From: a virus | Lineage: Duplodnaviria; Heunggongvirae; Uroviricota; Caudoviricetes | Reading direction: 5' to 3' (one strand) | Virus record (IMG/VR): IMGVR_UViG_3300035522_000061 | Coordinates: 1-64,000 of that record | DNA: 64,000 bases | Shown: positions 1 through 64,000 of the stretch, one piece after another | Position numbering within the stretch: position 1 is the stretch's first letter | Layout: every line of letters begins with the position of its first letter | Notes under the pieces: model-generated | What the model was told of the DNA's origin: nothing | Database searches by the model: none | What the model saw: the letters and a program-made list of their open reading frames with translations, nothing else | Program-made: the position numbers and the translations under genes

Positions 1-23
1 TTAATTACTAAATTATAGAGATT

Positions 24-563
24 ATGAAAAAGAATGATGTTGAGTCTTTGACTCCTGCTCAGTCTAAGAAAATTGACGAGCTCATGGCTGTCGGTATCAC
101 CGAAGAGGCTGCTGTTGGTATGGTCGTAACTATGGACAACCGTTCCTTGAATAACGAGGAGCTGGCAGTAGGAGATATCCTACATATCAAGGGTATGGCT
201 TCGGACGTATCTTCGTTCGACACTGACGACGGAGATAAAGCGTTCTTCATGAACGTCCTAACCTCCGGCAGCCGAGGCACCGTTTCCATCTCCCGACTCA
301 TCGGGACTGCTAAGCCCCAGAAAGTTTTCACTGAGGGGGCTGAGTGGTTGGATGACGTCGTTCCGGAAGCGTTCAACAAGGAAGATTATTTCTACTTAAA
401 TGAGCGTACTGTAGCGGATGCTGCAAAGGAGTTGATGCTCCTTAAGAAGGGATGGGAGAAAGACCATGCAGGCAAGACCTACACGCTGCAAATTGTGGCA
501 CGCGCGGAACGTGTTGCCTCATATGGGAAAACCTACTGGTACCTATTTAAGGTAATTGAGTAA
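24..563 (+). CDS. hypothetical protein (GC-richer gene at window edge)
   Basis: 179-aa ORF at ~50% GC versus ~30% for the rest of the window. A strong intrinsic terminator follows immediately. Confidence 0.5.
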   Translation: MKKNDVESLTPAQSKKIDELMAVGITEEAAVGMVVTMDNRSLNNEELAVGDILHIKGMASDVSSFDTDDGDKAFFMNVLTSGSRGTVSISRLIGTAKPQKVFTEGAEWLDDVVPEAFNKEDYFYLNERTVADAAKELMLLKKGWEKDHAGKTYTLQIVARAERVASYGKTYWYLFKVIE

Positions 564-858
564 AAGGGTGGACACTCCATTAGGAGTGTCTTTCCCCTTT
601 TTTATTTTGTATATTTTTTGTATGATTTATCACACAGTATTTGGTCGACTTGACCATCTGGATATATTTACCAAAACCAAAAAATACAAAATATACCCAA
701 ATTGGTACGGAAGATGTGTATTATTAGGATTCTTTACTCTTATGAAAAAGGGTAATGAGTGGGAAATTATTAGAGTGTTGCCCGCAAAGAAACCTAAATA
801 TGCATTTGATGAATGGTTAGCATCTCACAAAGAAGATTGGAGAGGTTCCTTTAGATGA
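556..858 (+). CDS. hypothetical small protein (doubtful N-terminus)
   Basis: ORF-track ORF whose 5' part overlaps the terminator hairpin. Only the C-terminal half looks protein-like. Confidence 0.2.
   Translation: MSKRVDTPLGVSFPFFILYIFCMIYHTVFGRLDHLDIFTKTKKYKIYPNWYGRCVLLGFFTLMKKGNEWEIIRVLPAKKPKYAFDEWLASHKEDWRGSFR
569..606 (+). terminator. rho-independent terminator
   Basis: Hairpin GACACTCC-ATTA-GGAGTGTC followed by TTTCCCCTTTTTTATTTT. Confidence 0.7.
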
Positions 859-863
859 TAAGA

Positions 864-900
864 GAACGGGTACACTTTTCTGTGCCCGTTTTTCTCTATT
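864..900 (+). terminator. putative rho-independent terminator
   Basis: Imperfect hairpin AACGGGTACAC...GTGCCCGTT followed by a T-rich tract. Confidence 0.45.
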
Positions 901-1028
901 TTCCATATTCCTTCATTTTTCATTTTGTAATCTAGTTTATACTATTTTACAAAAACTATCTTTGTTCTAAAAAGTAATTTTTAAATAAGTAAAAAAAATT
1001 AATTTCTGAAAACTAAATAACTAAAAAT

Positions 1029-1241
1029 ATGAAATATATTGTAAAAACAGTAAATCCGATGGCATATTTTGAAAATGCTTTCGATTCCTATGCAGAAGCA
1101 CATGATTTTGTAAAAGATCACGTAGAAAAACTTAGTAACTGTGTAAACATTAAGGATATTAAGTTTCTGGATTTAGATACCTGCATATTTAAAATAATTG
1201 GTGCAGGGCATGGGATGATTATGATTTGTGAAAAGAATTAG
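1029..1241 (+). CDS. hypothetical protein
   Basis: 70-aa ORF whose stop abuts copy 1 of the conserved intergenic element. Confidence 0.45.
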   Translation: MKYIVKTVNPMAYFENAFDSYAEAHDFVKDHVEKLSNCVNIKDIKFLDLDTCIFKIIGAGHGMIMICEKN

Positions 1242-1318
1242 GTTGAAATTCCTGGGCATAAGCCCGAAATCCTTTCTGATTGGTGCTACCTTGACGTGGT
1301 AGAGAGGCTTTAAACTGA
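1241..1318 (+). repeat. conserved ~80-nt intergenic element, copy 1 (GGTTGAAATTCC - hairpin - AAATCCTT - ACCTTGACGTGGT..GGCTT)
   Basis: One of three near-identical copies (3429, 4587). Central hairpin here is GGGC-ATAA-GCCC. TTGACG, 17 nt, TAAACT resembles a sigma70-type promoter. Confidence 0.6.
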
Positions 1319-1333
1319 AAGCACCTTTGTATA

Positions 1334-1459
1334 ATGAAAAAAAAATTTATGATTATGGATAAAAGTAATATCAAAATCAGTAAAGTCTACTTTGAAGATA
1401 GAGTAGATCACTCTAAACTAAGTAATGAAGAAGCTTTAGCTATTTATTATGCAGATTAA
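1334..1459 (+). CDS. hypothetical mini-protein (41 aa, EEALAIYYAD C-terminus)
   Basis: Small ORF not in the track. Paralogous to the 3860..3967 mini-ORF (EEALAVYYSE). Lies just downstream of element copy 1. Confidence 0.35.
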   Translation: MKKKFMIMDKSNIKISKVYFEDRVDHSKLSNEEALAIYYAD

Positions 1460-1642
1460 GAGTATCTTAAGAAGAATTTCTTAAGTGGCACTCTGGAATA
1501 GACAGAGAACTTTTCGTAAAAGCTGAATAATATGTAGGCTTACTCCTGAATTGGTAATAGGAGTTGTGACGGCATCCAATATGGGTGTATGCGTGTGAGC
1601 ATTTATCTTGCACATTTGCCTCATTAAAGATAACCCAATGGC

Positions 1643-2146
1643 ATGGGAAATACTATGGCTGGACTAAGAACCAAACCAAACCTGAATACTCTTCCTAATA
1701 TAAAGAGAACTGAGAATAACAACTCAGTTTCCATAGAGATGATTATTCCAGAAAAGGATAGCCAGTACACTTACTTCGACTACGCTGCATATTCAGATGC
1801 AGTAGTACGTGCTCATGCAGGAGTGCTTATGGAGGCACTGAACAAGCGAGCAATGAACTGCGCTAAAAAGCTGCAGGACAACATAGGCAATATTCTGTCC
1901 AATGACGGATTGGTTATTGCCTACAAGTTGGAGAGTAATAATGCTGTAAAGCATTTTTCTCTCCCTGCGTATGAAGCAATGCAGAGAGGAATTGACTACC
2001 TTCGCGAGGATCGCTATGACGATTTTCTCCGTGATTCAGCTATTCTGATTCAGGCAGTAAAGGCTATCGCTGTATACGATGAACCAGTACGTTTTAAAGA
2101 CGAATTGGTATCAATATTAATGGACGAATTACTTCGAAACAAATGA
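1643..2146 (+). CDS. hypothetical protein
   Basis: 167-aa ORF with no recognised motif. Confidence 0.5.
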   Translation: MGNTMAGLRTKPNLNTLPNIKRTENNNSVSIEMIIPEKDSQYTYFDYAAYSDAVVRAHAGVLMEALNKRAMNCAKKLQDNIGNILSNDGLVIAYKLESNNAVKHFSLPAYEAMQRGIDYLREDRYDDFLRDSAILIQAVKAIAVYDEPVRFKDELVSILMDELLRNK

Positions 2147-2328
2147 TACTTGTATGGTATTTGACACTGGCAGCTGGAATCTTTGCATTCCAGTTGTTAG
2201 TGTCTCTTTACGGAACAAAATTGTTTGGTGAAGATTTGGAGAAATTTAATCATTTTTTTACTAATCTAGTCCTGTTCTCTTGGGCATTTTTATTCCTTGG
2301 AGGCATGATAGTATATATATTATGGTGA
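2143..2328 (+). CDS. small hydrophobic membrane protein
   Basis: 61 aa with two predicted TM helices. ATGA overlap with the upstream gene. Confidence 0.4.
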   Translation: MILVWYLTLAAGIFAFQLLVSLYGTKLFGEDLEKFNHFFTNLVLFSWAFLFLGGMIVYILW

Positions 2329-2329
2329 T

Positions 2330-2626
2330 ATGAAATGGTATATCGTTAACAAGAATAACGTATGTCTAGAGATGGAAGAGGTAAGAGAACTTTCTGATAA
2401 ATTAAATTATGATGAGAGTACTATCTTCCGCCTTTGTCTCTATGTTGGGAATTCCCTGCAAAAATATTCCACTGATCGGTGGGCAGATTGTTTGCAGGAG
2501 ATTCTTAAAAGTTACACTAATAGTCACAGCTTTGAAGATTTTGTGGATTTAATAGCCACAGATGATCTCATTGCGTTCATTTTTTGGATGCGTGAACATG
2601 GCTATTATATTTTCGTGGCATCGTAA
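2330..2626 (+). CDS. hypothetical protein
   Basis: 98-aa ORF tightly packed against its neighbours. Confidence 0.45.
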   Translation: MKWYIVNKNNVCLEMEEVRELSDKLNYDESTIFRLCLYVGNSLQKYSTDRWADCLQEILKSYTNSHSFEDFVDLIATDDLIAFIFWMREHGYYIFVAS

Positions 2627-2655
2627 GGGTTATAATTGTTTTCCTCCTCGAGCGT

Positions 2656-2970
2656 ATGCTTGAGGAAGTTTTAATAAAGAAGATTATGAAGAAGATTATT
2701 TTTAGTTTAGTGTTAATGTTGTTGGGGGTTTGTAATATTAATGCAGAAGTAGTGCGTACTGGTAATACATTTACTACTACTCAAACTACTACTGCTGATA
2801 CTAAAACAGCATATTTTTGGCAAGATAAAGAAGGTAATAAATATCCAATTTATAAGTCTAAAACTGGTTCTTTATATGTAAAGAGAATTAGTAAAAAGAC
2901 TGGTAAAGAGTATAAGTATTATCTGCCTAAAGCGACACAAGATCAAATAAAGTCTCAAACTGGTTTATAA
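2656..2970 (+). CDS. secreted small protein (signal peptide)
   Basis: N-terminal hydrophobic signal (IIFSLVLMLLGVCNINA) followed by a Thr/Lys-rich mature region. Confidence 0.45.
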   Translation: MLEEVLIKKIMKKIIFSLVLMLLGVCNINAEVVRTGNTFTTTQTTTADTKTAYFWQDKEGNKYPIYKSKTGSLYVKRISKKTGKEYKYYLPKATQDQIKSQTGL

Positions 2971-3191
2971 TGGAATTTATAGAATCTGTATTGACGGTTA
3001 TTTTTACAATAATTTTTTTCATCTATTTTATCACGGGAATTATTATAATTATCCGTGCATTTATGGGTGGGAAATAAGGATACGAGAAGAGTCCTATATT
3101 AAGTTCTTCTCAGCTATTAATTTCAAATACATCAGATTCAAACTCTGTTATTTAACGCGAGTTCTGGTGTAAATATTATGTTAGGATCACA

Positions 3192-3266
3192 GTAACTTAT
3201 TTAATTAAGTTATACTTCTTAGAAGTTGTGATCATTTATTCCCGCCGTAACTTAATTAAGTTATAC
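3192..3266. promoter_or_regulatory. pair of near-identical palindromic sites GTAACTTA(TT)TAATTAAGTTATAC
   Basis: Two copies (3192-3215, 3247-3266) of a site built on the perfect palindrome AACTTAATTAAGTT. They lie in a 590-bp region with no ORF. Confidence 0.45.
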
Positions 3267-3428
3267 TGGGATTTTATACTAGCTCCTCTTTAGGATTAAG
3301 CTGGTAACTATTTGTGATGATGCAGGCTCTCATTCACTATCAAAGCGCAGTATACAAAGTGGGAAAGTTGTATTACTGTGCAAAACCTGTAGGTTGGTTT
3401 ACCCTTTAGCTCCACCTAAAAATAAACT

Positions 3429-3510
3429 GGGTTGAAATTCCCTGGGATCGTGCGCACAATATCCCTAAAATCCTTCTTATATGAGTACCTTGACGTGGTT
3501 AGAAGGCTTA
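3429..3510 (+). repeat. conserved ~80-nt intergenic element, copy 2
   Basis: Same flanks as copy 1. The central hairpin is replaced by GGGAT-CGTGCGCACAAT-ATCCC, which still pairs. Confidence 0.6.
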
Positions 3511-3560
3511 TTAACTAACACTCATAAAATAACAAGAATATCAACTTAAAAACAATAAAA

Positions 3561-3863
3561 ATGATACAATTTACAAAAGACAAAGAAATCATCTTCGAAT
3601 CAAAAGTATCTGATGTCTTAAAAGATTTAGGATACATTGGATCTGACAGAATTGTGCACATCATTATTGGTGCGTCCGAAAGATTTTGTATGGATATTGA
3701 ACCACTTTCTTGGGCAGGAGTAGTTGGTCAATTGTATAAAACCATCTATAAAGAAACCGCAACTCCAAACGAATATGCAGGTAATGCTGCAATTCTCCTT
3801 CAAGTAGTATTTGCAATCATGGATCTCGAGAGATTGGGATTCAAATTAGAAGAAGAGCCATGA
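3561..3863 (+). CDS. hypothetical protein, DWAGVVGQLY family member 1
   Basis: 100 aa. Shares the WAGVVGQLY motif with the 4030..4341 ORF. Confidence 0.5.
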   Translation: MIQFTKDKEIIFESKVSDVLKDLGYIGSDRIVHIIIGASERFCMDIEPLSWAGVVGQLYKTIYKETATPNEYAGNAAILLQVVFAIMDLERLGFKLEEEP

Positions 3864-3967
3864 AGAAAGAAGATATTAAAGTACCAGCAGAGGTTTACTC
3901 TTTAGATAGAGAAGCCCATCCTACATTAACTCAAGAGGAAGCTCTTGCAGTTTATTACAGTGAGTAA
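3860..3967 (+). CDS. hypothetical mini-protein (35 aa, EEALAVYYSE)
   Basis: Not in the track. ATGA overlap with the upstream gene. Paralog of 1334..1459. Confidence 0.35.
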   Translation: MKKEDIKVPAEVYSLDREAHPTLTQEEALAVYYSE

Positions 3968-4029
3968 GTTTCATGTGTTTCCCTCCTTTAGACAATTTGT
4001 CTATTGGGGGGTTTTAAAAGAAGAAAGCA

Positions 4030-4341
4030 ATGAAAATAAGATTCAAAAATAAGAAACATTCTTTTACTGCTCCAGAACTAATTAACATTCTCGAAGAGCA
4101 TGGATATGATAATGCAGGTTACATGGTAGATTGTATTATGCTTGCTGCTGAAAATCTATCACAATATAACATGCCCTTTGATTGGGCAGGTGTTGTTGGT
4201 CAGTTGTACCAACATGTATTTGTTAGGGATTTAGGAGCTTATCATTGGTTTGAAGATGATATTGCAGACAATCTTCAAATTGTTAAAGCGATTTATCATA
4301 TATTCATAGACGAAGGAATTTATATAGTTAAAGAGGCATGA
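4030..4341 (+). CDS. hypothetical protein, DWAGVVGQLY family member 2
   Basis: 103 aa, paralog of 3561..3863. Confidence 0.5.
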   Translation: MKIRFKNKKHSFTAPELINILEEHGYDNAGYMVDCIMLAAENLSQYNMPFDWAGVVGQLYQHVFVRDLGAYHWFEDDIADNLQIVKAIYHIFIDEGIYIVKEA

Positions 4342-4577
4342 TACAGAAGACAATTAAGCTCGATGGTTATACCGAATTAGGTGTAATGGGGCATTGGGAA
4401 CCATTTCGTCACACAAGAAAGTATAAAGTCGATATTGAACTACCTGAGTATAATCGTGGTAGTATTGATATTGATGATATACCTTTTAAAGGTGCTTGGA
4501 CTACGGTTCAAATAGACGATATTATGTCAGACTTCGAGGAAATCGAAGGAGAAGCATATTGTCGTCCAGAGGATTAA
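4338..4577 (+). CDS. hypothetical protein
   Basis: 79 aa with an ATGA overlap. Followed by element copy 3. Confidence 0.45.
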   Translation: MIQKTIKLDGYTELGVMGHWEPFRHTRKYKVDIELPEYNRGSIDIDDIPFKGAWTTVQIDDIMSDFEEIEGEAYCRPED

Positions 4578-4586
4578 ATCCTCAGA

Positions 4587-4660
4587 GGGTTGAAATTCCC
4601 GAGACTTAGGTCTCAAAATCCTTCATAATATACACTACCTTGACGAGGTATGAAGGCTTT
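4587..4660 (+). repeat. conserved ~80-nt intergenic element, copy 3
   Basis: Same flanks as copies 1 and 2. Central hairpin GAGAC-TTAG-GTCTC differs in sequence again but still pairs. Confidence 0.6.
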
Positions 4661-4801
4661 TAACAGAATGTGTATAATCCTTTTTGTAGGTTTGAGTAGA
4701 GTGAAGTATAGTAGCTCTCGGTTAAAAATCTACTATGGCAAGCAAGATCTTGAATATAATGTTGGCATTAAAATGAATCTCTAGCTAACGGAGTAAAATC
4801 T

Positions 4802-5023
4802 ATGCAATTAGGTAAGCATTCAATTTTTGAAGAGTTTGAAGTTATAGGCTTAGGAAAGATTACTATCCAAGCAAATAAAAATTATGGAATTATCGACATA
4901 GAGCCGAGAATTCCAGAGATTTTCTCTAAGTACTACGGACGTCAGATTACTGATACTAGAGTTCTTGGTGAGTTAGTAGAAGATATGTATAACACTTTAA
5001 AGTCAGTAGAAAATGAGAAGTAA
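4802..5023 (+). CDS. hypothetical protein
   Basis: 73-aa ORF. Confidence 0.4.
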   Translation: MQLGKHSIFEEFEVIGLGKITIQANKNYGIIDIEPRIPEIFSKYYGRQITDTRVLGELVEDMYNTLKSVENEK

Positions 5024-5468
5024 AGATTTCAAACCTGAAGAGCATATCGCTGATTTGAACAACCTGAAAAGAAATCTAATGTGTTTAAACAGACCTTTTA
5101 GTAGAAGTCTGTTTATAAGTGGACTCAAAGGAATTGGTCTGCCGGACAATGATGTTTTTTGGATGGCAGTGAAACGTAGCGGTATTGTACAACAGCTGAG
5201 CAGAGGCTGTTACATATTCAAGAACGATAAGCCAATACATATTAGTGTGCTGGCTAAAATTCACAAAGACTATCGTAAGATAGTCTGTGATTATAGCAAG
5301 ACTTACAGAGAAAAGCATTCCTCAAAAGAAGTTGAGAAACCTGTAGAAGCTCATGTTCAACTAGAACCTGTACATGAACTTACTGAAGAAAATGCAGTCA
5401 AACTTCTGAAAGAGCTAGGCTATATAATATATAAGCCTGAGGTTGCGATTTTCTACAAAAAATTATAA
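5013..5468 (+). CDS. hypothetical protein
   Basis: 151-aa ORF, basic and Lys-rich. Confidence 0.45.
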   Translation: MRSKDFKPEEHIADLNNLKRNLMCLNRPFSRSLFISGLKGIGLPDNDVFWMAVKRSGIVQQLSRGCYIFKNDKPIHISVLAKIHKDYRKIVCDYSKTYREKHSSKEVEKPVEAHVQLEPVHELTEENAVKLLKELGYIIYKPEVAIFYKKL

Positions 5469-5503
5469 ATGGAGTTCATTTTTTAGTTTTTAGTTGGTTT
5501 GCG

Positions 5504-5666
5504 AAGATACCACTTGTTTACAATTTTTAACATCAAAAATTTGGAATTGTGCTCAAATAGTGGTATCTTTGCATTACTTACTCAGAGAAATAAAATATAA
5601 GGTGGCACACAGCAAATTATAAAAACTTAACTTGAAATTAAGGATTATTTTGCCACCTGTTTACAA
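5504..5666. promoter_or_regulatory. inverted- and direct-repeat region upstream of the tRNA array
   Basis: Inverted repeat AAGATACCACT/AGTGGTATCTT (5504-5514 and 5559-5569). Second inverted repeat AGGTGGCA/TGCCACCT (5600-5607 and 5651-5658). Direct repeat CCAC(T/C)TGTTTACAA appears twice. Confidence 0.35.
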
Positions 5667-5724
5667 GAATACTTACAGCAATTAATATTAAAATTAAATA
5701 TCTATATAAAGTATTCTGTAAGTT

Positions 5725-5797
5725 GCAGCATTCGTCTAGTTGGTTAGGACGTCAGATTTTCATTCTGGAAACTAGAGTTCAAATCTCTAACGCTGTA
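5725..5797 (+). tRNA. tRNA-Glu (anticodon TTC)
   Basis: Acceptor GCAGCAT/ACGCTGT. Anticodon stem TCAGA/TCTGG with loop TTTTCAT. T-arm TAGAG-TTCAAAT-CTCTA. Confidence 0.5.
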
Positions 5798-5800
5798 CAA

Positions 5801-5872
5801 AGGGGTTATCGGTATTATTAATTTCTTCGGTTCTACTACTAGTCGAGTTCGACTCTCGACAACCCCTCTAAT
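5801..5872 (+). tRNA. tRNA-like gene (anticodon arm not resolved)
   Basis: Acceptor AGGGGTT/AACCCCT and T-arm TCGAG-TTCGACT-CTCGA. No clean anticodon stem could be folded by eye. Confidence 0.3.
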
Positions 5873-6045
5873 TTGTTTGTTTTTTGTCAAAGATCCATTT
5901 TATATTACTCGGTATGTGATATATAGAGTAATAGGGAGAAAGGTTAAAGTGAGTTCGATTCTCACACTCTCCCCTAATTTTTTAAATTGGCGAAACATTG
6001 TTAACACTGTTCTAACTCTATGTGAATATCGTTAGAACTTTTATC

Positions 6046-6117
6046 GCGGAATGGAGAAGTGGTATCTCGCTTGGCTCATAACCAAGAGATCGCAGGTTCG
6101 AATCCTAGCTTCCGCTA
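6046..6117 (+). tRNA. tRNA-Met/fMet (anticodon CAT)
   Basis: Acceptor GCGGAA/TTCCGC. Anticodon stem CTTGG/CCAAG with loop CTCATAA. T-loop GGTTCGAATCC. Confidence 0.5.
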
Positions 6118-7372
6118 CTATGTTTTTGTTTATGATGTTATATTGAAGTCAGCCCTATGTGAATATCGCTGATTCTATTATTTCATTATTTGTGAATTAT
6201 TTAATTAAAAGTTCTTCACCCTATGTGAATATCGTGAAGTTTTAAGGAACTAAATGGTATATGAAGGTTCGATTCCTTCTAGTTCCACACTGTATTTTGA
6301 AGATAAGTTTTAGGTTCGTGAGAATATAGAATTAGGGAATAGATTATATTTTTAGTCTATTCCCGTATTTTTAAATAGGACTTATGATGGTTCTTCGAAT
6401 GAAGAAATCGTAACTACAAGAACATCTTTTAGATGTTAAAGTCTTGTTCTAAGACGTAACTGCTTAGAGGTGTTAGCCTACACGAGGGTATAAGGGCATC
6501 AAATAATTTTATATTTATGAAAAAGCAAGAAATTGTATTAAGTGCTTACATGTTAATTATGGCAATGTTAGCATTTGTGGTGGTATTTTAAAAGTAGGTT
6601 CGATTCCTACCTTGCTACAAAAAATCTTTGTCGCCGAGTAGCACCATACCAGCCTTGTAGGGAAGGTAAACTACGTAATAAGCTTTAAATCGTGGGGATT
6701 CCTTTACTAATACTAAAGGTGCATTGCGCAATATGATAGGTATTAGGATAGTACGAAGTACTAGACAGAAAGGCAGAGATTTAAGAGGAGAGTATTATTA
6801 CTTTCCTCTTTTAAAAGATTATACTTCAAGTGTTATATATACTTTTGTTATTTTCGTAGTTACAGGTTTGTGAAAATATGTAATTATGTTTGGGAAGATA
6901 TTGGTTATTTTGTAAGTTCGAATCTTACTCTTCCCACTCCTCATAGTTTCTCCAGCTATTAAAAATTGGAGGGATCGCCATCCGCCAGAGAGTATGGAAG
7001 TTAGGTCGCTTACTGTTAAAGGCGATGGGTTTGTTTGCTAATTTTGTTAACCCGATTAAAATTTCAAATTTAGCTATACAGTAAAAATACACTTAATGTT
7101 TGAAACAAACTTTAAATAGTTCCGAGGAAACTTGTATTTTACTGTTAAAGGTATTTAGGAGTAATTAGAAACTCGCATTAATTTGGAATATTACAATTAG
7201 TGAGTGTGGGGCAGTGCCACCTAAATATACTCTTCATGTGTTTAAGTTTTTTACTATTGCCTCTGTGAAGATCCAATAGTTTTAATTTTAAAAAGTATGG
7301 AATAGTTATTAAAATGGTGTTAGGAGATAGATTCAAAACCTAAAAATTCTCTTATTATAAAAATATTAAATT

Positions 7373-7445
7373 GGGATATGGTGTAACGATTAGCACTAGA
7401 CATTTTGGATGTTTCAGATTTGGTTTGAATCCAAATATCCCAACA
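7373..7445 (+). tRNA. tRNA-Gln (anticodon TTG), tentative
   Basis: Acceptor GGGATAT/ATATCCC. Anticodon stem AGACA/TGTTT with loop TTTTGGA. Non-canonical T-loop TTTGAAT. Confidence 0.4.
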
Positions 7446-7480
7446 TTAGATTAAAAATATTAATTTTAATTTTTTAAATT

Positions 7481-7621
7481 ATGAAAAAGTTATTGTTAGT
7501 TTTTGGTGTTGCGCTTCTTATGAGTGCTTGCTGTAATGGTTCTTCTACAGAATCTAGTACTGATTCAACAGATTCCGTTGTTGTTGATTCTGTAGCAGTT
7601 GATTCAACTGTTCAACTCTAA
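7481..7621 (+). CDS. putative small lipoprotein (46 aa) inside the tRNA array
   Basis: MKKLLLVFGVALLMSAC has a lipobox Cys. The mature region is a Ser/Thr/Asp-rich repeat. The ORF is below the track threshold. Confidence 0.35.
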   Translation: MKKLLLVFGVALLMSACCNGSSTESSTDSTDSVVVDSVAVDSTVQL

Positions 7622-8428
7622 ATGGCAATTTAGCGAGTTCGATTCTCGCTTAGAGTGCAAAAAGGATAGTATTCTAGTTTAATCCTTTAGTTACCCATGA
7701 TGGGTAACGTTACTCACTACTTTTAGGTATTAAGTAAAGTTTTTCAGAAAATGCTAGATTGCCTATTTCTGAAAATGCGCTTTTTAAAACGGCAAATAAA
7801 AAGGGTAGAGTACGCCCAAGTCATTTAGTCCTGTTCCTAACCACCTTCTAAATCTGACTTGTAAATATTAAGGTTTGTAAGGTGAGGTCGTAATGAAACA
7901 CTCAAATGGTTAGTCCTTTTGATGCCTATGTTAATGTTTAGCCATCAACGAACATTACGTTTATTAATATGTTAGTGTTAAGTGTTCCCATATCTATTAA
8001 ACTCAATCCTTTATGTATATTCTAGGAACTACAAATCAGAAAGCTTTTGTGATTATAGAAAGTGGAAAAGAAATTATTTTTACTTATGATTATACAAGAG
8101 CTAACCAGTATGAAAAAATAGGAGATGCTATGAAAATGGCAGCTACTATAAATCACATATTAGGAAAATGTATAATATCAATAATAAGTGGAAATTTTGA
8201 TTGATTTTACGTTATGCTTAAATATTTTAGGCATTGCCTTAATAGCTGTAATAAGCTATCTTTTTAAAACCTCAGTTTCTAGTAATCTGTAAACTAGTGA
8301 CTTTTCGAATTTTCAACAAGAAAACTAGGGTTTAGCACAACCTAAAAGTGAACTGACCAATGTCTATTGGTAAAAGAGGTTTTATTGTATTGGTGAGGTT
8401 TCCGATATGTAGAATAAGATCTCTTAAT

Positions 8429-8495
8429 TCCTTATAGCTTAACTGGATAAAGCGCAATATAGTATTGAGTTTTGGGTTCGAATCCCAATAAGGAA
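8429..8495 (+). tRNA. tRNA-like gene (degenerate anticodon arm)
   Basis: Acceptor TCCTTAT/ATAAGGA. D-arm GCTT...AAGC. T-arm TGGG-TTCGAAT-CCCA. The anticodon arm has only a 4-bp stem and a 5-nt loop. Confidence 0.35.
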
Positions 8496-8513
8496 ACAAT
8501 AATATTTTAGATT

Positions 8514-9023
8514 ATGAAGAAGATTTTACAGATTTTAGTATTTTTTACATTAAATGGGTATGCTCAACAAGTGTCTGTTAAAGGACATGAATTTATCAAA
8601 GAGCATGAAGGATTAATTCTTACTGTTGATGCAAGAAATCAAATTGGATATGGACATCTTAATAAAAAAGGTGAATCATATAAAAGAATAACTAAAGCTA
8701 AAGCAGAGCAATTATTTGTTCAAGATATTACAGAAGTTAATAATGCTATTAGTAGGCTCTTAAAAGAACTTCCTAAAGTTAAATATACTCAAGGTTTTAT
8801 TGACGGTTTAGGAAGTTTAATTTATAATTGCGGTGAATATGGGGTAGCAAGTTCAGAATTCTATCGTAGATTATCAAATTGTAGAGTTTCTAATGGCACT
8901 TTTAATATCCAAGATTTTGAATTTACATTAGCAGCAGTGAAATCCTTAAGATGTCCAACAAAAGGACATAAGTTAAGAAGAAACAGAGAATATAAATTGA
9001 TGCGTAATGGCATCTATAATTAA
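8514..9023 (+). CDS. GH24 (T4-type) lysozyme with N-terminal signal peptide, putative endolysin
   Basis: EHEGL...TVDARNQIGYGHL matches the T4 lysozyme catalytic E...D...T(I)GYGH region. The N-terminus MKKILQILVFFTLNGYAQQ resembles a signal or SAR sequence. Confidence 0.55.
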   Translation: MKKILQILVFFTLNGYAQQVSVKGHEFIKEHEGLILTVDARNQIGYGHLNKKGESYKRITKAKAEQLFVQDITEVNNAISRLLKELPKVKYTQGFIDGLGSLIYNCGEYGVASSEFYRRLSNCRVSNGTFNIQDFEFTLAAVKSLRCPTKGHKLRRNREYKLMRNGIYN

Positions 9024-9172
9024 CATTTTAAAATTAAAGATTATGAAAAGACTCAAAAAATTCGTTAAGTGGTATTTCGAGAATGCACCTTATGCTATGA
9101 TGCCATCTGGTTTTATTCCTTACAGTATTAGTGACAATCGTCATTAATACTTTTTTGAGCTGTAAAAATTAA

Positions 9173-10768
9173 ATGATTATGTTTGACAAAAAATTAACAA
9201 ATCTCTTTGATGAGTCTATTGATGTAAAAAATCAATATGAAACAGTTTCAGAAAACGGAGCTGTAAAATATTCAACTTCTGGAAATGCTTTTATAGATAA
9301 TTTTGCTAGTATTGGTTCTTTTAGAGATCCTAGAGCATATTCTGAAGTAGCTAATGACATGGAACTTTTATGGAATGTAGATCCTTTAAAGTGTCTTAAA
9401 TTAGCAGTTTATATCCGAATGATTACAAGAGCTACTAAAAATGATGATGAAATATTAGAAGTACAAAAAGGACAAGGATTGAAAAATGAGGGCATTCTAA
9501 GAATAATCTGGATTGCAATTAATCATCCTAATACTTTTAAATCTAATATTTCTATATTTATATTAGCGGGTTCTTGGAAAGATATTTTCACAATGCTAAA
9601 TTTAGATTTACAATATCATGGTTGGAATAATCGTGTTTTAGATTGGAATTTTATGCTAGGAGTTATTCAAGCTGGATTAAGTAATAAAAATTGTACTAAT
9701 CTTGTTAGAAAATATCTTCCTACTATAAAGACTAATTCTAAAGCAACTACAATAAAATCACAAGCAGATACTATAATAGGCAGATGGATAGCTAAAAGTT
9801 TATTTAATTCTAAAGAATCTTTTAAAGAATATAGAAAACTTAAAAGTAAAGGTTCTGCTCATAAATGGCAGCAATTAATATCTAAACGATTATTTGATAA
9901 AATAGATTTTAATTCCGTTTCTGGGCGTGCTTTATCCCTTTTAGTTAATTCTAAATTTTTAGAAAATCAAAATCTTTCTAACAAATACTTAGAATGGATT
10001 AAAAATCAACCTATAGCTAAATATACTGGATATGTATTTGAACTCTTTAAACCTTGTGAAAATGTTACCCAAGTTCCAGAATATGTAAAGTACACTATTA
10101 ATGCACAATTCAAGAATTTATTGCAAGAATCTCCTTCTAAATTATTAGTTGTTAGAGATACTTCAGGTTCTATGATGAGTATGGTTCCTGGTTGTAAAGT
10201 AACTGCATTTACCATTGCTAAAGCTCTTGCATTATATTTTTCAACTGCTTTAACAGGTAAATTTAAAGATACTTATGCCGAATTTAATGATACTTGTGTT
10301 TTACACAAATGGAAAGGTTTAACTCCCGTTGATAAATATTTAAATGACACGCACTATAGCATTGGAAATACTAATTTTCAAAGTGTTATTGATTTGTTTA
10401 TTAACATGAAAATGCTTGGTTGTACATCTTTTCCAGAAGGTATTCTTTGCATTTCAGACGGGCAATTTGATAGTTGTGGTACTGTTTCTAATTTTAATAA
10501 GGCAATTGATAGACTTAGAAGAGCTGGATTTGATAAAGAATATATAGATAATTTTAAAATTATACTATGGGATATTCCAACTTGGACATCTTCTAAACCT
10601 AAGTTTGAAGATTTTGCAGATGCTCCCAATTTTTATCATTTGTCTGGATATGATCCTTCTATTATATCATTTATATTAGGAACTAAGAAGAAAAGTACTC
10701 CTAAAAACGCATTAGAATTGTTTGAATCTGCTATGGATCAAGAACTTCTTAATAGGTTAACAATATAA
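9173..10768 (+). CDS. large protein with vWA-like domain (DxSxS MIDAS motif)
   Basis: 531 aa. VVRDTSGSMMS is a MIDAS-like motif followed by an alpha/beta region. No other domain recognised. Confidence 0.4.
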   Translation: MIMFDKKLTNLFDESIDVKNQYETVSENGAVKYSTSGNAFIDNFASIGSFRDPRAYSEVANDMELLWNVDPLKCLKLAVYIRMITRATKNDDEILEVQKGQGLKNEGILRIIWIAINHPNTFKSNISIFILAGSWKDIFTMLNLDLQYHGWNNRVLDWNFMLGVIQAGLSNKNCTNLVRKYLPTIKTNSKATTIKSQADTIIGRWIAKSLFNSKESFKEYRKLKSKGSAHKWQQLISKRLFDKIDFNSVSGRALSLLVNSKFLENQNLSNKYLEWIKNQPIAKYTGYVFELFKPCENVTQVPEYVKYTINAQFKNLLQESPSKLLVVRDTSGSMMSMVPGCKVTAFTIAKALALYFSTALTGKFKDTYAEFNDTCVLHKWKGLTPVDKYLNDTHYSIGNTNFQSVIDLFINMKMLGCTSFPEGILCISDGQFDSCGTVSNFNKAIDRLRRAGFDKEYIDNFKIILWDIPTWTSSKPKFEDFADAPNFYHLSGYDPSIISFILGTKKKSTPKNALELFESAMDQELLNRLTI

Positions 10769-10826
10769 ATACAGTGGGTTTGAAAAACAAATTAGAGCGT
10801 CCCACCTTAAAAAATCAGCTTAATGT

Positions 10827-11120
10827 GTGGTTTATCCGACCTTAAGGATTTTAGATTTAAAAGATAAAAGTTTATATAAATATGAAGAATTTGAGTTTAC
10901 AGTGGATAGTGTCGATACTATTTATGAAAGAGTATTAAGAAATTTACATCTTGTTAGATGTCCACTTAGGAAGTATAATGATTTAACATATTATGATTTA
11001 GCAACTGAAATTCAATGCTATTTTAATATTATGGTAGGCCAAGATGTAATTAAAGAACTTTTAAAAGAAGGTTCGCATCATAAAGTAAAAGATTATATAC
11101 GAGAACAGATGTGGAATTAG
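10827..11120 (+). CDS. hypothetical protein
   Basis: 97-aa ORF. Confidence 0.4.
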   Translation: MVYPTLRILDLKDKSLYKYEEFEFTVDSVDTIYERVLRNLHLVRCPLRKYNDLTYYDLATEIQCYFNIMVGQDVIKELLKEGSHHKVKDYIREQMWN

Positions 11121-11422
11121 AAATATTATTTATAATTACCATGCAATACAAAACATTAACAATAGATTCTGATAGAAAGTTATGTTTAATTGATGAAGAA
11201 GAAATTCCCCTCTCTAAAAAGGAATATGAATTATTAACTTTTTTATTAGAACATCCAAATTATGTACATTCTAGGGGAACTTTGATTAAAGAAATTTGGA
11301 AAAGCCCCACATCTTTAAGAACAGTAGATACTACAATTTCTAGACTGCGGAAGAAGATAAAAGAGTATAGTTCCAATATAACAACTAGACTTGGTTTTGG
11401 ATATTGTTTTAACACAAAATAA
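11111..11422 (+). CDS. OmpR/PhoB-type winged-helix DNA-binding protein (no receiver domain)
   Basis: LSKKEYELLTFLLEHPNYVHSRGTLIKEIW...LRTVDTTISRLRKKI fits the trans_reg_C consensus. Confidence 0.55.
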   Translation: MELEILFIITMQYKTLTIDSDRKLCLIDEEEIPLSKKEYELLTFLLEHPNYVHSRGTLIKEIWKSPTSLRTVDTTISRLRKKIKEYSSNITTRLGFGYCFNTK

Positions 11423-11423
11423 T

Positions 11424-11912
11424 ATGGACATATATTACATAATAGGAATATTTTCCTATTGTACTTTTATAATACAATTTATTGCTGCCTTAGCTCTAGG
11501 AGATATTGATCTTGATATTGATCTTGATGGTAATATAGATTTTAATGTAAGTGATTTGTGTTCATTTAAAGGACTAATTCATTTCTTAATGGGTTATTCT
11601 GGGTGGATTATTTTAACAAATTCTACTACATTACTTAATAATATTATAGCTATTGCAATAGGTTTAATATTTGTAGTTATTTTATATTACATTTATAGAT
11701 TTATTTTAAAATTAAACTATGAACCTGTTTCTAAATCGGGAAAAGACTTGATAGGTACTAAGGTAACCGTTTATTTAACAATGGCAGATCCTTATAAATG
11801 TATTTGTATCGTAAATGGCTCTTGTGAAATAAATTGTATATCACGAGATCCCGTTAGTGCCGGAGACATCAGAACTATTCTTAATTATAGGGATGGTATT
11901 TATTTTATCTAA
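11424..11912 (+). CDS. NfeD-like membrane protein (membrane anchor plus C-terminal OB-fold)
   Basis: Multiple TM helices followed by a beta-rich C-terminal domain. Sits immediately upstream of flotillin, as in nfeD-floT operons. Start moved to the second Met so it does not overlap the upstream gene. Confidence 0.5.
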   Translation: MDIYYIIGIFSYCTFIIQFIAALALGDIDLDIDLDGNIDFNVSDLCSFKGLIHFLMGYSGWIILTNSTTLLNNIIAIAIGLIFVVILYYIYRFILKLNYEPVSKSGKDLIGTKVTVYLTMADPYKCICIVNGSCEINCISRDPVSAGDIRTILNYRDGIYFI

Positions 11913-11923
11913 AAAACTTTTAA

Positions 11924-13852
11924 ATGTTACAAACTAGTTTTATTGTTGCAGGAATTCTTGTAGTTCTTGTAGTGTTGACCGTAATTGGTCTAATGTCGCG
12001 TTATCGTAGATGCGCAAGTGATGAAATTCTTGTAGTATTTGGTAAAGCTGGAAAGAAAACCCAGATTAATCCAGAAACTGGCAAGAGCGAAACAGTTGTT
12101 TTGCCTTCTAAAATTATTCATGGCGGAGGTACATTTGTATTTCCGATTATTCAAGATTGGCAAAAAATGTCTTTAACTCCTATACAGATTCAAACTTCTG
12201 TAGTTGGAGTATCTAGCCAAATGATTAAAGTAACTATTCCTGTAACATTAACTACTGGTATTGGTACTACTCAGGAGCTTATGCAAAATGCTGCTAGTCG
12301 TTTCTTAAATGCTGAATTAGAAGAAATTGCTAATCAAATTAAGGATATTCTTATTGGTGAAATGCGTAGTCTTATGGCTACTATGACCATTGAAGAAATT
12401 AATGCTGATCGCGGTAAATTCTTAGGTAAAGCAAAAGAGAACATTGAAACTGAAATTAATAAAGTAGGTTTCACTATTATTAATATTAATAATGCAGATA
12501 TTTCTGATGATGCAAATTATATTAAGAATTTAGGTAAGAAAGCAGCCACTAAAGCTCAAGCTCAAGCAGAAGCAGATATTGCAGAAGAAGAAAAGAAGGG
12601 TCAAATTCAAATTGCCGAAACTAACAAGGAAAGGGAAATTGCTGTTGCTAGTGCTGAAAAAGAGCGTGCTACTCAAGTAGCTCAGACTCAGCAAGAGCAG
12701 GAAGTAAGAGTAGCTGAAATTAATCAGGATAAGCAAATTAAATTGGCAGAAGCTGAAAAGATTAAGACTACTGGAGTCGCAGAACAACAAGCTGAACAGG
12801 CTGCTAATGTAGCTAATGCTAAAACTAAAGCAATAACTGCACAAGCAGAAGCAGATGCGATTAAAGAAGCTAATGTTGCTAAAGCAGAATCTGAAGCTGA
12901 ATCAGCTAAAGCAGCTAGAAAAGCAGAAGCTATTGCGTCAGTAGCCAAGTCTAATTCAGAAGCAGAATCTGCAAAAGCAGAAGCAGAAGCTCAGAAACAA
13001 ATTAGAATTGCTAAAGCACAGCAAGAAAAAGAAGCTGAAACTCAAAAAGCAATTAATGACCAGCAAGCTAAAGTTGCAGAGTATGAATCTACTAAGAGAC
13101 AGAAAGCAGCAGAAGCTAATAAGAAAGCTGGAGTAGCAGAGCAACGCGCAACTATTGAAGTAGCACAAGCTAAAGGAGAAGCAGCCAAAGCAGAAGCAGA
13201 AGCAATAAAAGTTGCTGGTACTTCTAAAGTAGAGGCTCAAATGTCAATTGCTAAAATTGAACAAGAGAAACAAATAGAAGTAAACGAAGCTAAAGCTTTA
13301 GCAGAACAAGCTAAATTGAATGCTGAAGTTATTGTTCCAGCTGAAACTGAGAAGGAGAAAATTCGTATTGAAGCTGAAGCGATTAAACAAAAAGCTATTC
13401 TAGAAGCACAGGCAGAAGCAGAAGCTATTCGAACTAAAGCTTATGCTGAAGCAAATGCTACTCAAACTAAGTTAGAAGCAGAAGCAGAGGGTACTAAAAA
13501 GAAACTTTTAGCAGAAGCAGAGGGTAAAAGAGCTTCTTTAATGGCTGAGGCAGATAAGGTACAAGCTATTGAGATGGCTCCTGCGCTTGCTGTTAAGCAA
13601 ATGATTGAAGCTGGATTGACTCCTGAACTTGTTGTAAATTATAAAACAGTAGATCAATTAGCAGATATTGCTACAGCACAAGCTAAGATATATGAGCATA
13701 TTCAGCTTGGTCAAGTTACTGTTTATGGTGGTGAAAATACTGCTGGTAACTTTATGTCTAATATGGCTAAGAATCTCAGTCCTGCAATGGATATTCTTGG
13801 TAATTTGCCTATTGCAGATACTGTTAAGAAAGTGTTTGGAAGTACTAAATAA
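11924..13852 (+). CDS. flotillin-like SPFH/band-7 protein with long Ala/Glu/Lys-rich (EA-repeat) coiled coil
   Basis: N-terminal TM helix, SPFH domain (ILVVFGKAGKK...IPVTLTTGIG...MTIEEINADR), then ~350 aa of AEAEA/KAEAE repeats. The C-terminus resembles bacterial FloT/YqiK. Confidence 0.75.
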   Translation: MLQTSFIVAGILVVLVVLTVIGLMSRYRRCASDEILVVFGKAGKKTQINPETGKSETVVLPSKIIHGGGTFVFPIIQDWQKMSLTPIQIQTSVVGVSSQMIKVTIPVTLTTGIGTTQELMQNAASRFLNAELEEIANQIKDILIGEMRSLMATMTIEEINADRGKFLGKAKENIETEINKVGFTIININNADISDDANYIKNLGKKAATKAQAQAEADIAEEEKKGQIQIAETNKEREIAVASAEKERATQVAQTQQEQEVRVAEINQDKQIKLAEAEKIKTTGVAEQQAEQAANVANAKTKAITAQAEADAIKEANVAKAESEAESAKAARKAEAIASVAKSNSEAESAKAEAEAQKQIRIAKAQQEKEAETQKAINDQQAKVAEYESTKRQKAAEANKKAGVAEQRATIEVAQAKGEAAKAEAEAIKVAGTSKVEAQMSIAKIEQEKQIEVNEAKALAEQAKLNAEVIVPAETEKEKIRIEAEAIKQKAILEAQAEAEAIRTKAYAEANATQTKLEAEAEGTKKKLLAEAEGKRASLMAEADKVQAIEMAPALAVKQMIEAGLTPELVVNYKTVDQLADIATAQAKIYEHIQLGQVTVYGGENTAGNFMSNMAKNLSPAMDILGNLPIADTVKKVFGSTK

Positions 13853-13857
13853 TTATA

Positions 13858-13892
13858 CTGGAGGGACTTTTATAGTTCCTCCATTTTTGTTT
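13858..13892 (+). terminator. rho-independent terminator after the flotillin gene
   Basis: GGAGGGACTTTTATAGTTCCTCC followed by ATTTTTGTTT. Confidence 0.55.
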
Positions 13893-13897
13893 AAAAT

Positions 13898-14299
13898 ATG
13901 AATAAAGAATATACGATTAAAGGAGAAAATCTTCAATTAGAATATAACGAAGTAAATGGAAATCCCCAATATATTATCACTGATTTAAAACAGGAATTTC
14001 CAAGAGATATTAGTAAAGTTTCAATTTCTGCAACCGACGAAAAAAGTATTAGACTTTTTAAAGAAATTCTAGGTATCTATCAAGCATGGAAAGAAATTTG
14101 GTCAAAGTATGATAAATTTGATATTTTAACATGTGCTATTACTAAAAATCATGCTTGTGAAGTATGCAAAATTGATAGATACGATCCTTTGTTTAATTAT
14201 GCGTGGTTGAAATTTCCTACTGCTAGAATTAGAGAAGATTTTTATCAAATTTTTGAGCCAAACTTAAAGAGATTAGTATATATCTTTAACACTTTTTAA
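13898..14299 (+). CDS. hypothetical protein
   Basis: 133-aa ORF. Confidence 0.45.
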   Translation: MNKEYTIKGENLQLEYNEVNGNPQYIITDLKQEFPRDISKVSISATDEKSIRLFKEILGIYQAWKEIWSKYDKFDILTCAITKNHACEVCKIDRYDPLFNYAWLKFPTARIREDFYQIFEPNLKRLVYIFNTF

Positions 14300-14343
14300 C
14301 TTGGGGAATAAATAAATTTTTCGTAGTATTGCAATACGAAAGG

Positions 14344-14429
14344 GGCGAAATGATGAAAGTTGGTAAACATAGGGGACTTAAAATCCCCCGATCATTATGA
14401 TCTTGCGGGTTCGAGTCCCGCTTTCGCTA
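14344..14429 (+). tRNA. tRNA-Leu (anticodon TAA), type II
   Basis: Acceptor GGCGAAA/TTTCGCT. Anticodon stem GGGGA/TCCCC with loop CTTAAAA. Long variable-arm hairpin GATCAT-TATG-ATC. T-arm GCGGG-TTCGAGT-CCCGC. Preceded by the palindrome GTATTGCAATAC. Confidence 0.7.
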
Positions 14430-14454
14430 CAATATAATTTAAATTAAATAAAAA

Positions 14455-15051
14455 ATGAATTTAATAGCAACTCACAATTCAGGTACTGGAGAATCTTCTA
14501 AGAATATTCTATATAGCTTATTAATTCCATTTGCCAGAACTCAATCTAAAACATTGAGAGACCAAGTATTATCTGGATGTACCTATTTTGATATAAGAAT
14601 TAAATATGATGGGTATATGGATATTGGTAGATTTAGGGTATGTCACGGATTATGGAAGTCTAAATGTACTTTTTCAGATGCTTTAAATAGTATTTTATAC
14701 GCTTTAGGTGGTTCTGATAATGTAAATTTAATGGTGACTTATGAAGGTAAACTTCCTGAATTTATTACGGAATCTGTGTTTATAGAAGATATAAAAAATT
14801 TCGTAGATAGTTATATCAGTAGTTATGATGGATATGTTTTTGGAACATTTAATCTAACTTCTATTAATGTAAAGAAACCAGAATGGCATTCGATATGGCA
14901 AGGAGAATATTGTCCTAAATATGAACAAGGATATAAAAATTTAGATGGTTCTTCTTGGCATACTTATTTACCTATCCCTTGGTTATGGAATAAATTTTAT
15001 GGAAACCATAATTTTAAGGAGAATTCTTATGTATTTGTAGATTTTTTATAA
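14455..15051 (+). CDS. PI-PLC X-domain-like phosphodiesterase
   Basis: ATHNSGTGE, TLRDQVLSGCTYFDIRIKYD and RVCHG resemble the PLC-X catalytic signature (HNSY ... Q.L..GvRylDlR ... HG). Confidence 0.4.
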   Translation: MNLIATHNSGTGESSKNILYSLLIPFARTQSKTLRDQVLSGCTYFDIRIKYDGYMDIGRFRVCHGLWKSKCTFSDALNSILYALGGSDNVNLMVTYEGKLPEFITESVFIEDIKNFVDSYISSYDGYVFGTFNLTSINVKKPEWHSIWQGEYCPKYEQGYKNLDGSSWHTYLPIPWLWNKFYGNHNFKENSYVFVDFL

Positions 15052-15065
15052 TAATTTAAAATAAG

Positions 15066-15485
15066 ATGGATTTGACAAAAATTTTAAAAGATGCAAAAAG
15101 TGATTTATTATTGTATTCCCCATTATTCGGGGATGTTTTATTTAAAAGCATACAAAATTCCTCAACTATAATAGTTCAAACATTATCTGGAAAAGAATAC
15201 TCTTTTACTAAAGAGGGGACTATTGTAGGATTAGATGAGACCTTATGTATGTTATTTCCTTCTAAAGAAATACAATCTTGGGATAAATTTAAACTTCCTA
15301 GATGGAGAGCTGCAGAGGATCTAGAATTTTATTATTATGTAGAATCTACTGGTATAATTACAGGAGAAACTGATTCAAATGATTTATTAGATACTCTTAG
15401 ATGGAAATCTGGAAATTATTTTAAAACTAAAAAAGCAGCAAAAAGAAGTAGATTTTATAAAGTGTTTATTAAGAAATATAATTAA
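15066..15485 (+). CDS. hypothetical protein
   Basis: 139-aa ORF. Confidence 0.45.
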   Translation: MDLTKILKDAKSDLLLYSPLFGDVLFKSIQNSSTIIVQTLSGKEYSFTKEGTIVGLDETLCMLFPSKEIQSWDKFKLPRWRAAEDLEFYYYVESTGIITGETDSNDLLDTLRWKSGNYFKTKKAAKRSRFYKVFIKKYN

Positions 15486-15730
15486 TGCAATATGAAATAG
15501 TAATTTGTCAATGTGAAAATGTGGAACATCAAATATTATTTAGTTATATAGACAATATGGTATTTATGCAAATTTATTTAAAACCTGAAAAGAATATTTT
15601 AAAAAGAATTTGGATAGCTATATTATATATATTTAATTATCGTTCTAATGGGCACTTTGATGAAATTATACTAAAGAAAGAAGATTCTTCTAAATTTTAT
15701 AATATAGCTAAATATTTAGAAGATGCTTAA
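15485..15730 (+). CDS. hypothetical protein
   Basis: 81-aa ORF. Confidence 0.4.
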   Translation: MQYEIVICQCENVEHQILFSYIDNMVFMQIYLKPEKNILKRIWIAILYIFNYRSNGHFDEIILKKEDSSKFYNIAKYLEDA

Positions 15731-16136
15731 CTATAATATTTATACGGATGGTGCCTATTCCTCTTCTAGAAATCAAGGGGGAATAGGCATTGTCATTCTT
15801 AGGGGTGATAAAAAAATATTAGAATATTCTCATATGTATAGAAATACTAGTAATAATAAAATGGAATTAGGAGCCATTATACTAGCATTTAGAATGATTC
15901 ATAAACCAATTGATTCTTTAACTATTTATTCCGATTCTCAATACTGTATAGGATGTGCAATTAAAGGATGGAAACGTAAAAAGAACTTGACACTATGGAA
16001 AGAATTTGATTTACAATATGAAAGAGTTTCTAAACTTTGCTTTAATATTTCTTTTATTCATGTAAAAGGACATGCAGGTGATAAATATAATGAATTAGTA
16101 GATAAATTAGCAGTAAAAGCAAGTCAAGAGATTTAA
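15723..16136 (+). CDS. rnhA: ribonuclease HI
   Basis: YTDGAYSS, ELGAIILAF, YSDSQY and KGHAGDKYNELVDKLA match the RNase H D-E-D-H-D catalytic pattern. Confidence 0.7.
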   Translation: MLNYNIYTDGAYSSSRNQGGIGIVILRGDKKILEYSHMYRNTSNNKMELGAIILAFRMIHKPIDSLTIYSDSQYCIGCAIKGWKRKKNLTLWKEFDLQYERVSKLCFNISFIHVKGHAGDKYNELVDKLAVKASQEI

Positions 16137-16287
16137 TAACATTTTAAATTTTAAAATATATGAAGTATCGTAAAAAAGTAGAAAACTTGAAGTTGGCGCA
16201 ATCCTGGTGGGATAAGTTGCCCGAGAAAGTTAAATCTGCGACTAAGCGTCCAGGTAGTGTTAAACAACGTATTATAACAGGAAGTCG

Positions 16288-16560
16288 ATGATTATTGAAG
16301 AAAAGGATTTTAAATTAATACCAGTTAACGAATGTAGTGACAAATTTAATCTAGAACTTCTTTATATTGTAAATAAAGGTAAAAGCAATGAAAAGCAGGA
16401 ATTTAAAAATGCTGCTTACGGAATTAGATTAGACTCTGCCATTCGTAAAATTGCTAATTTTAGGATTACTAATAAATGCCCTGATATTATAGATTTGAAA
16501 ACCTATCTAAAAGAGTATCGAATTATTCTAGCAGAAATAACAAAATTATGCGTGGGATGA
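16288..16560 (+). CDS. hypothetical protein
   Basis: 90-aa ORF. Confidence 0.4.
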   Translation: MIIEEKDFKLIPVNECSDKFNLELLYIVNKGKSNEKQEFKNAAYGIRLDSAIRKIANFRITNKCPDIIDLKTYLKEYRIILAEITKLCVG

Positions 16561-17015
16561 ACCTTCGAAAATTAGTAGACTCCTTAAATTTGTTCTGCGA
16601 TTGTCTGAATTCTAGTTATGATATAAATTGTGGAGGCTGCTGTTTTTTAGCTTATGTGCTAGCTAAACATTTTGATAAAATAGGTATAAAGTATGATTTA
16701 GTTGTCTTTAATGATTCCACTAAGAATCAACAAAGTATTACTGAAGAAATTACTAATTTTCGTTCCAATACTTGTTCTCCAGATTCTATTACAGGGAGAA
16801 ATACTTGTATACATTATTGCTTGCAGGTAGATGGGATTGGAATGATAAATGCTAATAGTGATTATTGTCTTTTTAAATACGACATTAAAGGAATAAACTC
16901 TAAAAATATATGTTGGATTTATAAAACTGGTTCTTGGAATCAAATTTATGATGTAAAACATAATAAAACTGTTGATAATATACTAAAACATTTTTTTAAA
17001 GAATATGAACAATAA
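16548..17015 (+). CDS. putative papain-fold Cys/His peptidase-like protein
   Basis: NCGGCCFLAYVL is a candidate nucleophile Cys at a helix N-terminus, with a downstream CIHYCLQVDG His. No closer family assignment is possible. Confidence 0.3.
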   Translation: MRGMNLRKLVDSLNLFCDCLNSSYDINCGGCCFLAYVLAKHFDKIGIKYDLVVFNDSTKNQQSITEEITNFRSNTCSPDSITGRNTCIHYCLQVDGIGMINANSDYCLFKYDIKGINSKNICWIYKTGSWNQIYDVKHNKTVDNILKHFFKEYEQ

Positions 17016-17439
17016 CAAAAAGACAAACAAGCGCGAAGACGATCGCTGGGTTGATGTGCACAATGATGCACTTATGGTAGAATTGGGAATTAGACCTAAG
17101 GATAGAGAGCCTAGAGATAAAAGTGTCTGGACAAAAACATCTCAAGAGACTAAACTCTTAAAAAAGCTAAGACGCCAATTTAAGCATATTAATGGGCATT
17201 TTCATAATATTCCACAAAAGCATATTCCAGTATGGGGTAAGCTAATAATTTATTTGTTTAAGAATAATAAATTTAGTAAATCTACATACTCAACTAAATG
17301 TTGGCAACATGATATTCCAAATATTATTTCTTCATACACAGTTAGAAGTAAAGATTCTTTTAAAAATGTTGTAATGAAATATAGCTGGAATGGTAAAACT
17401 TATAATAGTAATGAATTTCCTTATTGGGGAGTAAAATAA
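17005..17439 (+). CDS. hypothetical basic protein
   Basis: 144 aa, Lys/Arg-rich. Confidence 0.4.
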   Translation: MNNNKKTNKREDDRWVDVHNDALMVELGIRPKDREPRDKSVWTKTSQETKLLKKLRRQFKHINGHFHNIPQKHIPVWGKLIIYLFKNNKFSKSTYSTKCWQHDIPNIISSYTVRSKDSFKNVVMKYSWNGKTYNSNEFPYWGVK

Positions 17440-18041
17440 TTTTAAATAATATGAAAGAATATATTGACGCTATTGAAAGTTCCTTTGTTGATTTTTCAGG
17501 TAAAGAACATCGTTTTGTTGTGGCTGCAATTAGCCAGGTTCTTCCTAAATACACTGATCAAGGTGAGGAATTAACTTATGAAGTAAATGAATACATTGAA
17601 GATTATGGCTGTAATGATTGTTTAAGTACAATTGTAAAAGTACTTCGTGTTGGCTTTTCGGTATGTAATCCAGAGGATGACTTCGATTTTCAGACTGGCA
17701 AGCTAAAAGCAGTTGCTCGTGCTCGTATTAATACTCCTATTCTTTATGCTAGTAGTGCTGGAGTCATTAATAATCGAGTAGTTAAGGCACTATTAATTCA
17801 GGAAGCTGAATACCTTAAAAAGAATCCCGAACTATTAATTCCAGGATATACGGAAAGGAAAAGAAGACTTGAACTACGTGAAGAAATGCTAGAGTTAAAA
17901 GATAATTTTAACAAGCTTGAAAAAGAAGTGCTTGCAGCCTTACAAGTGAATCCAAAGATTTTTGATAATGTTAAGAAGTACTTAACATGGAAAGAAAATC
18001 AAATAAAAGGTGGAAATAAGTGTCCCGCAGAGAAATTGTAA
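17424..18041 (+). CDS. hypothetical protein
   Basis: 205-aa ORF. Confidence 0.45.
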   Translation: MGSKIILNNMKEYIDAIESSFVDFSGKEHRFVVAAISQVLPKYTDQGEELTYEVNEYIEDYGCNDCLSTIVKVLRVGFSVCNPEDDFDFQTGKLKAVARARINTPILYASSAGVINNRVVKALLIQEAEYLKKNPELLIPGYTERKRRLELREEMLELKDNFNKLEKEVLAALQVNPKIFDNVKKYLTWKENQIKGGNKCPAEKL

Positions 18042-18340
18042 TAATATTTGTTGGTATAGTAATTATAATTTGTATTGTCCTTCACAAGAGGGACAATACT
18101 TTTATTGACAATACAAAAGTTATAGATTCTTTAGAAACTGAAATTAGTAAATTAGCAACTAAGAGAGACAGTATAGATGAGCGAATTGATACAATAACAA
18201 TAACAATAGAAAAAACTCATATCCAATATGAAAAAGATCGTAACACTATTATCAATAATAGTACTAGCGAAGACTATGTGTTTTTCCTCGACTACATTCA
18301 AGCTAACAAGTCGAGACTCGACAGTATCAATAACCTCTGA
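18020..18340 (+). CDS. small membrane/coiled-coil protein
   Basis: N-terminal TM helix. Overlaps the next ORF by ~110 nt in another frame. Confidence 0.35.
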   Translation: MSRREIVIIFVGIVIIICIVLHKRDNTFIDNTKVIDSLETEISKLATKRDSIDERIDTITITIEKTHIQYEKDRNTIINNSTSEDYVFFLDYIQANKSRLDSINNL

Positions 18341-18632
18341 ACAGCTTAAATATGCAAATTTAATATTTGTAGAGCATGATAAGTTATTAAAAGAAAATGA
18401 TTTATTAAATATACAAGTGCAGAATTATATTTATAAATCTAAATTTCTAGAAAAAACTGATTCTTTAAGACTACTTCAAATTAATTCTTATAAAGATATT
18501 AATGAAAGTTATGCTAAACAAGTAGAAGATTTAAATAAGAAAATTCTGAAACAAAAGAAAACTGTTACAGGATGGAAGATTGGAGGAATTACTGTTAGTG
18601 CTGGGTTACTATTATTATTACTTTTAAAGTGA
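18228..18632 (+). CDS. secreted or membrane coiled-coil protein
   Basis: Signal-like N-terminus and a C-terminal TM helix (GGITVSAGLLLLLLL). Confidence 0.35.
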   Translation: MKKIVTLLSIIVLAKTMCFSSTTFKLTSRDSTVSITSEQLKYANLIFVEHDKLLKENDLLNIQVQNYIYKSKFLEKTDSLRLLQINSYKDINESYAKQVEDLNKKILKQKKTVTGWKIGGITVSAGLLLLLLLK

Positions 18633-18795
18633 ATCCATTAAAAGTTAAGAAAGACAAATTCGGAGTAAAACTTAAATATCCTGATAGAACATGTGCTACT
18701 TGTAGAAAGTATCCATGTTTTACTGGGATAGATAAGTGTTCTAGTGATTTTGCTAAATATGGTTGTATATATTATTCTGAACCTTTAATTGAATT

Positions 18796-19101
18796 ATGAC
18801 GGTTTTAGCACAATTATTAGCAACGTATACTGACAATGGAGGATACATAACTTATGTATTTGAGAATTTAGAAGAAGATGTAGCCAAAGAAAGCAAATAC
18901 ATCATGTGTGTTAGGTACCCTAATTGGAATCACAGACCTTTGAAACTTGGAGAAGTTGGATTTCTATTCTTTATAGAAGTAATAGCTGGAAAAGATACTT
19001 GGTTTGATGGTTCTAAAAATATACCTTATAAATATGATGCTATTAGATTTGAAAAGTTTATTGAAAAACCAAAGAAATTAGATGTGGAATATGTTATGTA
19101 A
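18796..19101 (+). CDS. hypothetical protein
   Basis: 101-aa ORF. Confidence 0.4.
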   Translation: MTVLAQLLATYTDNGGYITYVFENLEEDVAKESKYIMCVRYPNWNHRPLKLGEVGFLFFIEVIAGKDTWFDGSKNIPYKYDAIRFEKFIEKPKKLDVEYVM

Positions 19102-19139
19102 GATAACAGAGAAGTATAAATATTATGAAAATTTGAATT

Positions 19140-20006
19140 ATGACAGTGATGAAAGAAAAACTAACCGAAGCTATTAACGCAAAGAATAATGATGTAAAGT
19201 CTTTTGTGTGGAAATTTGCTCGCAAGTCTGATGGTACACAACCAGAGATTAAGTTAATGGATGCAACTCCAGAACAGTTGAAAACATTCTACGCACATTG
19301 TAACTCAATGTTGTATAGTACTGATAAAAATAATCCAGGGCGTTATGTATTATTGGATATTATTAAAGAGCAACGTGATAAATGCAATATTGAATTATTC
19401 ATGCGTAAGATGGAATTGGGTAGTATAAGTGCAGATGGTAAAGGCTATCCTAAGTTTATGTATTTACAGAATATTTTGGACTTTAAGAAGAAGAATGCAG
19501 ACTATTTTGCAGAGCATGATTTTGCATCTTCTCCTATTAGTATTTTTACTGGAAAGCTTCCTAGAGAATTTGAGAATATCTCTATTGATTCTGTAATGAA
19601 TGCTTGTTTGGACCAACTAGGATTATTTAATAATAAACACATTACATTTAGCTTCATTTTAAATATGGGTGTATATCTTACCCCAGAAGAAATGAAAGAA
19701 TTCAATGAAAAGGATAGTGAAGGTAATGCTAAGAGTAAACTAGCTTTAATTAAGGAACGTCTTAATATTAAGGATTCCGTTAAGCTTACAGTAAAACCTG
19801 GAGGACTAAACTTCAGCGAATTGAGAGCTATGGTTAATCTTCGTACTAAGAAATATTCTGAACTTACTACAGAGCAACTTACAGTGCTTAGAAATAAAGT
19901 ATTGTTTAGACTTGAAAATGAAGTTACTTTCCATGTTTCTCAATGGGAAAAGAAAATAGACGAACTTGAAAAAGTAGCAAAAGTAAAGGGTGTTGTTCTA
20001 GAGTAA
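19140..20006 (+). CDS. hypothetical protein
   Basis: 288-aa ORF. Confidence 0.45.
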   Translation: MTVMKEKLTEAINAKNNDVKSFVWKFARKSDGTQPEIKLMDATPEQLKTFYAHCNSMLYSTDKNNPGRYVLLDIIKEQRDKCNIELFMRKMELGSISADGKGYPKFMYLQNILDFKKKNADYFAEHDFASSPISIFTGKLPREFENISIDSVMNACLDQLGLFNNKHITFSFILNMGVYLTPEEMKEFNEKDSEGNAKSKLALIKERLNIKDSVKLTVKPGGLNFSELRAMVNLRTKKYSELTTEQLTVLRNKVLFRLENEVTFHVSQWEKKIDELEKVAKVKGVVLE

Positions 20007-20082
20007 ATGTTTACACTTATCTTATACTGTCATAATATACCTATAGAAAATTATGCAGCTTTAATATATGTTATAGACAATT

Positions 20083-21360
20083 ATGCAGGAGTCTCTTTTT
20101 ACTAATATAAGTAGGGACGAGCGACAAGAACAAGGAAGAGTAAAATGGATTAAAAATAAATGTAGAGGAACCTTAGAATTTCCAACTGGGGTAGGTAAAA
20201 CAAGAACTGCTCTTAAATGTTTGAGTTCTGTCTTAGATAAGTACCCAGAATTAAGAATTTTAGTAGTTGTTCCTACAGATAATTTAAAATCACAGTGGAT
20301 TCCTCAATTAGATACCTGGGGATTGGGTTATAATTCTGAGGTTCAAATTATAAACACTGTTGTTAAACGAAATTGGCAAGCTGACATATTGGTATTAGAT
20401 GAATGCCATCGCTATAACTCGGATACCTTTAAAGAAATCTTCCATAAAGTAAGATATCGATATATTTTAGGACTTACAGCAACATTTGAACGTTTAGATG
20501 ATAAACATGCAATAATGGAAAAGTATTGTCCTGTTATTGATAAAATTACTACTGAGGAAGCTTTAGCTAATGGTTGGATTTCAGAATTCAAGGAATATCA
20601 AGTATTAATAGATGTAGACGATATTGATGTATATAAACAATACAACAGAGAGTTTACAGAACATTATGAGTTTTTTGGATTTGATTTTAATCTAGCTATG
20701 TCTTGTATTGGCCCGAAAGGATTTATTAATAGAGCTAAACTTAGAGATATGATGTGTCCAACTGGCACAGAAGAGCAACGTAAACAAGTATTCAAGAACA
20801 TTACTTATCACGCTACTGCTTTTATGAGAACTATTCAAAAACGAAAAGCTTTCATAAATAATCATCCTAAGAAGCTGGAACTTGCTAGAAAGATTATTAA
20901 TGCACGACCAACTGCAAAAATAATTACTTTTTCAAATAATGTAGCAATGGCTGAGGCTATAGGTCTCGGAATGGTCTACACAGGTAAAGATAGCAAGAAA
21001 AAAGGTCGTATAACATTGGAAGAATTCAATGAAATGCCCTTTGGTGTAATAAATTCGTGCGCCAAACTCAACGAAGGTGCAGATATAAAAGGTTTGTCAG
21101 TTGCTATTGTTCTTGGACGAGATTCCTCTGAAACTAAATCTGTTCAAAGAAGAGGTAGGGTCGTTAGAAAGGAAGGCGATAAGATAGCAGAGATATTTAA
21201 TTTGGTAATTGACCAAACAGTAGAAACAAAATGGTTTTCTAATTCTCACCAAACTACGGAATATATTACTATAGACGAAAAAGGTCTTGATAATGTATTA
21301 GATGGGAAAGAACCAGAACCATATGTAAAGAAAATAAAAGATTTTACATTTAGATATTAA
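20083..21360 (+). CDS. SF2 DEAH-box helicase (UvsW/RecG-like)
   Basis: Walker A FPTGVGKTRTAL, DECH box (LVLDECHRY) and motif VI QRRGRVVRK. Confidence 0.7.
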   Translation: MQESLFTNISRDERQEQGRVKWIKNKCRGTLEFPTGVGKTRTALKCLSSVLDKYPELRILVVVPTDNLKSQWIPQLDTWGLGYNSEVQIINTVVKRNWQADILVLDECHRYNSDTFKEIFHKVRYRYILGLTATFERLDDKHAIMEKYCPVIDKITTEEALANGWISEFKEYQVLIDVDDIDVYKQYNREFTEHYEFFGFDFNLAMSCIGPKGFINRAKLRDMMCPTGTEEQRKQVFKNITYHATAFMRTIQKRKAFINNHPKKLELARKIINARPTAKIITFSNNVAMAEAIGLGMVYTGKDSKKKGRITLEEFNEMPFGVINSCAKLNEGADIKGLSVAIVLGRDSSETKSVQRRGRVVRKEGDKIAEIFNLVIDQTVETKWFSNSHQTTEYITIDEKGLDNVLDGKEPEPYVKKIKDFTFRY

Positions 21361-21450
21361 CGTATGTAGTGATTCCGCTCCGAAAGGAGAATAAACATTT
21401 TACAGTTTAGAGATTGCAACTTTTTAAGTAAATATCTTTAAACTAGAAAT

Positions 21451-22071
21451 TTGAAACATTTAACTCTAAGTTTAGAAGAGGAAATAAATCTCTTGGACAA
21501 ATATAATTTAACTCCTAATGAATTCCTAATAGTTAAAGTTCTTCTATTATTGCAAGATAATGAAGAAGAAGAATTGTTTTATAATTTAATAACAACTATA
21601 AAACATATTGGGCTTGCATTGCGAGATATTCTTATTAGTTTACAAGAGAAGGGTGTAATTTTAAAAACATATAAAGTACCATCTGAAGGAACTAAATTTG
21701 ATCCTTTTGCTATTCCTATTAATAAGAATTTTGTAAAGCATTTTTATAAATGTTCTTTTGAAATAGGTAAAGAATTATTTGATAATTATCCTCAGTTCGC
21801 TACTATTAACGGTTGTGTAGTACCCCTACGTACTGTTGCTAAGAAGTTTGATTCATTAGAACAAGCTTATCTTAAATATGGTAGAGCAATTGGATTTAAT
21901 CCAGAAAAGCATGAGAAAATTATAGAATTAGTTAAATGGGCAAAAGACAATAATATCTTAAATTGTTCTTTAGCTTCATTTATAGTTAATGAAGGGTGGC
22001 ACGATTTAGAGGCTCTCAGAAATGGTAAAGATGTGGCAAATATTAATTATGATGCAGTTAGAATTTTATGA
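21451..22071 (+). CDS. hypothetical protein (upstream partner of the helicase, possible loader)
   Basis: 206 aa. ATGA-coupled to the DnaB-like gene. Confidence 0.35.
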   Translation: MKHLTLSLEEEINLLDKYNLTPNEFLIVKVLLLLQDNEEEELFYNLITTIKHIGLALRDILISLQEKGVILKTYKVPSEGTKFDPFAIPINKNFVKHFYKCSFEIGKELFDNYPQFATINGCVVPLRTVAKKFDSLEQAYLKYGRAIGFNPEKHEKIIELVKWAKDNNILNCSLASFIVNEGWHDLEALRNGKDVANINYDAVRIL

Positions 22072-22847
22072 TTGCAGAATCATTACTTCATCAGATTGAA
22101 GTAGGTAGATTAGGTAAGCAGTGGGGATACTCAATGGGTCTCCCAAAATTAGAAGAGATAATAGATGGAGTATCTAGAGGAATTTATACTTTAGTATTTA
22201 GTCCTACTGGTAGTGGTAAGAGTTCACTTGCTTTATATTCTTATGTATATAGACCATTAATGGAACATCTTGATGATGGTAATTTTAAAGTTAGTTATTT
22301 TTCATTAGAGATGAGCGCCGAAATGATCTATGCTAAGATATTAAGTATGTATATCTTTGAAACTTATGGAATAGAGTTGTCTACTGGAGAACTTCTTTCT
22401 AGAAAACGTAATTATAAATTATCTGATGATTATTATAAAATAACTCAAGAATGTTTACCTTGGTTACAGAAGGTTGAAAAGATTTTAGTTATTTATGATA
22501 AAGCATTAAATGCTAGTAGTTTATATACAATCTTAATGGCTCAACTAGAAAAAGATGGCAAGTTTGAAGAAACAGATGGTAGAAAAATATATCATCCTAG
22601 TAATGAAGAACTTACTCATTTAGTAGTTATAGACCATTTAAGTTTAGTAAGAAGGTCTAATGGACGTACTCTAAAAGAAGAAATGGATTTAATATCCTCC
22701 TATTTGGTAACATTAAGAAATATATGTAAAATTAGTCCGCTTGTAATTATGCAAGCAAATCGAAATTCTACTTCTATGGATAGAAGAAAAGAAGGATTAA
22801 ATAACTTAAGAATTGATGATACCAAAGATACTGGTGCGCCAAATTAG
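22068..22847 (+). CDS. DnaB-like replicative helicase RecA-fold domain, exon 1 (gene interrupted)
   Basis: Walker A SPTGSGKSS, Walker B HLVVIDHLS and MQANR motif. The ORF stops just before the conserved arginine-finger region, which reappears ~250 nt downstream. Confidence 0.6.
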   Translation: MIAESLLHQIEVGRLGKQWGYSMGLPKLEEIIDGVSRGIYTLVFSPTGSGKSSLALYSYVYRPLMEHLDDGNFKVSYFSLEMSAEMIYAKILSMYIFETYGIELSTGELLSRKRNYKLSDDYYKITQECLPWLQKVEKILVIYDKALNASSLYTILMAQLEKDGKFEETDGRKIYHPSNEELTHLVVIDHLSLVRRSNGRTLKEEMDLISSYLVTLRNICKISPLVIMQANRNSTSMDRRKEGLNNLRIDDTKDTGAPN

Positions 22848-23091
22848 GGCTAGACGCACCTAAAACTCCGTTAAACGGGGAAACTCCTAAATAGGACAAT
22901 CCCGTGCTAAATCCTTTAGAAATAAAGGAAAACGCCTAACGACTAGAAGTGATGCTAAACAGGTAGAGCTGTAGCTATAAAATCTTCCACGAAAGCGGGG
23001 CACTGCTTACATTTGTAAGTTAAAGAGATAGTCTGAACTATATAGTAATATATAGAAGTATAAGATAAAGAACTTATACGATAACATTATG
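22837..23091 (+). mobile_element. putative group I intron in the DnaB-like helicase gene (no homing endonuclease; boundaries +/-10 nt)
   Basis: ~255-nt GC-richer non-coding gap between two halves of one helicase. The downstream half has no ATG. Confidence 0.4.
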
Positions 23092-23398
23092 CAGCCCAGG
23101 ATTCGGAAATAATTATATCTATTTTTAATCCTCATAGAGAAAAATTAGCTAGTTATAGAGGATATGACATAAAACAGTTAGGTGCTAATTTTAGAAGTAT
23201 AACAGTTTTAAAGAATAGATATGGAGAATCTGATGTAGAAGTAGGATGTGCCTTTTATGGTGCAGTTTCAATATTTTCAGAACTTCCAAAACCAGATGAA
23301 ATTTATGATTATGCAAAGTATAAAAGTTCCGAATGGCTTTTAGCTAATAGTAAAGAAGATACAGAAGAAAAACAATCAAAACACAATTTTGTATTATA
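23085..23398 (+). CDS. DnaB-like helicase exon 2 (C-terminal segment, no start codon)
   Basis: Open frame AAQDSEIIISIFNPHRE...KNRYGESDVEVGCAFYG aligns with DnaB (IEQDADLIMFIYR...KQRNGPIGTVRLTF). It contains no Met. Confidence 0.5.
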
Positions 23399-23671
23399 AT
23401 GGCAGCGCAGACAATATTAATTTTAGGTGAAAGTGGACAAGGTAAAAGTTCTAGTTTAAGAAATTTAAATGCGGAAGAAACATTTATTATTTCTACTACT
23501 TCTAAACCTCTTCCTTGGAGAGGTTGGAAAAAGCACTTTAAGAAATGGGATCCTAAAACTAGTCCAGAGGGTAATTGGTATCAAACTTCTAAATCTTCTA
23601 ATATAATTACTATTGTTAAATATGTTAACTCTAAGAGACCGGAGATAAAGAATATCGTAGTCGATAAGTAA
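23399..23671 (+). CDS. P-loop NTPase-like small protein (possibly a truncated or interrupted gene)
   Basis: ILILGESGQGKSSS is a Walker A motif. The ORF is only 90 aa. A GIY-YIG homing endonuclease follows. Confidence 0.35.
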   Translation: MAAQTILILGESGQGKSSSLRNLNAEETFIISTTSKPLPWRGWKKHFKKWDPKTSPEGNWYQTSKSSNIITIVKYVNSKRPEIKNIVVDK

Positions 23672-23944
23672 AAATTGTCGACTTTAAATCCCGTTAATTG
23701 CTGGGACATCCTTAGAGCTTTATAAACTACAACGATGATTAGTAATAATGAACGTGAATGTTTAAAAATTATAAAGATTGGACAATCAGCAGCCAAGATT
23801 CTATATGGCGAAATAGAATAAGGTTCACAGACTATCCTTTATGGAGTAAAAATTGAAAAACAAATATTTGCTTTTTAATTTTGAAAAGCGGGAAATTTAG
23901 AGTATATTTGAAGTAAATTATTAATAATAAATTTATTTCAAAAT

Positions 23945-24871
23945 ATGCAACAAAATAATTATTCATTTTATGTTCTTAAATCGGACATATCGCCAGACGA
24001 AATTCGTTATGTAGGAGTAACTACTCAAAAATTAGATAGAAGATTTTCTCAACATAAATACTGTGCTAACCATCCAGAAAAAAGAGGATTACCTGTTCAT
24101 AAATGGATATACTCTGTATATAAAAATGGGGGCTCAGTTATTATAGAGAAAATAGACGAATGCTCAGAAGAAGCTTGGGAAGCTAGAGAGCAATACTGGA
24201 TTAGTTATTATAAAAACCTTGGACATAAATTAATGAATATTGACAAAGGAGGAAAAGGTGTAATAACTAAAGAAAAAAGAAGTATTGATTCTCTTACAAG
24301 AGCAGGAAATGCCCATAAAAAACCGATAACAGCATTTAATTTAGATGGCACTAAATATAAAGATTTTGATTCTATTACTGAAGCAGCAGCTGAATTAAAC
24401 GGATCAATAACTAATATAGATAGTGTATTAAATGGTAATTCTAAATCAGCTTGTGGTTTTATATGGAAATATAAAACAGAAGAAGAAAAAATAGATTCTT
24501 ATAAAAAAGAATCTATTGGAATTAAAATATATCAGTTTGATTTATATGGAAATTTATTAAGAGAATTTGAAAGTAAAAAGTGTGTAATTCAATTCCTTAA
24601 TAAAAATAGCCACCACGCGTTGGATAAAGCCATAAAAAATAAAACTGAATATAAAAGGTTCTTTTGGGCATTAACTGATAAAATAAATATTTCCGAGTAT
24701 GTATCTCCATTTAAATATAAGATTACTAAAAATGGAGAGGAAGTAATTCAATTAATAGAACAAAAAGAAGTTGCTGAGTATTTATGTATATCTAAATCTG
24801 CTGTTAATCAGTGGTTAAAGAAATATAACGGATCGTTTTCATGTAATAATTATATTGTTGATACAATCTAA
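23945..24871 (+). CDS. GIY-YIG homing endonuclease
   Basis: N-terminal YSFYVL...IRYVGVTTQ...R, then FSQHK and N motifs. C-terminal repeated DNA-binding modules (NUMOD/IENR-like GFIWKYK, HTH). Confidence 0.65.
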   Translation: MQQNNYSFYVLKSDISPDEIRYVGVTTQKLDRRFSQHKYCANHPEKRGLPVHKWIYSVYKNGGSVIIEKIDECSEEAWEAREQYWISYYKNLGHKLMNIDKGGKGVITKEKRSIDSLTRAGNAHKKPITAFNLDGTKYKDFDSITEAAAELNGSITNIDSVLNGNSKSACGFIWKYKTEEEKIDSYKKESIGIKIYQFDLYGNLLREFESKKCVIQFLNKNSHHALDKAIKNKTEYKRFFWALTDKINISEYVSPFKYKITKNGEEVIQLIEQKEVAEYLCISKSAVNQWLKKYNGSFSCNNYIVDTI

Positions 24872-24919
24872 ATTAAGATATAGTCGGTCTTATATTGAAA
24901 AATATAAGGTTGCACGGAT

Positions 24920-25339
24920 TTGCAATATACCATGTCTTTCGAATACATGGATCGTAGGTCTGAAACTGGATTTACTAAGTTTTCTGATATTGGTGGAGAC
25001 TTTACTGATCTTTTAAGAGTTGCAGATATTATTAGAGATGATATTAAACTTATCTTCACAGGACACAGTGAGAATGTCGGAGATGCTATGAACCCACACT
25101 GGAGTTTGAAAACAATTGGCAAAATGGTTAATGAAAAGATTACTCCAGAAGGTTTGTTTACTTATGTTTTCTACGCGATGGCTATACCAGGAGATAATAA
25201 AATGGAATATAAATTTCTTACTAATACAGATGGTGAGCATGTCGCTAAAACTCCTCTAGGAATGTTTGAAGAACAACTAATAGATAATGATGTTGCAGAG
25301 ATTATTAAGATTATAGACGCATATAACGAAGGAGAATAA
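24920..25339 (+). CDS. hypothetical protein
   Basis: 139-aa ORF that the track starts at a TTG. The frame is open upstream. Confidence 0.4.
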   Translation: MQYTMSFEYMDRRSETGFTKFSDIGGDFTDLLRVADIIRDDIKLIFTGHSENVGDAMNPHWSLKTIGKMVNEKITPEGLFTYVFYAMAIPGDNKMEYKFLTNTDGEHVAKTPLGMFEEQLIDNDVAEIIKIIDAYNEGE

Positions 25340-25899
25340 TGATAGTTGAAGAATTCACATTGACTCTTAAGTATCAAGTATCAATAAATAGTGATACTGG
25401 AGAGATGACTACAAAATGTATCAGTCGTACAATAGACAAACCAAAAACCAAAAAGAATAATGAGGATGAAAATCCACAATTAATCTTGGAGGATAACAAG
25501 TACAAACTTAATAGTGCAGCTATTGATTTAATGGGGCTTTCTCCAGATGATAAAGTTGATATTAAGTATGAAAAAAGAGGTTCTAACATGGTTCCTATTA
25601 TAGGAACTGATGAAGCCTTTGGAACAAAAGGAGGCAATCGCCTTACTAAAAGTAACACTGTAGCATGTAGGGGCAGTAAAAATGATGAACTTTCTAAGTA
25701 TGGTTCTATTTTTACTATTACCACGCATGAAAGTAAAGAGAATCTATTTGTTTTACATGGAGATTCTCAACCTGAAGAAATATCTAAAGGAGATGAAAAT
25801 ATTTCAATAGAGGATCTCGATGAAGAACTTCCTGTTGATTTATCTAGTTTAGATTTAGAAGAAGACATAAACTCATCCGATTTTTCATTTAATTTATAA
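25339..25899 (+). CDS. hypothetical acidic protein
   Basis: 186 aa with an Asp/Glu-rich C-terminus. Confidence 0.45.
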   Translation: MIVEEFTLTLKYQVSINSDTGEMTTKCISRTIDKPKTKKNNEDENPQLILEDNKYKLNSAAIDLMGLSPDDKVDIKYEKRGSNMVPIIGTDEAFGTKGGNRLTKSNTVACRGSKNDELSKYGSIFTITTHESKENLFVLHGDSQPEEISKGDENISIEDLDEELPVDLSSLDLEEDINSSDFSFNL

Positions 25900-25916
25900 T
25901 AAAAAGTAATATAATT

Positions 25917-26612
25917 ATGGCAGAATTTAATTTTGGTTCACTCGCAAACACTCAGGCAGTTTCTAATGTTCAACAACGTCTTAAACCTTGGAATATTTAT
26001 AATGTAAAGTTTACAGGTGCTCGTATTGACGTTATTCAGGGCAAGAAAGACCCTAATGCAACCTATAATATTCTTAAAGTAAGATTTGACGGTGAAGATG
26101 GATATTATGAAGAGTCTATTTTCTTCCCTAAAGAAGGAGATGACCAACGTCCTATGTACACTAGTAAGGATGGTCATGAGTATCCGGGAGCATCTTCATT
26201 TGATCGTACTATGACTTTTATTGCACAAGTAAGTGAAGTTCTTAATCCAGAAGGTTGGAAGAAATTGCAAGCAGCAAGTGTACGTTTTAAGAGTTTTGAT
26301 GATGTTGCAAAAGCTTTTATTGCAATCCTTGATAAAGTTAAAGGTAAGGAGACTAAACTTAAACTTGTAGGTAAAACCAAAGATAATCAAGTTCAAGCAG
26401 TTCTTCCTAAGTTTGTAGCTATTGATAAGCAAGGAAATAAATTTACTTGTGATAATTTTATTGGGGATAAATTGTTCTTTTCTGCATATGAGGAATCTAA
26501 GAAAGCAGAATATGAAAATGCAAAACCAACTGCAATGCCTTCTAAGCCTGCCGAAAATCTAGAGATTGATAATGCTGGTTCCGAAGACATTGATTTCTCA
26601 TCCCTTCTCTAA
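25917..26612 (+). CDS. hypothetical protein (possible ssDNA-binding protein, acidic C-terminal tail)
   Basis: 231 aa. Ends with the acidic tail EDIDFSSLL, reminiscent of SSB or gp32 tails. Sits in the replication module. Confidence 0.3.
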   Translation: MAEFNFGSLANTQAVSNVQQRLKPWNIYNVKFTGARIDVIQGKKDPNATYNILKVRFDGEDGYYEESIFFPKEGDDQRPMYTSKDGHEYPGASSFDRTMTFIAQVSEVLNPEGWKKLQAASVRFKSFDDVAKAFIAILDKVKGKETKLKLVGKTKDNQVQAVLPKFVAIDKQGNKFTCDNFIGDKLFFSAYEESKKAEYENAKPTAMPSKPAENLEIDNAGSEDIDFSSLL

Positions 26613-26686
26613 TGATTAGTTGAATTTTGGAAACTTTGGTTTTTGCTAGAAATTATATAAATTTGCATTAAAATATAATATAGTTT

Positions 26687-27697
26687 ATGAATTTCCAGTT
26701 TGAAACTAAGGTAACCAAGGAATTAATACTTTCTAGGTTTTCCGAGGAACAAATAATGGAATATTATTTACGAGTCCCTGTAAAGCATGGATTGTTTAGA
26801 TCTCCCTTAAGAAGAGATAAACAACCAACTTGTAGTTTTTATAGAAACAAATCAGGAGAATTAATTTTTAAAGATTTTGCAACTGGACAACATTTAAATA
26901 TATTTGGCATAGTTCAAAGTATGTTTGGTTGTTCCTACTATGAGGCTTTACGTATAATAGCAAATGATTTAGGAATTGTAAAGAATAGTTCTATTACTCG
27001 GAATCCTGGAAAGATTAATGAAAATCCAGTAACAATTAAAGATAAAGAGATGTCTAAAATCCAAGTTGAAGTACAAGATTTCACTGAATTAGAATTAAAA
27101 TGGTGGAAGAAGTATGGTATAACTTTGGATATTTTAAAAAGATTTGATGTTTATTCTTGTAAATATATATTTCTTAATGATCAAGTTTTTGCTAAATCCC
27201 AACAACATTGTCCTATATTTGGATATTATGGTAAGAAATATCAAGGTATGGAACTTTGGAGATGTTATTTTCCAAAAAGAACTTCTTTTAGATTTATAAC
27301 AAATTGGCCCAGTAAGAAAATACAAGGATTTGACCAACTTCCTAAAGAAGGAAAATTATTAGTAATCACAAAATCCATGAAAGACTGTATGTGCTTATAT
27401 TCTATGGGCATTACAGCTATTGCTCCTAATTCTGAAACCCAATTTATATCAGATACAGTATTGGAAAATCTAAAACAAAGATTTAAATATATTGTAGTAT
27501 TATTTGATAATGATTATACCGGAATTTCATTTATGTCTAAAATAAAAAAGAAGCATCCAGAATTAATTTATACTTGGTTGCCCAGAAAAAGTGGAGCAAA
27601 AGATATTAGTGATTATTATAAAGAAAATGGAAGAAGTAAAACATTAAATTTAATAAAGAGTTTTGTATTATGGCTAAGAAATCATAGAAAGAATTGA
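26687..27697 (+). CDS. toprim-domain protein, putative DNA primase
   Basis: Toprim Glu and DxD region (...SETQF...VVLFDNDYTGISF...GAKDISD). N-terminal CSFYRNKSGE resembles a degenerate primase zinc-binding motif. Confidence 0.45.
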   Translation: MNFQFETKVTKELILSRFSEEQIMEYYLRVPVKHGLFRSPLRRDKQPTCSFYRNKSGELIFKDFATGQHLNIFGIVQSMFGCSYYEALRIIANDLGIVKNSSITRNPGKINENPVTIKDKEMSKIQVEVQDFTELELKWWKKYGITLDILKRFDVYSCKYIFLNDQVFAKSQQHCPIFGYYGKKYQGMELWRCYFPKRTSFRFITNWPSKKIQGFDQLPKEGKLLVITKSMKDCMCLYSMGITAIAPNSETQFISDTVLENLKQRFKYIVVLFDNDYTGISFMSKIKKKHPELIYTWLPRKSGAKDISDYYKENGRSKTLNLIKSFVLWLRNHRKN

Positions 27698-28233
27698 ATA
27701 CATCGTGTAAAGCAACTTTTAAAAGTGGGACTAGTAAAGAATATTCTTCTATTGAAGAAGCTAGTTTAGAAACAGGTATTAGTATAGCATCTATTAAAAT
27801 ACGGTGTAATAAACCTGGAACTGGAGGAAAGGATAAAACTGTATTTGAATGGTTAGATCCAAAAACTGCAGCGCATTATAGAGCTAAAAAATCTAAATCT
27901 AAAGGAAAAGATTTAGAATATGAGATCGTAGAACGATTAAAATCTATAGGATATTCTGGAGTTTGTAGATCAGCAGGCGAAAGTAAGGCTTTAGATAATA
28001 ATAAAGTGGATATTGCAGATACTAACAATGAATTAGAAGTAGCAATTCAAGCTAAACACTATGCTAATTTTCCTAATTATTTTAATATTCGTTCTAGCTG
28101 TACTGATCCTAGAGAATTAGTAATGATATGGAAGAAAAGTGCTGAAGCTGGTTCTATAAGTAAAGGCACACTAGCTGTAATGGACGTTGATTTATTTTAC
28201 AAATTATTAGAGACTTATCATAAAAACAAATGA
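27694..28233 (+). CDS. hypothetical protein
   Basis: 179-aa ORF. Confidence 0.4.
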   Translation: MNTSCKATFKSGTSKEYSSIEEASLETGISIASIKIRCNKPGTGGKDKTVFEWLDPKTAAHYRAKKSKSKGKDLEYEIVERLKSIGYSGVCRSAGESKALDNNKVDIADTNNELEVAIQAKHYANFPNYFNIRSSCTDPRELVMIWKKSAEAGSISKGTLAVMDVDLFYKLLETYHKNK

Positions 28234-28445
28234 ATAAATATATAATTCCTATTTGTGATCTTGAAGAAGTATGGATTCTTACTATAATGGCACGCTCTAC
28301 ATCTGCTTGTCAAGATAAAATTATAGAAAATTTAACAGACAGGTATGATATAGAAGAATGTAATAATTATAGAGAATTTGTACAAGTTGCAGATTCTAAA
28401 TATAATATCCTTATAGGAGATATAAAAGATATAGAAGAACTATGA
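28230..28445 (+). CDS. hypothetical protein
   Basis: 71-aa ORF. Confidence 0.35.
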   Translation: MNKYIIPICDLEEVWILTIMARSTSACQDKIIENLTDRYDIEECNNYREFVQVADSKYNILIGDIKDIEEL

Positions 28446-28963
28446 ATTTAAAAGTATCTATGGATCTTGATGGCTGTCTATGTGACTTTTATGGTGCCTA
28501 TTTCTCTAGGTTCGGAAAAGCATCTAAAGACTCCGCAATAACAAAAAACGTTACAACAATACTAATTAAAGATAAAGAGTTCTGGATGAATCTTCCAGTA
28601 CTAAATACATTAAATTGGATTCCAAGACAATATACTACTGCTCGAATTATACATAAGAGTTGGACTAGAGAGTATTTGGATAACAAACAATTTCCTAAAG
28701 CACCAATCTATCAGGTTTATGGATATGGTTTAAGTAAATATGCTAAAATTAAAATGGGGGGCTGTCATCTGCATATAGATGATAGCCTTTCTGTATTTAA
28801 AGACTTAAATTCAAAAGGAATTCCATGTTTATTGCTAGATAGTCCTACTAATCAAAATTGGGGGCCTATAGGTAGAATTTATTCATTGGATGCTGATGAA
28901 ATAGAAGATTCATATTGGTTATTTAAACAAACTTTATTTCCCTATTTTAAAGAACTTCTATGA
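28442..28963 (+). CDS. HAD-superfamily 5'(3')-deoxyribonucleotidase-like protein (NT5C family)
   Basis: N-terminal VSMDLDGCLCDF matches the NT5C DMDGVLADF motif. Confidence 0.4.
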   Translation: MNLKVSMDLDGCLCDFYGAYFSRFGKASKDSAITKNVTTILIKDKEFWMNLPVLNTLNWIPRQYTTARIIHKSWTREYLDNKQFPKAPIYQVYGYGLSKYAKIKMGGCHLHIDDSLSVFKDLNSKGIPCLLLDSPTNQNWGPIGRIYSLDADEIEDSYWLFKQTLFPYFKELL

Positions 28964-29979
28964 AAATAACTCCATTATTAGATACTTTAAGACTAGAGAA
29001 AATTAGTGATGCAGAATACTTTTCTGAAAAGTATAGTAATTATATTAGTAATTCTAGATTAGGATTAATAAATCCAGAACAAGATGGTTCTGTTGAAAAG
29101 TTCTTTGAAGGATTTAAACCTATGTATAGTGCAGCATTCGATTTAGGTAGTGGGGTGCATGAACTTACATTACAAGAAAATCTCTTTGAAGTATGCTGGG
29201 ATGCAGATAAACCTACAGCTAAAATGGGAGCATTAGCAGATAGATTATATCCGATTTTTAAAGATGGAAATCTTACAGATCAAGATATACTAGAACAAGC
29301 TACTATTATAGATTATTATGGAGGACAACTATCTGAGTCTGGAATACAAAAAGTAAAAGATAAATGTGAACAATATTGGAAAGATCGACAACAATGTGAA
29401 TCTCAATATAAAGGTACTAAGGAATTATTATTTTTTGATCCTAGAAGTAGAAGTATTGTAAAGGATTGTGTAGATGCATTGGCTAAGAATATGCGAATAC
29501 AACAATTACTTCATCCTACAGGATTGTTAACGACTCCAGTATCTGAAACAGAACAAGCAATTCTATTAGATGTTGAAATTGAAATAGAAAATTGCCCTAA
29601 ATTTAAATTGAGATTAAAGTCTAAATTAGATCACTATTCAATTGATTGTGAATCTAATATCATTACTGTGAATGACGTAAAGACAATTGGTAAAGTAGTT
29701 TCTGAAATGGGAAATAATATATCTAAATTCCATTATAATAGAGAAATTGCTATGTATAGTTGGCTTTTAAGTTTATGTGCTAAAAAATTCTATAATCTAG
29801 ATAATCCTACTATAAAAGGAAATTATTTAGTAGTTTCTACTCTTCCTAAAAATTATACTAAAGTAGTTCCTATGACCAAGCAAATGTATAAAGAAGGATG
29901 GTCGGAATTTGTAAAATTACTAAAATTAGTAGCACAAACAGTGTCCGAAACACATCATGATTTTGGAATATGGATATAA
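28960..29979 (+). CDS. hypothetical protein (possible PD-(D/E)xK nuclease)
   Basis: 339 aa. A D...D/E-x-K-like arrangement (DHYSID...NDVKT) is weak evidence only. Confidence 0.25.
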   Translation: MKITPLLDTLRLEKISDAEYFSEKYSNYISNSRLGLINPEQDGSVEKFFEGFKPMYSAAFDLGSGVHELTLQENLFEVCWDADKPTAKMGALADRLYPIFKDGNLTDQDILEQATIIDYYGGQLSESGIQKVKDKCEQYWKDRQQCESQYKGTKELLFFDPRSRSIVKDCVDALAKNMRIQQLLHPTGLLTTPVSETEQAILLDVEIEIENCPKFKLRLKSKLDHYSIDCESNIITVNDVKTIGKVVSEMGNNISKFHYNREIAMYSWLLSLCAKKFYNLDNPTIKGNYLVVSTLPKNYTKVVPMTKQMYKEGWSEFVKLLKLVAQTVSETHHDFGIWI

Positions 29980-30311
29980 TAACCACACCTCCGTATGAAA
30001 CAATGCAAAGACTTTATAATACATATTTTTCTCTTAAATATTTAGGAAAAGATATTAATAGTAAATTTGCATTAATAAGTCTAGTTTGTTATATTACTGA
30101 AAAATTAAAAGAAAAGAAACCTGATTGGACACATTGGAAAACTTTATATAGTATAAATAAAGGATCTGTTCCAGAAGATTTTTTAAAAGGTTTGGCAGTA
30201 ATATGTTCTGATTTCGCATATGGATGCACTTCATTTCCAACTTTTGGAATAGAGGATAAGAAAATTCCAGCTAAAATAAAAGAGTTATTGGATTCTTATC
30301 TTCCATTTTAA
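29970..30311 (+). CDS. hypothetical protein
   Basis: 113-aa ORF. Confidence 0.4.
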   Translation: MDIITTPPYETMQRLYNTYFSLKYLGKDINSKFALISLVCYITEKLKEKKPDWTHWKTLYSINKGSVPEDFLKGLAVICSDFAYGCTSFPTFGIEDKKIPAKIKELLDSYLPF

Positions 30312-30580
30312 AGTCTATGTTACATAGGCTTTACAGTTCGTATAGATACAATCTATTAACACCTTTTAACAATTAAAATATTGATTTTATTTTTGAGTAT
30401 TTGATAATAATATTATATTTGCAAGTACTCCGATTGCTTAGAGGGGTAGAGATAAAAATGAGAAATTTTAGATTATTTTACAATTTATTCTTTTGATAAT
30501 TCGATAAAAAGTAGTAAATTTGTATATAGTTAGAATGGAGATGATAATACGAACTAATGTTTAAAAATATTTATTGAATT

Positions 30581-31138
30581 ATGGACAAAATTTTGAATTT
30601 TAAGAAGCTTGAAGTAAATGGTGCAACAAAGGAAGAGGCATTGGCAAAGGCACCTTTTGATATTATGGGTAATGCAACTCCGGCATATAAGCTATGGCGT
30701 AAGAAGCAAGTAAACGGTATTACTGAGTCTGATAAGAAGCAGTTTATGCTTGATTATCTTGCAAATAAGTCTAAGAATTGTGCTAATGTTGGTTTTTATA
30801 TTGTAGTAGAGTCAGCTGTAGCTGACACTCGTGAGCGTCCTTATCGTATTAATGATGTAAAGAATGAGAAGGGTACTCGTCATTATAAGACTGTTTATCA
30901 AATTAAGGATGCAGCTACTGGTGCTGTTCTCGCTGAAACTAATGAAACCAAGGCTAAGGCTAAGGAACTTGCTAAAGCTCTTTATACAAATGCAGAGAAT
31001 CCGTATAAGGGTAATTTGGTTTGTACTTATACTAAGCAGGTTGTTGACGGTGAACCTACTGCATTTACAGTAGATTATACTCCTTCAAAGAGTTCACAAA
31101 TGGGCACATACATTGTATTTGGTATTGAAAGAGACTAA
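30581..31138 (+). CDS. hypothetical protein with long AT-rich leader
   Basis: 185 aa. Preceded by a ~270-nt non-coding leader containing TATATTTG, a Bacteroidetes -7-like motif. Confidence 0.45.
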   Translation: MDKILNFKKLEVNGATKEEALAKAPFDIMGNATPAYKLWRKKQVNGITESDKKQFMLDYLANKSKNCANVGFYIVVESAVADTRERPYRINDVKNEKGTRHYKTVYQIKDAATGAVLAETNETKAKAKELAKALYTNAENPYKGNLVCTYTKQVVDGEPTAFTVDYTPSKSSQMGTYIVFGIERD

Positions 31139-31180
31139 TTTAAAATAAAATTAGTGATTTAATTTAAAATTGATAATTGC

Positions 31181-32485
31181 TTGACAGGGTGGTATCTTCG
31201 GGTATCACCCTATTTTTGTATATATATGAAACAAACAACATTAAAGAAATATCTGGGTATTTTAAAGAGTGTAAAGAAAAGTGGTAAAACTCTAAAACAA
31301 TATTGTGATGCACATTCTGATATGTCTTATAAATCAATAGTGCAAACAATATCTAAAATTAGAGAATTACATGAAGAAGAATCTAAAATAGTTTCAGATA
31401 TTTTGACACTTTATAGTCAGGTGACTAAACAAACACAGACAATTACTAATTGTGAAATTGAAACAGATGCAGTAGCTGAGACATCTTGTGATAGAGATGA
31501 GAATGGACATATTCAGAATTATAGGTATCAAATATTTAGAAAAAACAAAACTCCATTGTGTGGAAGATTGTCCAGAGAAGAAATGGATACTATTTATAGA
31601 TTGTATTCATATTATGGAGATTCTTTAACTCAAAGAGTTATTTCTAGATATTTTGTAGAATTATCTCTAATAGACTTTAAGAGAATTCTTCGTGCATTTA
31701 ATATTACTAAAGCTTCCTCTCCTTTCGCTCCCCATATGTTTGAAGAAAAATCCGAGGAGGAGCTAAGAGAAATACAGCTTCGTGAAAAGGAAAACAGTTT
31801 CCTTAGAAAAGCTGAAGAAGACAATATTAGAAATACGGAGAAACTTCTTAAAAAGTATGCTCAAGAAAATATAGAACTGAAAAAGAAAATAGAAAAATAT
31901 ACAGAATTTTCAATTTCAATTCCTAAAGATTTAGAGCCTTTACATTTTACAGAGAGTTCTCCCTCTACGGGATTGAACTTAAATTTATATTTATCTGATA
32001 TTCATCTAGGTGCTAAAATAAATAGTGGAGCATTGTATCAAGAAAATATAAATTATGGGTATAATGAAGCTAAACGTCGTCTAGTTACTATCTTGCATAA
32101 ATTAGAATGTTTTGAATCATTATTTGATACCATAAATGTAGTACTTTTAGGAGATAATGTTGATTGTCCTGGATTCTTTGGCAAAACTGCCAGATTAGAT
32201 CACGATATGCCAGAAAATATGGATCCTCGTGAGCAAGCTAATAGTTTTATTAAACTTATTATGTGGTTTGTGGAATCTTTGTATGTTTCCAAAATAGGTT
32301 CTAATATAAATATATATTCAGTTCCATGCGGAAATCATGGAGGAAATTTTGAGTATATGTGCAATAAGGCATTAATGGCAAGTATAAATGCTAAATTTCC
32401 AGATGCTAAAACTACTATGTGGGAAGAATTCTACGGAGTATTTAAACAAAGTGGTCATACCTTTGTCTGTGCCCATGGTAATTAA
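31181..32485 (+). CDS. calcineurin-like metallophosphoesterase (Mre11/SbcD-like), exon 1
   Basis: Motifs LSDIHLG, LLGDNVD and CGNHG. The ORF ends in VCAHGN exactly at the last phosphoesterase motif and is followed by a LAGLIDADG ORF. Confidence 0.5.
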   Translation: MTGWYLRVSPYFCIYMKQTTLKKYLGILKSVKKSGKTLKQYCDAHSDMSYKSIVQTISKIRELHEEESKIVSDILTLYSQVTKQTQTITNCEIETDAVAETSCDRDENGHIQNYRYQIFRKNKTPLCGRLSREEMDTIYRLYSYYGDSLTQRVISRYFVELSLIDFKRILRAFNITKASSPFAPHMFEEKSEEELREIQLREKENSFLRKAEEDNIRNTEKLLKKYAQENIELKKKIEKYTEFSISIPKDLEPLHFTESSPSTGLNLNLYLSDIHLGAKINSGALYQENINYGYNEAKRRLVTILHKLECFESLFDTINVVLLGDNVDCPGFFGKTARLDHDMPENMDPREQANSFIKLIMWFVESLYVSKIGSNINIYSVPCGNHGGNFEYMCNKALMASINAKFPDAKTTMWEEFYGVFKQSGHTFVCAHGN

Positions 32486-33837
32486 AATCTAAAAATTAAT
32501 TTTGTTTTATAAAACATATTTCGTATATTTATATGGAAATAGTAATTAATATATAGAAATATGAAATTTTATAAAAATTTAAATCTTGATGATCTTATTA
32601 ACTTACTTTTAAGAGGTGAAAAAACTCTTTCAGAAGTAACTAGAAATTATAAAGATACAGAACAAATAATTATAAATAGATTTAAGGAATTAGGATTTTA
32701 TAAAATAGAAAAAGGAAAGAATATAGTTTCCTGTGCTAAATATAAATATGCAGCTGATAAATATGTTGAATTGGGAGGTTTTCCTAATACAAATATTAAA
32801 GAATTAGCGTCAGAATTTAAAATTAGTGCTAATGAACTATCTGACTATATTTCTACTTATTATCCTGATATAAAAATTTTAGGAAAAGCGAATTTTAATG
32901 AATATATATTTGATTCAATTGATACTGAAGAAAAAGCGTATTGGCTAGGATTTTTATTTGCTGATGGAACTATTAGTTCTTCACCTTTAAGAAAAGAAGT
33001 TAAAACTCAATATCAAATTGAATTATCTTTATCTATCAAAGACTTGGAACATCTTGAAAAGTTTGCTAAATTTTTAGAATATAAGCAATCTTTATATAAA
33101 GATGAAATTAGGTGTAGATTAAGTGTATATTCTAAACATTTATGGAATATTTTAAATGTTAATGGCTGTACTCCTAAGAAATCATTAACTTTGAAATTTC
33201 CTAGAATTGAATTATTTAAATCTAAAGAATTGATATATCATTTTATTAGAGGATATTGGGATGGGGACGGCTGTTTAACTTGGAATGATAAAGAGCATAC
33301 TCGCCCAGAAGTTTCTGTCTTAGGAACAGATGAAATATTAAATTCTATTATTAAATTTATTTGTTCTAAAACACCTACTTTACATATTAATCACCCAGAA
33401 CAACAAAGTATTATTAAATATTTTAATTTAACTGGAAAGGACGCCTATGAAAGTATGTGCAAACTTTATAAAAATTCTACAATATATTTATCGAGAAAAT
33501 ATGAAAAATTTTTAGAATATTGCCGTCTATATGAGGAATCATATAGATAATTAGAAACCAAAATCGGGGAATACTGAGATGTTAATCCCGAGGTAATTAC
33601 AGAAATTAAAAAGTCTGTAACACCGTAACGCGTAGGACTTGAAACTTGTAAAAGAATAAAATAGTCCCAAGAGTGGTTTCCATCCCAACTGAAATAAGTG
33701 GATGAAAAGGTACGCTGAGCTATAGTGAATAGGAAACTATAGAAGTCAAGATAAAAAACTTGGCGATAACATAACTGAAAGACGACCAGTTCTGTAAAAA
33801 GGGACTTCCTCTCAACTTAGATGAAAAGTCTAAGGTA
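32486..33837 (+). mobile_element. putative group I intron carrying a LAGLIDADG homing endonuclease gene
   Basis: Homing endonuclease ORF flanked by non-coding sequence. The 290-nt stretch after the endonuclease gene is GC-richer and structured-looking. The downstream exon opens in frame without an ATG (the track start is TTG). Confidence 0.4.
32561..33550 (+). CDS. LAGLIDADG homing endonuclease
   Basis: Two LAGLIDADG motifs (LGFLFADGTI and RGYWDGDGCL). Confidence 0.7.
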   Translation: MKFYKNLNLDDLINLLLRGEKTLSEVTRNYKDTEQIIINRFKELGFYKIEKGKNIVSCAKYKYAADKYVELGGFPNTNIKELASEFKISANELSDYISTYYPDIKILGKANFNEYIFDSIDTEEKAYWLGFLFADGTISSSPLRKEVKTQYQIELSLSIKDLEHLEKFAKFLEYKQSLYKDEIRCRLSVYSKHLWNILNVNGCTPKKSLTLKFPRIELFKSKELIYHFIRGYWDGDGCLTWNDKEHTRPEVSVLGTDEILNSIIKFICSKTPTLHINHPEQQSIIKYFNLTGKDAYESMCKLYKNSTIYLSRKYEKFLEYCRLYEESYR

Positions 33838-34074
33838 TTGTTATATGAATGGCTAGATTCTAGAGGGATTACAGGTGATAATATTCATATTGTTAAAGGT
33901 GATTTGCATTCTAATAATATGAATTCTTGCAAGAAATTTACTTATCGTAATGTGTTAAGTTTATTTGGAGCATCTGATTATTCAAATTATAATTTCTCTA
34001 GAAATTCTTATGGACTTTCTTATGATTTGATAATTAATGATAATTTAATTAGTGGAACTTTTGAAAATATTTAA
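33838..34074 (+). CDS. metallophosphoesterase exon 2 (C-terminal segment)
   Basis: 78-aa ORF immediately after the intron-like element. It has a non-ATG start. Confidence 0.35.
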   Translation: MLYEWLDSRGITGDNIHIVKGDLHSNNMNSCKKFTYRNVLSLFGASDYSNYNFSRNSYGLSYDLIINDNLISGTFENI

Positions 34075-34076
34075 AA

Positions 34077-34553
34077 ATGGATAAAGAAGAATTAATTAGT
34101 AGATATTGCGAGGATTATGATAAGGTACTCAATTATGTTGATAGTTTATCTGATTTACAATTAGATTATATTTCAAATAAATGTTGGGGAGAAATTCCTG
34201 ATAATTTCGAAGATTTCACAAATTTTATAATTAGAGAAGTAAGTGGTGATGTATTATATTTTGCTTTTGAATATTTCTTTAAGGATAATAGTGGCCCTGT
34301 ATGGGATATTCTAGAAGAAAGAGGAGTTTTTTATGAATATCCTGGTCGAGATTTTGTAGAAGATTTGTATAAAGCTAACACTTATAAAGTATCACTTGAC
34401 TCCCTTATATCTTATATAAATGAGCTTCTTGAATATTATAAAGAAGATTTGGAGAAACTAGTAAAAGGTCCGATTTGTTCTTATTATTATACTAAATATC
34501 TATTAGCAGATCATCTTAATCAAACTAATGATTTTAAATTTATTGTAGAATGA
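34077..34553 (+). CDS. hypothetical protein
   Basis: 158-aa ORF. Confidence 0.4.
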   Translation: MDKEELISRYCEDYDKVLNYVDSLSDLQLDYISNKCWGEIPDNFEDFTNFIIREVSGDVLYFAFEYFFKDNSGPVWDILEERGVFYEYPGRDFVEDLYKANTYKVSLDSLISYINELLEYYKEDLEKLVKGPICSYYYTKYLLADHLNQTNDFKFIVE

Positions 34554-34990
34554 CTCATATTGAAGCTTTTGAAGACTTACTAAATTCATATTATCCTGAC
34601 TATAGAAATATTCAAAGATTTGTTAACAACTTATCTTCTGCAGAATTGAATTTAATTGAAAAGCATTTTGAATTTAGACAATTACCATATACTTATGATT
34701 TACGTAAATGGTTAATAGGATTAGTTGGGTGTGAATATTTGCCTATTATAATGGCTCAATTATATGATATAGATTCTTTTGAATTTACTAATTCTGATAT
34801 TTCGGAATATAATATTATAAGATATGATTATGAGCTTAATAGTTATATAGTACAACTAAATAATTTATTTTCTTATTTAAGTAATGTTAAACATATGGAA
34901 CAGCCTTCAGATATTATTGATAAATCTTACTTAACTAGGTTGTTAAATATAAGTACTCCTTTAAAATGGTTTGTTTATTATAATTATTAA
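34550..34990 (+). CDS. hypothetical protein
   Basis: 146-aa ORF. Confidence 0.4.
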   Translation: MTHIEAFEDLLNSYYPDYRNIQRFVNNLSSAELNLIEKHFEFRQLPYTYDLRKWLIGLVGCEYLPIIMAQLYDIDSFEFTNSDISEYNIIRYDYELNSYIVQLNNLFSYLSNVKHMEQPSDIIDKSYLTRLLNISTPLKWFVYYNY

Positions 34991-35114
34991 AATGCAGATA
35001 TTAAAAATATTTAGAAATACTTTACAAATAATGTTATTGGGAATAATCATAGGCATGATACTGTCTCTTCCTATTATGGCATTAATAATGAAAGTACCAA
35101 TTTGTACAATATAA

Positions 35115-36479
35115 ATGAAAAATATAATACTAGGAGAAGATCAAGAAAAAGCTTTTAATATGGTTAAAGACTTTGTTAATGATCATAAAGATATAGCTTG
35201 TTTATATTATGGTAGTGCTGGTACAGGTAAAAGTATATTAGTAAATTATATTATTAAGTGGTGTGAACAACAAGATATTGAATATACATTATGTGCGCCA
35301 ACGCATAAGGCAGCGTTGGTTATCTCTAGATACACAAATAGAGAAGCAATTACACTACATAAATTACTCGCGCTTTCTCCTAATCTTGACATTTTTATGT
35401 TGGATTTTCGCAATCTTATGTTTAAATGCGGCAATACTAATGGAAGTATGCCTTACAAGGGTGTTATAATTTGTGATGAATCTTCAATGATAAATGATGA
35501 TTTATATGAAGTTTTATTAACTAAAGCGCAAGAATTTAAATCTCAGATTATCTTTACGGGAGATTTTTGTCAACTTCAACCTGTAAAACAAGATTCTTTA
35601 ACTAAAATTATTCATACTAAACCTAGTATTGAATTACAAAAAATATATAGACAATCGGACAAGAGTGGACTTCTCGATGTATTACAGACTCTCAGAAAGC
35701 ATTCCATACTACGTTTCGATAATTCTATAGGTGAAGATGGAAGTCTTCTTGTAACGTCTAATATGTCTGAATTTTTAAAAGAAGCAAAAATTGAGATTGA
35801 GAAAGCTTTAAAGGAGTCAGATGTGCTAAAAACTAAAATTTTATGTTATACTAATGAAAGAGTGCAGGCGTATAATGCAGGCTTTCATAAGGCATTATTT
35901 GGAGAAGATTGTCAGTATCATAAAAATGAATTTCTTATAGGTTGTGAAAATCTAGAGTTTAATAATTTTAAGTTCTATAATTCTATGGATTATGTTATTA
36001 TAAATGAGCCAGAGAAAATAGACTTAGGCATTCCTAACTTTGGAATATTGCCAGCTATTAGATTAGAACTTTATGATTCTCTAACTAAAAGTAGTGGAAA
36101 TATTGCTATGTTGTCAAAAGATATTTCTAAAGATTATTTAGATATGTTAGCATACAAAATCGAGGAATTTAGGCAAAGTGCAATTTCAAGTAAACAAGCC
36201 GGGAATAAAGCTCAGGCAAATAAATATTGGAGAAGATATTTTGAAATGGTCGAAAGTTTTACTACTCCAATAGATTTATACGTTGACGGCCGATTGATTA
36301 GAAAGAAATCTTTTGACTATAGCTATGCTATAAGCACACATAAAGCTCAAGGTAGTACTTATGACAGTGTATTTGTCGATATTCGTAATATAAACAGTTG
36401 TAGAGATGAAGCGGTAAGAAGGCAACTCCAATATGTAGCTTTATCTAGAACTAAAAAGAATGTTCTAATTTATCAGTAG
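35115..36479 (+). CDS. SF1 helicase, Dda/RecD/Pif1-like
   Basis: Walker A YGSAGTGKS, Walker B ICDESSM, FTGDFCQLQPV and C-terminal STHKAQGSTYDSVFV. Confidence 0.7.
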   Translation: MKNIILGEDQEKAFNMVKDFVNDHKDIACLYYGSAGTGKSILVNYIIKWCEQQDIEYTLCAPTHKAALVISRYTNREAITLHKLLALSPNLDIFMLDFRNLMFKCGNTNGSMPYKGVIICDESSMINDDLYEVLLTKAQEFKSQIIFTGDFCQLQPVKQDSLTKIIHTKPSIELQKIYRQSDKSGLLDVLQTLRKHSILRFDNSIGEDGSLLVTSNMSEFLKEAKIEIEKALKESDVLKTKILCYTNERVQAYNAGFHKALFGEDCQYHKNEFLIGCENLEFNNFKFYNSMDYVIINEPEKIDLGIPNFGILPAIRLELYDSLTKSSGNIAMLSKDISKDYLDMLAYKIEEFRQSAISSKQAGNKAQANKYWRRYFEMVESFTTPIDLYVDGRLIRKKSFDYSYAISTHKAQGSTYDSVFVDIRNINSCRDEAVRRQLQYVALSRTKKNVLIYQ

Positions 36480-36684
36480 TTATGAATGATAAAAAACTTA
36501 TTAAATTTTGCAAATCTAGGGATATCCTGAATTTGTAGCTGATATTATAAAGTATTATAATATCGAAAACTACAAGCAAGCTGATATACATGTAGAAAAA
36601 AAAATAAATTTTCATCGCTGGAAAGTCATTATTAATTTAAAGACCTACATAGTCGTTGATGAAGTTGTTTGGGAAACAATATGG

Positions 36685-36873
36685 ATGGAAGGCATAGAGC
36701 AAATAAGAGAGCAAGCAGCAAAAGAAATTCCCGATAAATTCTTTGCTTATATAAATTGGGATGATTATTTGGCAGACAATAATCTACCCGATTTATCCGA
36801 TGTGTATGATTTTGACACAGATGATATTTCTGAAAGCTATAGAGGACGTTATTTTGTGAAACTCTTACCATAA
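36685..36873 (+). CDS. hypothetical acidic small protein (W/D/Y-rich family)
   Basis: 62 aa containing INWDDYLADNNLPD. Confidence 0.35.
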   Translation: MEGIEQIREQAAKEIPDKFFAYINWDDYLADNNLPDLSDVYDFDTDDISESYRGRYFVKLLP

Positions 36874-36884
36874 TCTTAAAAGAT

Positions 36885-37196
36885 ATGATACAGACAGTAG
36901 AAACTATTATTAAAAAGCTTACTAAGAATCCTACTAAATATTGGACAAGAGTTAGAAATGTAGCCTCGAATTCTAAATGCGTTGAATTTAATTATCCTAT
37001 TCATGTAAAAATAACTTTAGAAAGGATGCCGATAGATGATTTTATTTTAATTATTGAACCGGAGCACCTTCAATCTATGAATATGATTATTCTTAAAGAA
37101 GATGGTTTACGTATAAAACTCTTGATTAATGAATTAGAAGAAGCTTGTGTCCAAGGAACTAGAGAATATTTAACTAATATAATACTTAGCTTATGA
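36885..37196 (+). CDS. hypothetical protein
   Basis: 103-aa ORF. Confidence 0.4.
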   Translation: MIQTVETIIKKLTKNPTKYWTRVRNVASNSKCVEFNYPIHVKITLERMPIDDFILIIEPEHLQSMNMIILKEDGLRIKLLINELEEACVQGTREYLTNIILSL

Positions 37197-37621
37197 TTGG
37201 TGAACTTATTGATTTAGAAGCAGAAAAGAAGCATAATAAAGAAGTTCTTAATTGGTGCGATGAACACGGTTATAATAAATTTGTAGCTGCGTTAATTTTA
37301 GCTTATGATTTTGATTATACTAAAAATGATAATTTTAAAATTCTAAAATCAACTAAAAGTTTAGCGGAAATTAAATATGATAATCATATTTATAAAGTAT
37401 TTGATAATGATGAGCTTGATAATATGATAACTTCGTATCAAAGAGAAACTGAAAAGAATTGGCTGGTGCGAATTCCTGTAGAAATGCATTCTTATATTGA
37501 TTGGGATGATTATTGGGATACTCATTATCCAGATATTTATGAATTCTGTGCTGTTTATGTAGCAGTTGATGAGGATTTCTACGAAACTTTGTATATTAAA
37601 AATATTGATAATGATCGTTGA
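37193..37621 (+). CDS. hypothetical protein, paralog family A member
   Basis: VAALILAYDFD...IDWDDYWDTHYPD is similar to 37611..38042 and 39012..39437. Confidence 0.45.
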   Translation: MIGELIDLEAEKKHNKEVLNWCDEHGYNKFVAALILAYDFDYTKNDNFKILKSTKSLAEIKYDNHIYKVFDNDELDNMITSYQRETEKNWLVRIPVEMHSYIDWDDYWDTHYPDIYEFCAVYVAVDEDFYETLYIKNIDNDR

Positions 37622-38042
37622 TTGTATTGGAAGTAATGAAAAAGTCATTAAAGAATGGGTTTCAAAACATAATTTTCTAATGTCTGAAAAAATTATTGCA
37701 GTACTTTTATTTATTAGTGCTGATATTGAGGATCTTAATGCTTATGATATTTCAGAATCTTTATTAACAAATTTAATTACTGTTAAGGATCATTTCTTTA
37801 TTCGCAGTTATCGAGTACTAGATGAGCAAGAAGCTAAAAGTGCTGTTTATAATTATCAAAGTGAATTTGAAAATACTTGTACAGTACAAATCACTCCAGA
37901 TTTTCTTTCTAATTATATAACTGTAAATTGGGGAGATTTTTGGAAGGATGCGGATTTTGGACAATTAGAAGATGTTTTAGATGGGTTTTATAGAGTAATT
38001 GTTGATTGCCAGAATTATTATATACTTCCCCGTAATGGATAA
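37611..38042 (+). CDS. hypothetical protein, paralog family A member
   Basis: IIAVLLFISADIEDLNAY...VNWGDFW...LEDVLDGFYRVIVDCQNYYILP is similar to 39012..39437. Start trimmed to an internal Met to remove the overlap. Confidence 0.45.
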   Translation: MIVDCIGSNEKVIKEWVSKHNFLMSEKIIAVLLFISADIEDLNAYDISESLLTNLITVKDHFFIRSYRVLDEQEAKSAVYNYQSEFENTCTVQITPDFLSNYITVNWGDFWKDADFGQLEDVLDGFYRVIVDCQNYYILPRNG

Positions 38043-38147
38043 GAAAATTGATAATATAACTAATTCTATTTTATTAAAATGGTTAAAAGAAATCTTTTTA
38101 GAAATGGGTTTAAAAAGAGGCCCACGAATAAAATATTAAATTAAAAA

Positions 38148-38768
38148 ATGGAAACAAGATATATTTCACTAACTCTTGAGAAGGCTAAAGAGTGGTATAA
38201 TAGTGGTAATGCAACACTCAAGGAGGTAGCATTACGAGCCTTTAATAAACAAGAGCTTATAACAAAAGACTGGAAAAATATCAAAACCTTTGAAGATGCT
38301 TGCAATACCTTGAATGTTGATAGTTCATTTTTGTTAGGTGGTGCAATATCTAAGTATTGTTTCAGAAAGCATCTTTCAGCTCTCTACAAGCTTGACATCA
38401 TTAGACAAGCATTAAATAAAGGCTATAAACCTTCATTGATTGATGATAAAATTTATTACCCTTGGGTTAGGTTATGTAAGGACTACGACGATATCCAGGA
38501 TGTAATAAAAAATAGTGACTTGGAGATCTGTGGCAAGGTTAAGCTTGAGGGCACTTCTTACTATTTAGTTGGGGGTGATTATATTGTAAGTTCGGTAGGT
38601 TTAGGTAGTTTTTATGGCAGATTTGGTGCTATAGATGCTAATTTAGGGTTACTAAGGTGTGAATCACTAGAGATAGCAAAGCATATAGGTAGGTATTTCG
38701 CTAAGGAAATCTTTGACGCTGTATATGGACAATATGATAATTATGAATGGATAGAAAATGGACGATAG
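38148..38768 (+). CDS. hypothetical protein
   Basis: 206-aa ORF. Confidence 0.45.
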   Translation: METRYISLTLEKAKEWYNSGNATLKEVALRAFNKQELITKDWKNIKTFEDACNTLNVDSSFLLGGAISKYCFRKHLSALYKLDIIRQALNKGYKPSLIDDKIYYPWVRLCKDYDDIQDVIKNSDLEICGKVKLEGTSYYLVGGDYIVSSVGLGSFYGRFGAIDANLGLLRCESLEIAKHIGRYFAKEIFDAVYGQYDNYEWIENGR

Positions 38769-39015
38769 ATTAAAAAAACTTTTAATTAAAGATGGTCAAT
38801 GCCAACTTTTAATTAAAGAATTAGAATGGTTACTAGACCATCCTGATTTTTGGGATCCAGATATTAAGGAAGAATATAAACATTCTATGTTATATCTTGC
38901 CGAATATGATAAAAAAGACTGGACTAGATATTTAAAAAGACGTTTAAATTTCTATGAAAAAGAATTAGAAAATATTAATGATCAAATGAACAAATTTAAA
39001 TATTTTGAAAAATGA
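38758..39015 (+). CDS. hypothetical protein
   Basis: 85-aa ORF. Confidence 0.4.
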   Translation: MDDRLKKLLIKDGQCQLLIKELEWLLDHPDFWDPDIKEEYKHSMLYLAEYDKKDWTRYLKRRLNFYEKELENINDQMNKFKYFEK

Positions 39016-39437
39016 TTACAGACTATTTTGTTGATGAGACCGTAGCTAAAATTTATAAAGATTTTGCTAAAAAGCAAGAATTTGAGAAGCCCAATAAAGT
39101 AGTAGCTGCTTTGTTATTTATAGAAGCAGATACTGAAAATCTTGACGCTTTAAAAGTTACAGAGGAAATTCTTCCTAATATGGTAACTATAAATGACGGG
39201 CACTTAACTAGAAGCTTTCAAGTTCTTGATAGTAAAGATGCTGATGAAGTAGTATTTAACTGTATTCAGCAACTTAAAGAAGAGTATGAAGAGGCTATAG
39301 AACCTGCTAGTTTAAGACCTTATATTAAGGTTGATTGGGCTAGCTATTTTAGTGACTTTGAACTGGATCATGTTCTTGATGGTGCTTATCATTTAAATAT
39401 AGATTATAAACATTTCTATTTAACACCTTTGGATTAA
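39012..39437 (+). CDS. hypothetical protein, paralog family A member
   Basis: VVAALLFIEADTENLDAL...VDWASYF...LDHVLDGAYHLNIDYKHFYLTP. Confidence 0.45.
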   Translation: MITDYFVDETVAKIYKDFAKKQEFEKPNKVVAALLFIEADTENLDALKVTEEILPNMVTINDGHLTRSFQVLDSKDADEVVFNCIQQLKEEYEEAIEPASLRPYIKVDWASYFSDFELDHVLDGAYHLNIDYKHFYLTPLD

Positions 39438-39438
39438 A

Positions 39439-39726
39439 ATGTTAAACATAACTATAGTAGTCAATAATTCTAAAGAATCTAAAAAGTTTACAGATGCTAT
39501 CATACCTGTAAATAAAGAAAAGGAGTCTATTTATTTCACTATTTTAAATACGGAATATCACTCGGATAAAAACCGTGCTTATAAATTAAAAAGTGAATAT
39601 GGTGCTAGATTAAATCCATTTATTCTAGTTATGAAAGATGGGAATTTAAATAAACTCTTTTACAAAGAAGCTTGCGAAGACCCTATAGAAGATTTAATTA
39701 ATTACTTAAAGGATGCGAGAACTTAA
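39439..39726 (+). CDS. hypothetical protein, paralog family B (with 45470..45727)
   Basis: KLKSEYGARLNPFILVMKDG...DLINYLK versus KLKGSFGARLTPFVAIFEND...SLINYLNQ. Confidence 0.45.
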   Translation: MLNITIVVNNSKESKKFTDAIIPVNKEKESIYFTILNTEYHSDKNRAYKLKSEYGARLNPFILVMKDGNLNKLFYKEACEDPIEDLINYLKDART

Positions 39727-40105
39727 ATTTACGGATTTAATAGCAATATCTAATTTAATACCTCTTAATAATTTATGGCATTGTAATTCCATAGAATTAG
39801 CTGAGAAGGGTTTGTCTACAGAACAAATCTATAATATTCAGCATAGCTCTTGTGGTTATATAGTTATATGGAAAGATGATGGTTTTAGATTTGAAGGTTG
39901 GTGTGCTATCTTTGCTGAAGGTGTATCTCTTTACATAGATGCCGGAAGTGAATGGTATAGAACTTCTAATATAGAGTCTATTAATTGGAATTCTGAGTAT
40001 TTTACTACTCAGAATTCTAAATATTACTTTAAATTGGATAATTGTTTGCATATTGACTTAGATGAATGGGCTAAAGCCTCAATCGAAGTGCAAAATGACT
40101 TATGA
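39713..40105 (+). CDS. hypothetical protein
   Basis: 130-aa ORF. Confidence 0.4.
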   Translation: MRELKFTDLIAISNLIPLNNLWHCNSIELAEKGLSTEQIYNIQHSSCGYIVIWKDDGFRFEGWCAIFAEGVSLYIDAGSEWYRTSNIESINWNSEYFTTQNSKYYFKLDNCLHIDLDEWAKASIEVQNDL

Positions 40106-40153
40106 AGAACTTGAAGAGCAATTCTGTAAAGAGTTGCAAAAAGTAAAACCTAA

Positions 40154-40435
40154 ATGGAAAATAACTTCAGAAATATTAAAGGAGCTATAACCATGTTTGC
40201 TGTGAATAAAAAGTGGATTAGAAATCATATATACGGTAACGTAGATATTTTTGAACAGGAAAAAGGTGAGGAATGGCAAAGTGGTATTTTCTGGGCAGGT
40301 GATGCACAACATTATTCATTACTGTATATTAGTGATTATTACAATCCATTAAGAGATGTGATTGATTATTACAGAAATAATCATGAAGCATCTAAAACTA
40401 CAGAAATTTCTAATTTAAATGTTGGTTTTCTATGA
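40154..40435 (+). CDS. hypothetical protein (YYRN motif)
   Basis: 93 aa. Its C-terminal DVIDYYRNN motif is shared with the next ORF (DIINYYRNK). Confidence 0.4.
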   Translation: MENNFRNIKGAITMFAVNKKWIRNHIYGNVDIFEQEKGEEWQSGIFWAGDAQHYSLLYISDYYNPLRDVIDYYRNNHEASKTTEISNLNVGFL

Positions 40436-40704
40436 TTAATTTTAAGAGTTTAAATGGTGTAGAAGTTGTGTATGATGCACAGTATACACAAACTAAAAAT
40501 ATTGGTGAAGTGCTTGAATGTACTCAAGAACCGTATTTTATAGATGAAGACTTCTTTGAAGAGCGTGTTGATGATTACGAAGAAAACTACGCTCCATTAG
40601 TTGGTTTAGCTTGTGATGTAAGTGATAAATATACAACTGTTTATGTTGCTTCAGATGCGGAATCGTTAGTTTATGATATAATTAATTATTATAGAAATAA
40701 ATGA
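40432..40704 (+). CDS. hypothetical protein (YYRN motif)
   Basis: 90 aa with an ATGA overlap. Confidence 0.4.
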   Translation: MINFKSLNGVEVVYDAQYTQTKNIGEVLECTQEPYFIDEDFFEERVDDYEENYAPLVGLACDVSDKYTTVYVASDAESLVYDIINYYRNK

Positions 40705-40949
40705 TTTTAATAAAAATATGCGGAATCTGTTTAGTAATATATACTCTTTATTGTATGCTAAATACTGCTAATATGACATTAGAGGATTTTATGGAATTTA
40801 AAAGTAAAGACGAGGATGCAGAATATTTGCTTAAATTTCTAAAAGATAATCCTAAAATAGCGCAATCTTATGTTATATTAGTTAAAGTAGGAATACTAGT
40901 ATTATTATGTATTCCCTTTATGTGTGGAATTTATGCTTGGCTTTACTAA
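40701..40949 (+). CDS. small membrane protein
   Basis: Two predicted TM helices. Confidence 0.4.
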   Translation: MILIKICGICLVIYTLYCMLNTANMTLEDFMEFKSKDEDAEYLLKFLKDNPKIAQSYVILVKVGILVLLCIPFMCGIYAWLY

Positions 40950-40972
40950 AATATTTTTAAAAATAATAAATT

Positions 40973-41188
40973 ATGACATTATACACAGTTCAAATTATAT
41001 TTCAAGGGGATTGGACTCCTCTTCTTGTTACTACAGATAAAGAACTCGCTGAGAAAGAAATAGAACAAGTAAATAAAAATTATCTTAGTAATTCTGCAGA
41101 TAAACCAATTATAGATATTTTTGAAAGAGAAGCAGAAGACGATACAACAGTTTTTTATAATTATGATTGGTATTGTGAAGATATTTAA
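40973..41188 (+). CDS. hypothetical protein
   Basis: 71-aa ORF. Confidence 0.4.
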   Translation: MTLYTVQIIFQGDWTPLLVTTDKELAEKEIEQVNKNYLSNSADKPIIDIFEREAEDDTTVFYNYDWYCEDI

Positions 41189-41215
41189 TTCAATAATAAA
41201 TAAATTTTAGTAATT

Positions 41216-41383
41216 ATGAAAGAAACAAAATCTAACGAGAAGTATTGGTTTAAAAATTATAAACCCAACAAGAATGCTAAAGCTGTTACTTATAAAGGGA
41301 CAGAGTACCTTTCCAAAGCACAATGTATGGCTCTTGAAGGAATAACCAGAAAAGAATTGGACGAGTATCTTAAAAATGCGTAA
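41216..41383 (+). CDS. hypothetical small protein (55 aa)
   Basis: ORF below the track threshold, placed between the upstream gene and a terminator. Confidence 0.3.
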   Translation: MKETKSNEKYWFKNYKPNKNAKAVTYKGTEYLSKAQCMALEGITRKELDEYLKNA

Positions 41384-41390
41384 TTAATTT

Positions 41391-41426
41391 TAGAGGGAGC
41401 TAATAACTCCCTCTTTTTAATTTTAT
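41391..41426 (+). terminator. rho-independent terminator
   Basis: AGAGGGAGC-TAATAA-CTCCCTCT followed by TTTTTAATTTT. Confidence 0.6.
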
Positions 41427-41432
41427 AAAATA

Positions 41433-42227
41433 ATGATTTTAACTGTAAACGAACTATTAAAAGGTAAAGCCACTATCATTAAGGATAAGGAATATTTGAG
41501 TACTGAAGCATTTGTAACTCCATTTTTAGAAAGAATGTCTAAATTAACTAGTGATTTTAGAGTACAGGCTAAACTTCCAAGTCAAATAAGTCTTACAAAA
41601 GATGACGACATGAATCTTGAAGATACTGTATTTAATAGAGTATGGGTTCAAGCTGTTCTTCCAGAGGAATATTCTTTTCACAATCATCAAGAAGTAATTG
41701 GGATGGTATATGGATTAGATACTAGAAAACCAGTATTTAAAATATATCGAGGTGCTTTAAATATGGCTTGCTTAAATTTATGCGTATTTGATCCAATATT
41801 TTTAAATGTTCAAGAAATTGAACCTGAGAAGACTATTAATTATAATGTACTAAATAGTTTATTGGAATATACTTCTGATATAACAGATTGGTTAAATCAA
41901 TTAACTAATACTGAAGTAGAATATAATGAAGAATCCATAAATGAAAATCTGGGATTGTGGGTTAGAAAATCTCTTAGTTGTTCTTATGATACCGGATTTG
42001 GTAAAGTAAAATTAGCAGCTAGTACTGCAATAGATGCTTACAAATTACTTTATGAGAAAAAAGATTCTCCATATTATGTAAAACCTGGAGAAACCACAAA
42101 TATGTTTAATGTTTATAATGCTTTTACCGAGCTTATAACTAATGATGGAACTAAAGGAGAGGGATCTAAAGACATATTAAATAAATGTGAAAAGACCTTG
42201 CTGTTGAAGAATATTCTTACTCTATAA
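41433..42227 (+). CDS. hypothetical protein
   Basis: 264-aa ORF immediately upstream of nrdD. Confidence 0.45.
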   Translation: MILTVNELLKGKATIIKDKEYLSTEAFVTPFLERMSKLTSDFRVQAKLPSQISLTKDDDMNLEDTVFNRVWVQAVLPEEYSFHNHQEVIGMVYGLDTRKPVFKIYRGALNMACLNLCVFDPIFLNVQEIEPEKTINYNVLNSLLEYTSDITDWLNQLTNTEVEYNEESINENLGLWVRKSLSCSYDTGFGKVKLAASTAIDAYKLLYEKKDSPYYVKPGETTNMFNVYNAFTELITNDGTKGEGSKDILNKCEKTLLLKNILTL

Positions 42228-42287
42228 ACATTTTGTTATATGGGAATAATTGTGTATATTTATCAATTAACCCTAAAATAAATAATA

Positions 42288-43499
42288 ATGAAAGTAACAA
42301 AAAGAAACGGTGAGCCCGCTGAGTTTAATAGAAGTAAAATTGTAAATGCAGTTTCAGCAGCATTTAAAGAATGTGGGTACGAAAGTATCCCTAAAACTAT
42401 TGAGGAAATTGTAGATGAAGTCCAGATTTGGGATAATATCAGTATTGAAGATATACAAGATCAAGTTGAAGAACTTTTAATGGATTATGGATATTCAGAT
42501 GTAGCTAAAGCTTATATTCTTTATAGAGAAGAACGTAAGATGATCCGTGCTGAAAAAGATAAACTCATTAAAGGTATTAAATCTAAACTTGAAGCTTCTA
42601 ATGTAAAAAATCAAAATGCTAATATTGATGAGCATTCATTTGGTGGACGTATTGGCGAAGCAGGTAGAGTTGTAACTAAAGATTATGCTCTTAATTATTG
42701 TATGTCTGAAATGGCTAAGCATAATCATGAAAATAATGAAATATACATTCATGATTTGGATTCTTACGCTGTAGGGATGCACAACTGTTTGAGCATACCA
42801 GTAGATGACTTACTTGCTAACGGGTTTAAGCTAAAGCAAACTGATGTTAGACCTGCTAAGAGTATTAATACAGCATTTCAATTATTAGCTGTAATATTCC
42901 AAGTACAAAGTTTACAACAATTTGGTGGTGTATCTGCAACTCATTTAGATTGGACTATGGTTCCCTATGTAAGACTATCTTTTAATAAGCATTATAGAAC
43001 TGGATTGAAGTATATTGATCACATTCGTAATGAAAAATACGATCAAACAGATTTGTCTATAGAAGATAGTTTGTATAAAGAACATCCTAATTCTTATGAA
43101 TATGCTTTGGATATGACTAAACGAGAAATTCATCAAGCTGTTGAAGGTATGTATCATAATTTAAATACTCTACAAAGTAGAAGTGGTAATCAATTACCTT
43201 TTACTTCTATTAATTATGGTACTTGTACACAACCTGAAGGACGTCTTATTAGTCTAGCTTTACTTGAAGTAAGTAAGAATGGTATTGGTAGCCATCATAG
43301 CACTCCGATTTTTCCGTGCTGTATCGTTCAATTAATGAAAGGTGTTAATCGAAAACCTGGAGATCCGAATTATGATATATTCCAAGAAGCTACTAAGGTT
43401 ACGAGTCTTAGGTTATACCCTAATTATGCCAATGTAGATTGGTCTGGTAATGAAGGGTATGATATAAACGATCCTCGCACTTATTTCAGTACAATGGGT
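42288..43499 (+). CDS. nrdD: anaerobic ribonucleoside-triphosphate reductase NrdD, exon 1 (ATP cone plus N-terminal catalytic region)
   Basis: ATP-cone start MKVTKRNGEPAEFNRSKI. The ORF-track ORF runs to 43505 (...YFSTMGK*). The proposed exon ends after STMG at 43499. Confidence 0.7.
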
Positions 43500-43792
43500 A
43501 AGTGAAAACTGCAGCCCATTTAAAATCTCTTTAACCCTGCTTAAGGGGTGTTTCTATTTAAGCGTAGAAGCTAACGGTTAGGTCTTATTATATAATTGCA
43601 GTGTAAATAATAAGATGAGACCGTGCTAATGTACTTATAGTTATATTAGTACAGAATGTGTATCGACTAAGGGTGATGAGTGTAGCCCTGTAGGATCGGA
43701 GATAAGCACCGATTCCAAACAAGAGACAACTCTTTGTTGTGAAACAAGGAATGAACATATAGTCAGTTCCGATGGTGACATTGGGTAAAATG
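43500..43792 (+). mobile_element. putative group I intron in nrdD (no ORF)
   Basis: 293-nt GC-richer insert. Splicing after ...ATGGGT (U at -1) to TGTAGA... (intron ends in G) gives STMG|CRTANGW. T4 nrdD/sunY is a known intron-containing precedent. Confidence 0.5.
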
Positions 43793-44785
43793 TGTAGAAC
43801 TGCGAATGGCTGGGATATTAATGGTTTTGGTCAACTTAAAGATGGTAGAGGTAATATCTGTCCTGTTACAATCATACTTCCTACACTTGCAATGAATTCT
43901 AAACTGCAAGCTATATCTAATATGGATAATGCAGATGTAAATATCAAGGATTTAGTATGGAATAAATTTATTGAATTGTTGGATACTAAGATTCATGAAG
44001 CAAAAGATATGCTAATTGAACGATTTGATTGGATATGTAGTCAAGATGCTGCATCCGCTAAGTTTATGTATCAAAATAATGTAATGTATGGATATAAACC
44101 TGAAGAAGGTATCCGTTCAGCATTAAAACATGGTACTTTAGCTATTGGTCAATTAGGATTATCAGAAGCTTTGAGAATTATTTTCGGTAAAGACCACACT
44201 GATTCAGAAATTATGGATAAAGCTAAAGAATTAGAAGCTCTCTTTAAGAAGAGATGTAGTGAATTCAAAGAAGCTTATAAACTTAATTTTGGTGTTTACT
44301 ATACTCCTGCTGAAAATCTGTGTTATACAGCAATGCAGAAATTTAAGAAGCAATTTGGCGAAGTTCCAGGAATTACAGAACGTGAGTTCTTTACTAATAG
44401 TATGCACGTACCTGTATGGCATGAATGCACTCCATTTGAGAAAATTGAAATTGAATCACAGCTTACTGGTTTCAGTAGTGCAGGTTGTATAACTTATGTT
44501 GAATTACCTGCTTCTACTAAGCATAATCCAGAAGCTATTGAAGAGATTGTTAATTATGCAATGGATCATGATATTCCATACTTTGCCATTAATGTACCAA
44601 ATGATTCTTGTCAAGACTGTGGTTATATTGATGAATTGAATGATACTTGTCCTATGTGCGGTAGTAAAAATATCAAACGATTACGTCGTGTAACAGGCTA
44701 CCTTACCGGAGACTACAAGACGTCATTTAACGTTGGTAAGCAACAGGAGGTCGAACAACGAGTTAAACATATAAAAGAATTATAA
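43793..44785 (+). CDS. nrdD: NrdD exon 2 (glycyl-radical C-terminal half)
   Basis: Glycyl radical motif RRVTGYLTG near the C-terminus and Zn-ribbon CQDCGY...CPMCGS. The track ORF begins at 43772 inside the putative intron. Confidence 0.7.
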   Translation, partial: CRTANGWDINGFGQLKDGRGNICPVTIILPTLAMNSKLQAISNMDNADVNIKDLVWNKFIELLDTKIHEAKDMLIERFDWICSQDAASAKFMYQNNVMYGYKPEEGIRSALKHGTLAIGQLGLSEALRIIFGKDHTDSEIMDKAKELEALFKKRCSEFKEAYKLNFGVYYTPAENLCYTAMQKFKKQFGEVPGITEREFFTNSMHVPVWHECTPFEKIEIESQLTGFSSAGCITYVELPASTKHNPEAIEEIVNYAMDHDIPYFAINVPNDSCQDCGYIDELNDTCPMCGSKNIKRLRRVTGYLTGDYKTSFNVGKQQEVEQRVKHIKEL

Positions 44786-44787
44786 AA

Positions 44788-44967
44788 ATGACTAAACTTA
44801 CTTTACAGGTAGAAAATACAATTTTTTCTTGGGAAACAAATTGTAATGATTGTTCTGTTGGAGAAATATTGCAAGGATTGCATGGTTTAATGGTGGGGCA
44901 TTCATTTTGTTCTGAAACGGTGCTAAAAGGTATGCGAAATTATGTAGAAGAGAATGAACTATCTTAA
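44788..44967 (+). CDS. hypothetical small Cys-rich protein (59 aa)
   Basis: Fills the nrdD-nrdG gap. Contains CNDCS...GHSFCSE. Below the track threshold. Confidence 0.3.
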   Translation: MTKLTLQVENTIFSWETNCNDCSVGEILQGLHGLMVGHSFCSETVLKGMRNYVEENELS

Positions 44968-45466
44968 AATAACTTATCCTGATATTAATAACGGATGCGG
45001 ATGTCGAGTAACTCTTTGGGTTGCTGGGTGTCCGCATCATTGTATAGGGTGTCATAATCCAGAATCGTGGATTGAAAATAATGGAAAACCTTTTACAGAA
45101 GAAACTAAGAAGCAATTATTTAAAATTCTTGAATTACCTTATATTAAAGGTATAACATTTTCTGGTGGAGAACCTATAAAACTCGATAATTCTAAATATG
45201 CACAAGAGTTAGAAAATCTTATACTTGAGATAAGAGAAAAATTTCCAACTAAAGATATTTGGATTTACACAGGATATACAATAGAACAGATTCTTAAAAA
45301 CTTTAATTGGCATACAGTATTGTGTAATATAGATATTTTAATAGATGGGGAATTTTATTTAGAAGATAGAGATGTATCATTACCTTTTAGAGGTTCAAGC
45401 AATCAAAGAATTATAGATGTTAAAGAATCTTTAGCACAATATCATTTAGTATTAAAGAAATATTAA
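44954..45466 (+). CDS. nrdG: anaerobic ribonucleotide reductase activating protein NrdG (radical SAM)
   Basis: NGCGCRVTLWVAGCPHHCIGCHNPESW carries the CxxxCxxC radical-SAM cluster motif. Located next to nrdD. Confidence 0.8.
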   Translation: MNYLKITYPDINNGCGCRVTLWVAGCPHHCIGCHNPESWIENNGKPFTEETKKQLFKILELPYIKGITFSGGEPIKLDNSKYAQELENLILEIREKFPTKDIWIYTGYTIEQILKNFNWHTVLCNIDILIDGEFYLEDRDVSLPFRGSSNQRIIDVKESLAQYHLVLKKY

Positions 45467-45469
45467 TAT

Positions 45470-45727
45470 ATGGATATATTTATTGTTTATAATGATGAAT
45501 CTACAATAAAGAGAATAGACGGTACTTTTAAAGTATCTCCTTTCTTTCATTTTATAGATGATCAAACTAGATATGGCAAGAAGGAAGCTTGGAAATTAAA
45601 AGGTAGTTTTGGAGCTAGATTAACTCCATTTGTAGCAATATTTGAGAATGATAAACCCATTAAGGCGTTTTATTCAGAAACTGGGGAAGATGTAATTAAA
45701 TCTTTAATTAATTATTTAAATCAATGA
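45470..45727 (+). CDS. hypothetical protein, paralog family B (with 39439..39726)
   Basis: 85 aa. Possible thioredoxin-like fold without CxxC. Sits between nrdG and the phosphatase gene. Confidence 0.45.
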   Translation: MDIFIVYNDESTIKRIDGTFKVSPFFHFIDDQTRYGKKEAWKLKGSFGARLTPFVAIFENDKPIKAFYSETGEDVIKSLINYLNQ

Positions 45728-45930
45728 TAGTAGTTTTAGGAGACATACACGGCAGAACTATATGGAAGAAAATTCTAGAAATAGAGCATCCAGATAAGGT
45801 AATATTTCTTGGAGATTATGTAACTACCCATTATGGTATTTCATCAGAAACACAAATAGAAAATTTAAAAGAGATCCTAACATATAAAGAAAATAATCCT
45901 GACAAAGTAATACTTCTACGAGGAAACCAT
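45724..45930 (+). CDS. lambda-type Ser/Thr protein phosphatase (PPP family), exon 1
   Basis: GDIHGR, FLGDYV and LRGNH motifs. The track ORF continues seven codons to a stop at 45948. Confidence 0.55.
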
Positions 45931-46972
45931 AAAATTAACAAATTTTAAAAATTTTTAATTGGCAATCTGAGGTAATCATATTATATTTGTAATAATAAAA
46001 TTCAAATATATATGAGTACTAGAAAATACTATTTTAATGAAAATTATTTTAATGAGTTAAAAACTCATGAACAAGCATATATATTAGGCTTTATATATGC
46101 AGATGGGTATAATCGAGAAGATTGTCTAGAATTAGATCAATTAGGTGAAAGAATTGATATATTAGAAAAAATTAATAAAGCATTAAATTCCGAATATCCT
46201 ATAAAGAGTTACAGTCCCAATATTTATAGACTTACTTTTAATAGTGTAAAATTATGTTCCGATTTGATAAAACTAGGAGCAATCCGCAATAAATCTTTAA
46301 CTCTTACTTTTCCAACTTTTATTCCTATTGAATTAATGTCTTCTTTTATTTTAGGATATTTTGACGGGGATGGTTGTGTTTGGAACGGTAAACGTAAAGT
46401 AATGACTGTAAAAAATGAAAAGAAGCCTGGAGAATATAGAAATAGAATAGTTCATAATGTAAAATTTACTTTTACTGGCAATTCTGAATTTATAAGTTCT
46501 TTACAGGATTTTTTAATTCAACAGGGTATTGTTTCTAAAAAAACTAAATTAAATTTTAGTAAAGCGAAGAATCCTAACACTCCTACGTGTGATAAAGTTT
46601 GCACAATGGAATATTCTGGTAGAAAACAAATGCGAAATTTGTATGAATATATGTATTCTAAATCACCTATTTGGTGTAATGAAAAAAAATTAAAATTTGA
46701 ACAAATATTTTGTGCGTCTAAGGAGAAATCCTTAGAGGACACCTCGTTAATTGCTGGAACGTCTGAGATGATAATCAGCAGCCAAGCTTCAGATAATATA
46801 TCTGTTGAAGGTTCATCGACTATCCCTGAAATGGGAGTAGAATCAAGTGATTCGAAATGCGAGGCTCCTAACTCTGTAAAAGAGAAGGATGAAGATATAG
46901 TCAGTTCTGCAACAAAATGAAGTTGCAGCGTTAAAATTGGGATTAATTTAACGAATTAATCTAAACAAAAAG
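45931..46972 (+). mobile_element. putative group I intron with LAGLIDADG homing endonuclease inside the phosphatase gene
   Basis: Splicing after ...AACCAT (U at -1) to GATAATCAAGAA... (intron ends in G at 46972) joins RGNH|DNQELGYSW, recreating the GNHD/E motif. The downstream frame is open from 46973 with no ATG. Confidence 0.5.
46012..46920 (+). CDS. LAGLIDADG homing endonuclease
   Basis: LGFIYADGY and LGYFDGDGCV motifs. Ser/Glu-rich C-terminal tail. Confidence 0.7.
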   Translation: MSTRKYYFNENYFNELKTHEQAYILGFIYADGYNREDCLELDQLGERIDILEKINKALNSEYPIKSYSPNIYRLTFNSVKLCSDLIKLGAIRNKSLTLTFPTFIPIELMSSFILGYFDGDGCVWNGKRKVMTVKNEKKPGEYRNRIVHNVKFTFTGNSEFISSLQDFLIQQGIVSKKTKLNFSKAKNPNTPTCDKVCTMEYSGRKQMRNLYEYMYSKSPIWCNEKKLKFEQIFCASKEKSLEDTSLIAGTSEMIISSQASDNISVEGSSTIPEMGVESSDSKCEAPNSVKEKDEDIVSSATK

Positions 46973-47449
46973 GATAATCAAGAACTTGGATATAGTTGGG
47001 GTGAATGTTCTGGATATGATTCATATGTAGCTAAACATATGACTGCTATGAAGGATAGATTTCTAGAAGATACTCAATGGATACATATTGAAAATAATAT
47101 AATCTTTTCACATGCTGGAGTTTCTAAGGTTTGGTTAGAACAAAGTGCTAAAGTTAAGCTAGAGGATGTTAATAAATTACCCCCTTCAGAAATATTTGGA
47201 TTTATTCCTGATAATCGCTATGATTTCTGTGGAGAATCAGTAACACAATCTATTACTTGGATTCGACCCACTAAGTTAATATCATGTAATATAGATGGAT
47301 ATGATCAAGTAATTGGTCATAGTCCTGTAGAAGAAATTACAAGCATGGTAGCAGATAATGGACAATTAATTTATGCGTGTGATTGTCTCGAAAACAAACA
47401 GTATTTAGTTATTGATAATAATAAATTTATTCCTAAAAGTATTTTATAA
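46973..47449 (+). CDS. Ser/Thr protein phosphatase exon 2
   Basis: IFSHAGV (HGG-type motif) and VIGHSP (final GH motif). The first Met is at 47039 but the frame opens at 46973. Confidence 0.55.
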   Translation, partial: DNQELGYSWGECSGYDSYVAKHMTAMKDRFLEDTQWIHIENNIIFSHAGVSKVWLEQSAKVKLEDVNKLPPSEIFGFIPDNRYDFCGESVTQSITWIRPTKLISCNIDGYDQVIGHSPVEEITSMVADNGQLIYACDCLENKQYLVIDNNKFIPKSIL

Positions 47450-47451
47450 TT

Positions 47452-47961
47452 ATGACAACAGTAAATGTAATTAATATTTCAAATAATAATCTTCCTAAGT
47501 ATGAAACTTCTCAATCAGCTGGTATGGATGTACGTGCTGATTTTAGTAGAATAACTCCTCAAAATCCTATTAAGCTTTATGGGGAGGGAGAGATAATTTT
47601 TAAAGGAGATGCGCATAAAATGACTATGTTAAGACTAGAACCTGGTTCTAGAGCATTAATTCCAACTGGTTTATTTACTGCTATTCCCGAAGGTTATGAA
47701 ATACAAGTAAGACCTCGTTCTGGGCTATCTTTAAAAGAAGGACTCACGTGTGCTAACTGCGTGGGGACTGTGGACAGCGATTATCGTAGCGAAATAGGTG
47801 TTATATTAATAAATCTAGGTACTGAAACTGCTTGGATTGAAGACGGTGAAAGAATAGCACAATTTGTACTAAATAAAGTAGAACAAATTAATTGGAATCA
47901 AGTAGATTCTCTAGATGAAACTTCTCGTAAAGGAGGTTTTGGACATACTGGAACTAAGTAA
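47452..47961 (+). CDS. dut: dUTPase (trimeric dUTP diphosphatase)
   Basis: RPRSGL and GTVDSDYRSEIGVILINLG (GxxDxDYRG motif 3), with an Arg/Gly-rich C-terminal motif 5. Confidence 0.75.
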   Translation: MTTVNVINISNNNLPKYETSQSAGMDVRADFSRITPQNPIKLYGEGEIIFKGDAHKMTMLRLEPGSRALIPTGLFTAIPEGYEIQVRPRSGLSLKEGLTCANCVGTVDSDYRSEIGVILINLGTETAWIEDGERIAQFVLNKVEQINWNQVDSLDETSRKGGFGHTGTK

Positions 47962-47962
47962 T

Positions 47963-48166
47963 ATGACAGCAGAAGATTTCTTTTACCAATTTATACATTC
48001 TACTGGTCAACATTTTAATTCTAAAGATAAAGATTATATACTTGATACTATTAGTTTTTATCTTAGAGATGAAGATGTTGAAAATTATTTATTAGAATGT
48101 ATAATTGCTAACCATAATTTTAAGTATCATAAAGTAAATAAAAATATTAAAAGTTACGATTGGTGA
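47963..48166 (+). CDS. hypothetical protein
   Basis: Start set at the Met right after the dut stop; the track ORF begins at 47915. Confidence 0.4.
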   Translation: MTAEDFFYQFIHSTGQHFNSKDKDYILDTISFYLRDEDVENYLLECIIANHNFKYHKVNKNIKSYDW

Positions 48167-48465
48167 TAACTAAAGAAGAATTAAAAAGTTTACTAGAAAC
48201 ACATACAGAACTAGTAAATGAATTGGATAAAATTTCTGATACTCTTAATATCTGTATATATGAGAATAAAGCAGTAGATGCCGCTTTAAAAATATTTGAT
48301 AAAGCCTTAAAAGTAATATTTAATGATGAAGGTTTAGATACTTTATATTGGTGGCTTTATGAAAAGAAAGAAAATCCAGATCTAAAAATGTGGTGTGATG
48401 GAGAAGAATTACCTACAGAAACTATAGATGATATATGGGAATTAATAGAAGACTGTCGTAAATAA
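48160..48465 (+). CDS. hypothetical acidic protein
   Basis: 101-aa ORF. Confidence 0.4.
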   Translation: MVITKEELKSLLETHTELVNELDKISDTLNICIYENKAVDAALKIFDKALKVIFNDEGLDTLYWWLYEKKENPDLKMWCDGEELPTETIDDIWELIEDCRK

Positions 48466-49668
48466 ATGCTTAAGAAATATCTTTTAGGAAAATCTTCTAC
48501 TGGTAAATTCAGATATGCGGTAGTAGAATGTAGTGAGGAATGGGAAGATACTGGATATGTTATCCAAAGAAGCTATGGTCAGGTTCGGGGAAAGAATACT
48601 CTTTCCCCAGCCATTGTAGTTTCTCAAACTAAACAGAAAAGAAATTGGAAAGAACAATATACTTTACAATTTAATTCTGAAGTAAAGAAATTCTTGGATA
48701 AAGGATATAAAGAAGTAGAAAAACATCCTAACGAGTATACTGATGAAGAATTAAATGAAATATATGGAGATGTTAAAACTAGAGGAGATGGTATAATTAA
48801 GCCTATGCTAGCCAAGCAAGCAGATAAAGTGTCTGCCAAAACTTTTGATAAAGACTATTATGGGTCGCGAAAAGTAAATGGAGTTAGATGTTTAATTTAT
48901 TATAAAGATGGTAAAATTCAAACAGCTTCCAGAGGTGCTGTAAATTATAATATAGCTATTATTCATATTATTCAGCATCCTTTGGTAGAAGAATTCTTTA
49001 AAAATCATCCAGAAGCTATTTTAGATGGAGAAATCTTTAAAATGGGATACACTCTTAATAAAATTAGTGGTATATGTAGAAGCCAATCTACTGTAAATGA
49101 TGGTAAAGATTTAGAGTTTTATTGGTACGATATAGTCGATCTGGAGAAGCCTTTTACTGAAAGGTACAAACTTATGCAAGAGTGGTCAAAAGAGCTCCAG
49201 CTGTCTGAATTTGACCCATATAGGCATTATTCTGAGGACATACTGCATATCCAATTTTTACCACAAGTAGAAATTACAGGATATGATAATATGAAAAAAT
49301 TACATGATTCCTATGTAGCAGAAGGATGGGAGGGCTTAGTTATACGATTAGCTTCTTCTACTTATAAACCAGGAGCCAGAGGAAATGATTGGATCAAAAT
49401 AAAATGCTATTTTGATGATACTTATAAAGTTATAGGATATGAACTTGGTCTTAGAGGTTCTGAAGATATGGTATTTATTTGTGAAATGAAAGATGGTAAA
49501 ACTTTTAAAGCTTCTCCAATGGGATCTAGAGAAATTAAACAAGAATATGTAGATAATTTTGAAGAAAAATATAAAAATCAATTAGGAGATTGTAAATATT
49601 TTGAAATATCCCCATACGGTATTCCTCAGCAACCTAAATTTATAGCATTTCGTTGGGATTTAAACTAA
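48466..49668 (+). CDS. ATP-dependent DNA ligase
   Basis: Motif I KVNGVRCL (KxDG variant), EGLVIRL (motif IV) and DWIKIK (motif V). OB-fold C-terminus. Confidence 0.75.
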   Translation: MLKKYLLGKSSTGKFRYAVVECSEEWEDTGYVIQRSYGQVRGKNTLSPAIVVSQTKQKRNWKEQYTLQFNSEVKKFLDKGYKEVEKHPNEYTDEELNEIYGDVKTRGDGIIKPMLAKQADKVSAKTFDKDYYGSRKVNGVRCLIYYKDGKIQTASRGAVNYNIAIIHIIQHPLVEEFFKNHPEAILDGEIFKMGYTLNKISGICRSQSTVNDGKDLEFYWYDIVDLEKPFTERYKLMQEWSKELQLSEFDPYRHYSEDILHIQFLPQVEITGYDNMKKLHDSYVAEGWEGLVIRLASSTYKPGARGNDWIKIKCYFDDTYKVIGYELGLRGSEDMVFICEMKDGKTFKASPMGSREIKQEYVDNFEEKYKNQLGDCKYFEISPYGIPQQPKFIAFRWDLN

Positions 49669-49833
49669 TATTATTATTTATAAAAATTTTATTTGATGGA
49701 TAATTAAAAATTCAATATCTTTACACATGAAGAGTAATAATGTATTAAATAAAATATTATGAATAAAGAAGAAAAATTAGTTAAATTTTTGTAGAAGGCT
49801 AATGAAAAGTTTCCACAATTTGATTATTCAAAA

Positions 49834-50562
49834 GTGGAGCCTTTTTCAAATCAGGAAAAAAATTATGTTACGATTGTTTGTAAAGATCATGGTGAGTTTA
49901 GAACTACCCCAAGAACATTTTTAGATGGAAAATATGGATGTCCTACCTGTGCTAGATTTTTAAAAGGGAGAAATAGTAAAAGTGATTTAAATAATATTGT
50001 TACAAATTCTTTACCAGATATGTTAATTATTGAATCTCCCATAATTGTATTAAAAGAAAAAATTATAGGAACAGTTTACTGTTTTATAAATACTATTAAT
50101 AATAAATTATATATAGGAGAAACAGTAAAATCTAATTATGAGGAACGTTTCAGTGAGCATAGAAATAAAGCAGAAAAAGGTAATAATTATTTTTACAAAG
50201 CTATAAGAAAGTATGGCTGGGATAAATTTGATAAAGTAATATTGTTTCAAACAGACGTTCTAGATAATACGCCGGAGAACAAAAAATTATTGAATGATAT
50301 TGTTAACGAAAAAGAAATATATTATATTAATAAATATAAAACTTCTGATCATAAATTTGGTTATAATTTAACTAATGGAGGTGATGGAATTGTTGGCTAT
50401 AAGCATTCAGAAAAAACTCTAAAAACTTTATCAGAAACTCATTCTGGAGAAAAACATTGGAAATATGGCAAAAATAATTATGGAGGTTGCGCAATTTTAC
50501 AATTTGATCTTGATTTTAATTTAATTAAAGAATGGGACAGTATGAAAGAAATAGAGCGTTAG
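49834..50562 (+). CDS. GIY-YIG homing endonuclease (N-terminal part)
   Basis: VYCFINTINNKLYIGETV...YEERFSEHRN is a GIY-YIG module. C-terminal NUMOD-like repeats. Ends at an in-frame TAG immediately before the next ORF. Confidence 0.6.
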   Translation: MEPFSNQEKNYVTIVCKDHGEFRTTPRTFLDGKYGCPTCARFLKGRNSKSDLNNIVTNSLPDMLIIESPIIVLKEKIIGTVYCFINTINNKLYIGETVKSNYEERFSEHRNKAEKGNNYFYKAIRKYGWDKFDKVILFQTDVLDNTPENKKLLNDIVNEKEIYYINKYKTSDHKFGYNLTNGGDGIVGYKHSEKTLKTLSETHSGEKHWKYGKNNYGGCAILQFDLDFNLIKEWDSMKEIER

Positions 50563-50952
50563 ATGGATTATAAAAGTAATAATATATCTAGATGTTGTAA
50601 TAATAAAATAGATACTTATAAAGGTTACATATGGGTTAAGAAAGATTTATATTATGAAGGGTACCTACAAAAATATAAATCTAGGGCAAAATGTAAATCA
50701 AATGATAAATCCGTATTGCAATACGATTTTCTCGGAAATTTTATATCTAAATATATTAGTTGTGCTGAAGCCGGAAAAGCACTTGGTAAAATTACAGTAA
50801 GTAGTGCTGCCTCAGGTAGAGATGCTCAATTATATGGTTACATTTGGATATACGAAACAGATTTTTCAGAAAAATTACTCACCGAAAAATTAGAAAAAGT
50901 AAAAAGTACTAAAAAATATAAAACCTTTATGGAACAGATTAATAATTGTTAA
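50563..50952 (+). CDS. homing-endonuclease DNA-binding repeats (probable C-terminal continuation of 49834..50562)
   Basis: Repeats KGYIWVKKD and YGYIWIYETDF resemble NUMOD/IENR modules of GIY-YIG enzymes. Starts 1 nt after the upstream TAG. Confidence 0.45.
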   Translation: MDYKSNNISRCCNNKIDTYKGYIWVKKDLYYEGYLQKYKSRAKCKSNDKSVLQYDFLGNFISKYISCAEAGKALGKITVSSAASGRDAQLYGYIWIYETDFSEKLLTEKLEKVKSTKKYKTFMEQINNC

Positions 50953-50968
50953 ATAGCCATTAGAGACT

Positions 50969-51226
50969 ATGAATGAGATTTTAATAAAGAAATATGAAAA
51001 GTTAATTGACAATTTAAATTTAGAAAAAGTAGTTCTGGCAAGTGCTCTTGAAAATAATAATATTATTACTTTAAATATTATGGGAGGATTGCACGGAAAA
51101 GGAACTTGGACACTGTATATTAAACAGTTAGAGACTATTATTAAAAAGTTTGATAATTCATATGTCATTTCTTTAGATTACGATGAAGAAATTGATATAT
51201 GGAATTTAATTTTAGGTATTAAATGA
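50969..51226 (+). CDS. hypothetical protein
   Basis: 85-aa ORF. Confidence 0.4.
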   Translation: MNEILIKKYEKLIDNLNLEKVVLASALENNNIITLNIMGGLHGKGTWTLYIKQLETIIKKFDNSYVISLDYDEEIDIWNLILGIK

Positions 51227-51525
51227 TAATTCCTAGTAAATTTATTATACATGGGCACACTGTTACTGTAAATATAGTAGAGTTTTGTGATGACCCAGGT
51301 GAATTTGGGTGCTATAATTCAGTTCTAGAGGAAATTACAATTGCTACTAAAGTACTTGAAGGTACTAAGGCGATAGAACTTAAACAATATCAAATAGAGC
51401 ATACATTCGTTCACGAACTTCTGCATTGCTTTCAATTTCATATAAGAGGTTCCTACGATGAAAGCGAAGCTCAATCTTATGCTGGATTATTTTTAGAATT
51501 TTTAAATACCAAAGAAAATGTTTGA
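51223..51525 (+). CDS. hypothetical protein with HExxH motif (possible small zinc metallopeptidase fold)
   Basis: FVHELLHCFQFH motif. Confidence 0.3.
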   Translation: MIIPSKFIIHGHTVTVNIVEFCDDPGEFGCYNSVLEEITIATKVLEGTKAIELKQYQIEHTFVHELLHCFQFHIRGSYDESEAQSYAGLFLEFLNTKENV

Positions 51526-52036
51526 TTTTGCACAAGCTTATACCCATCTTTTATGGGGTCATAGAGTATCTCTGACTTTAAATAATATTAAAAGAATATA
51601 TTATCGTACAGCAGATGGAGATATTATGTGTATTCCTAATAATAAAAAACATTTAGAATATAAAGTAAAATCTTTTAAAATTGATGCCATATCTTCTTAT
51701 GAATGGGATCTGGAGAAAGATAATAAATTTCTTATTACTACTAAATTGAATGGAGATGATCGATTTAGTCTGCATTATGCCGGATTTTCGGATTCGGAAA
51801 TGACCGAAGAAGAACTTACTGATAAATTAAATCTTTACCCAGACGAATTTTTAGAAGACTCTCATGAAGAATATGAAATGTATGAAGATTTAGAAGATGA
51901 CGATTACGGAGTTGATATTATTGTTACCAAATTAACTCCTCAAGAATTAGAGGATTGCGATTATATGACTTGGTTTGATCATTTAAGTGCTTACGATCTG
52001 GATAACTTAACTTTTATAAGAGTTAATATTGGATAA
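51518..52036 (+). CDS. hypothetical acidic protein
   Basis: 172 aa with a Glu/Asp-rich middle region. Confidence 0.4.
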   Translation: MFDFAQAYTHLLWGHRVSLTLNNIKRIYYRTADGDIMCIPNNKKHLEYKVKSFKIDAISSYEWDLEKDNKFLITTKLNGDDRFSLHYAGFSDSEMTEEELTDKLNLYPDEFLEDSHEEYEMYEDLEDDDYGVDIIVTKLTPQELEDCDYMTWFDHLSAYDLDNLTFIRVNIG

Positions 52037-52220
52037 ACATGAAGAAAAAGAATTTTGTAACATTACAAAAGCATCGACAAGTTAAGAAACATTTAAAAAG
52101 AAAACAAGTAAATTCGATAAAATCAATAATGAATAATTTAGATTTTATTATGGCACAATATTCATTGAAAAATGTTCTTTCGTATTAAACCCAGACTCAC
52201 TTATTTAAATTTCTGGTAAA

Positions 52221-53078
52221 ATGAAGAGCTTTAAAATTTCACAATTAATAACTGATAGACAAGATGCATCCTTGGGATTATATTTCAAGGATGTATCTAA
52301 GCAGTCTATGATAAATGCAGATAAAGAAGTAAGTCTTGCCAAACGTATAAAGCAAGGAGATAAGGAGGCTTTACAGGAATTAGTAAATGCCAATTTAAGA
52401 TTTGCAATTTCAGTTGCCAAACAATATCAAAATAAAGGACTACCTTTAGTAGATTTAATACAAGAGGCTAATATTGGTTTAATAAAAGCAGCCCAAAGTT
52501 ATGATGAAACTAGAGGATTTAGATTTATTTCTTATGCGGTTTGGTGGATAAGACAATCTATTATGCACGCTATATCGGATCAATGTAGAACAATACGTGT
52601 TCCGATGAATCAAATTGCTAATGTTAATAAAATAAATAAAGTAACTGCTAAATTTGAACAAGAGCATATTAGAAAACCCTCTCCAGAAGAATTAGAGGAC
52701 TTGCTAGATATTCCTGTTTATGATATTAATTTGGCAACAGCATCTTTTAATAGGTCTGTATCATTAGATACTCCTTTTAGTATGGATGAAGACGCAGGAA
52801 GTCTAGTAGATATTATTCCTAATGAAAATGCAGAATCTACAGATTCCTCTTTAATAAAAGACGGAATATCTAAAGAATTGGAAGTAGTTTTATCTAAATT
52901 ATCTTATAGAGAGCGAGATGTTCTTAGAATGTCTTATGGTTTAGGTATGCAAGCTATGCAACATGAAGAAATAGCTAGTAGATTTGGTATAGGATGTGAA
53001 AGAGTTCGTCAAATTCAACATGAAGCTATTAAAAAAATTAGAGATAGATATAGTGATTTATTAAAAGAATTATTATGA
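52221..53078 (+). CDS. sigma-70 family RNA polymerase sigma factor (regions 1.2, 2, 3 and 4)
   Basis: DLIQEANIGLIKA...FISYAVWWIRQSI (regions 2.2-2.4). Region 4 RMSYGL...EEIASRFGIGCERVRQIQHEAIKKIR. Confidence 0.8.
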   Translation: MKSFKISQLITDRQDASLGLYFKDVSKQSMINADKEVSLAKRIKQGDKEALQELVNANLRFAISVAKQYQNKGLPLVDLIQEANIGLIKAAQSYDETRGFRFISYAVWWIRQSIMHAISDQCRTIRVPMNQIANVNKINKVTAKFEQEHIRKPSPEELEDLLDIPVYDINLATASFNRSVSLDTPFSMDEDAGSLVDIIPNENAESTDSSLIKDGISKELEVVLSKLSYRERDVLRMSYGLGMQAMQHEEIASRFGIGCERVRQIQHEAIKKIRDRYSDLLKELL

Positions 53079-53154
53079 TTAAAACTATATTAGCATTCCG
53101 AGAATCCCGAGGAAGAGAAATCGAAACTGCACCTTTAGAAGTATTTCAATTAAA

Positions 53155-54444
53155 ATGATTTATTTAGTAAGTAAAGATAAAAAACTATATTCTCCAGAAA
53201 GATATAGAGAAGTAGACTTTAAGGAGGCTATGGATATTTTATATCCTTTAAAAGAGGTACAATTAGATACAGAAACTAAAGGATTAGATTGTTTTACGAA
53301 GGAATTACTTACTTTGCAATTAGGGTGTACTGAAAATCAAGTTGTATTTGATTGGAGAACTATAAGTCCTTCTGAAAAGTCTATTTTAAAAGAATATCTA
53401 GAGTCTGATAGAGTGTTCTTGGGGCATAATATAATGTTTGATTTAACCTTTTTATATAAACAAAATATTTGGCCCAATCATGTTTATGATACTATGGTAG
53501 TAGAACAATTAATATATTTAGGGTATCCTAGAGTATTAGCTACCGAAATAGTACAGACATATGGAATTAAACCTTCTTGTTATGAATATATTGCTCCCGA
53601 CGAAAAAACTAAAGAACATTGGGAATTATCTTATTCTTTACGAGCTACTGCAAAAAGAAGACTTGGAGTAGATATTGACAAAACTGTTCGAGGAAAAATT
53701 ATAAATGAAGGTTTAACAGAAGATGTTGTAGTATATGCTGCTGGGGATGTAATGTGGCTAGAGCCTATAAAAGAAAAGCAACTAGAAGAATTATCTACTC
53801 AAGATCTTTTAAAGGCTGCAGAATTTGAATGTGAATTTATTAAATTTTTAGCATATGTAAAATTCTGTGGAGTTCATTTGGATATTTCTAAATGGAAAGA
53901 AAAAATGAAAAATGATCAAGCTTCTTTAAGAGAAGCTGAGTCACAATTAAATAAATTTGTTATAGATTTAGATGCTAAAGAATATTTATATAGATATGCT
54001 AAAAATAAAAAAGAAAAAGAAAAATTAGTAGCATTAGGATTTATTCGATTTCCCGAAAAAGATGATTCTATGGAGTGTTACAGATATAAAATAAAAGGAA
54101 AATTTGTATCTATAAATTTACAATTATCCTTATTTGAAGAATGTAATGACATAGGGCCACAATGCACTATAAATTGGAGTAGTTCTACTCAAGTTATAAA
54201 ATTATTTGAACTTCTTGGGATACAAGTTACAACTTTTGATAAAAAGACTAAAAAAGAAAAGAAGTCCATTAATGCTACGTTAATTAGTTCTCAAGTTGAT
54301 AAATTTCCTATTCTTGCTATATTTTTAAAGTATCAAGCCGCCTCAAAAGTTGTATCTACTTATGGTCAAAACTGGTTAGACGCTATTAATCCAGTAACTG
54401 GAAGAATTCATGTTGATCTACATTCTATTGGAACAGATACAGGT
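53155..54444 (+). CDS. family A DNA polymerase, exon 1 (3'-5' exonuclease plus N-terminal polymerase part)
   Basis: Exo I QLDTETKGLD, Exo II HNIMFDL and Exo III YAAGDV. Ends ...VTGRIHVDLHSIGTDTG. The track ORF stops at 54459. Confidence 0.7.
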
Positions 54445-55515
54445 GAAAAATTTCCATAAATTACAATTTTTCTATTAATTTTATTTCTAAGGTATTAACT
54501 ATTTTAATCTGTCCTAAATAATTATTATATTTGCATATAATAAATTTAAATTAAATATATGTATTATGATTAAAAAATGGACTGAGTAGGAAATAGAAAA
54601 TTTAGTATCTGAGTATAACTCAGGTAAAGATACTGGAGAATTAGCAGTTATGTTTAATTGTTCTAAGTATCAAATTAGAAATAAATTAAAAGATAAGGGG
54701 ATTGTTTTAAGAAAAACTGCCCTTAATCGAACTTATAAATCGAAAGCTATTGTTCCGTTACAAGCATGGACAGATAAAATAGGCAGTCCAGAATTTGACT
54801 ATTTTATTGGAATACTAGCCTCGGATGGTTGTATTGTTGATACTTGTACAGCTTTAGAAGTTAAAGATTTAGAATTAATAGAAAATTATAATAAATTTTT
54901 AGGTTTTCGATGTAATATTAATTCAAGAAAATCTAAAGTTAATGGCAATGTCTATTATAATATTAAGTATAAAAATAAAGAAATAGTTAACTTTTTATCT
55001 GAATATGGTATAGTGCCAAGAAAATCTAACATACTAATGCTTCCATATATAAATTGGAATATATTATTAGGAATTTTTGATGGAGATGGTAGTATTACTA
55101 AAGATAAAAGATATGAGTGCTGTTTTAAATTTACTATTACTTCTGGAAGTATTAATTTTATTAATCAAGTTAAGAAGTTTTTAGAAAAAGAGAATATCTC
55201 TCCAAATATACAAGAATATAATACAGATAGTGGACATTGGTATAATATATATGTAACTAAAGGTGAACATATATATAAAATATATTGTAATTTATATAAA
55301 GACTCCTCTTTCTTTCTGTCTAGAAAGAAAGAAAAATTCGGCCCCTTAGTAGAGAAATTTGCTAAGTGTAACTCCGTAAATTCAGTTAATGGGAGGGAAA
55401 ACCAGAAGACTGAGCCAAGCCTTAATATTGAGGAAGGTGCAGAGACTAGAAACGGAGAACCTAAGTAATAAGTAATTGTTATAAGGTTGAGGTATAGTCC
55501 GGCATGGAAATGTTG
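54445..55515 (+). mobile_element. putative group I intron with LAGLIDADG homing endonuclease splitting the DNA polymerase gene
   Basis: Splicing after ...GATACAGGT (U at -1) to CGAGTATCTAGT... (intron ends in G) yields GTDTG|RVSSGGG..NLP, restoring the Pol I TGR(L)SS...QNIP motif. Confidence 0.5.
54650..55468 (+). CDS. LAGLIDADG homing endonuclease
   Basis: IGILASDGCI and LGIFDGDGSI motifs. Confidence 0.7.
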   Translation: MFNCSKYQIRNKLKDKGIVLRKTALNRTYKSKAIVPLQAWTDKIGSPEFDYFIGILASDGCIVDTCTALEVKDLELIENYNKFLGFRCNINSRKSKVNGNVYYNIKYKNKEIVNFLSEYGIVPRKSNILMLPYINWNILLGIFDGDGSITKDKRYECCFKFTITSGSINFINQVKKFLEKENISPNIQEYNTDSGHWYNIYVTKGEHIYKIYCNLYKDSSFFLSRKKEKFGPLVEKFAKCNSVNSVNGRENQKTEPSLNIEEGAETRNGEPK

Positions 55516-56448
55516 CGAGTATCTAGTGGTGGTGGTCAGTATAAATTAAACCAACAGAATTTACCACATGATAAAATAACTAGAGCATGTTTTACTTCAG
55601 AAAAAGGTAATAAATGGATTTCTTGTGATTACCAAAGTCAAGAAAGTAGAATTATTGCATCTGTTTCTAAAGATAAAGCTATGGTAGAATTATTTGAATC
55701 TGGATGTGGAGATGTTCATAGTTTGGTTGCCTATATGTCTTATCCTAATATAATTCCCAGAGACACTAAAATAGAAGATATAAATGAACTATATCACGAT
55801 CAAAGACAGGATGCAAAAGGAATTGAGTTTTCAGTTAATTATGGCGGGGATGCTAAAACTATAGCTAATAATAAAGGTATTCCGTTGCGAGCTGCAGAAA
55901 AGATATATTCTGATTTTATGAGGGGTTTTCCAGGAGTAGCTCAATATCAAGAGTATTGTAGGCAAAATGTAATGGAAAAAGGATATATCTTAATGAACTC
56001 TATACTAAAGCATAGAGCCCATATTTATGATGCAGATTGGATTATACAAATGCATGAGAAATGTAAAGATCCTGAATATTGGCAATATTATCAAGAAATG
56101 AAAATAGAATCTCCACATTGTGACACTGTTAGAAATGTTAGTCATTATCTTAGTCGGAAATCAGACTGTGAAAAGCAATCCATAAACTACAGAATACAAA
56201 ATCGTGGGGCCTGCGCTTTCAAATTATCTGCAATTAAACTATTTAATTGGATAAAAGATAATAATTTACTTAATGTAGTCAAAATATGTGTAGTAGCACA
56301 TGATGAATTTAATCTAGAGTGCCCAGAAGATATGGCAGAATATATTGGAGATATATTAGTCAAATGTATGATTGCAGGAGGAAAACCTTTTTGTCCGAAT
56401 GTATTTTTAGGAGCTGATAAAACTATAAGTGATCACTGGATTCATTAA
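55516..56448 (+). CDS. family A DNA polymerase, exon 2 (palm and fingers: motifs A, B and C)
   Basis: Motif A DYQSQESRI, motif B RQDAKGIEFSVNYGG and motif C VVAHDEF. The track ORF starts at 55504. Confidence 0.7.
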   Translation, partial: RVSSGGGQYKLNQQNLPHDKITRACFTSEKGNKWISCDYQSQESRIIASVSKDKAMVELFESGCGDVHSLVAYMSYPNIIPRDTKIEDINELYHDQRQDAKGIEFSVNYGGDAKTIANNKGIPLRAAEKIYSDFMRGFPGVAQYQEYCRQNVMEKGYILMNSILKHRAHIYDADWIIQMHEKCKDPEYWQYYQEMKIESPHCDTVRNVSHYLSRKSDCEKQSINYRIQNRGACAFKLSAIKLFNWIKDNNLLNVVKICVVAHDEFNLECPEDMAEYIGDILVKCMIAGGKPFCPNVFLGADKTISDHWIH

Positions 56449-56683
56449 AAATTTATGTTAGCAAATCTTTTAATTATCTTTTTTATTATTATATTTATAA
56501 GTAGTATAATATTTTGGTTGATAATAATTTTCAGTAATATATGGTAGGATTGTTATCCGGGTATATAATCGTAGCTTTACTTATAACGGGAGATCTTCTT
56601 TATAGTATATATAAAGGAGAATATCTTCAGTCTATAGGAACTTTCATTACAATATTAGTTTTATATATTTTAATAATTTTAAT

Positions 56684-57235
56684 GTGCTTAACATGAAATA
56701 TACAATTGATAATCATACTTATGAAATAGATTTTAAACGCTGGGGAAATTCACTTTTCTCCTATATAAAGAATGGTTTATTTTTTAGTAGAAATATTTTA
56801 TCCATACTTATTAGTCATCCTACTGTATTCTACCTTGAAGAGCGTTCTGGATTTAAATTCAGTGTTTTATCTTTTATAGAAAGACTTGGATATAAGGATT
56901 CTCCTTATGAGGCTATCCTACAGGAATGGTATAAGGATTTTGAATTATACTTAGAAAATGAAATTCTAGATCGCACTAAAATTAAAATTGGCGATACAGT
57001 AGTTGTAAAACCTATACATAGTAGTGATACGTTTGATTACATAGGTAAAGTTACTAAAGTAGATTCTGAATCTAACTCGGTGCAAGTTGAAACCGCTTGG
57101 AATGAAATTGGAGAGGGTCAGATGCTCTATTTATGGTATAATGTAGAAAGACTTCAAAAAATTCCTAAATATTGGACTAGAGAAGATATTATATTTAATA
57201 ATGTAAAAAATATAGAGACTGAAAATGGCTACTAA
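56684..57235 (+). CDS. hypothetical protein
   Basis: 183-aa ORF. Confidence 0.45.
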   Translation: MLNMKYTIDNHTYEIDFKRWGNSLFSYIKNGLFFSRNILSILISHPTVFYLEERSGFKFSVLSFIERLGYKDSPYEAILQEWYKDFELYLENEILDRTKIKIGDTVVVKPIHSSDTFDYIGKVTKVDSESNSVQVETAWNEIGEGQMLYLWYNVERLQKIPKYWTREDIIFNNVKNIETENGY

Positions 57236-57878
57236 TAAGCAATGGGCAGAATTAGAGGTAATTAAAGCTATTACATATAATAAATCAACTGATGCACATG
57301 CAGAAGATATTTATAAAATGGTTTTAAACGCATATGAAGAAATAACCGATAGCTTTATAATCGGCCCTTCTAGTTTTACAAAAGTTAGAATGGTTAATAT
57401 ATTGCGGCGGCTATTACTGCATTTACCATTAAGCCCTATTACAGAATCGGATTTTTGTGAGGATGATAAATTTATATCTCCTAGAGATGGTATAAAGTTT
57501 GAAACTCCCTGCATTAGAGATTATCCCGTAACTAAATATGAGTATGAGGATGGTACTATAGAATACGAAGATTTTAAAAGAGCTATTTGTGTAAATATAT
57601 CATATCCTGAAATAGAAGAACCTATAAATTCAGTATTTAGGGATTGGTTAAATAAAAACTTTCCAATAACTTTACCCTATTTACCAAAGGTTGAAAAGTA
57701 TAGACTTTATATTCAAAAGTTTGATTATGCTGGTAAAGAATATGAACGAATATGTAGAATTATTACTCCAGAATTTGAATTAATCACCCCAGATTATGTG
57801 TGTAGTGCACGGGATTATCTGGGACATATGGAAAGAATATCTAAATTTGATTTCTTAGAGGCTTGGCGCAAATCTTAA
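57225..57878 (+). CDS. hypothetical protein
   Basis: 217-aa ORF. Confidence 0.45.
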   Translation: MATNKQWAELEVIKAITYNKSTDAHAEDIYKMVLNAYEEITDSFIIGPSSFTKVRMVNILRRLLLHLPLSPITESDFCEDDKFISPRDGIKFETPCIRDYPVTKYEYEDGTIEYEDFKRAICVNISYPEIEEPINSVFRDWLNKNFPITLPYLPKVEKYRLYIQKFDYAGKEYERICRIITPEFELITPDYVCSARDYLGHMERISKFDFLEAWRKS

Positions 57879-58113
57879 GGTTTTAAATGAATATTATTTA
57901 CCTACTACAACAATTTAACAAAACATAAAAATGAACTTAAATAATTGTGATTTATTTGTTCCTGTTAATGACCCAAAAGGAATATTAATGACTAAAGAAG
58001 GTTTCTTAGAGAATTGTTTCTTTGTGGATAGTTCAATATTACAAAGCGAGTATGGTAATAAGGCTTACTTTGCAAGAGTTACATGGTTACAAGAACATAA
58101 AATAATTTAAATT

Positions 58114-58518
58114 ATGATTGATTTTCAGAATAAATATGAAGGTTTAGAGGTTGAAAAGGTAATAGCTCAATATACCCAACCTGGAGATTGCTGTGAAGAT
58201 GATGATAATTGGCAAACCATTCAATTAGAAACTGAAAATAATGGAGTATCTCCTTTTATAAGAATAAGTTTGCCAGAAGGAGGTCACTGGTCTATTGATG
58301 GTATATCGGATATAAAAAGAATACTTGATGATTTCAGCCAAAAGGTTAACTACAAAGAATCTTTTGTAGATGAACCGAAGTTAAAGGAAATAATTAAAGG
58401 TATAGAAGACTTGCTGCAAGAAGTGGTGGATAATGACAGTGCTACCCATAAACTTACTGATGAATCTATGCTTAATTATATGTGTAAAAAATTAGCAGAA
58501 CTAATTGATGGAAAGTAA
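58114..58518 (+). CDS. hypothetical acidic protein
   Basis: 134-aa ORF. Confidence 0.4.
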   Translation: MIDFQNKYEGLEVEKVIAQYTQPGDCCEDDDNWQTIQLETENNGVSPFIRISLPEGGHWSIDGISDIKRILDDFSQKVNYKESFVDEPKLKEIIKGIEDLLQEVVDNDSATHKLTDESMLNYMCKKLAELIDGK

Positions 58519-58687
58519 AATTTATTTAACGGTAGCACAATTGGATGCAATTATTAAGCTTCATAAACAATTTCCTGATAAAGGTATTACTGTGGCAGAC
58601 AAATTACTACCTGGAGTAGGAGCTATCACTACAGCTTCTGTGGACGATGACAAAGATTATGATATAACTGATATAGACTCATTTTAA
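58505..58687 (+). CDS. hypothetical protein
   Basis: 60-aa ORF. Confidence 0.3.
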   Translation: MMESKIYLTVAQLDAIIKLHKQFPDKGITVADKLLPGVGAITTASVDDDKDYDITDIDSF

Positions 58688-58689
58688 TT

Positions 58690-58935
58690 ATGTTATTTAC
58701 TAAAAAAGAAGTAATCACTAAGGTTAGGGATTTAATTAGTACTATTATTTATCAAGAATACAAAGAGGCTGCTTTAGAAGCACTTGATTTAATTATAGAT
58801 ATTCAGGATGCTGATTATCCATTACCTACAGAAATTCCAGATTGGAATATAGATCCAGAATTACTTAAAGATGTAAAACCTCAAAGTATCGGAGATGATA
58901 TAGAAGCACAACGTAAAATGGAAATTAAATTTTAA
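58690..58935 (+). CDS. hypothetical protein
   Basis: 81-aa ORF. Confidence 0.35.
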   Translation: MLFTKKEVITKVRDLISTIIYQEYKEAALEALDLIIDIQDADYPLPTEIPDWNIDPELLKDVKPQSIGDDIEAQRKMEIKF

Positions 58936-58937
58936 TT

Positions 58938-59165
58938 ATGTATAAAGGAATTCAAATAGATTTAACTATGTCTAGAACTCTGTATTTTGAGCAAAACGAA
59001 GGAGAATCTGATGAAGAATTTTTAGAAAGATATAAACAAGATATTCAAACTCCTAAGAATGTAATAAATACTTTAATGAAATTTTTACAATCTAGAGGTA
59101 TTAGTATATCTGGAACTGATTTAGAGGGATGGGAAGTTAAAAATCAAGAATATAAAGTAGTATGA
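58938..59165 (+). CDS. hypothetical protein
   Basis: 75-aa ORF. Confidence 0.35.
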   Translation: MYKGIQIDLTMSRTLYFEQNEGESDEEFLERYKQDIQTPKNVINTLMKFLQSRGISISGTDLEGWEVKNQEYKVV

Positions 59166-59380
59166 ATAGATTTTTAATAACAGTTAATGATGATTTACAT
59201 ATTCTAGCCTATGGAAATAATATTGTAGATCAAATTAAAAACGATGAAAAGTTTTGGGATATACTAGTAAACGAATATGATATAAATGACGGGACGATTA
59301 CTGTTGCAAAAATATCTGAAAAAAGGTATCAGAAAGATACTGCGTATTATGACAGTCTTAAAGTTATCATCTATGGCTAA
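59162..59380 (+). CDS. hypothetical protein
   Basis: 72 aa with an ATGA overlap. Confidence 0.35.
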   Translation: MNRFLITVNDDLHILAYGNNIVDQIKNDEKFWDILVNEYDINDGTITVAKISEKRYQKDTAYYDSLKVIIYG

Positions 59381-59678
59381 TATATGTTATAATAAAATGT
59401 ACTTTGAGTGCCCTCAAAAGGACTTTAATAAATGGTCTGAAATATTTAAAAATATAGATGTTGACTTTATCTCAGCTACAGAAAATCCTTATGGATGGAT
59501 AGAAGCAGAATTTGAATCACCTTGGGATTTTCCAGATAAAGTATTTAAAGAAATTATGCCTAATGGAATAAAGGATATTTACTTTAGATGTCTATCAGAA
59601 GAACCTGGATTTGATTACTTTGCCTGTAATGTCTATAAAAATGGTTATTGGCAGAAAGAACAATATTTTGAGGTATAA
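59371..59678 (+). CDS. hypothetical protein
   Basis: Start set at an internal Met overlapping the upstream stop; the track starts at 59286. Confidence 0.4.
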
Positions 59679-59695
59679 ATTAAAATTGAATTATT

Positions 59696-59956
59696 ATGAA
59701 ATCTGAAATTATAGTTGACTATTCTATCCTTGTTTATACATCCGCAAGTATTGATTTAGCTAAATTGGTTGATAGAATAACGAAAGAATTAAACAAAAAT
59801 GGTACAGAAATAAGTAAAAAATCTATTATAAGTGAACTCGATAATAATGGTGATTTTTATTTAGCTGAAATTATAGAGAATTATTATGATATATCGGATG
59901 ATGATTACTGTAATATTATTGATACCATTGTGAACTCTTTAAAAGAATACTTATGA
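59696..59956 (+). CDS. hypothetical protein
   Basis: 86-aa ORF. Confidence 0.35.
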   Translation: MKSEIIVDYSILVYTSASIDLAKLVDRITKELNKNGTEISKKSIISELDNNGDFYLAEIIENYYDISDDDYCNIIDTIVNSLKEYL

Positions 59957-60192
59957 AAATATGCGTTGATCAAAAAGAAACTATCTGGAATACTACCAAA
60001 ATTAATATTATAGGAAAATGCTCAGTTGAAGATCTTAAAAAGATTGCAGAAAATTGTAAAACTATTTATGATTTAGAAATGGCTTTGTATAAATTAGATA
60101 TTGATTTTGAAGTTGTAAATTCAGAGTATTTGTTTGATACCGCAGAAGTTTATGATAAAGGATATTCTTTTGAAGTAAGAGCTATTATATAA
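59953..60192 (+). CDS. hypothetical protein
   Basis: 79-aa ORF. Confidence 0.35.
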   Translation: MKICVDQKETIWNTTKINIIGKCSVEDLKKIAENCKTIYDLEMALYKLDIDFEVVNSEYLFDTAEVYDKGYSFEVRAII

Positions 60193-60435
60193 AAATGGAT
60201 ACTGTATTGTTTCTTTTAGGATGTTTATTTGGAATGGTGGTACTTCCACTAATTGTAGTAATAATATTTTTAATTAAAGGTTGGTAATGATAATATTTTG
60301 GGCAGTAGTTTATGCTGCATTACGATATTTTCGGTATGTGAATATAGACGACTATAGAAAGAAAACTGCCGATTGGTTAGAATTTATGGTGTTATTTTGT
60401 TTAATTTTGGACATTTTGAAACTTTTTAATTTAGT

Positions 60436-60810
60436 ATGAAAGAATCTGATTATTATCCAGCAGGGGCGTGGAATGACCCAGATGCTCCTTATAATTGGCA
60501 TGAGCAACCTGAAATAGAACTTGAGGTTACAGTATCTTTAACTATTAGTAAAACTGTTAAAGTATGGGTAAATGATTATGAAACTAGTATAGAGGAGGAT
60601 CCAGACGATAATACTGTGCATACATATTATGACTTTAGTAATTGTAATTTAGAGGAATATGTTCAGGAACAAATAGAACTACCTCATGAATTAGCAAAGG
60701 ATTTAGAAAATAATCATTTAACTGAACGTGAAAAACGCTCAAAAATACAAGATTGTAAAGATTGGACTGTTGATGATGTTTGTTGTGTATTAGAAGACTA
60801 TAATGTATGA
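60436..60810 (+). CDS. hypothetical acidic protein
   Basis: 124 aa. ATGA-coupled to thyX. Confidence 0.4.
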   Translation: MKESDYYPAGAWNDPDAPYNWHEQPEIELEVTVSLTISKTVKVWVNDYETSIEEDPDDNTVHTYYDFSNCNLEEYVQEQIELPHELAKDLENNHLTEREKRSKIQDCKDWTVDDVCCVLEDYNV

Positions 60811-61640
60811 AATTAATTAATCAAGACTATAAAATTATGGAAATTCCCAAGAGTGTAAAAGACTCTTGGGATATTATTGAGGCAGCTACAAGAACATGTT
60901 ATCAATCTGAGCGTAGGGACAATTCTGAAACATCTGAAGAGTGGTGCCGTAGAGTTCTTCTTAGAAATGAAAACCCAGAAGCTAATCATGGTGCAATGTT
61001 AGAACATGGAACTATATATTTAGAAGTACCTATTTTTATAGTTGAACATCCTACTTGGAATTCTTTAATAAATAATCCTTATACTAGAGTATTTATGGAT
61101 TCTAAAAACTGTTATATAACCACTAATTTAAGAGTATTATATGAAAATTGGTGGGAAGATGTATTGGATTATGCAGTATGCCCAAGTGAATTACATTGTA
61201 AAAGATACACAGTATGTATGAATACTTCTTTACAGGTATATAAAGAATTAACTAGACATAGAGCATTTAGTTTTGCTATAGAAAGTACTAGATACTGCAA
61301 TTATAGTACTAATAAATTTAACAAATCTATTAAATATATAGAACCTTGTTGGGCAATAGAAGAAGAAATTCCTGAAATATATAAAGATTTTGAAACTCTT
61401 GAAGCTATTTATTTTAAATGGATTGATAAAGGTTGGAAGCCTCAAGAAGCTGCCACTTTTATACCTCAAGGAATAAAAGCTCAAGTATGGATGACAGGAT
61501 TTGAAGATGATTGGCAACATTTATTTAAATTGAGAACTAAAATAGCTTTAACAGGAAAACCTCATCCTCAGATGCTAGAAATAATAACTCCAATCTACGA
61601 AGATTTTGTTAAATTAGGATATATTGAAAGGTTAGAATAA
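60807..61640 (+). CDS. thyX: flavin-dependent thymidylate synthase ThyX
   Basis: ThyX signature RHRAFSFAIESTR (RHR...S.R). Confidence 0.8.
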   Translation: MKLINQDYKIMEIPKSVKDSWDIIEAATRTCYQSERRDNSETSEEWCRRVLLRNENPEANHGAMLEHGTIYLEVPIFIVEHPTWNSLINNPYTRVFMDSKNCYITTNLRVLYENWWEDVLDYAVCPSELHCKRYTVCMNTSLQVYKELTRHRAFSFAIESTRYCNYSTNKFNKSIKYIEPCWAIEEEIPEIYKDFETLEAIYFKWIDKGWKPQEAATFIPQGIKAQVWMTGFEDDWQHLFKLRTKIALTGKPHPQMLEIITPIYEDFVKLGYIERLE

Positions 61641-61670
61641 TGTAGTGTAATAATTGTCCTTTAAAGAAAA

Positions 61671-61976
61671 TTGATTATGAAAACTTTTAATGTTATTTTA
61701 TACGACTTTAATGCTCGTAAATTTATTCCTTATGATGTTATTCCATATTTAGTAAAGTGTTATAAAGAAGCTCGAAAGAAGCCAAATACTCCTGAAGAAT
61801 TTAGAAAATTTATTGAAGGTTGGTCGCAGTATAGATGGTGGTCACGTTGTGAATATGAAATAATTTTATCTGATTGGCCTAATTCTAAAGATGAGAAAAA
61901 AGTAGATGTACATTGGCAAGTTATGCTAAATATTGATTTAATAACGAACCTAGTAATAGAATCAATAAATGAGTAA
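61671..61976 (+). CDS. hypothetical protein
   Basis: 101-aa ORF. Confidence 0.4.
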   Translation: MIMKTFNVILYDFNARKFIPYDVIPYLVKCYKEARKKPNTPEEFRKFIEGWSQYRWWSRCEYEIILSDWPNSKDEKKVDVHWQVMLNIDLITNLVIESINE

Positions 61977-62514
61977 ATATATAGAATATTTAATATATAA
62001 TCCTTTTAAGACTTGGTGGAAAGCTAGAAAGTATTTTAAGCGTCCTAAAATATCTTTTCATTTCTTCTGGAAACTTTCTCAAAATTGCCCAATAGCATAT
62101 ACTAAGAATGTTGGTAAAATATTAGATATATATATTGACGATGTTCTTTGGAAAGATAAATATAACAGTCCTAGGCATGAAAGAGATCCTTTTATATGGG
62201 TATGCTTCTTTAAACAATTCGGATTCTCTATTAATTTTGATATATATTATAGAAATGAATTTGGAGAACGAGTAGTTGGAAATATGTATTATTGGGAATA
62301 TATGCTGGATTATCTTTATTATCATCACACTTTAACATGTTTTCCAGTATGGGAAGGTAATTCAAAACTATATAAATATATATTTGAATTTAAGAATACT
62401 GAAGGTGGCTCTAAGGATGTGCTATCCCCATGTAAATATATTGTCCCAAGTGTTGCAATGTCTTTAAATAAAGAAGGCATCAAACAATTAAAAAAGGAAT
62501 TAAAAAATGCTTAA
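61969..62514 (+). CDS. hypothetical protein
   Basis: 181-aa ORF, Trp/Tyr-rich. Confidence 0.4.
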   Translation: MSKYIEYLIYNPFKTWWKARKYFKRPKISFHFFWKLSQNCPIAYTKNVGKILDIYIDDVLWKDKYNSPRHERDPFIWVCFFKQFGFSINFDIYYRNEFGERVVGNMYYWEYMLDYLYYHHTLTCFPVWEGNSKLYKYIFEFKNTEGGSKDVLSPCKYIVPSVAMSLNKEGIKQLKKELKNA

Positions 62515-62516
62515 AT

Positions 62517-63107
62517 TTGATGAAAAATATATTCTTTACATCAGATACACACTTCTATCATACAAACATTATTAAGTATTGTAATAGACCGTTTTCTTCT
62601 GTTGAGGAAATGAATCAAAAATTAATTGAAAATTGGAATAATACAGTATCTGAGCATGATACTATATTTCATTTAGGAGATTTTATGTTTAAAAAAAATT
62701 GGGAAGAAATACTTTCTCAATTAAATGGACATATTCATCTTATATTAGGAAATCATGATTGTACCACATTTAAAAATAAATATAGACAATATTTTGATTC
62801 TGTGCAGGAACAACTTACAATTAAAGTTGAGGATATCAAATTAATATTAACTCATTTTCCGTTACTCTGTTATCATGGATCAACTGAAAATGAAAGTAAT
62901 ATCTGGAATATTCATGGGCATGTCCATTTGTGTAAAAACAATAATGGAAATTATGAAAGAATAAAATTAACGTGTCCAACTCAATATGATGTAGGAGTAG
63001 ATTTTAATAATTATACTCCTATTTCTTTTAATAATTTGAAACATATTATAAATACCCAGATAAAGAATAATATAAATCAAACATATTGGATTAATGAAAA
63101 TTTGTGA
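62517..63107 (+). CDS. calcineurin-like metallophosphoesterase
   Basis: TSDTHFYH, HLGDF, LGNHD and GHVH motifs. Confidence 0.6.
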   Translation: MMKNIFFTSDTHFYHTNIIKYCNRPFSSVEEMNQKLIENWNNTVSEHDTIFHLGDFMFKKNWEEILSQLNGHIHLILGNHDCTTFKNKYRQYFDSVQEQLTIKVEDIKLILTHFPLLCYHGSTENESNIWNIHGHVHLCKNNNGNYERIKLTCPTQYDVGVDFNNYTPISFNNLKHIINTQIKNNINQTYWINENL

Positions 63108-63306
63108 TACAAGATCTTGTACAATATTATCACCAGATGAATCTTGTGAATTAGGAGTATTTTATGAAGATGGAAAGTTATATGCTGGATATATTTCTAA
63201 TTCTGGAGCAAATAAAGAATGGTCTATTGATTATAATGAGGATTGTTCATTTGATGATAATTTAGAAATGTTGTATGATGAAATACTTAATAAAAGTGAG
63301 TTTTGA
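63094..63306 (+). CDS. hypothetical protein
   Basis: 70-aa ORF. Confidence 0.35.
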   Translation: MKICDTRSCTILSPDESCELGVFYEDGKLYAGYISNSGANKEWSIDYNEDCSFDDNLEMLYDEILNKSEF

Positions 63307-63508
63307 CGAAGGTAAACACTGGTATCAATTACAGTGGGAAAATATGGATTTTACCCAGTTTGATAGAATTAAAGGATTAAAAGACGTAACGACAATAGAT
63401 GGATTACAGAATTTAGTTAAAAAGAATTATCCTAATGTAAATCTTACTTGGACTCTTTTAGATAAAGTAAATACTATACGAAAAAAGAAAACACGAAATG
63501 GAAAATAA
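63275..63508 (+). CDS. hypothetical protein (start uncertain)
   Basis: Overlaps the upstream ORF by 32 nt. An internal Met is a possible start. Confidence 0.3.
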   Translation: MMKYLIKVSFDEGKHWYQLQWENMDFTQFDRIKGLKDVTTIDGLQNLVKKNYPNVNLTWTLLDKVNTIRKKKTRNGK

Positions 63509-63809
63509 TAATTTTATAAAACAATCGTCTCCAGTTGCTGAATTTGAAGCTATAACTAAAGAAATGCTAGAAGTATTTAAAAGAAAAAATCACGATTATG
63601 GAAATTCTTTTGAAATTTCACTAGATAAGTTTGGAATTATTGCGGCAGTAGTAAGACTTGGAGATAAAATGAATCGTATAGAATCTTTAAGTACTAAAAA
63701 ACAACAAGTAAATGATGAATCTATAAAAGATACATTACAAGATATGGCAAATTATGCTATAATGACTATAATGTGGTTAAATAATTCTGTAAAGAAAAAA
63801 GATCTATAA
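63498..63809 (+). CDS. hypothetical protein (HDYG motif)
   Basis: 103-aa ORF. Last + strand gene before the convergent terminators. Confidence 0.4.
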   Translation: MENNNFIKQSSPVAEFEAITKEMLEVFKRKNHDYGNSFEISLDKFGIIAAVVRLGDKMNRIESLSTKKQQVNDESIKDTLQDMANYAIMTIMWLNNSVKKKDL

Positions 63810-63822
63810 TATAAAAGGGGTT

Positions 63823-63858
63823 AGTTTGGCGATTGCCAGGCTAACCCCCTTATTTTTT
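63823..63858 (+). terminator. rho-independent terminator
   Basis: AAGGGGTTAG...CTAACCCCCTT stem followed by ATTTTTT. Confidence 0.75.
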
Positions 63859-63859
63859 A

Positions 63860-63898
63860 AGCCGATGACTTTATCTAAGTTGTCGGCTTATTTTTTCT
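63860..63898. terminator. second rho-independent terminator (convergent or bidirectional)
   Basis: AAGCCGATGAC...GTTGTCGGCTT stem followed by ATTTTTTC. A probable - strand gene end lies downstream. Confidence 0.6.
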
Positions 63899-63944
63899 TT
63901 TCTGCTTTATAAGTATCTTGAAATGATTTTAACACGGCTATATT

Positions 63945-64000
63945 CTAAACCGCCATATCGGTCGCAGCTTTTTCACCTAACGAAACTTTCAATAAATCAG
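63945..64000 (-). CDS. 3' end of a minus-strand gene continuing beyond the window (GC-richer)
   Basis: Open frame on the reverse strand (...GEKAATDMAV*) with a stop at 63945-63947. GC content rises sharply here. Confidence 0.3.
   Translation of the reverse strand, partial: DLLKVSLGEKAATDMAV

Follow-up and report, generated by a model that had tools for sequence, protein, structure and literature searches.

The DNA analyzed here (the window) is a stretch of 64,000 nt from a virus of the Caudoviricetes. It harbors three copies of a repeat, all on the plus strand, at 1241-1325, 3430-3526 and 4588-4675. The repeats reported in the initial annotation are real, although their ends had been placed short: each element reaches 15-17 nt further 3' (to 1325, 3526 and 4675), because one strand of a pseudoknot lies beyond the earlier end coordinates. 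There are three exact copies of the 12-mer GGTTGAAATTCC (at 1241, 3430 and 4588), ACCTTGACG was found at 1288, 3487 and 4637, and the common blocks AAATCCTT, ACCTTGACGWGGT and AGGCTT are present in the repeats. For the core motif RCCTNNNCGNGGY, three occurrences were detected in the window versus 0.08 expected. The two paralogue pairs described among the small genes are also genuine, as the 100 and 103 aa proteins match at E=8e-12 and the 41 and 35 aa mini-proteins at E=2e-10. The parts of the three copies and the cassette behind the first one are as follows.

1241-1252, plus strand: copy 1, GNRA hairpin GGUU-GAAA-UUCC (two G-C pairs, two U.U mismatches, GNRA loop)
1253-1266, plus strand: copy 1, variable hairpin UGGGC-AUAA-GCCCG, followed by the linker AAAU (1267-1270)
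1270/1271, plus strand: copy 1, predicted cleavage site, from the segmentation
1271-1325, plus strand: copy 1, predicted ribozyme core (CM hit of 65.8 bits; segmentation; covariation; layout of the listed part of the theta ribozyme table)
1271-1277 with 1301-1307, plus strand: copy 1, P1; 1282-1287 with 1320-1325: P2
1288-1290 with 1298-1300, plus strand: copy 1, P3; 1291-1297: L3; G1293-C1308: P1.1; C1315: C at the catalytic position
1326-3077, plus strand: cassette of six ORFs that the related contig L007 lacks; on the left it is bounded by the 3' end of copy 1
3430-3471, plus strand: copy 2, 5' module (GNRA hairpin 3430-3441, variable hairpin 3444-3465, linker UAAAAU 3466-3471)
3471/3472, plus strand: copy 2, predicted cleavage site
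3472-3526, plus strand: copy 2, predicted ribozyme core (CM hit of 57.8 bits)
3472-3478 with 3500-3506, plus strand: copy 2, P1 (6 of 7 positions paired); 3480-3486 with 3520-3526: P2
3487-3499, plus strand: copy 2, P3 and L3; G3492-C3507: P1.1; C3515: C at the catalytic position
4588-4619, plus strand: copy 3, 5' module (GNRA hairpin 4588-4599, variable hairpin 4601-4614, linker AAAAU 4615-4619)
4619/4620, plus strand: copy 3, predicted cleavage site
4620-4675, plus strand: copy 3, predicted ribozyme core (CM hit of 70.9 bits)
4620-4626 with 4650-4656, plus strand: copy 3, P1; 4628-4634 with 4669-4675: P2
4637-4649, plus strand: copy 3, P3 and L3; G4642-C4657: P1.1; C4664: C at the catalytic position; J4/2 is CAGAA

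The 3' 55 nt of each copy have the minimal HDV-like ("theta"-type) layout, a nested double pseudoknot. Segmentation of 39 members gave the order P1 5' strand, P2 5' strand, P3 hairpin, P1 3' strand, (P1.1), (P4), J4/2 and P2 3' strand, with P2 formed by the stretch immediately 5' of P3 and the 3' tail; copy 1 reads CCTTTCT-GATT-GGTGCT-ACC-T-TG-ACGT-GGT-AGAGAGG-CT-TTAAA-CTGAA-AGCACC. Of the four covarying pairings only one had been noticed before, the hairpin, which is real and differs between the copies (GGGC/GCCC, GGGAT/ATCCC and GAGAC/GTCTC), while P1 (CCTTnnn/nnnAAGG), the pseudoknot P2 and the one pair of P1.1 had been missed. P1, P2, P1.1 and the variable hairpin all covary in 28 distinct relatives from metagenomes. 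In these relatives 89.8% of the cells are paired versus 59.9% after shuffling, and the covariation score is 0.77 versus 0.165, a value reached by none of 500 shuffles; slid partners scored at most 0.146. P1 (7 bp, its 3' strand directly following that of P3) is 94.9% paired with both-sided changes in 5 of 7 pairs, whereas in P2 all 5 of 5 pairs show them, and in the variable hairpin 4 of 4 counted pairs covary (97% paired). In the alignment (A4) the columns of P2 and the hairpin were registered by hand to the model, and their 100% pairing is therefore partly by construction. Independent of the hand alignment, all 14 cognate pairs of P2 strands form 5 bp or more (mean 6.2), whereas non-cognate strands reach a mean of 2.5 and attain 5 bp in 5.6%. 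The RNA strand was assigned as plus since G.U cells outnumber A.C cells by 22 to 1, a strand asymmetry, and since the flanking ORFs are oriented accordingly. These helices bear out the earlier idea of a structured RNA family in which structure and not sequence is kept.

P3 (ACC/GGU) is invariant and hence uninformative for covariation, and a P4-bearing subfamily (8 of the 28) pairs CC/GG only. This subfamily carries an extra covarying hairpin precisely at the position of HDV P4. L3 is a 7 nt loop (U-Y-N-A-C-G-W; UUGACGW in the window) with invariant U1, A4, C5 and G6; the L3 of HDV-like ribozymes has 7-8 nt with a conserved U at position 20 and G at position 25. P1.1 consists of one pair between loop position 3 and the base following P1, which is always Watson-Crick (13 GC, 8 CG, 7 AU), and is weak, its second position being U.U in most members. 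J4/2 has the form C-N-R-A (C-A-U-A in the P4-bearing subfamily). In each of the 28 distinct members it is separated by 0-2 nt from the P2 3' strand that follows, and its first base, the C at the catalytic position, is invariant at the sequence level. Some of the apparent invariance is ascertainment, because the patterns used to search for relatives held TTGAAATTCC, AAATCC and ACCT..ACG fixed.

The initial annotation had read the repeats as a sigma70-type early promoter with TTGACG as -35 and TAAACT as -10 element behind an attenuator hairpin, perhaps recognized by the phage sigma factor. TTGACG does resemble a -35 hexamer, genes lie downstream of every copy and the phage encodes an RpoD/RpoS-like sigma factor, whose gene is real (52221-53078), but nothing ties the element to it. 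The spacer between TTGACG and TAAACT, TTAACT or TTAACA, claimed to be 17 nt, is 14, 15 and 14 nt, as compared to 16-18 nt for sigma70-type promoters, and 900-5700 holds no excess of promoter-like sites (21 versus 20.7 expected). In relatives, TCAACG, TTCACG or TTAACG is found instead of TTGACG, changing in step with the base after P1, which fits an RNA base pair and not a -35 hexamer. Neither four covarying helices nor a G.U to A.C ratio of 22:1 is predicted for a DNA site. Both hexamers were rejected as promoter elements: TTGACG is the L3 loop, and TAAACT is the J1.1/4-J4/2 linker that bears the C at the catalytic position. A promoter is thus a highly improbable explanation of the repeats.

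No match to the elements was found in Rfam 15 at the gathering score or at E values up to 10, including a scan of 141 nt with lax filters, and the published theta motif misses them. Segment order and sizes are those of the theta ribozymes in the entries listed by Kienbeck et al. (2024, PMC10879173). Shared with these entries are a P1 of 6-7 bp, a short J1/2, a P2 of about 7 bp abutting P3, P3 ACC/GGU and L3 U-NN-ACGU; a short linker stands where P4 would be, and J4/2 CUAA(N) and the P2 3' strand follow. The family elements resemble the 526 theta hits without tRNA association that were left without a function (PMC10879173) in that they lie on phage contigs, part of which come from gut metagenomes, in sense orientation and between genes. 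They also differ from the listed entries. The +1 base is C in the window copies and G in all listed rows of Supplementary Data 2 and 4 of PMC10879173. P1.1 has one pair (L3 UG opposite CU) and a U.U, whereas the listed theta ribozymes have two pairs (CC/GG, UC/GA or GC/GC). The tRNA-associated theta class cuts within ±5 nt of the tRNA 3' end, whereas the window copies are not beside tRNAs; they follow ORFs or non-coding DNA, and the nearest tRNA is at 5725. Finally, unlike theta ribozymes, the window elements carry, before the predicted cut, a GNRA hairpin that is conserved, a second hairpin that varies and a linker rich in A. Neither the 9 nt L3/P3 core strings of the window nor the P1 5' strands of six members are among the supplement entries listed in PMC10879173.

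The 5' module comprises 30-42 nt: the GGUU-GNRA-UUCC hairpin, a stable hairpin of free sequence located just 5' of the predicted cut, and a (U)AAAAU linker. The 12-mer of the GNRA hairpin is identical in the three window copies, and just two variants of it were seen in relatives, both of which preserve the pairing (a GCAA loop in L007; U.U changed to U-A in L263). In all members with this module, C1-G37 replaces the G1.U37 wobble (or G1-C37), the wobble being described in the literature as crucial for HDV activity. By parse, C1 is present in 33 of 45 ribozymes of the wider family, and three more were parsed as T but read as C. Base -1 is never G among these 45; in HDV, G-1 is the slowest variant (PMC1874588). 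In 11 of 15 wider-family members, the predicted cut follows 0-3 nt after the end of a stable hairpin. The core type with L3 UUGACGU was also found with G1 directly after a tRNA-Arg, which is the classical theta context.

A C at +1 also occurs in the L1Tc ribozyme (L1TcRz), an HDV-like ribozyme with activity shown by experiment; C1 is the first base of its 3' product, and its P1 starts G-C-rich (PMC3185411). It is eukaryotic, retrotransposon-borne and larger, doubles as a promoter, and differs from the window elements in having neither sequence relation nor GNRA module. The mammalian CPEB3 ribozyme has a 7 nt L3 that contains ACGU, with U as its second base, and its weak P1.1, made of one G-C and a putative U-U, was found melted in crystals; this ribozyme differs by G1, a full P4 and its intronic context. 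Its L3, UUCACGU, is identical to that of the P4-bearing subfamily.

Given these similarities and the covariation, the three repeats are probably HDV-like self-cleaving ribozymes of an unusual variant, situated between early gene blocks of a gut-type phage. Alternatively, the fold could cleave negligibly or not at all and play a structural role as a 5'-UTR knot, a protein-binding site or an RNase barrier. C1-G37 in place of a wobble that the literature calls important would fit this, as would a P1.1 reduced to one pair and a U.U, since a weak P1.1 can melt according to the literature, and a binding site could lie in the 5' module, which is strongly conserved and which known HDV-like ribozymes can do without. 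However, the C at the catalytic position and U...ACG of L3 are invariant across 21 independent P1/P2 types, an invariance for which it is hard to account if there is no catalysis; cleavage with C1 is known from L1TcRz, and CPEB3 cleaves despite an equally weak P1.1. Furthermore, in L389 and L350 C1-type cores directly abut the 3' ends of tRNAs, a placement that would make no sense if they did not cut. We consider a non-cleaving fold unlikely.

All 46 of 46 elements are intergenic, about 95% of the flanking ORFs are on the same strand, and start codons follow 8-130 nt downstream. This position, together with the compact pseudoknot and its conserved unpaired bases, would suit a riboswitch-like regulator that responds to a ligand or protein and controls translation of the downstream gene. 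Yet the downstream genes are mutually unrelated (25 clusters for 33 elements across the whole family), the elements are without an expression platform, and the HDV-like core already accounts for every conserved feature, leaving a regulator of this kind scarcely credible.

The copies had also been proposed to punctuate gene cassettes, and comparison with the related phage contig L007 supports this. By blastn, 1240-1325 matches L007 at 85% and homology resumes at 3078-4797 at 92.5%; in this one genome pair the 5' end of copy 1 marks exactly where homology starts, and breakpoints coincide with both ends of the copy. In one clear case, then, an element sits at cassette breakpoints between related phages. 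In the P4-bearing subfamily, 14 elements have one common upstream gene. Similar behavior is known from the PeSL cassettes of T4-type phages (PMC2839356, PMC4122927), short repeated intergenic stem-loop motifs that, like the window elements, lie next to small accessory genes in variable early regions. PeSLs coincide with breakpoints of insertion, deletion or replacement, as copy 1 does in the comparison with L007. A PeSL combines a promoter with a terminator-like stem-loop and acts in transcription, whereas the window repeat is a predicted ribozyme for which a promoter is unsupported.

The homology beginning at the 5' end of copy 1 with the 1326-3077 cassette at its 3' end, the shared upstream gene of those 14 elements next to the 25 downstream clusters, and the precedent of PeSLs would all be expected if the repeats were primarily DNA recombination sites, that is portable homology blocks for cassette swaps, with the RNA fold being secondary. 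Recombination alone accounts neither for the strand asymmetry nor for the compensation seen in four helices or the conserved catalytic bases, and is very unlikely as the primary function; more probably it arises as a by-product, or as a second role, of a functional RNA that is repeated.

If the predicted ribozymes work like their relatives, the repeat RNA would be transcribed along with the early genes and would cut its own transcript just 5' of P1, after 1270, 3471 and 4619, yielding 2',3'-cyclic phosphate and 5'-OH ends. A long early transcript would be split into cassette-sized messages, of which the upstream one would terminate in a protective hairpin and the downstream one would start with a 5'-OH and a compact pseudoknot, while the upstream hairpins may shield the ribozyme fold from adjacent coding sequence. 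Fold, strand, resemblance to the family and location are established by the analysis, whereas cleavage and this role in mRNA punctuation are our inference. RNase III sites between the early genes of phage T7 are structured RNA signals at which the polycistronic transcript is cut into stable individual mRNAs; T7 relies on a host enzyme for this, whereas the window RNA would cut itself.

It is conceivable, though rather doubtful, that the whole element is a composite punctuation module, in which a C1-type ribozyme is combined with a 5' module that gates or tunes the cut, be it that the tetraloop docks, that a factor binds or that an alternative pairing GGUU:AAYC spans the cut site. Such a module would process early RNA into separately stabilized messages and mediate cassette exchange as a homology block. 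If true, it would be a ribozyme-based and previously undescribed counterpart of PeSLs, and the C1-type would be the majority form of this phage ribozyme type and would have been systematically missed.

The exact 12-mer GGTTGAAATTCC starts at positions 1241, 3430 and 4588 of the + strand, and ACCTTGACG is present in every copy (at 1288, 3487 and 4637). Together with three unlike hairpins set between shared blocks, this matches the initial annotation, which had described three ~80-nt repeats there; the 3' ends it gave were too early, as a pseudoknot strand extends the copies to 1325, 3526 and 4675. Two pairs of paralogous genes noted near the repeats are real, and the ORFs around the repeats all lie on the + strand. 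The copies, with the strands of their predicted P2 helix, are:

1241-1325, + strand: copy 1, predicted cut between 1270 and 1271, P2 strands GGTGCT and AGCACC
3430-3526, + strand: copy 2, predicted cut between 3471 and 3472, P2 strands TATGAGT and ACTCATA
4588-4675, + strand: copy 3, predicted cut between 4619 and 4620, P2 strands ATATACA and TGTGTAT

In these repeats CCTTnnn pairs with nnnAAGG, enclosing an ACC-TTGACGW-GGT hairpin, with compensatory base changes among the three copies. The stretch directly 5' of ACC is, throughout the members found, complementary to the stretch 3' of a conserved AAAC-UAAA linker, and the resulting P2 pairing is a pseudoknot. The segments follow each other in the order of HDV-like ribozymes and share their topology: first a helix and a pseudoknot strand, next a hairpin of 3 bp and a 7-nt loop, then the 3' strand of the helix, a linker, C-N-R-A and the 3' strand of the pseudoknot. 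In the tables of the study on theta ribozymes, the minimal HDV-like ribozymes of phages, the layout is P1-J1/2-P2-ACC-T-CC-ACGT-GGT-P1'-GG-linker-CTAA(N)-P2' (PMC10879173), and copy 1 is segmented as CCTTTCT-GATT-GGTGCT-ACC-T-TG-ACGT-GGT-AGAGAGG-CT-TTAAA-CTGAA-AGCACC. In a subfamily with the L3 sequence UUCACGU, an additional covarying hairpin was found precisely at the position of HDV P4. The best explanation of the repeats is a minimal HDV-like self-cleaving ribozyme, in a hitherto undescribed variant with C at +1, the first base after the predicted cut, and with a conserved 5' hairpin module. Readings as a riboswitch or an integron attC-like site found no support.

The 3' part had been read as a sigma70-type promoter with 17 nt between TTGACG and the -10 hexamer. 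The gap to TAAACT, TTAACT or TTAACA is 14, 15 and 14 nt in the three copies, TTGACG covaries with a base far away from it, and promoter-like sites were not enriched in 900-5700 (21 found, 20.7 expected), which argues against a promoter; the conserved RNA structure proposed alongside it was confirmed and is richer than described. Since the segments of copy 1 match the theta layout, the supposed -35 box is assigned to loop L3 of the predicted fold and the -10 box to the linker bearing the cytosine at the catalytic position. An RpoD/RpoS-like sigma factor is encoded by the phage, but nothing connects it to the repeats.

One metagenome scan yielded ~40 true members, while loose two-block or low-specificity DNA patterns searched against IMG/VR gave mostly chance matches (the contigs L007, L096 and L253 were among the matches listed). 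An alignment of 28 distinct members was built gapless from fixed segments. Its cells were paired in 89.8% of cases compared with 59.9% after shuffling, and the covariation score of 0.77 (shuffled: 0.165) was reached in 0 of 500 shuffles; with partners slid by 1-3 columns it was at most 0.146. Changes on both sides were found in five of seven P1 pairs, in all five P2 pairs and in all four pairs of the variable hairpin upstream, while P3 (ACC/GGU) is invariant and hence carries no covariation information. The single P1.1 pair, formed by position 3 of L3 and the base after P1, was always paired (GC 13, CG 8, AU 7). An 8-bp P1, with the cut one base further upstream, would destroy this perfectly covarying pair and was rejected.

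As P2 had been registered in the alignment by its own pairing, a position-constrained test was performed. In all 14 types the cognate strands paired over 5 bp or more (mean 6.2), compared with a mean of 2.5 bp for non-cognate combinations, 5.6% of which attained 5 bp. It superseded an unconstrained comparison over the whole tail, which was uninformative in this AT-rich sequence. G.U exceeded A.C cells by 22:1, demonstrating that the folding RNA is the + strand. Fold, strand and resemblance to the HDV-like family are established for the repeats, and cleavage is predicted.

All 46 elements examined were intergenic, nearly always with adjoining ORFs on the same strand. A core-only covariance model scored the three window copies at 58-71 bits. 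Rfam 15 gave no match on the repeats in the window (gathering score), in 900-5600 (E up to 10) or in 4560-4700 (lax filters), and among GenBank phages neither megablast with 1000-5500 nor blastn with copy 3 revealed a relative. The genome collection contained one true match, on a contig binned with a Lachnospiraceae MAG (L345), and a search for encoding contigs brought up nothing beyond near-identical fragments of this phage.

In the repeats the +1 base is a C paired with G, instead of the G1.U37 wobble that is described as important in the HDV-like ribozyme literature; theta ribozymes have G at +1 in all table rows examined (PMC10879173). A C at this position does not exclude activity, because the cleavage product of the L1Tc ribozyme, which has a G-C-rich P1, begins at C1 (PMC3185411). 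As a check for a pattern artefact, IMG/VR was rescanned with the last P1 positions left free. Among 45 distinct ribozymes with L3 UUGACGU, each having 6-7 of 7 P1 pairs, the +1 base was C in 33 (and in three more parsed as T, read as C) and G in nine. The G1 examples lie immediately 3' of a tRNA-Arg, the classical theta arrangement. C1 examples stand alone behind a hairpin or directly 3' of tRNAs, the latter in two contigs:

L389, 2630-2676, - strand: predicted C1-type ribozyme after tRNA-Leu
L389, 2992-3038, - strand: predicted C1-type ribozyme after tRNA-Lys
L350, 10449-10495, - strand: predicted C1-type ribozyme after tRNA-Asn, beginning one base past its CCA

These candidates share the theta context and would be missed by the published G1 motif. 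The base at -1 was G in none of the 45 ribozymes, in agreement with HDV, where G-1 is the slowest variant (PMC1874588). P1.1 is weak, with one Watson-Crick pair and a U.U; the same arrangement has been proposed for CPEB3, whose L3 likewise includes ACGU.

To our knowledge, HDV-like ribozymes need no sequence upstream of the cut. Upstream of the predicted cut, the repeats carry GGUUGAAAUUCC, then a stable hairpin of free sequence, then (U)AAAAU. Two copies missed by the pattern were recovered by the core-only model, with the 12-mers GGUUGCAAUUCC and GGUUGAAAAUCC. Their changes keep a GGUU-GNRA-UUCC hairpin, as the loop remains GNRA and one U.U becomes U-A (two events only), so that the 12-mer tentatively corresponds to such a hairpin. 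Three members found without the module constraint (L359, L365, L375) retain the 5' module including the UAAAAU linker. The wider C1 family lacks the GNRA hairpin, but 11 of 15 cases have a stable hairpin whose end lies 0-3 nt upstream of the cut; in tRNA-linked ribozymes the acceptor stem occupies the place of this hairpin. The cut-adjacent hairpin could provide a protected 3' end for the upstream RNA and could insulate the ribozyme fold; for the genomic HDV ribozyme, structure upstream of the cut is reported to aid folding. Docking onto the ribozyme and binding of a factor are possible functions of the GNRA hairpin. Possibly, GGUU pairs alternatively with AAU/C across the predicted cut (slash), a pairing that a variant in the related phage contig L007 (C at -1) would strengthen. 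Recognition of the pseudoknot and of the theta layout led to rejection of the idea that GGUUGAAAUUCC is tRNA-like or a T-loop, together with an anticodon-like loop, and a CRISPR-repeat mimic was ruled out, since the hairpin differs between copies in one genome.

The genes downstream of the elements are mutually unrelated (25 clusters for 33 elements), and in the P4 subfamily one upstream gene is common to 14 elements. In a comparison of the window with L007, the 5' end of copy 1 is exactly where homology starts (1240-1325, 85%), and it restarts at 3078-4797 (92.5%). Because it stops at 1325 and resumes at 3078, the six-ORF block 1326-3077 is, as read from this one genome pair, an insertion or deletion bounded by the predicted ribozyme. 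In L007 the element that corresponds to copy 1 has probably lost ribozyme activity:

L007, 7757-7834, - strand: counterpart of copy 1 with an 8-nt deletion (ACCTTGAC) removing the 5' strand of P3 and half of L3

PeSL cassettes of T4-type phages show similar breakpoint behaviour (PMC2839356, PMC4122927); here one genome pair was compared. The predicted ribozymes mark the borders between cassettes in the early transcript, where we infer a role in mRNA punctuation. Homology to L007 ends at 4797, and the sequence of this phage in a separate, independent assembly (L398) is broken at 4798; this point, ~120 nt downstream of copy 3, may be another variable junction. Terminator-like hairpins were found 11 times in 900-5700 (1.7 expected), for example at 2645-2666 between two small ORFs, and the early region may combine terminators and ribozymes. 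A palindromic site, GTAACTTA(T)TTAATTAAGTTATACT, occurs twice (3192-3216 and 3247-3267), at a distance of 51-55 bp, in a 350-nt non-coding stretch upstream of copy 2 that is conserved in L007; the two look like a pair of operators that a dimeric DNA-binding protein might recognise.

The window represents the region of replication and early genes in a large phage, whose closest GenBank relatives are uncultured human-faecal phages (~40% protein identity). It holds tRNA genes, a group I intron, several homing endonucleases and split nrdD and polA. Selfish elements (22798-23055, 23945-24871, 32561-33550, 42288-44785, 46012-46920, 53155-56448) are unusually dense: the intron (70 bits) adjoins a GIY-YIG/NUMOD endonuclease, three LAGLIDADG endonuclease genes are present, nrdD is divided into two ORFs, and a LAGLIDADG gene separates the parts of polA. 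Among the tRNA genes lie three sequences of ~42 nt (5934-5974, 6246-6287, 7615-7657) that fold as tRNA 'minihelices': an acceptor-like stem of 7 bp is followed after 8-11 nt by a T-arm whose loop is GUUCGAUUC, without D or anticodon arms. One scored 29 bits against the Rfam tRNA model; tRNA-acting enzymes might encounter them as decoys or use them as substrates. No tool called a longer, unusual tRNA-like sequence at 5802-5868, and a full-length tRNA at 8428-8496 (Rfam 50.9 bits) was detected by a lax regional scan only, having been missed by ARAGORN and the whole-window gathering scan. In four contigs with family members (L349, L365, L375, L385) there is a tRNA gene with the anticodon CTA, an amber suppressor to which ARAGORN gives the label Pyl, and this hints at stop-codon recoding in some related phages; the window contains no CTA-anticodon tRNA. 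At 9173-10768 a 531-aa DUF2828 and DUF7788 protein without a PDB sequence relative is encoded, for which a role of the repeats as Y-RNA found no support, and a 642-aa SPFH/flotillin-like protein (11924-13852) lies directly downstream of the tRNA region.

We know of no counterpart to the conserved GNRA hairpin upstream of the cut among HDV-like ribozymes, and with the 5' module this family may gain its first 5' domain of a peripheral or regulatory kind. C1-G37 combined with a weak P1.1 offers natural material on how essential the G1.U37 wobble is. As the C1 form escapes both Rfam and the published descriptors (G1), HDV-like ribozymes in viromes have probably been substantially undercounted. The theta study assigned no function to phage HDV-like ribozymes that are not associated with tRNAs (PMC10879173); cutting early polycistronic transcripts at cassette borders would be a concrete role for such orphans, and the coincidence of the elements with cassette breakpoints would link RNA processing to genome modularity.

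Follow-up and report, generated by a model that had tools for sequence, protein, structure and literature searches.

The window, by which we mean the whole stretch of 64,000 nucleotides analysed here, derives from a virus of the Caudoviricetes (IMG/VR record IMGVR_UViG_3300035522_000061) and contains, at 5.5-8.5 kb, a cluster of RNA features on the plus strand in which conventional tRNAs are interspersed with elements retaining only part of the tRNA structure. ARAGORN placed tRNA-Glu(TTC) at 5725..5798 (+), tRNA-Met(CAT) at 6046..6116 (+) and tRNA-Gln(TTG) at 7372..7444 (+); these three and a tRNA-Leu(TAA), all named in an initial annotation of the sequence, were confirmed. The cluster also includes a small lipoprotein-like ORF of 46 aa (7481..7621, +) that is conserved in L045, one of the relatives designated here by L numbers, and a gene for a Ro60-like candidate follows at 9173..10768 (+). 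A group I intron is found elsewhere in the window.

Minihelices and other reduced tRNA-like elements

Four plus-strand elements of ~42-46 nt, read directly in the sequence and recovered by our own scan, combine an acceptor stem with a canonical T-arm at each of the loci where the initial annotation had placed them. Minihelix m1 (5934..5974, +) consists of GGGAGAA, the spacer AGGTTAAA, the T-arm GTGAG TTCGATT CTCAC, an A, CTCTCCC and the discriminator C; m2 (6246..6287, +) of GGAACTA, AATGGTATAT, GAAGG TTCGATT CCTTC, TAGTTCC and A; m3 (6892..6936, +) of GGGAAGA, TATTGGTTATTTT, GTAAG TTCGAAT CTTAC, TCTTCCC and A; and m4 (7615..7657, +) of ACTCTAA, ATGGCAATTTA, GCGAG TTCGATT CTCGC, TTAGAGT and G. 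The acceptor strands had been described as four exact 7-mer complementarities, which holds for m2 (GGAACTA/TAGTTCC), m3 (GGGAAGA/TCTTCCC) and m4 (ACTCTAA/TTAGAGT), each paired at 7/7 positions, but in m1 (GGGAGAA/CTCTCCC) the count is 6/7 and the extra A intervenes between T-stem and acceptor. The m4 locus was present as described but one base out of register (7615, not 7616); its 5' strand holds the stop codon of the small ORF 7481-7621, which ends inside the element.

In 4/4 minihelices the T-arm has a 5-bp stem and a 7-nt TTCRANY loop closed by G53-C61. Acceptor and T-arm are separated by only 8-13 nt (10 nt in m2, 13 nt in m3, 11 nt in m4), a spacer that forms no D-stem, resembles a D-loop in sequence (AGGTTA, AATGGTA, TTGGTTA and ATGGCAA in m1-m4) and, in agreement with the initial annotation, leaves no room for an anticodon arm with a 7-nt loop. 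What is present is a ~12-bp coaxial acceptor/T-stem helix, the T-loop and a single-stranded 3' tail, with position 3-70 occupied by G-C, A-T, G-C and T-A in m1, m2, m3 and m4, respectively. The paralogues m1, m3 and m4 show compensatory differences in both stems, counted on spacer-less concatenates, the counts being biased by the choice of elements, which had been selected for pairing. RNAfold, applied to each locus as the initial annotation had suggested, returned the minihelix as both MFE and centroid structure in 4/4 cases, with z = -1.5 to -3.2 (the lowest, -3.2, for m2). These features support a description of m1-m4 as non-decoding upper halves of tRNAs, composed of acceptor stem, D-loop remnant and T-arm; since only the upper half is kept, decoding by them is impossible.

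Full-length tRNAs, which the initial annotation had weighed against its own reading, were not found over m1-m4 by ARAGORN in default, intron (-i) or relaxed (-ps90) modes, nor did its -m mode place a tmRNA there; in metazoan-mitochondrial mode only, a D-armless 'mtRNA' was drawn over m4. The Rfam tRNA model (RF00005) matched m2 at 29.0 bits, equal to the gathering score, in a local alignment that passes over both the D-arm and the anticodon arm, and m1, m3 and m4 were not reported at E up to 10. Full tRNAs over these loci are thus ruled out by ARAGORN in its default, intron, relaxed and tmRNA modes and by Rfam at gathering and permissive thresholds. That the pairing is unlikely to be fortuitous, as first argued, was borne out by a permutation test in which the 28 nt 5' of each of seven non-tRNA T-arms were shuffled: 3 strict minihelices were observed against 0.07 expected (P = 2.6e-5), and a chance origin is rejected. 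The motif GTTCRAWTC occurs 9 times in the window against 2.2 expected. Relaxed minihelix descriptors gave 184 matches against 134 in reversed-sequence controls and are swamped by noise, so that only strict matches with a TTCGA loop are meaningful. Derivation from identifiable isoacceptors was considered and set aside, the similarity being weak: with tRNA ends cut one base off, the acceptors of m3 and the tRNA-Tyr of L042, and of m4 and the tRNA-Ile of L042, are alike at 6/7 positions, and the T-arms are unrelated.

Elements reduced to other degrees lie among and beyond the minihelices. The reduced tRNA-like at 5802..5867 (+) has the acceptor GGGGTTA/CAACCCC and the T-arm TCGAG TTCGACT CTCGA, and its 34-nt core contains no recognisable D or anticodon arm. 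At 6594..6618 (+) is an orphan T-arm (GTAGG TTCGATT CCTAC, followed by CTTGCTA and C) that comprises T-arm and 3' strand only, with no convincing 5' acceptor strand; ARAGORN at -ps90 offered a weak tRNA-Thr call for 6546-6618 and nothing else, and the same T-arm sequence also occurs in loop-capped (permuted) units of relatives. The tRNA-like at 8428..8496 (+) possesses acceptor, D-arm and T-arm, scores 50.9 bits against the Rfam tRNA model and is called by ARAGORN only at -ps90; its anticodon stem encloses a 3-nt loop (CAATA TAG TATTG), and it is unable to decode. The window holds a graded series, from the 3-nt anticodon loop at 8428 through the 34-nt core at 5802 to the 8-13-nt spacers of m1-m4, in which the top half appears to be the target of selection. 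A discriminator followed by C is found in all canonical tRNAs but tRNA-Met, and in all reduced elements but that at 6594; CCA is not encoded in the canonical tRNAs or the reduced tRNA-like elements of the window.

The cluster also carries a family of hairpins with covarying stems and a conserved 14-nt loop. A variant member at 5903..5933 (+; coordinates hand-indexed), with an 8-bp stem and the loop GGTATGTGATATATA, abuts m1; another at 6009..6038 (+; loop TCTATGTGAATATC) lies 7 nt 5' of tRNA-Met, and those at 6214..6239 (+; loop CCTATGTGAATATC) and 6855..6888 (+; loop GGTTTGTGAAAATA) lie 6 nt 5' of m2 and 3 nt 5' of m3, so that m1, m2 and m3 each follow a hairpin at a distance of 0-6 nt. No tRNA-like comes directly after the remaining two of the six, at 6147..6174 (+; again with the conserved loop CCTATGTGAATATC) and at 7253..7280 (+; loop CCTCTGTGAAGATC), the latter 91 nt 5' of tRNA-Gln. 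The closest relative, L042, has the same hairpin 7 nt before a large tRNA-like RNA, and more distant relatives have a hairpin 'frame' ~7 nt 5' of each tRNA; taken with the placement in the window, this argues that the arrays repeat a unit made up of a hairpin and, 3' of it, a tRNA-like. Upstream of tRNA-Glu are two Y-RNA-like frames, one at 5601..5659 (+), with the stem GGTGGC/GCCACC, ACACAGCAAA after its 5' strand and TGTTTAC after its 3' strand, and a second at 5667..5718 (+), 6 nt before that tRNA, with the stem GAATAC/GTATTC and TTACAGCAA. Frames of the 5601 type enclose YrlA-like units in relatives, and those at 5601-5718 carry ACAGCAA, not a Ro-binding motif of the GNCGAAN0-1G type.

The Ro60-like gene and related phages

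The product of 9173..10768 combines DUF2828 with DUF7788 (Pfam), has a modelled fold of helical repeats plus vWA, and falls in PHROG 850, 'RNA-binding protein'. Its best full-length PDB matches by Foldseek are Ro60 structures (E = 3.9e-6, TM 0.35, from a model of pLDDT 75), and tblastn matched it to a mycobacteriophage 'Ro-like RNA binding protein' (E = 1e-9) at 21-22% identity; the DUF2828 family profile had no match among PDB sequences. The link to Ro is thus one of fold comparison and tblastn only, and the protein is not a TROVE-domain Ro60. Its gene shares a strand with the minihelices, which precede it by 1.5-3.2 kb, and this protein, Ro60-like by fold, is a candidate for the putative RNA-binding partner of the RNA cluster.

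Relatives have 20-25 tRNAs around the Ro60-like gene, together with YrlA-like permuted tRNA mimics and tmRNA, and this phage has four tRNAs. The YrlA-like units in these arrays score 27-40 bits against an Rfam gathering score of 69, and the tmRNA of L002 (8277-8871) scores 76 bits. Permuted, loop-capped tRNA-like units, and T-arms parted from their 5' strands by HNH ORFs, are also found in relatives, and L042 has a 5'-half tRNA fragment. The possibility that the capped units are permuted genes for decoding tRNAs was rejected, the Rfam YrlA alignment explaining their topology better; de-permutation in silico followed by ARAGORN was too permissive to inform. In the cultured relative Leptolyngbya phage Lbo-JY46, tandem ACAGCAA frames stand immediately 3' of the Ro-like gene, with a reduced tRNA-like nearby, and in Klebsiella phage KP2025 loop-capped units adjoin the Ro-like gene.

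Outside this phage, strict minihelices are almost absent: ~650 kb of relatives yielded 2 (both in L010) against 0.8 expected by chance, and the cultured phages A511, Thrax4, Aegeus and KP2025 contained none. Relaxed criteria produced five more candidates with similar spacers, at L010 409, L010 9013, L013 13918, L045 9445 and L011 19331. Reduced tRNA-likes in a broader sense, with 11, 16, 23, 28 and 37 nt between acceptor and T-arm, recur in L045, L010, Lbo-JY46, L011 and the window, in each case within ~1.2 kb 5' of the Ro-like gene. Relatives close enough for a covariation analysis were not found: a phage collection matched the cluster only in its tRNAs, IMG/VR and metagenome scans reached at most 55% protein identity, a search of 5.8 billion proteins passed from near-identical strains directly to 61%, and a scan of viral contigs for the conserved block common to the window and L042 gave nothing further. 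Among strain variants (99.5-100% identical), 2 SNPs fall in 2.5 kb of the RNA region, compared with 17 and 4 in flanking-ORF stretches of 840 nt and 510 nt, respectively. One SNP, A5859G, keeps a T-stem pair of the 5802 element as G.U. The low SNP density could, however, stem from recent recombination rather than constraint.

The D-loop-like spacers, the elements at 5802, 6594 and 8428, the Ro60-like gene and the YrlA-like and tmRNA-rich relatives had all escaped the initial annotation. Such relatives set the minihelices against a background of tRNA mimicry already known from phages, rather than marking them as an isolated new class of RNA.

Possible roles of the minihelices

We tentatively favour, as plausible but far from secure, a reading in which m1-m4 are minimal substrates for RNase P, 3'-end processing and the CCA-adding enzyme that punctuate a transcript, and perhaps serve as tRNA mimics as well. 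Their origin would most likely lie in the reduction of tRNA genes, given the 20-25 tRNAs of relatives and the four of this phage. Co-transcribed with the tRNAs, conserved-loop hairpins and small ORFs of the 5.5-8.5 kb cluster, each minihelix would stack its 7-bp acceptor stem on the 5-bp T-stem with its canonical T-loop; the spacer would act as a D-loop without a stem, whose G18G19-like GG could contact the T-loop and so build a tRNA elbow. So folded, the elements would present minimal substrates to the tRNA-processing machinery. RNase P cleavage at the acceptor 5' end would at the same time produce the 3' terminus of the hairpin RNA encoded 0-6 nt before the minihelix, and the 3' side may be trimmed after the discriminator and receive CCA from the CCA-adding enzyme, like the neighbouring tRNAs. 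The primary role would then be punctuation of a polycistronic RNA, and the released CCA-tailed minihelices of ~45 nt may double as tRNA mimics. McClain, Guerrier-Takada and Altman reportedly found in 1987 that bacterial RNase P accepts acceptor/T-arm minihelices as substrates. Such minihelices are also substrates of the CCA-adding enzyme. Processing of this kind occurs in vivo with the YrlA of M. smegmatis, whose acceptor stem likewise has 7 bp: RNase P cleaves the RNA, and CCA is added to it (PMC4201824). The punctuation role, already put forward in the initial annotation, gains partial, anatomical support, because m1-m3 follow conserved-loop hairpins and the minihelices share the discriminator-C context of tRNAs, and as a function we infer it. 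Against it stand the scarcity of strict minihelices in relatives and the loss of tRNAs by this phage, with a degenerate-looking remnant at 6594, which fits ongoing decay, and the two hairpins of six that have no tRNA-like after them; simple punctuation is also awkward at m4, where an RNase P cut would strip the conserved small ORF of its stop codon.

The same facts lend weight to an unlikely but serious contender, that the minihelices are functionless tRNA pseudogenes left by recent internal deletions, with stems still intact through youth. The contraction from 20-25 tRNAs around the same gene to four, the other truncated forms (the orphan T-arm at 6594, the odd core at 5802 and the 5'-half fragment of L042), the near-absence of strict minihelices from relatives and the overlap of m4 with a stop codon all fit such remnants; but decay would require four independent events, each removing just the D-stem and anticodon arm and sparing the D-loop-like GG together with a perfect T-loop and an acceptor stem paired at 6-7 of 7 positions. 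Nor does it readily account for the regular placement of the elements after leader hairpins, the recurrence of reduced forms at the corresponding place, 5' of the Ro-like gene, in distant relatives, or the lower SNP density of the RNA cluster compared with the flanking ORFs. That the minihelices are instead effectors, either by supplying the tRNA-like module of a Y-RNA-type RNP that contains the Ro60-like protein or by acting as decoys for host factors, seems to us rather improbable. In this capacity they might act alone or while still joined to the upstream hairpin, and the factors decoyed would be those recognising acceptor stem, T-arm and CCA end. The presence of the Ro60-like gene 1.5-3.2 kb 3' of the minihelices, in the same orientation, argues for such a role, as do the clustering of reduced tRNA-likes just 5' of it, the YrlA-like mimics interleaved with tRNAs in relatives, the loop-capped units beside the Ro-like gene of KP2025, and the ACAGCAA frames that occur after the Ro-like gene of Lbo-JY46 and at 5601-5718 in the window. 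Precedents exist in Y RNAs, which include tRNA-like modules and whose genes lie no more than 4 kb from Ro60 (PMC4201824), and in Cas12a3 defence nucleases, which recognise acceptor stem, T-arm and CCA tail (PMC12851939). However, the stretch 5300-8200 has no YrlA match at E up to 10, the topology is non-permuted and without a D-arm, and the Ro60-like assignment derives from a model of pLDDT 75, a TM of 0.35 and 21-22% identity. A more specific version, distinctly improbable in our estimation, sees the hairpin-plus-minihelix units and the gene-adjacent reduced tRNA-likes as a non-permuted, modular counterpart of Y RNA, wherein the hairpin would bind the Ro60-like DUF2828 protein and the CCA-tailed top half would bring in, or sequester, a host factor with specificity for acceptor stem, T-arm and CCA. 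This factor might be PNPase or another exonuclease, or else a defence nuclease or toxin that targets the acceptor end, as Cas12a3-type enzymes do. If correct, this would define a new class of phage anti-defence or RNA-decay adaptor RNAs.

Readings in which the minihelices are parts or copies of something larger fare poorly. Relatives do contain permuted loop-capped units and T-arms separated by HNH ORFs, and a group I intron in the window can be cited in the same vein, but it is very improbable that m1-m4 belong to complete tRNAs, interrupted by introns, split or permuted, with their remaining parts encoded at other sites: every minihelix has its own adjacent complementary 5' strand, the 3' strands have no downstream complement, and neither ARAGORN in intron mode nor the Rfam tRNA, YrlA and permuted tmRNA models found anything larger. 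Phage attachment sites often duplicate the T-arm-to-3'-end segment of a host tRNA gene, and the minihelices could in principle be DNA-level copies of this kind, serving attachment or recombination. This we find scarcely credible, as the 22-24-nt T-arm and 3'-strand segments of m2 and m3 had no exact match in a search of 185,579 species, each represented by one genome, and such copies would have no need of a complementary 5' strand.

The tRNA arrays of phages are usually viewed as a supply of codon-reading capacity or as a counter to anticodon-nuclease defences. Top-half elements serve neither purpose, which indicates selection on functions of the top half, namely recognition by RNase P, by the 3'-end and CCA machinery, or by elbow or acceptor binders. 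A Ro60-like DUF2828 gene beside a tRNA array is also found in cultured Listeria, Bacillus and Klebsiella phages, suggesting, together with the YrlA-like units and tmRNA of this phage group, that a barely studied system of tRNA-mimic or Ro-type RNAs operates in many large phages. The minihelices would be its simplest natural members, and easily tested.

Comparison with known tRNA-like RNAs

YrlA-type Y RNAs (RF02553; Chen et al. 2014, PMC4201824) resemble m1-m4 in being non-decoding tRNA mimics with a canonical T-arm. They differ in being circularly permuted (T - AS - D), with a loop-capped acceptor-like stem, a D-arm and a long terminal stem, whereas the minihelices have free 5' and 3' acceptor ends and the order acceptor 5' strand, spacer, T-arm, acceptor 3' strand. 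No enclosing stem with a GNCGAAN0-1G-type Ro-binding motif surrounds the minihelices, and Rfam YrlA had no match in 5300-8200 at E up to 10. YrlA genes lie within ~4 kb of a Ro60 orthologue on the same strand; the minihelices have a like position, but relative to the gene of a DUF2828 protein that is Ro60-like by fold only. The tRNA-like domain of tmRNA likewise joins acceptor stem and T-arm through a D-loop analogue without a D-stem and has no anticodon arm; between its strands, however, lie a tag reading frame and pseudoknots where m1-m4 have only 8-13 nt, and its G3.U70 alanine identity pair is not present in them.

Non-decoding tRNA shapes recruit RNase P or RNase Z in plant mitochondrial t-elements, the MALAT1/mascRNA module and mitochondrial 'tRNA punctuation', and thereby set where adjacent RNAs end. 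The arrangement is similar here, m1-m3 directly following hairpin RNAs and m4 an ORF, but those systems are eukaryotic or organellar, and in the literature searched we found no description of tRNA-like processing signals in phage tRNA clusters. The stable small RNAs of the T4 tRNA cluster (species 1 and 2), with which the initial annotation compared the minihelices, are non-tRNA molecules of ~120-140 nt that are co-transcribed and co-processed with the phage tRNAs; they are larger than m1-m4 and are not minihelices. In form the closest counterparts are the synthetic acceptor/T-arm minihelices acted upon by RNase P, the CCA-adding enzyme and some aminoacyl-tRNA synthetases, which share the 12-bp coaxial helix and T-loop; those are laboratory constructs, whereas m1-m4 are genomically encoded and possess a D-loop-like linker.

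Acceptor/T-arm minihelices in the RNA cluster

The initial annotation had described four loci in the RNA cluster of this phage at which an acceptor stem is joined to a T-arm across a spacer too short for D or anticodon arms. These plus-strand elements can be read directly in the sequence: m1 at 5934 (5' strand GGGAGAA; spacer AGGTTAAA; T-arm GTGAG TTCGATT CTCAC; 3' strand (A) CTCTCCC; discriminator C), m2 at 6246 (GGAACTA; AATGGTATAT; GAAGG TTCGATT CCTTC; TAGTTCC; A), m3 at 6892 (GGGAAGA; TATTGGTTATTTT; GTAAG TTCGAAT CTTAC; TCTTCCC; A) and m4 at 7615 (ACTCTAA; ATGGCAATTTA; GCGAG TTCGATT CTCGC; TTAGAGT; G). For each, the minihelix is both the minimum free energy and the centroid fold. Shuffling the 28-nt stretches 5' of the region's seven non-tRNA T-arms gave an expectation of 0.07 strict minihelices against three observed (P = 2.6e-5), and a chance origin was rejected. 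Perfect Watson-Crick 7-mers were found in m2, m3 and m4; the claim of four exact acceptor pairings does not extend to m1, which has six of seven pairs plus one extra base, and the register first placed on m4 was shifted by one base. Neither default ARAGORN nor Rfam placed anything over m1-m4, and ARAGORN called no tRNA there in intron mode or with its threshold relaxed. With no full-length tRNA occupying the loci, the original observation is confirmed, subject to these two small corrections. The one ARAGORN mode giving any call, metazoan-mitochondrial, proposed a D-armless "tRNA" over m4, while the Rfam tRNA model scored m2 at 29.0 bits, its gathering score, with D and anticodon arms deleted.

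The spacers of m1-m4 resemble D-loops lacking a D-stem (..GGTTA, ..TGGTA, ..TGGCAA), so that a contact of the G18G19 type with the T-loop is possible. A discriminator followed by C occurs in all canonical tRNAs of the window except tRNA-Met and in all reduced elements except that at 6594; CCA is encoded in none of either class. Across nine candidate elements 96% of positions pair and both-sided changes occur at 11 of 12 pairs, but since the elements were chosen for pairing these counts describe diversity only and are not independent evidence of selection. By membership tests the minihelices fall outside tRNA, YrlA and tmRNA. Two further origins were rejected: pieces of intron-containing or permuted tRNAs, as there is neither a larger match in Rfam or ARAGORN intron mode nor a downstream complement of any 3' strand; and copies of host-tRNA attachment sites, the 3' segments of m2 and m3 having no exact match in 185,579 species genomes.

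The window is 30% G+C with nearly all genes on the plus strand, and there is no long ORF between 5470 and 8010. ARAGORN and Rfam both recovered the canonical tRNAs noted alongside the minihelices, Glu (5725), Met (6046), Gln (7372) and Leu-TAA (14344). Three reduced tRNA-like elements are new here: 5802-5867, with acceptor and T-arm around a 34-nt core without recognisable arms; 6594-6618, a T-arm and 3' strand without a convincing 5' strand; and 8428-8496, shaped like a complete tRNA but with a 3-nt loop capping the anticodon stem. In a search confined to its region the last reaches 50.9 bits with the Rfam tRNA model; default ARAGORN missed it, as did, through its filters, the whole-window Rfam gathering run. 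A 14-nt loop (consensus YCTATGTGAATATC) is conserved in six hairpins whose stems vary in sequence yet remain paired; of these hairpins, four end 0-7 nt 5' of m1, m2, m3 and tRNA-Met. A small lipoprotein-like ORF of 46 aa (7481-7621) places its last sense codon and stop codon inside the 5' strand of m4; it is conserved in one relative (L045), there without a minihelix 3' of it. A 24-aa hydrophobic ORF (6517-6591) ends 2 nt 5' of the orphan T-arm at 6594. Elsewhere, Rfam identifies a group I intron (22798-23055; 70.3 bits), which overlaps ORF 22068-22847 at its 3' end.

Several noncoding blocks are shared with relatives. A two-hairpin motif (ACCTCAGTTTCTAGTAATCTRTAAACTAGTGA ... TTCAACA ...), unmatched in Rfam, lies upstream of tRNA or tRNA-like genes with compensatory stem changes between phages (window 8266-8359; L042, the closest relative, 7903-7958; and, in other relatives, L049 4868-4964, L050 9378-9445, L011 9716-9798, L017 7758-7838 and L012 8352-8411). 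The block ACTACGTAATA..TTAAATCGTGGGGA..TTGCGCAATA is conserved between window 6680-6745 and L042 9355-9430; an exact scan of viral contigs for its ACGTAATA-NNNN-TTAAATCGTGGGGA part gave no further copies. The other such block (window 7890-7922; L042 7532-7564; L049 4302-4330) is 33 nt long, with 100% identity between window and L042.

A Ro60-like gene and its candidate Y-RNA-like partners

Downstream of the cluster, ORF 9173-10768 has matches to Pfam DUF2828 and DUF7788 and to PHROG 850, "RNA-binding protein". The best full-length PDB matches of its AlphaFold model (mean pLDDT 75; 29 homologues) are Ro60 structures (1yvr, E = 3.9e-6; also 9nfa, 9nen and 2i91), at low TM-scores of about 0.35, with isolated vWA domains ranking after them. 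By tblastn the protein weakly matches mycobacteriophage "Ro-like RNA binding protein" genes (E = 1e-9 to 4e-7) over 84-94% of its length at 21-22% identity; sequence-profile searches of the family against PDB sequences gave no match. On the fold and tblastn matches we treat the product as Ro60-like and not as an established Ro60 orthologue. Our search found no functional literature on DUF2828. The gene adjoins the tRNA array in Listeria phage A511, Bacillus phage Thrax4 and Klebsiella phage KP2025; homologues do so also in many metagenomic phages. A Band-7/SPFH gene lies near it in the window (11924-13852), as in Mycobacterium phage Aegeus.

Two frames, hairpins resembling Y RNAs, stand at 5601-5659 and 5667-5718, with (T)TACAGCAA following the 5' strand and TGT the 3' strand. 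Similar frames, often in tandem arrays, occur in relatives (L007 12080-12400; Lbo-JY46 6932-7232; L001, L002 and L004). Their stems vary and covary, the 5' strand being followed by a conserved (T)TACAGCAAA and the 3' strand by CTGATAAG or TGTWWA. In the cultured cyanophage Lbo-JY46, five tandem ACAGCAA frames lie directly 3' of the Ro-like gene. The frames may be Y-RNA-like partners of the Ro-like protein. The Rfam model of Dictyostelium Class I RNA (a stem with CCUUACAGCAA) matches 5667-5718 (31.6 bits, E = 0.0025), a similarity that probably reflects convergence.

Reduced and permuted elements in related phages

Phage, IMG/VR and metagenome collections held no close relative (best, 55% identity in the Ro-like protein), and a large protein database yielded near-identical strain contigs, then 61% at best. 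Among the strains, two SNPs fall in the 2.5-kb RNA region, one of them keeping a T-stem pair as G.U, against 17 in 840 nt and four in 510 nt of flanking ORFs. This low density suggests constraint; recent recombination could also account for it. Between window 4627-9500 and three strain contigs (L036, L038, L039), SNPs cluster in ORF 5013-5468, with 13 in the stretch 5168-5294.

The more distant relatives have genomes of 150-180 kb, in which 20-25 tRNAs surround the Ro-like gene. Strict minihelices occur among them only in L010, whose two matches are by themselves non-significant, since chance alone would give about 0.8 over the whole set of relatives. At relaxed criteria L013, L045 and L011 also have good candidates with D-loop-like spacers; A511, Thrax4 and KP2025 have no minihelices. 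Reduced tRNA-like elements turn up repeatedly in the roughly 1.2 kb upstream of the Ro-like gene, where the acceptor-to-T-arm spacing is 11 nt in L045, 16 in L010, 23 in Leptolyngbya phage Lbo-JY46, 28 in L011 and 37 at window 8428, against 40-43 nt in real tRNAs. At 9481-9559, 9716-9787 and 8060-8120, L042 has tRNA-like elements with 8-nt and 6-nt anticodon loops, just upstream of its Ro-like gene, and a 5'-half tRNA fragment. It also carries the conserved-loop hairpin, 7 nt 5' of a large tRNA-like RNA. HNH endonuclease ORFs end directly 5' of T-arms or minihelix-like elements in two relatives (L013 13800-13959; L003 15480-15630), which suggests insertion of mobile ORFs into tRNA or tRNA-like genes.

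Many T-arms of the distant relatives are explained by no tRNA predictor. Those ending ...AGGTCCA are due to phage tmRNA genes (L002 8277-8871, bona fide at 76 Rfam bits; L009 12724-13064, an ARAGORN call). A repeat unit runs from a variable stem strand through TTACAGCAAA, a short linker, a T-arm, a 7-nt strand and a 4-22-nt loop to the complementary 7-nt strand, TA, a D-arm, an A-rich linker and the complementary stem strand, with a canonical tRNA about 7 nt further 3'. The order is permuted as in YrlA-type Y RNAs. Through their T, acceptor-like and D arms the units score 27-40 bits against RF02553, locally significant (E = 3e-7) and below the curated 69. The window has no such unit: its stretch 5300-8200 gave no match to that model at E up to 10, and none of the 3' strands has a complement further downstream. 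Such loop-capped, circularly permuted units lie among tRNAs (L002 16600-16960; L001 8000-8580; L004 2185-2545; KP2025 9756-9930), two of them in KP2025 just 3' of the DUF2828 gene. Besides T-arm, capped 7-bp acceptor and D-arm, 7-nt anticodon-like loops (GTT, TTT, GTC, CAT) are present in some units, and an encoded ACCA end in some.

Possible roles of the minihelices

Phages of this group surround a Ro60-like gene with tRNA mimics of varied kinds. Decoding tRNAs are few in the window phage, and several of its elements retain the tRNA top half alone: the minihelices keep the acceptor/T-stem stack, T-loop, D-loop-like linker and tRNA-type 3' context, and have lost every decoding part. The stack, the T-loop, the D-loop and the 3' context are the features read by RNase P, by the 3'-end and CCA machinery and by elbow binders. 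In the window and in relatives a hairpin is followed, after 0-7 nt, by a tRNA or tRNA-like element, an order in which a cut at the tRNA-like 5' end would also release the upstream hairpin RNA. We tentatively favour the reading that the minihelices are minimal processing modules, which would have arisen from tRNA genes, would mature as tRNAs do and, by cleavage at their 5' ends, would punctuate the transcript and free the hairpin RNAs. Simple punctuation meets a difficulty at m4, where the 5' strand holds the stop codon of ORF 7481-7621 and a cut would yield a non-stop mRNA. Neutral decay of tRNA genes, somewhat unlikely in our estimation, draws support from the small tRNA set of this phage, the degenerate element at 6594 and the lack of orthologous conservation of the minihelices. 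That they serve as partners in Ro60-type RNPs, or as decoys, seems distinctly doubtful; it becomes more plausible, as analogy and not as evidence, through Cas12a3 defence nucleases, for which recognition of acceptor stem, T-arm and CCA tail is reported (PMC12851939).

In the literature we found no account of acceptor/T-arm minihelices encoded in phage genomes. Chen et al. 2014 (PMC4201824) showed that YrlA RNAs mimic tRNAs and are encoded less than 4 kb from Ro60 in bacteria and phages; for one of them, whose acceptor stem has 7 bp, they demonstrated cleavage by RNase P and addition of CCA. On the favoured reading as processing modules, the minihelices would resemble such mimics and known tRNA-like processing signals in their working.

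Follow-up and report, generated by a model that had tools for sequence, protein, structure and literature searches.

Group I introns of the T4 type (the IA2 introns of td, nrdB and nrdD/sunY) interrupt DNA-metabolism genes at conserved motifs, have an in-frame stop just inside the intron and combine a group I core with P7.1/P7.2 helices. These helices lie between P7 and the 3' strand of P3 (P3'), an arrangement that is said, after Michel and Westhof 1990, to be the hallmark of subgroup IA. The T4 introns carry, or carried, endonuclease ORFs that sit in loops other than that of P1 and belong to families other than LAGLIDADG. Short IA-type introns, either ORF-less or ORF-bearing and several per genome, are found in the Twortvirinae (Twort-like Staphylococcus phages), with the canonical U at the 5' splice site. 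A C in place of this U, at position -1, weakens the first splicing step in model ribozymes. In the Tetrahymena intron, Doudna, Cormack and Szostak reportedly engineered in 1989 a C.A pair that replaces U.G at this site with the wobble geometry kept. According to Tourasse et al. 2014 (PMC4227781), group I introns follow an exon base that is "virtually always a U (or exceptionally a C)". The group B IStrons of the Bacillus cereus group are a natural group I ribozyme with a 5' exon not ending in U—they splice after G, their U.G pair being displaced by one position, and carry an IS element (Tourasse et al. 2014, PMC4227781). Yutin et al. 2021 (PMC7886860) report a very high intron density in the crAss-like phages of the Zeta and Delta groups and mention LAGLIDADG endonucleases; genome sizes are given there as 145-192 kb and the number of group I introns as reaching 14, these having been detected via endonuclease domains. 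An ORF-less intron in a DnaB helicase is not described in the text consulted.

The locus considered here lies on a 64,000-nt stretch of caudoviricete DNA (IMG/VR record IMGVR_UViG_3300035522_000061, positions 1 to 64,000), hereafter the window. As judged from its sequence, the segment 22840..23091 is very probably an ORF-less group I intron that interrupts a DnaB-like replicative helicase gene. It is of the phage type and IA-like, has P7.1/P7.2, lacks P2 and is predicted to be spliced. The gene parts are as follows:

22068..22839, + strand: exon 1 of the DnaB-like helicase gene, from the ORF list, covering Pfam DnaB_C profile positions 1-196; its end is set by the homologue junction DTG-APA-QDSE
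22840..23091, + strand: predicted group I intron, 252 nt, no ORF (Rfam RF00028; stops in all frames; 36.5% G+C; MFE fold z = -3.65)
22845..22847, + strand: in-frame UAG, 6 nt inside the intron, which ends translation of unspliced RNA with a 259-aa product
23092..23399, + strand: exon 2 of the helicase gene, with codons ...cCA GCC CAG = P A Q... and the stop TAA at 23397-99

Like the T4-type introns, this element has a group I core with P7.1/P7.2 between P7 and P3', lies at a conserved motif of a DNA-metabolism gene and has an in-frame stop just inside its 5' end; it differs from them in being without P2 and in having C.A in place of U.G. Its relatives at the same site carry a LAGLIDADG ORF in the P1 loop, in contrast to the ORF placement in the T4 introns. 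The Twortvirinae introns differ from it in occupying other host genes in another phage lineage. Compared with the IStrons, it has a C opposite A, no shift and no IS. The Tetrahymena C.A was a laboratory mutant, whereas here the exchange appears as natural covariation of homologous introns. The likeness to the crAss-like Zeta and Delta introns (PMC7886860) is one of phage assemblage and of a shared SNF2, DnaB, AAA ATPase block.

The upstream reading frame (22068..22847, 259 aa, stop TAG 22845-47) contains Walker A (SPTGSGKSS), Walker B (HLVVIDHL) and an IMQANR motif before it stops, just as an earlier first-pass annotation of this DNA had noted from the sequence. Its match to Pfam DnaB_C, at 42.9 bits, covers only positions 1-196 of 255, so the domain is cut short. 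The remainder is specified by a downstream frame, HYAAQDSEIIISIFNPHRE..., which is open for 104 codons (23085..23396) and has no ATG, GTG or TTG start yielding 30 or more aa in the ORF listing. The first-pass annotation had the start-less character and the length of this frame right but ran it to 23398, into the stop TAA (23397-23399), which overlaps the ATG of the next gene. Joining 22068..22839 to 23092..23399 gives a 1080-nt in-frame ORF for a 359-aa protein that matches DnaB_C essentially end to end (57.3 bits, positions 1-253 of 255), and the downstream frame is thus the DnaB C-terminus, as had been proposed. The closest full-length homologue, among the best 120 of 891 relatives, is 86% identical across the whole spliced protein. 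The sequence between the exons is richer in G+C (36.5%, with 100-nt windows peaking at 40-42%, against 29-30% in the exons) and has stops in all three forward frames, in line with its earlier description as GC-richer and non-coding. These stops also exclude an intein between 22840 and 23091. Because of the UAG at 22845, unspliced RNA would give the 259-aa truncated protein alone. Gene callers annotate the helicase of this phage and of its relatives as this 259-aa fragment (P0039, P0111, P0118), whereas the true product would be the 359-aa protein. TAG-to-Gln recoding has been reported for zeta_6 phages. No suppressor tRNA is found in the 64-kb window, and readthrough at UAG 22845 would meet UAA 22872, so that recoding leaves the conclusion unchanged. 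The genes of the window run in the order SNF2 helicase, DnaB, AAA ATPase, primase, SF1 helicase, NrdD, ligase and PolA.

The exon boundaries can be placed through uninterrupted homologs. A protein search with the joined exons recovered 891 relatives at E <= 1e-10. Among the best 120 of these, 108 match the junction pattern, and in all but one of the 108 the conserved G and the Q/E stand exactly three residues apart. The ten closest uninterrupted homologs in the same set (73-86% identity) read DTG/DSG-APA-QDSE in nine cases and APS in one. At the junction, exon 1 has the codons ggt gcg cca (G A P) and exon 2 gca gcc cag (A A Q), and G-A-P-A-Q is obtainable only from 22839|23092 or from the slid equivalents 22840|23093 and 22841|23094. 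The sliding, at most 2 nt, leaves the product unchanged and is possible because CA is repeated at both intron ends. Only the 22840..23091 version ends the intron in G; G23091, which would be the omega G, stands directly 5' of the homology-defined exon 2, and the same holds in three related introns (L006, L009 and L016). The exon 1 break thus falls after C22839, the first base of a Pro codon, and the predicted spliced junction is GGTGCGCC|AGCCCAGG, or GATACTGGTGCGCC|AGCCCAGGATTCGG as a 28-mer, with the junction peptide DTGAPAQDSEIIISIFNPHR. Intron-less alleles exist: across the site, the DNA of L025/L026, whose protein is 86% identical, reads GGTGCACCTGCTCAAGAT, the empty site in L025 being ...ACTGGTGCACCTGCTCAAGAT..., and the more distant L001 (51% identical) is likewise colinear and hence an empty-site allele.

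Several other junctions were considered and rejected. Joining 22835 to 23091 gives DTG-AA-Q, with two residues rather than three, a U opposite A and no terminal G; joining 22844 or 22845 to 23092 gives DTG-APNSA-Q, with five residues and no drawable P1. The junction 22845|23095, and those landing at 23100, which lose the conserved Q, conflict with the 108 homologs and with the covarying P1. With G23080 as the terminal G, exon 2 would begin with an in-frame TAA. Of the candidate boundaries in the first-pass annotation, the 3' one at 23091/23092 stands, but all of the 5' ones (22835, 22836 and 22844) give way to 22839|22840, after the C.

A covariance-model scan, which had been put forward as a check, was run with all Rfam families over both strands of the whole 64-kb window. 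The RF00028 model aligns to 22798..23055 over all of its 253 positions and scores 70.3 bits (E 8.6e-16), the gathering threshold being 50; this is the sole above-threshold match in the window apart from tRNAs. The Rfam alignment includes P3, P4, P5, P6, both P7 strands (GACUA...UAGUC), P8 and P9; the P2 columns are deleted, only UAAAA (22861-22865) standing between the guide sequence and P3, and a 46-nt insertion separates P7 from the P3 3' strand. The fold was examined in an alignment of eleven related introns that spans the guide sequence through the terminal G:

22866..22872, + strand: P3 5' strand, pairing with 22994-23000; invariant in the 11 sequences
22875..22905, + strand: P4 (22875-80 with 22900-05) around P5 (22885-88 with 22893-96); G-C to A-U covariation in 5 of 11 sequences
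22906..22935, + strand: P6 (22906-07 with 22934-35) and P6a (22913-18 with 22923-28); compensatory changes in 5 of 6 P6a pairs
22941..22945, + strand: P7 5' strand GACUA of the guanosine-binding helix, a pseudoknot with UAGUC at 23029-23033; invariant in 11 of 11 and matching the Rfam consensus GACUA...UAGUC
22946..22987, + strand: P7.1 (22946-49 with 22984-87) and P7.2 (22954-62 with 22969-75); compensatory changes in 3 of 4 and 4 of 7 pairs
22994..23000, + strand: P3 3' strand, pairing with 22866..22872
23005..23020, + strand: P8 hairpin; compensatory changes in 4 of 5 pairs
23029..23033, + strand: P7 3' strand UAGUC, pairing with GACUA at 22941..22945
23038..23079, + strand: P9 (23038-43 with 23050-55) and P9.1 (23058-64 with 23073-79); compensatory changes in all 7 P9.1 pairs
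23080..23091, + strand: 3' tail GAUAACAUUAUG, whose last base is the terminal G (omega G, 23091); a GAUAACA-type tail as in the family

RNAalifold on the 11 sequences returns P3, P4, P5, P6/P6a, P7.1, P7.2, P8, P9 and P9.1, with compensatory changes in 29 of 55 pairs. Once P7 is added by hand, the fold comprises 60 pairs in 12 helices, and 97.9% of its 659 cells are standard pairs. In none of 500 column shuffles was the observed paired fraction, number of covarying pairs or covariation score reached, and sliding the partners by 1-3 columns lowers the paired cells to 34-47%. The single-sequence MFE fold of the window intron contains the same helices. The eleven sequences were gathered with a P3/P4 core pattern, so the conservation of that stretch is built in; P3 and P7 show no variation among the family members, and the support for these two helices comes from the Rfam consensus match rather than from covariation. 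The 3' tail reads GAUAACA in eight of the eleven introns, GUUAACA in two and GUAACA in one. Locally, the P3-P6 segment is 75-77% identical over 94 nt to the intron in nrdD (anaerobic ribonucleotide reductase) of T4-like phages, and the P7-P9 segment is 81% identical to the introns of the split capsid gene of Twortvirinae. These similarities, together with P7.1/P7.2, point to a subgroup IA ribozyme. The absence of P2 sets it apart from both of these sets of introns.

At the 5' end, the elements that would define the splice sites are:

22833..22839, + strand: P1 5' strand GGUGCG, followed by C22839 as the final base of the exon (position -1); pairs with 22855-22860 and covaries in L006
22840..22846, + strand: first part of L1, the P1 loop, where relatives have some 1 kb of extra sequence with a LAGLIDADG_2 ORF between 22843 and 22844
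22847..22860, + strand: internal guide sequence GGGCUAGACGCACC, pairing with exon 1 (P1) and exon 2 (P10), from direct reading and compensatory changes in L006

P1 is formed by GGUGCG (22833-38) with CGCACC (22855-60), and P10 by AGCCC (23093-97) with GGGCU (22847-51) plus C23092 with G22853. In the same-site intron L006, P1 is GGAGCA/UGCUCU, with two compensatory pairs relative to the window, and P10 is GGCCC/GGGCC, with one A/U to G/C change; the guide sequence thus tracks the exon changes through three compensatory pairs in total. P1 ends at G22838 and the junction lies one base further on, so that C22839 at -1 faces A22854. The canonical U opposite G is absent here: the homologue-defined junction allows only C22839, C22840 or A22841 at -1. 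A C in this place is the documented rare exception, and therefore group I membership is still allowed; being already on record, it also keeps the interest of the ribozyme modest in scope. Having C rather than U, the intron may splice inefficiently or depend on a helper. The C.A pair is shared by six distinct same-site sequences (window, L015, L009, L013, L006 and L035). In L016, an intron at the corresponding codon of a less closely related helicase (...DTNS-S-IEDAE..., t|ca, Ser), the pair is U.G, in AAUUCG-U|C...G-CGAAUU. Four further introns (L019, L022, L018 and L021) appear to be U.G when read by eye, the 5' exon used for L018 and L021 being one of several candidate matches. The likely reason for C.A instead of U.G is that the intron lies within a conserved proline codon, CCA (CCN), after its first base: a U is disallowed there, and a change of the guide base from G to A would keep the wobble shape. 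We lean, with some reserve, toward the view that this intron lineage naturally marks its 5' splice site with C.A, probably a protonated wobble, owing to the proline codon. U.G is kept at the serine UCA of the homolog, and the two would then represent a natural double substitution from U.G to C.A. As an alternative drawing, C22839 may pair with G22853, leaving A22854 bulged. If the C.A reading is true, the chemistry of a splice site can be reshaped by constraints on the host codon, and splicing is possibly pH-sensitive; the homologous C.A and U.G introns offer a ready natural test of how strict the wobble pair is.

That the RNA splices, how efficiently it does so and which bonds are broken are inferred from the group I family, as is each mechanistic step below. 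In the pre-mRNA, the guide at 22847-22860 would pair with the end of exon 1 to give P1 (GGUGCG/CGCACC), and a free guanosine bound in P7 would attack the bond 3' of C22839. The guide sequence would then hold the start of exon 2 in P10 (C + AGCCC / GGGCU..G), the freed end of exon 1 would attack 3' of G23091, and the joined exons would be translated into the 359-aa helicase with ...DTGAPAQDSE....

Contigs with introns at the same site were reached through truncated homologs among the protein-search matches, and these introns recur in JGI, ENA, Logan and IMG/VR assemblies. An intact 333-aa ORF with HTH and LAGLIDADG_2 domains (1.3e-31) occupies the P1 loop of L013. In L006/L007 the endonuclease ORF is broken into pieces of 104 and 126 aa, and in L009-L012 just a C-terminal endonuclease remnant is left, fused in frame to exon 1. 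The IMG/VR sequence L015, whose two exons each share 98.3% identity with those of the window, has a 989-nt insert with the endonuclease ORF. The window intron, with its stops in all frames, contains no homing endonuclease ORF; it shows a clean deletion at 22843/22844 bounded by a CAAA repeat. The same-site relatives with a LAGLIDADG ORF, L015 included, thus mark the window copy as an endonuclease-deleted derivative of a mobile intron and, on this sequence comparison, it is apparently the endonuclease-less end state of the mobile element. A single site hence displays a compact homing-cycle series of empty, invaded, endonuclease-decaying and endonuclease-deleted states.

The first-pass annotation favored RNA splicing and named ribosomal bypass as a rarer alternative. 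In a bypass of the T4 gene 60 style, the ribosome would leave near 22838 and land near 23091 with no splicing of the RNA; the stop UAG 22845 indeed comes soon after the break, and the Ala codons GCG (22836) and GCA (23091) could act as take-off and landing sites. This sole matched pair would, however, give DTG-AA-QDSE, losing the conserved Pro and the three-residue spacing kept by 107 of the 108 homologs (within the best 120 of 891). The gap is 252 nt, as against about 50 nt in gene 60, and consists of a full covarying group I ribozyme, for which bypass has no need; in a phage 98% identical it holds a 1-kb endonuclease gene. Bypass is accordingly unsupported and seems to us wholly improbable. 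An assembly or sequencing artefact, or a naturally split helicase with the two halves translated as separate subunits, merits as little credence: the DNA is of metagenomic origin and gene callers annotate the 259-aa piece only (P0039), but five contigs have this exon 1 called identically, three of them shown to be from different sequencing runs, same-site introns are present in the four sets of assemblies named above, and exon 2 has no ATG, GTG or TTG start giving at least 30 aa.

A dead relic, in which splicing is lost and the helicase is a pseudogene or a 259-aa truncated protein, would agree with the non-canonical C at the 5' splice site and with the loss of the LAGLIDADG ORF, a type of protein that doubles as a maturase in some systems, so that neither endonuclease nor maturase is left. 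We regard this as unlikely, if less far-fetched than the preceding alternatives. All core helices are intact in the window, and the variable helices keep their pairing through compensatory changes; the C.A pair is retained in the six distinct same-site sequences, some with an intact endonuclease. Exon 2 is open and conserved, at 98.3% nucleotide identity with L015, and the 86% identity of the closest homolog (best 120 of 891) extends over the spliced protein; the helicase, moreover, belongs to the core replication genes of this phage group. The covariance-model match, the covarying fold, the intron-less alleles and the full-length DnaB_C product argue instead for a spliced group I intron, the explanation originally favored.

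The host lineage can be approached through the wider ribozyme family. Near-identity DNA searching of 21400-24000 against phage records gave just a 108-nt match, to a neighboring intron, and Rfam has no match in L001, the empty-site allele, or in L002, which is interrupted elsewhere by an element that Rfam misses. Scanning IMG/VR and metagenome contigs with a 22-nt core pattern places a family member on OLYV01000018 (177,560 nt), which is listed as a zeta_6 crAss-like genome by Yutin et al. 2021 (PMC7886860). The gene order of the window fits the Zeta-group replication block, and we infer that its phage belongs to the crAss-like Zeta group, gut phages already known as intron-dense. The intron is an ordinary kind of element in these phages, its rare detail being the C at the 5' splice site. 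ORF-less introns are invisible to surveys relying on endonuclease domains and, as the crAss-like survey used such domains, the intron density reported there is probably an underestimate. The core-pattern scan finds the same ribozyme at no fewer than ten different insertion sites: it occurs at other sites or in other versions of the helicase gene (L016 and L022) and in the neighboring AAA-ATPase gene (L018, L021, L023 and L043).

The helicase gene is adjoined downstream by a gene for an ATPase of the AAA_24/ATP_43b-like type (23399..25339), a homolog of the 231-aa ORF in L001, a relative with an empty-site helicase allele. This gene is split too and comprises the following parts:

23399..23665, ATPase exon 1
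23666..24916, group I intron of 1251 nt in the ATPase gene
23945..24871, GIY-YIG/NUMOD1 endonuclease ORF inside this intron
24917..25339, ATPase exon 2

The splice sites predicted from the sequence are canonical: U23665 forms a pair with G, and the intron ends in G24916. The joined product (VVD/DLQYTMSFEY, with the slash at the junction) agrees with IIDDFQYVLSYEF of L001. The Rfam scan recovered this intron only as sub-threshold pieces (23696-23849, 28.5 bits; 24873-24905, 24.6 bits), and its core (23696-23803) is 82.7% identical over 108 nt to Providencia phage PSTCR6. Two further ORFs of the window, coding for NrdD (42288..43505) and DNA polymerase A (53155..54459), respectively break off at position 249 of 562 of the Pfam NRDD profile and position 119 of 381 of the DNA_pol_A profile. 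The Rfam scan at E <= 0.5 gave no intron at either locus; judged by these truncations, both look like the first exons of additional split genes, in line with the several introns counted in the first-pass annotation.

The LAGLIDADG ORF found in relatives of the helicase intron (1437..2438 in L013, which has an intron at the same site; 3923..4775 in the near-identical phage L015) extends beyond the P1 loop, crosses the guide sequence, P3, P4 and P5, and stops in P6 of the ribozyme (...YKLGLDALKTPLNGETPKKDNPVLNLQETEENA, then the stop codon). Hence, the ribozyme core and the tail of the protein are encoded by the same bases. The window retains a remnant of this frame at 22841..22894 (KLGLDAPKTPLNGETPK, likewise ending in a stop).

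In gut-phage contigs (L014-L024, L030-L043), at least 10 different insertion sites hold members of a single ribozyme family. The P3-P4 core of this family hardly varies and its tail is of the GAUAACA type; each site has a guide sequence of its own. One member is carried by the crAss-like genome OLYV01000018, from a Zeta-group lineage in which TAG is reported to be read as Gln (PMC7886860). In the 64-kb window, ARAGORN identified four tRNAs (Glu, Met, Gln and Leu), none of them a suppressor. A further tRNA match at 8428..8496 (50.9 bits; gathering score 29) emerged in the permissive Rfam scan and is absent from both the gathering-mode scan and the ARAGORN output; this match may represent an atypical tRNA or stem from the search filters.

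Two other phages (L002, 1647..2116; L016, upstream of ~8300) have a helicase homolog whose interruption lies in the Walker A loop or close to it, at a position other than that of the helicase intron in the window. The L002 insert, of ~470 nt, is probably coding in part and has no Rfam match at E <= 0.1. In L009-L012, same-site relatives with a LAGLIDADG remnant fused to helicase exon 1, the upstream SNF2/ResIII helicase gene (in the region 1..1021) is interrupted by a GIY-YIG endonuclease ORF, whereas its counterpart in the window is uninterrupted (20083..21360). Thus, the intron content of close relatives varies gene by gene.
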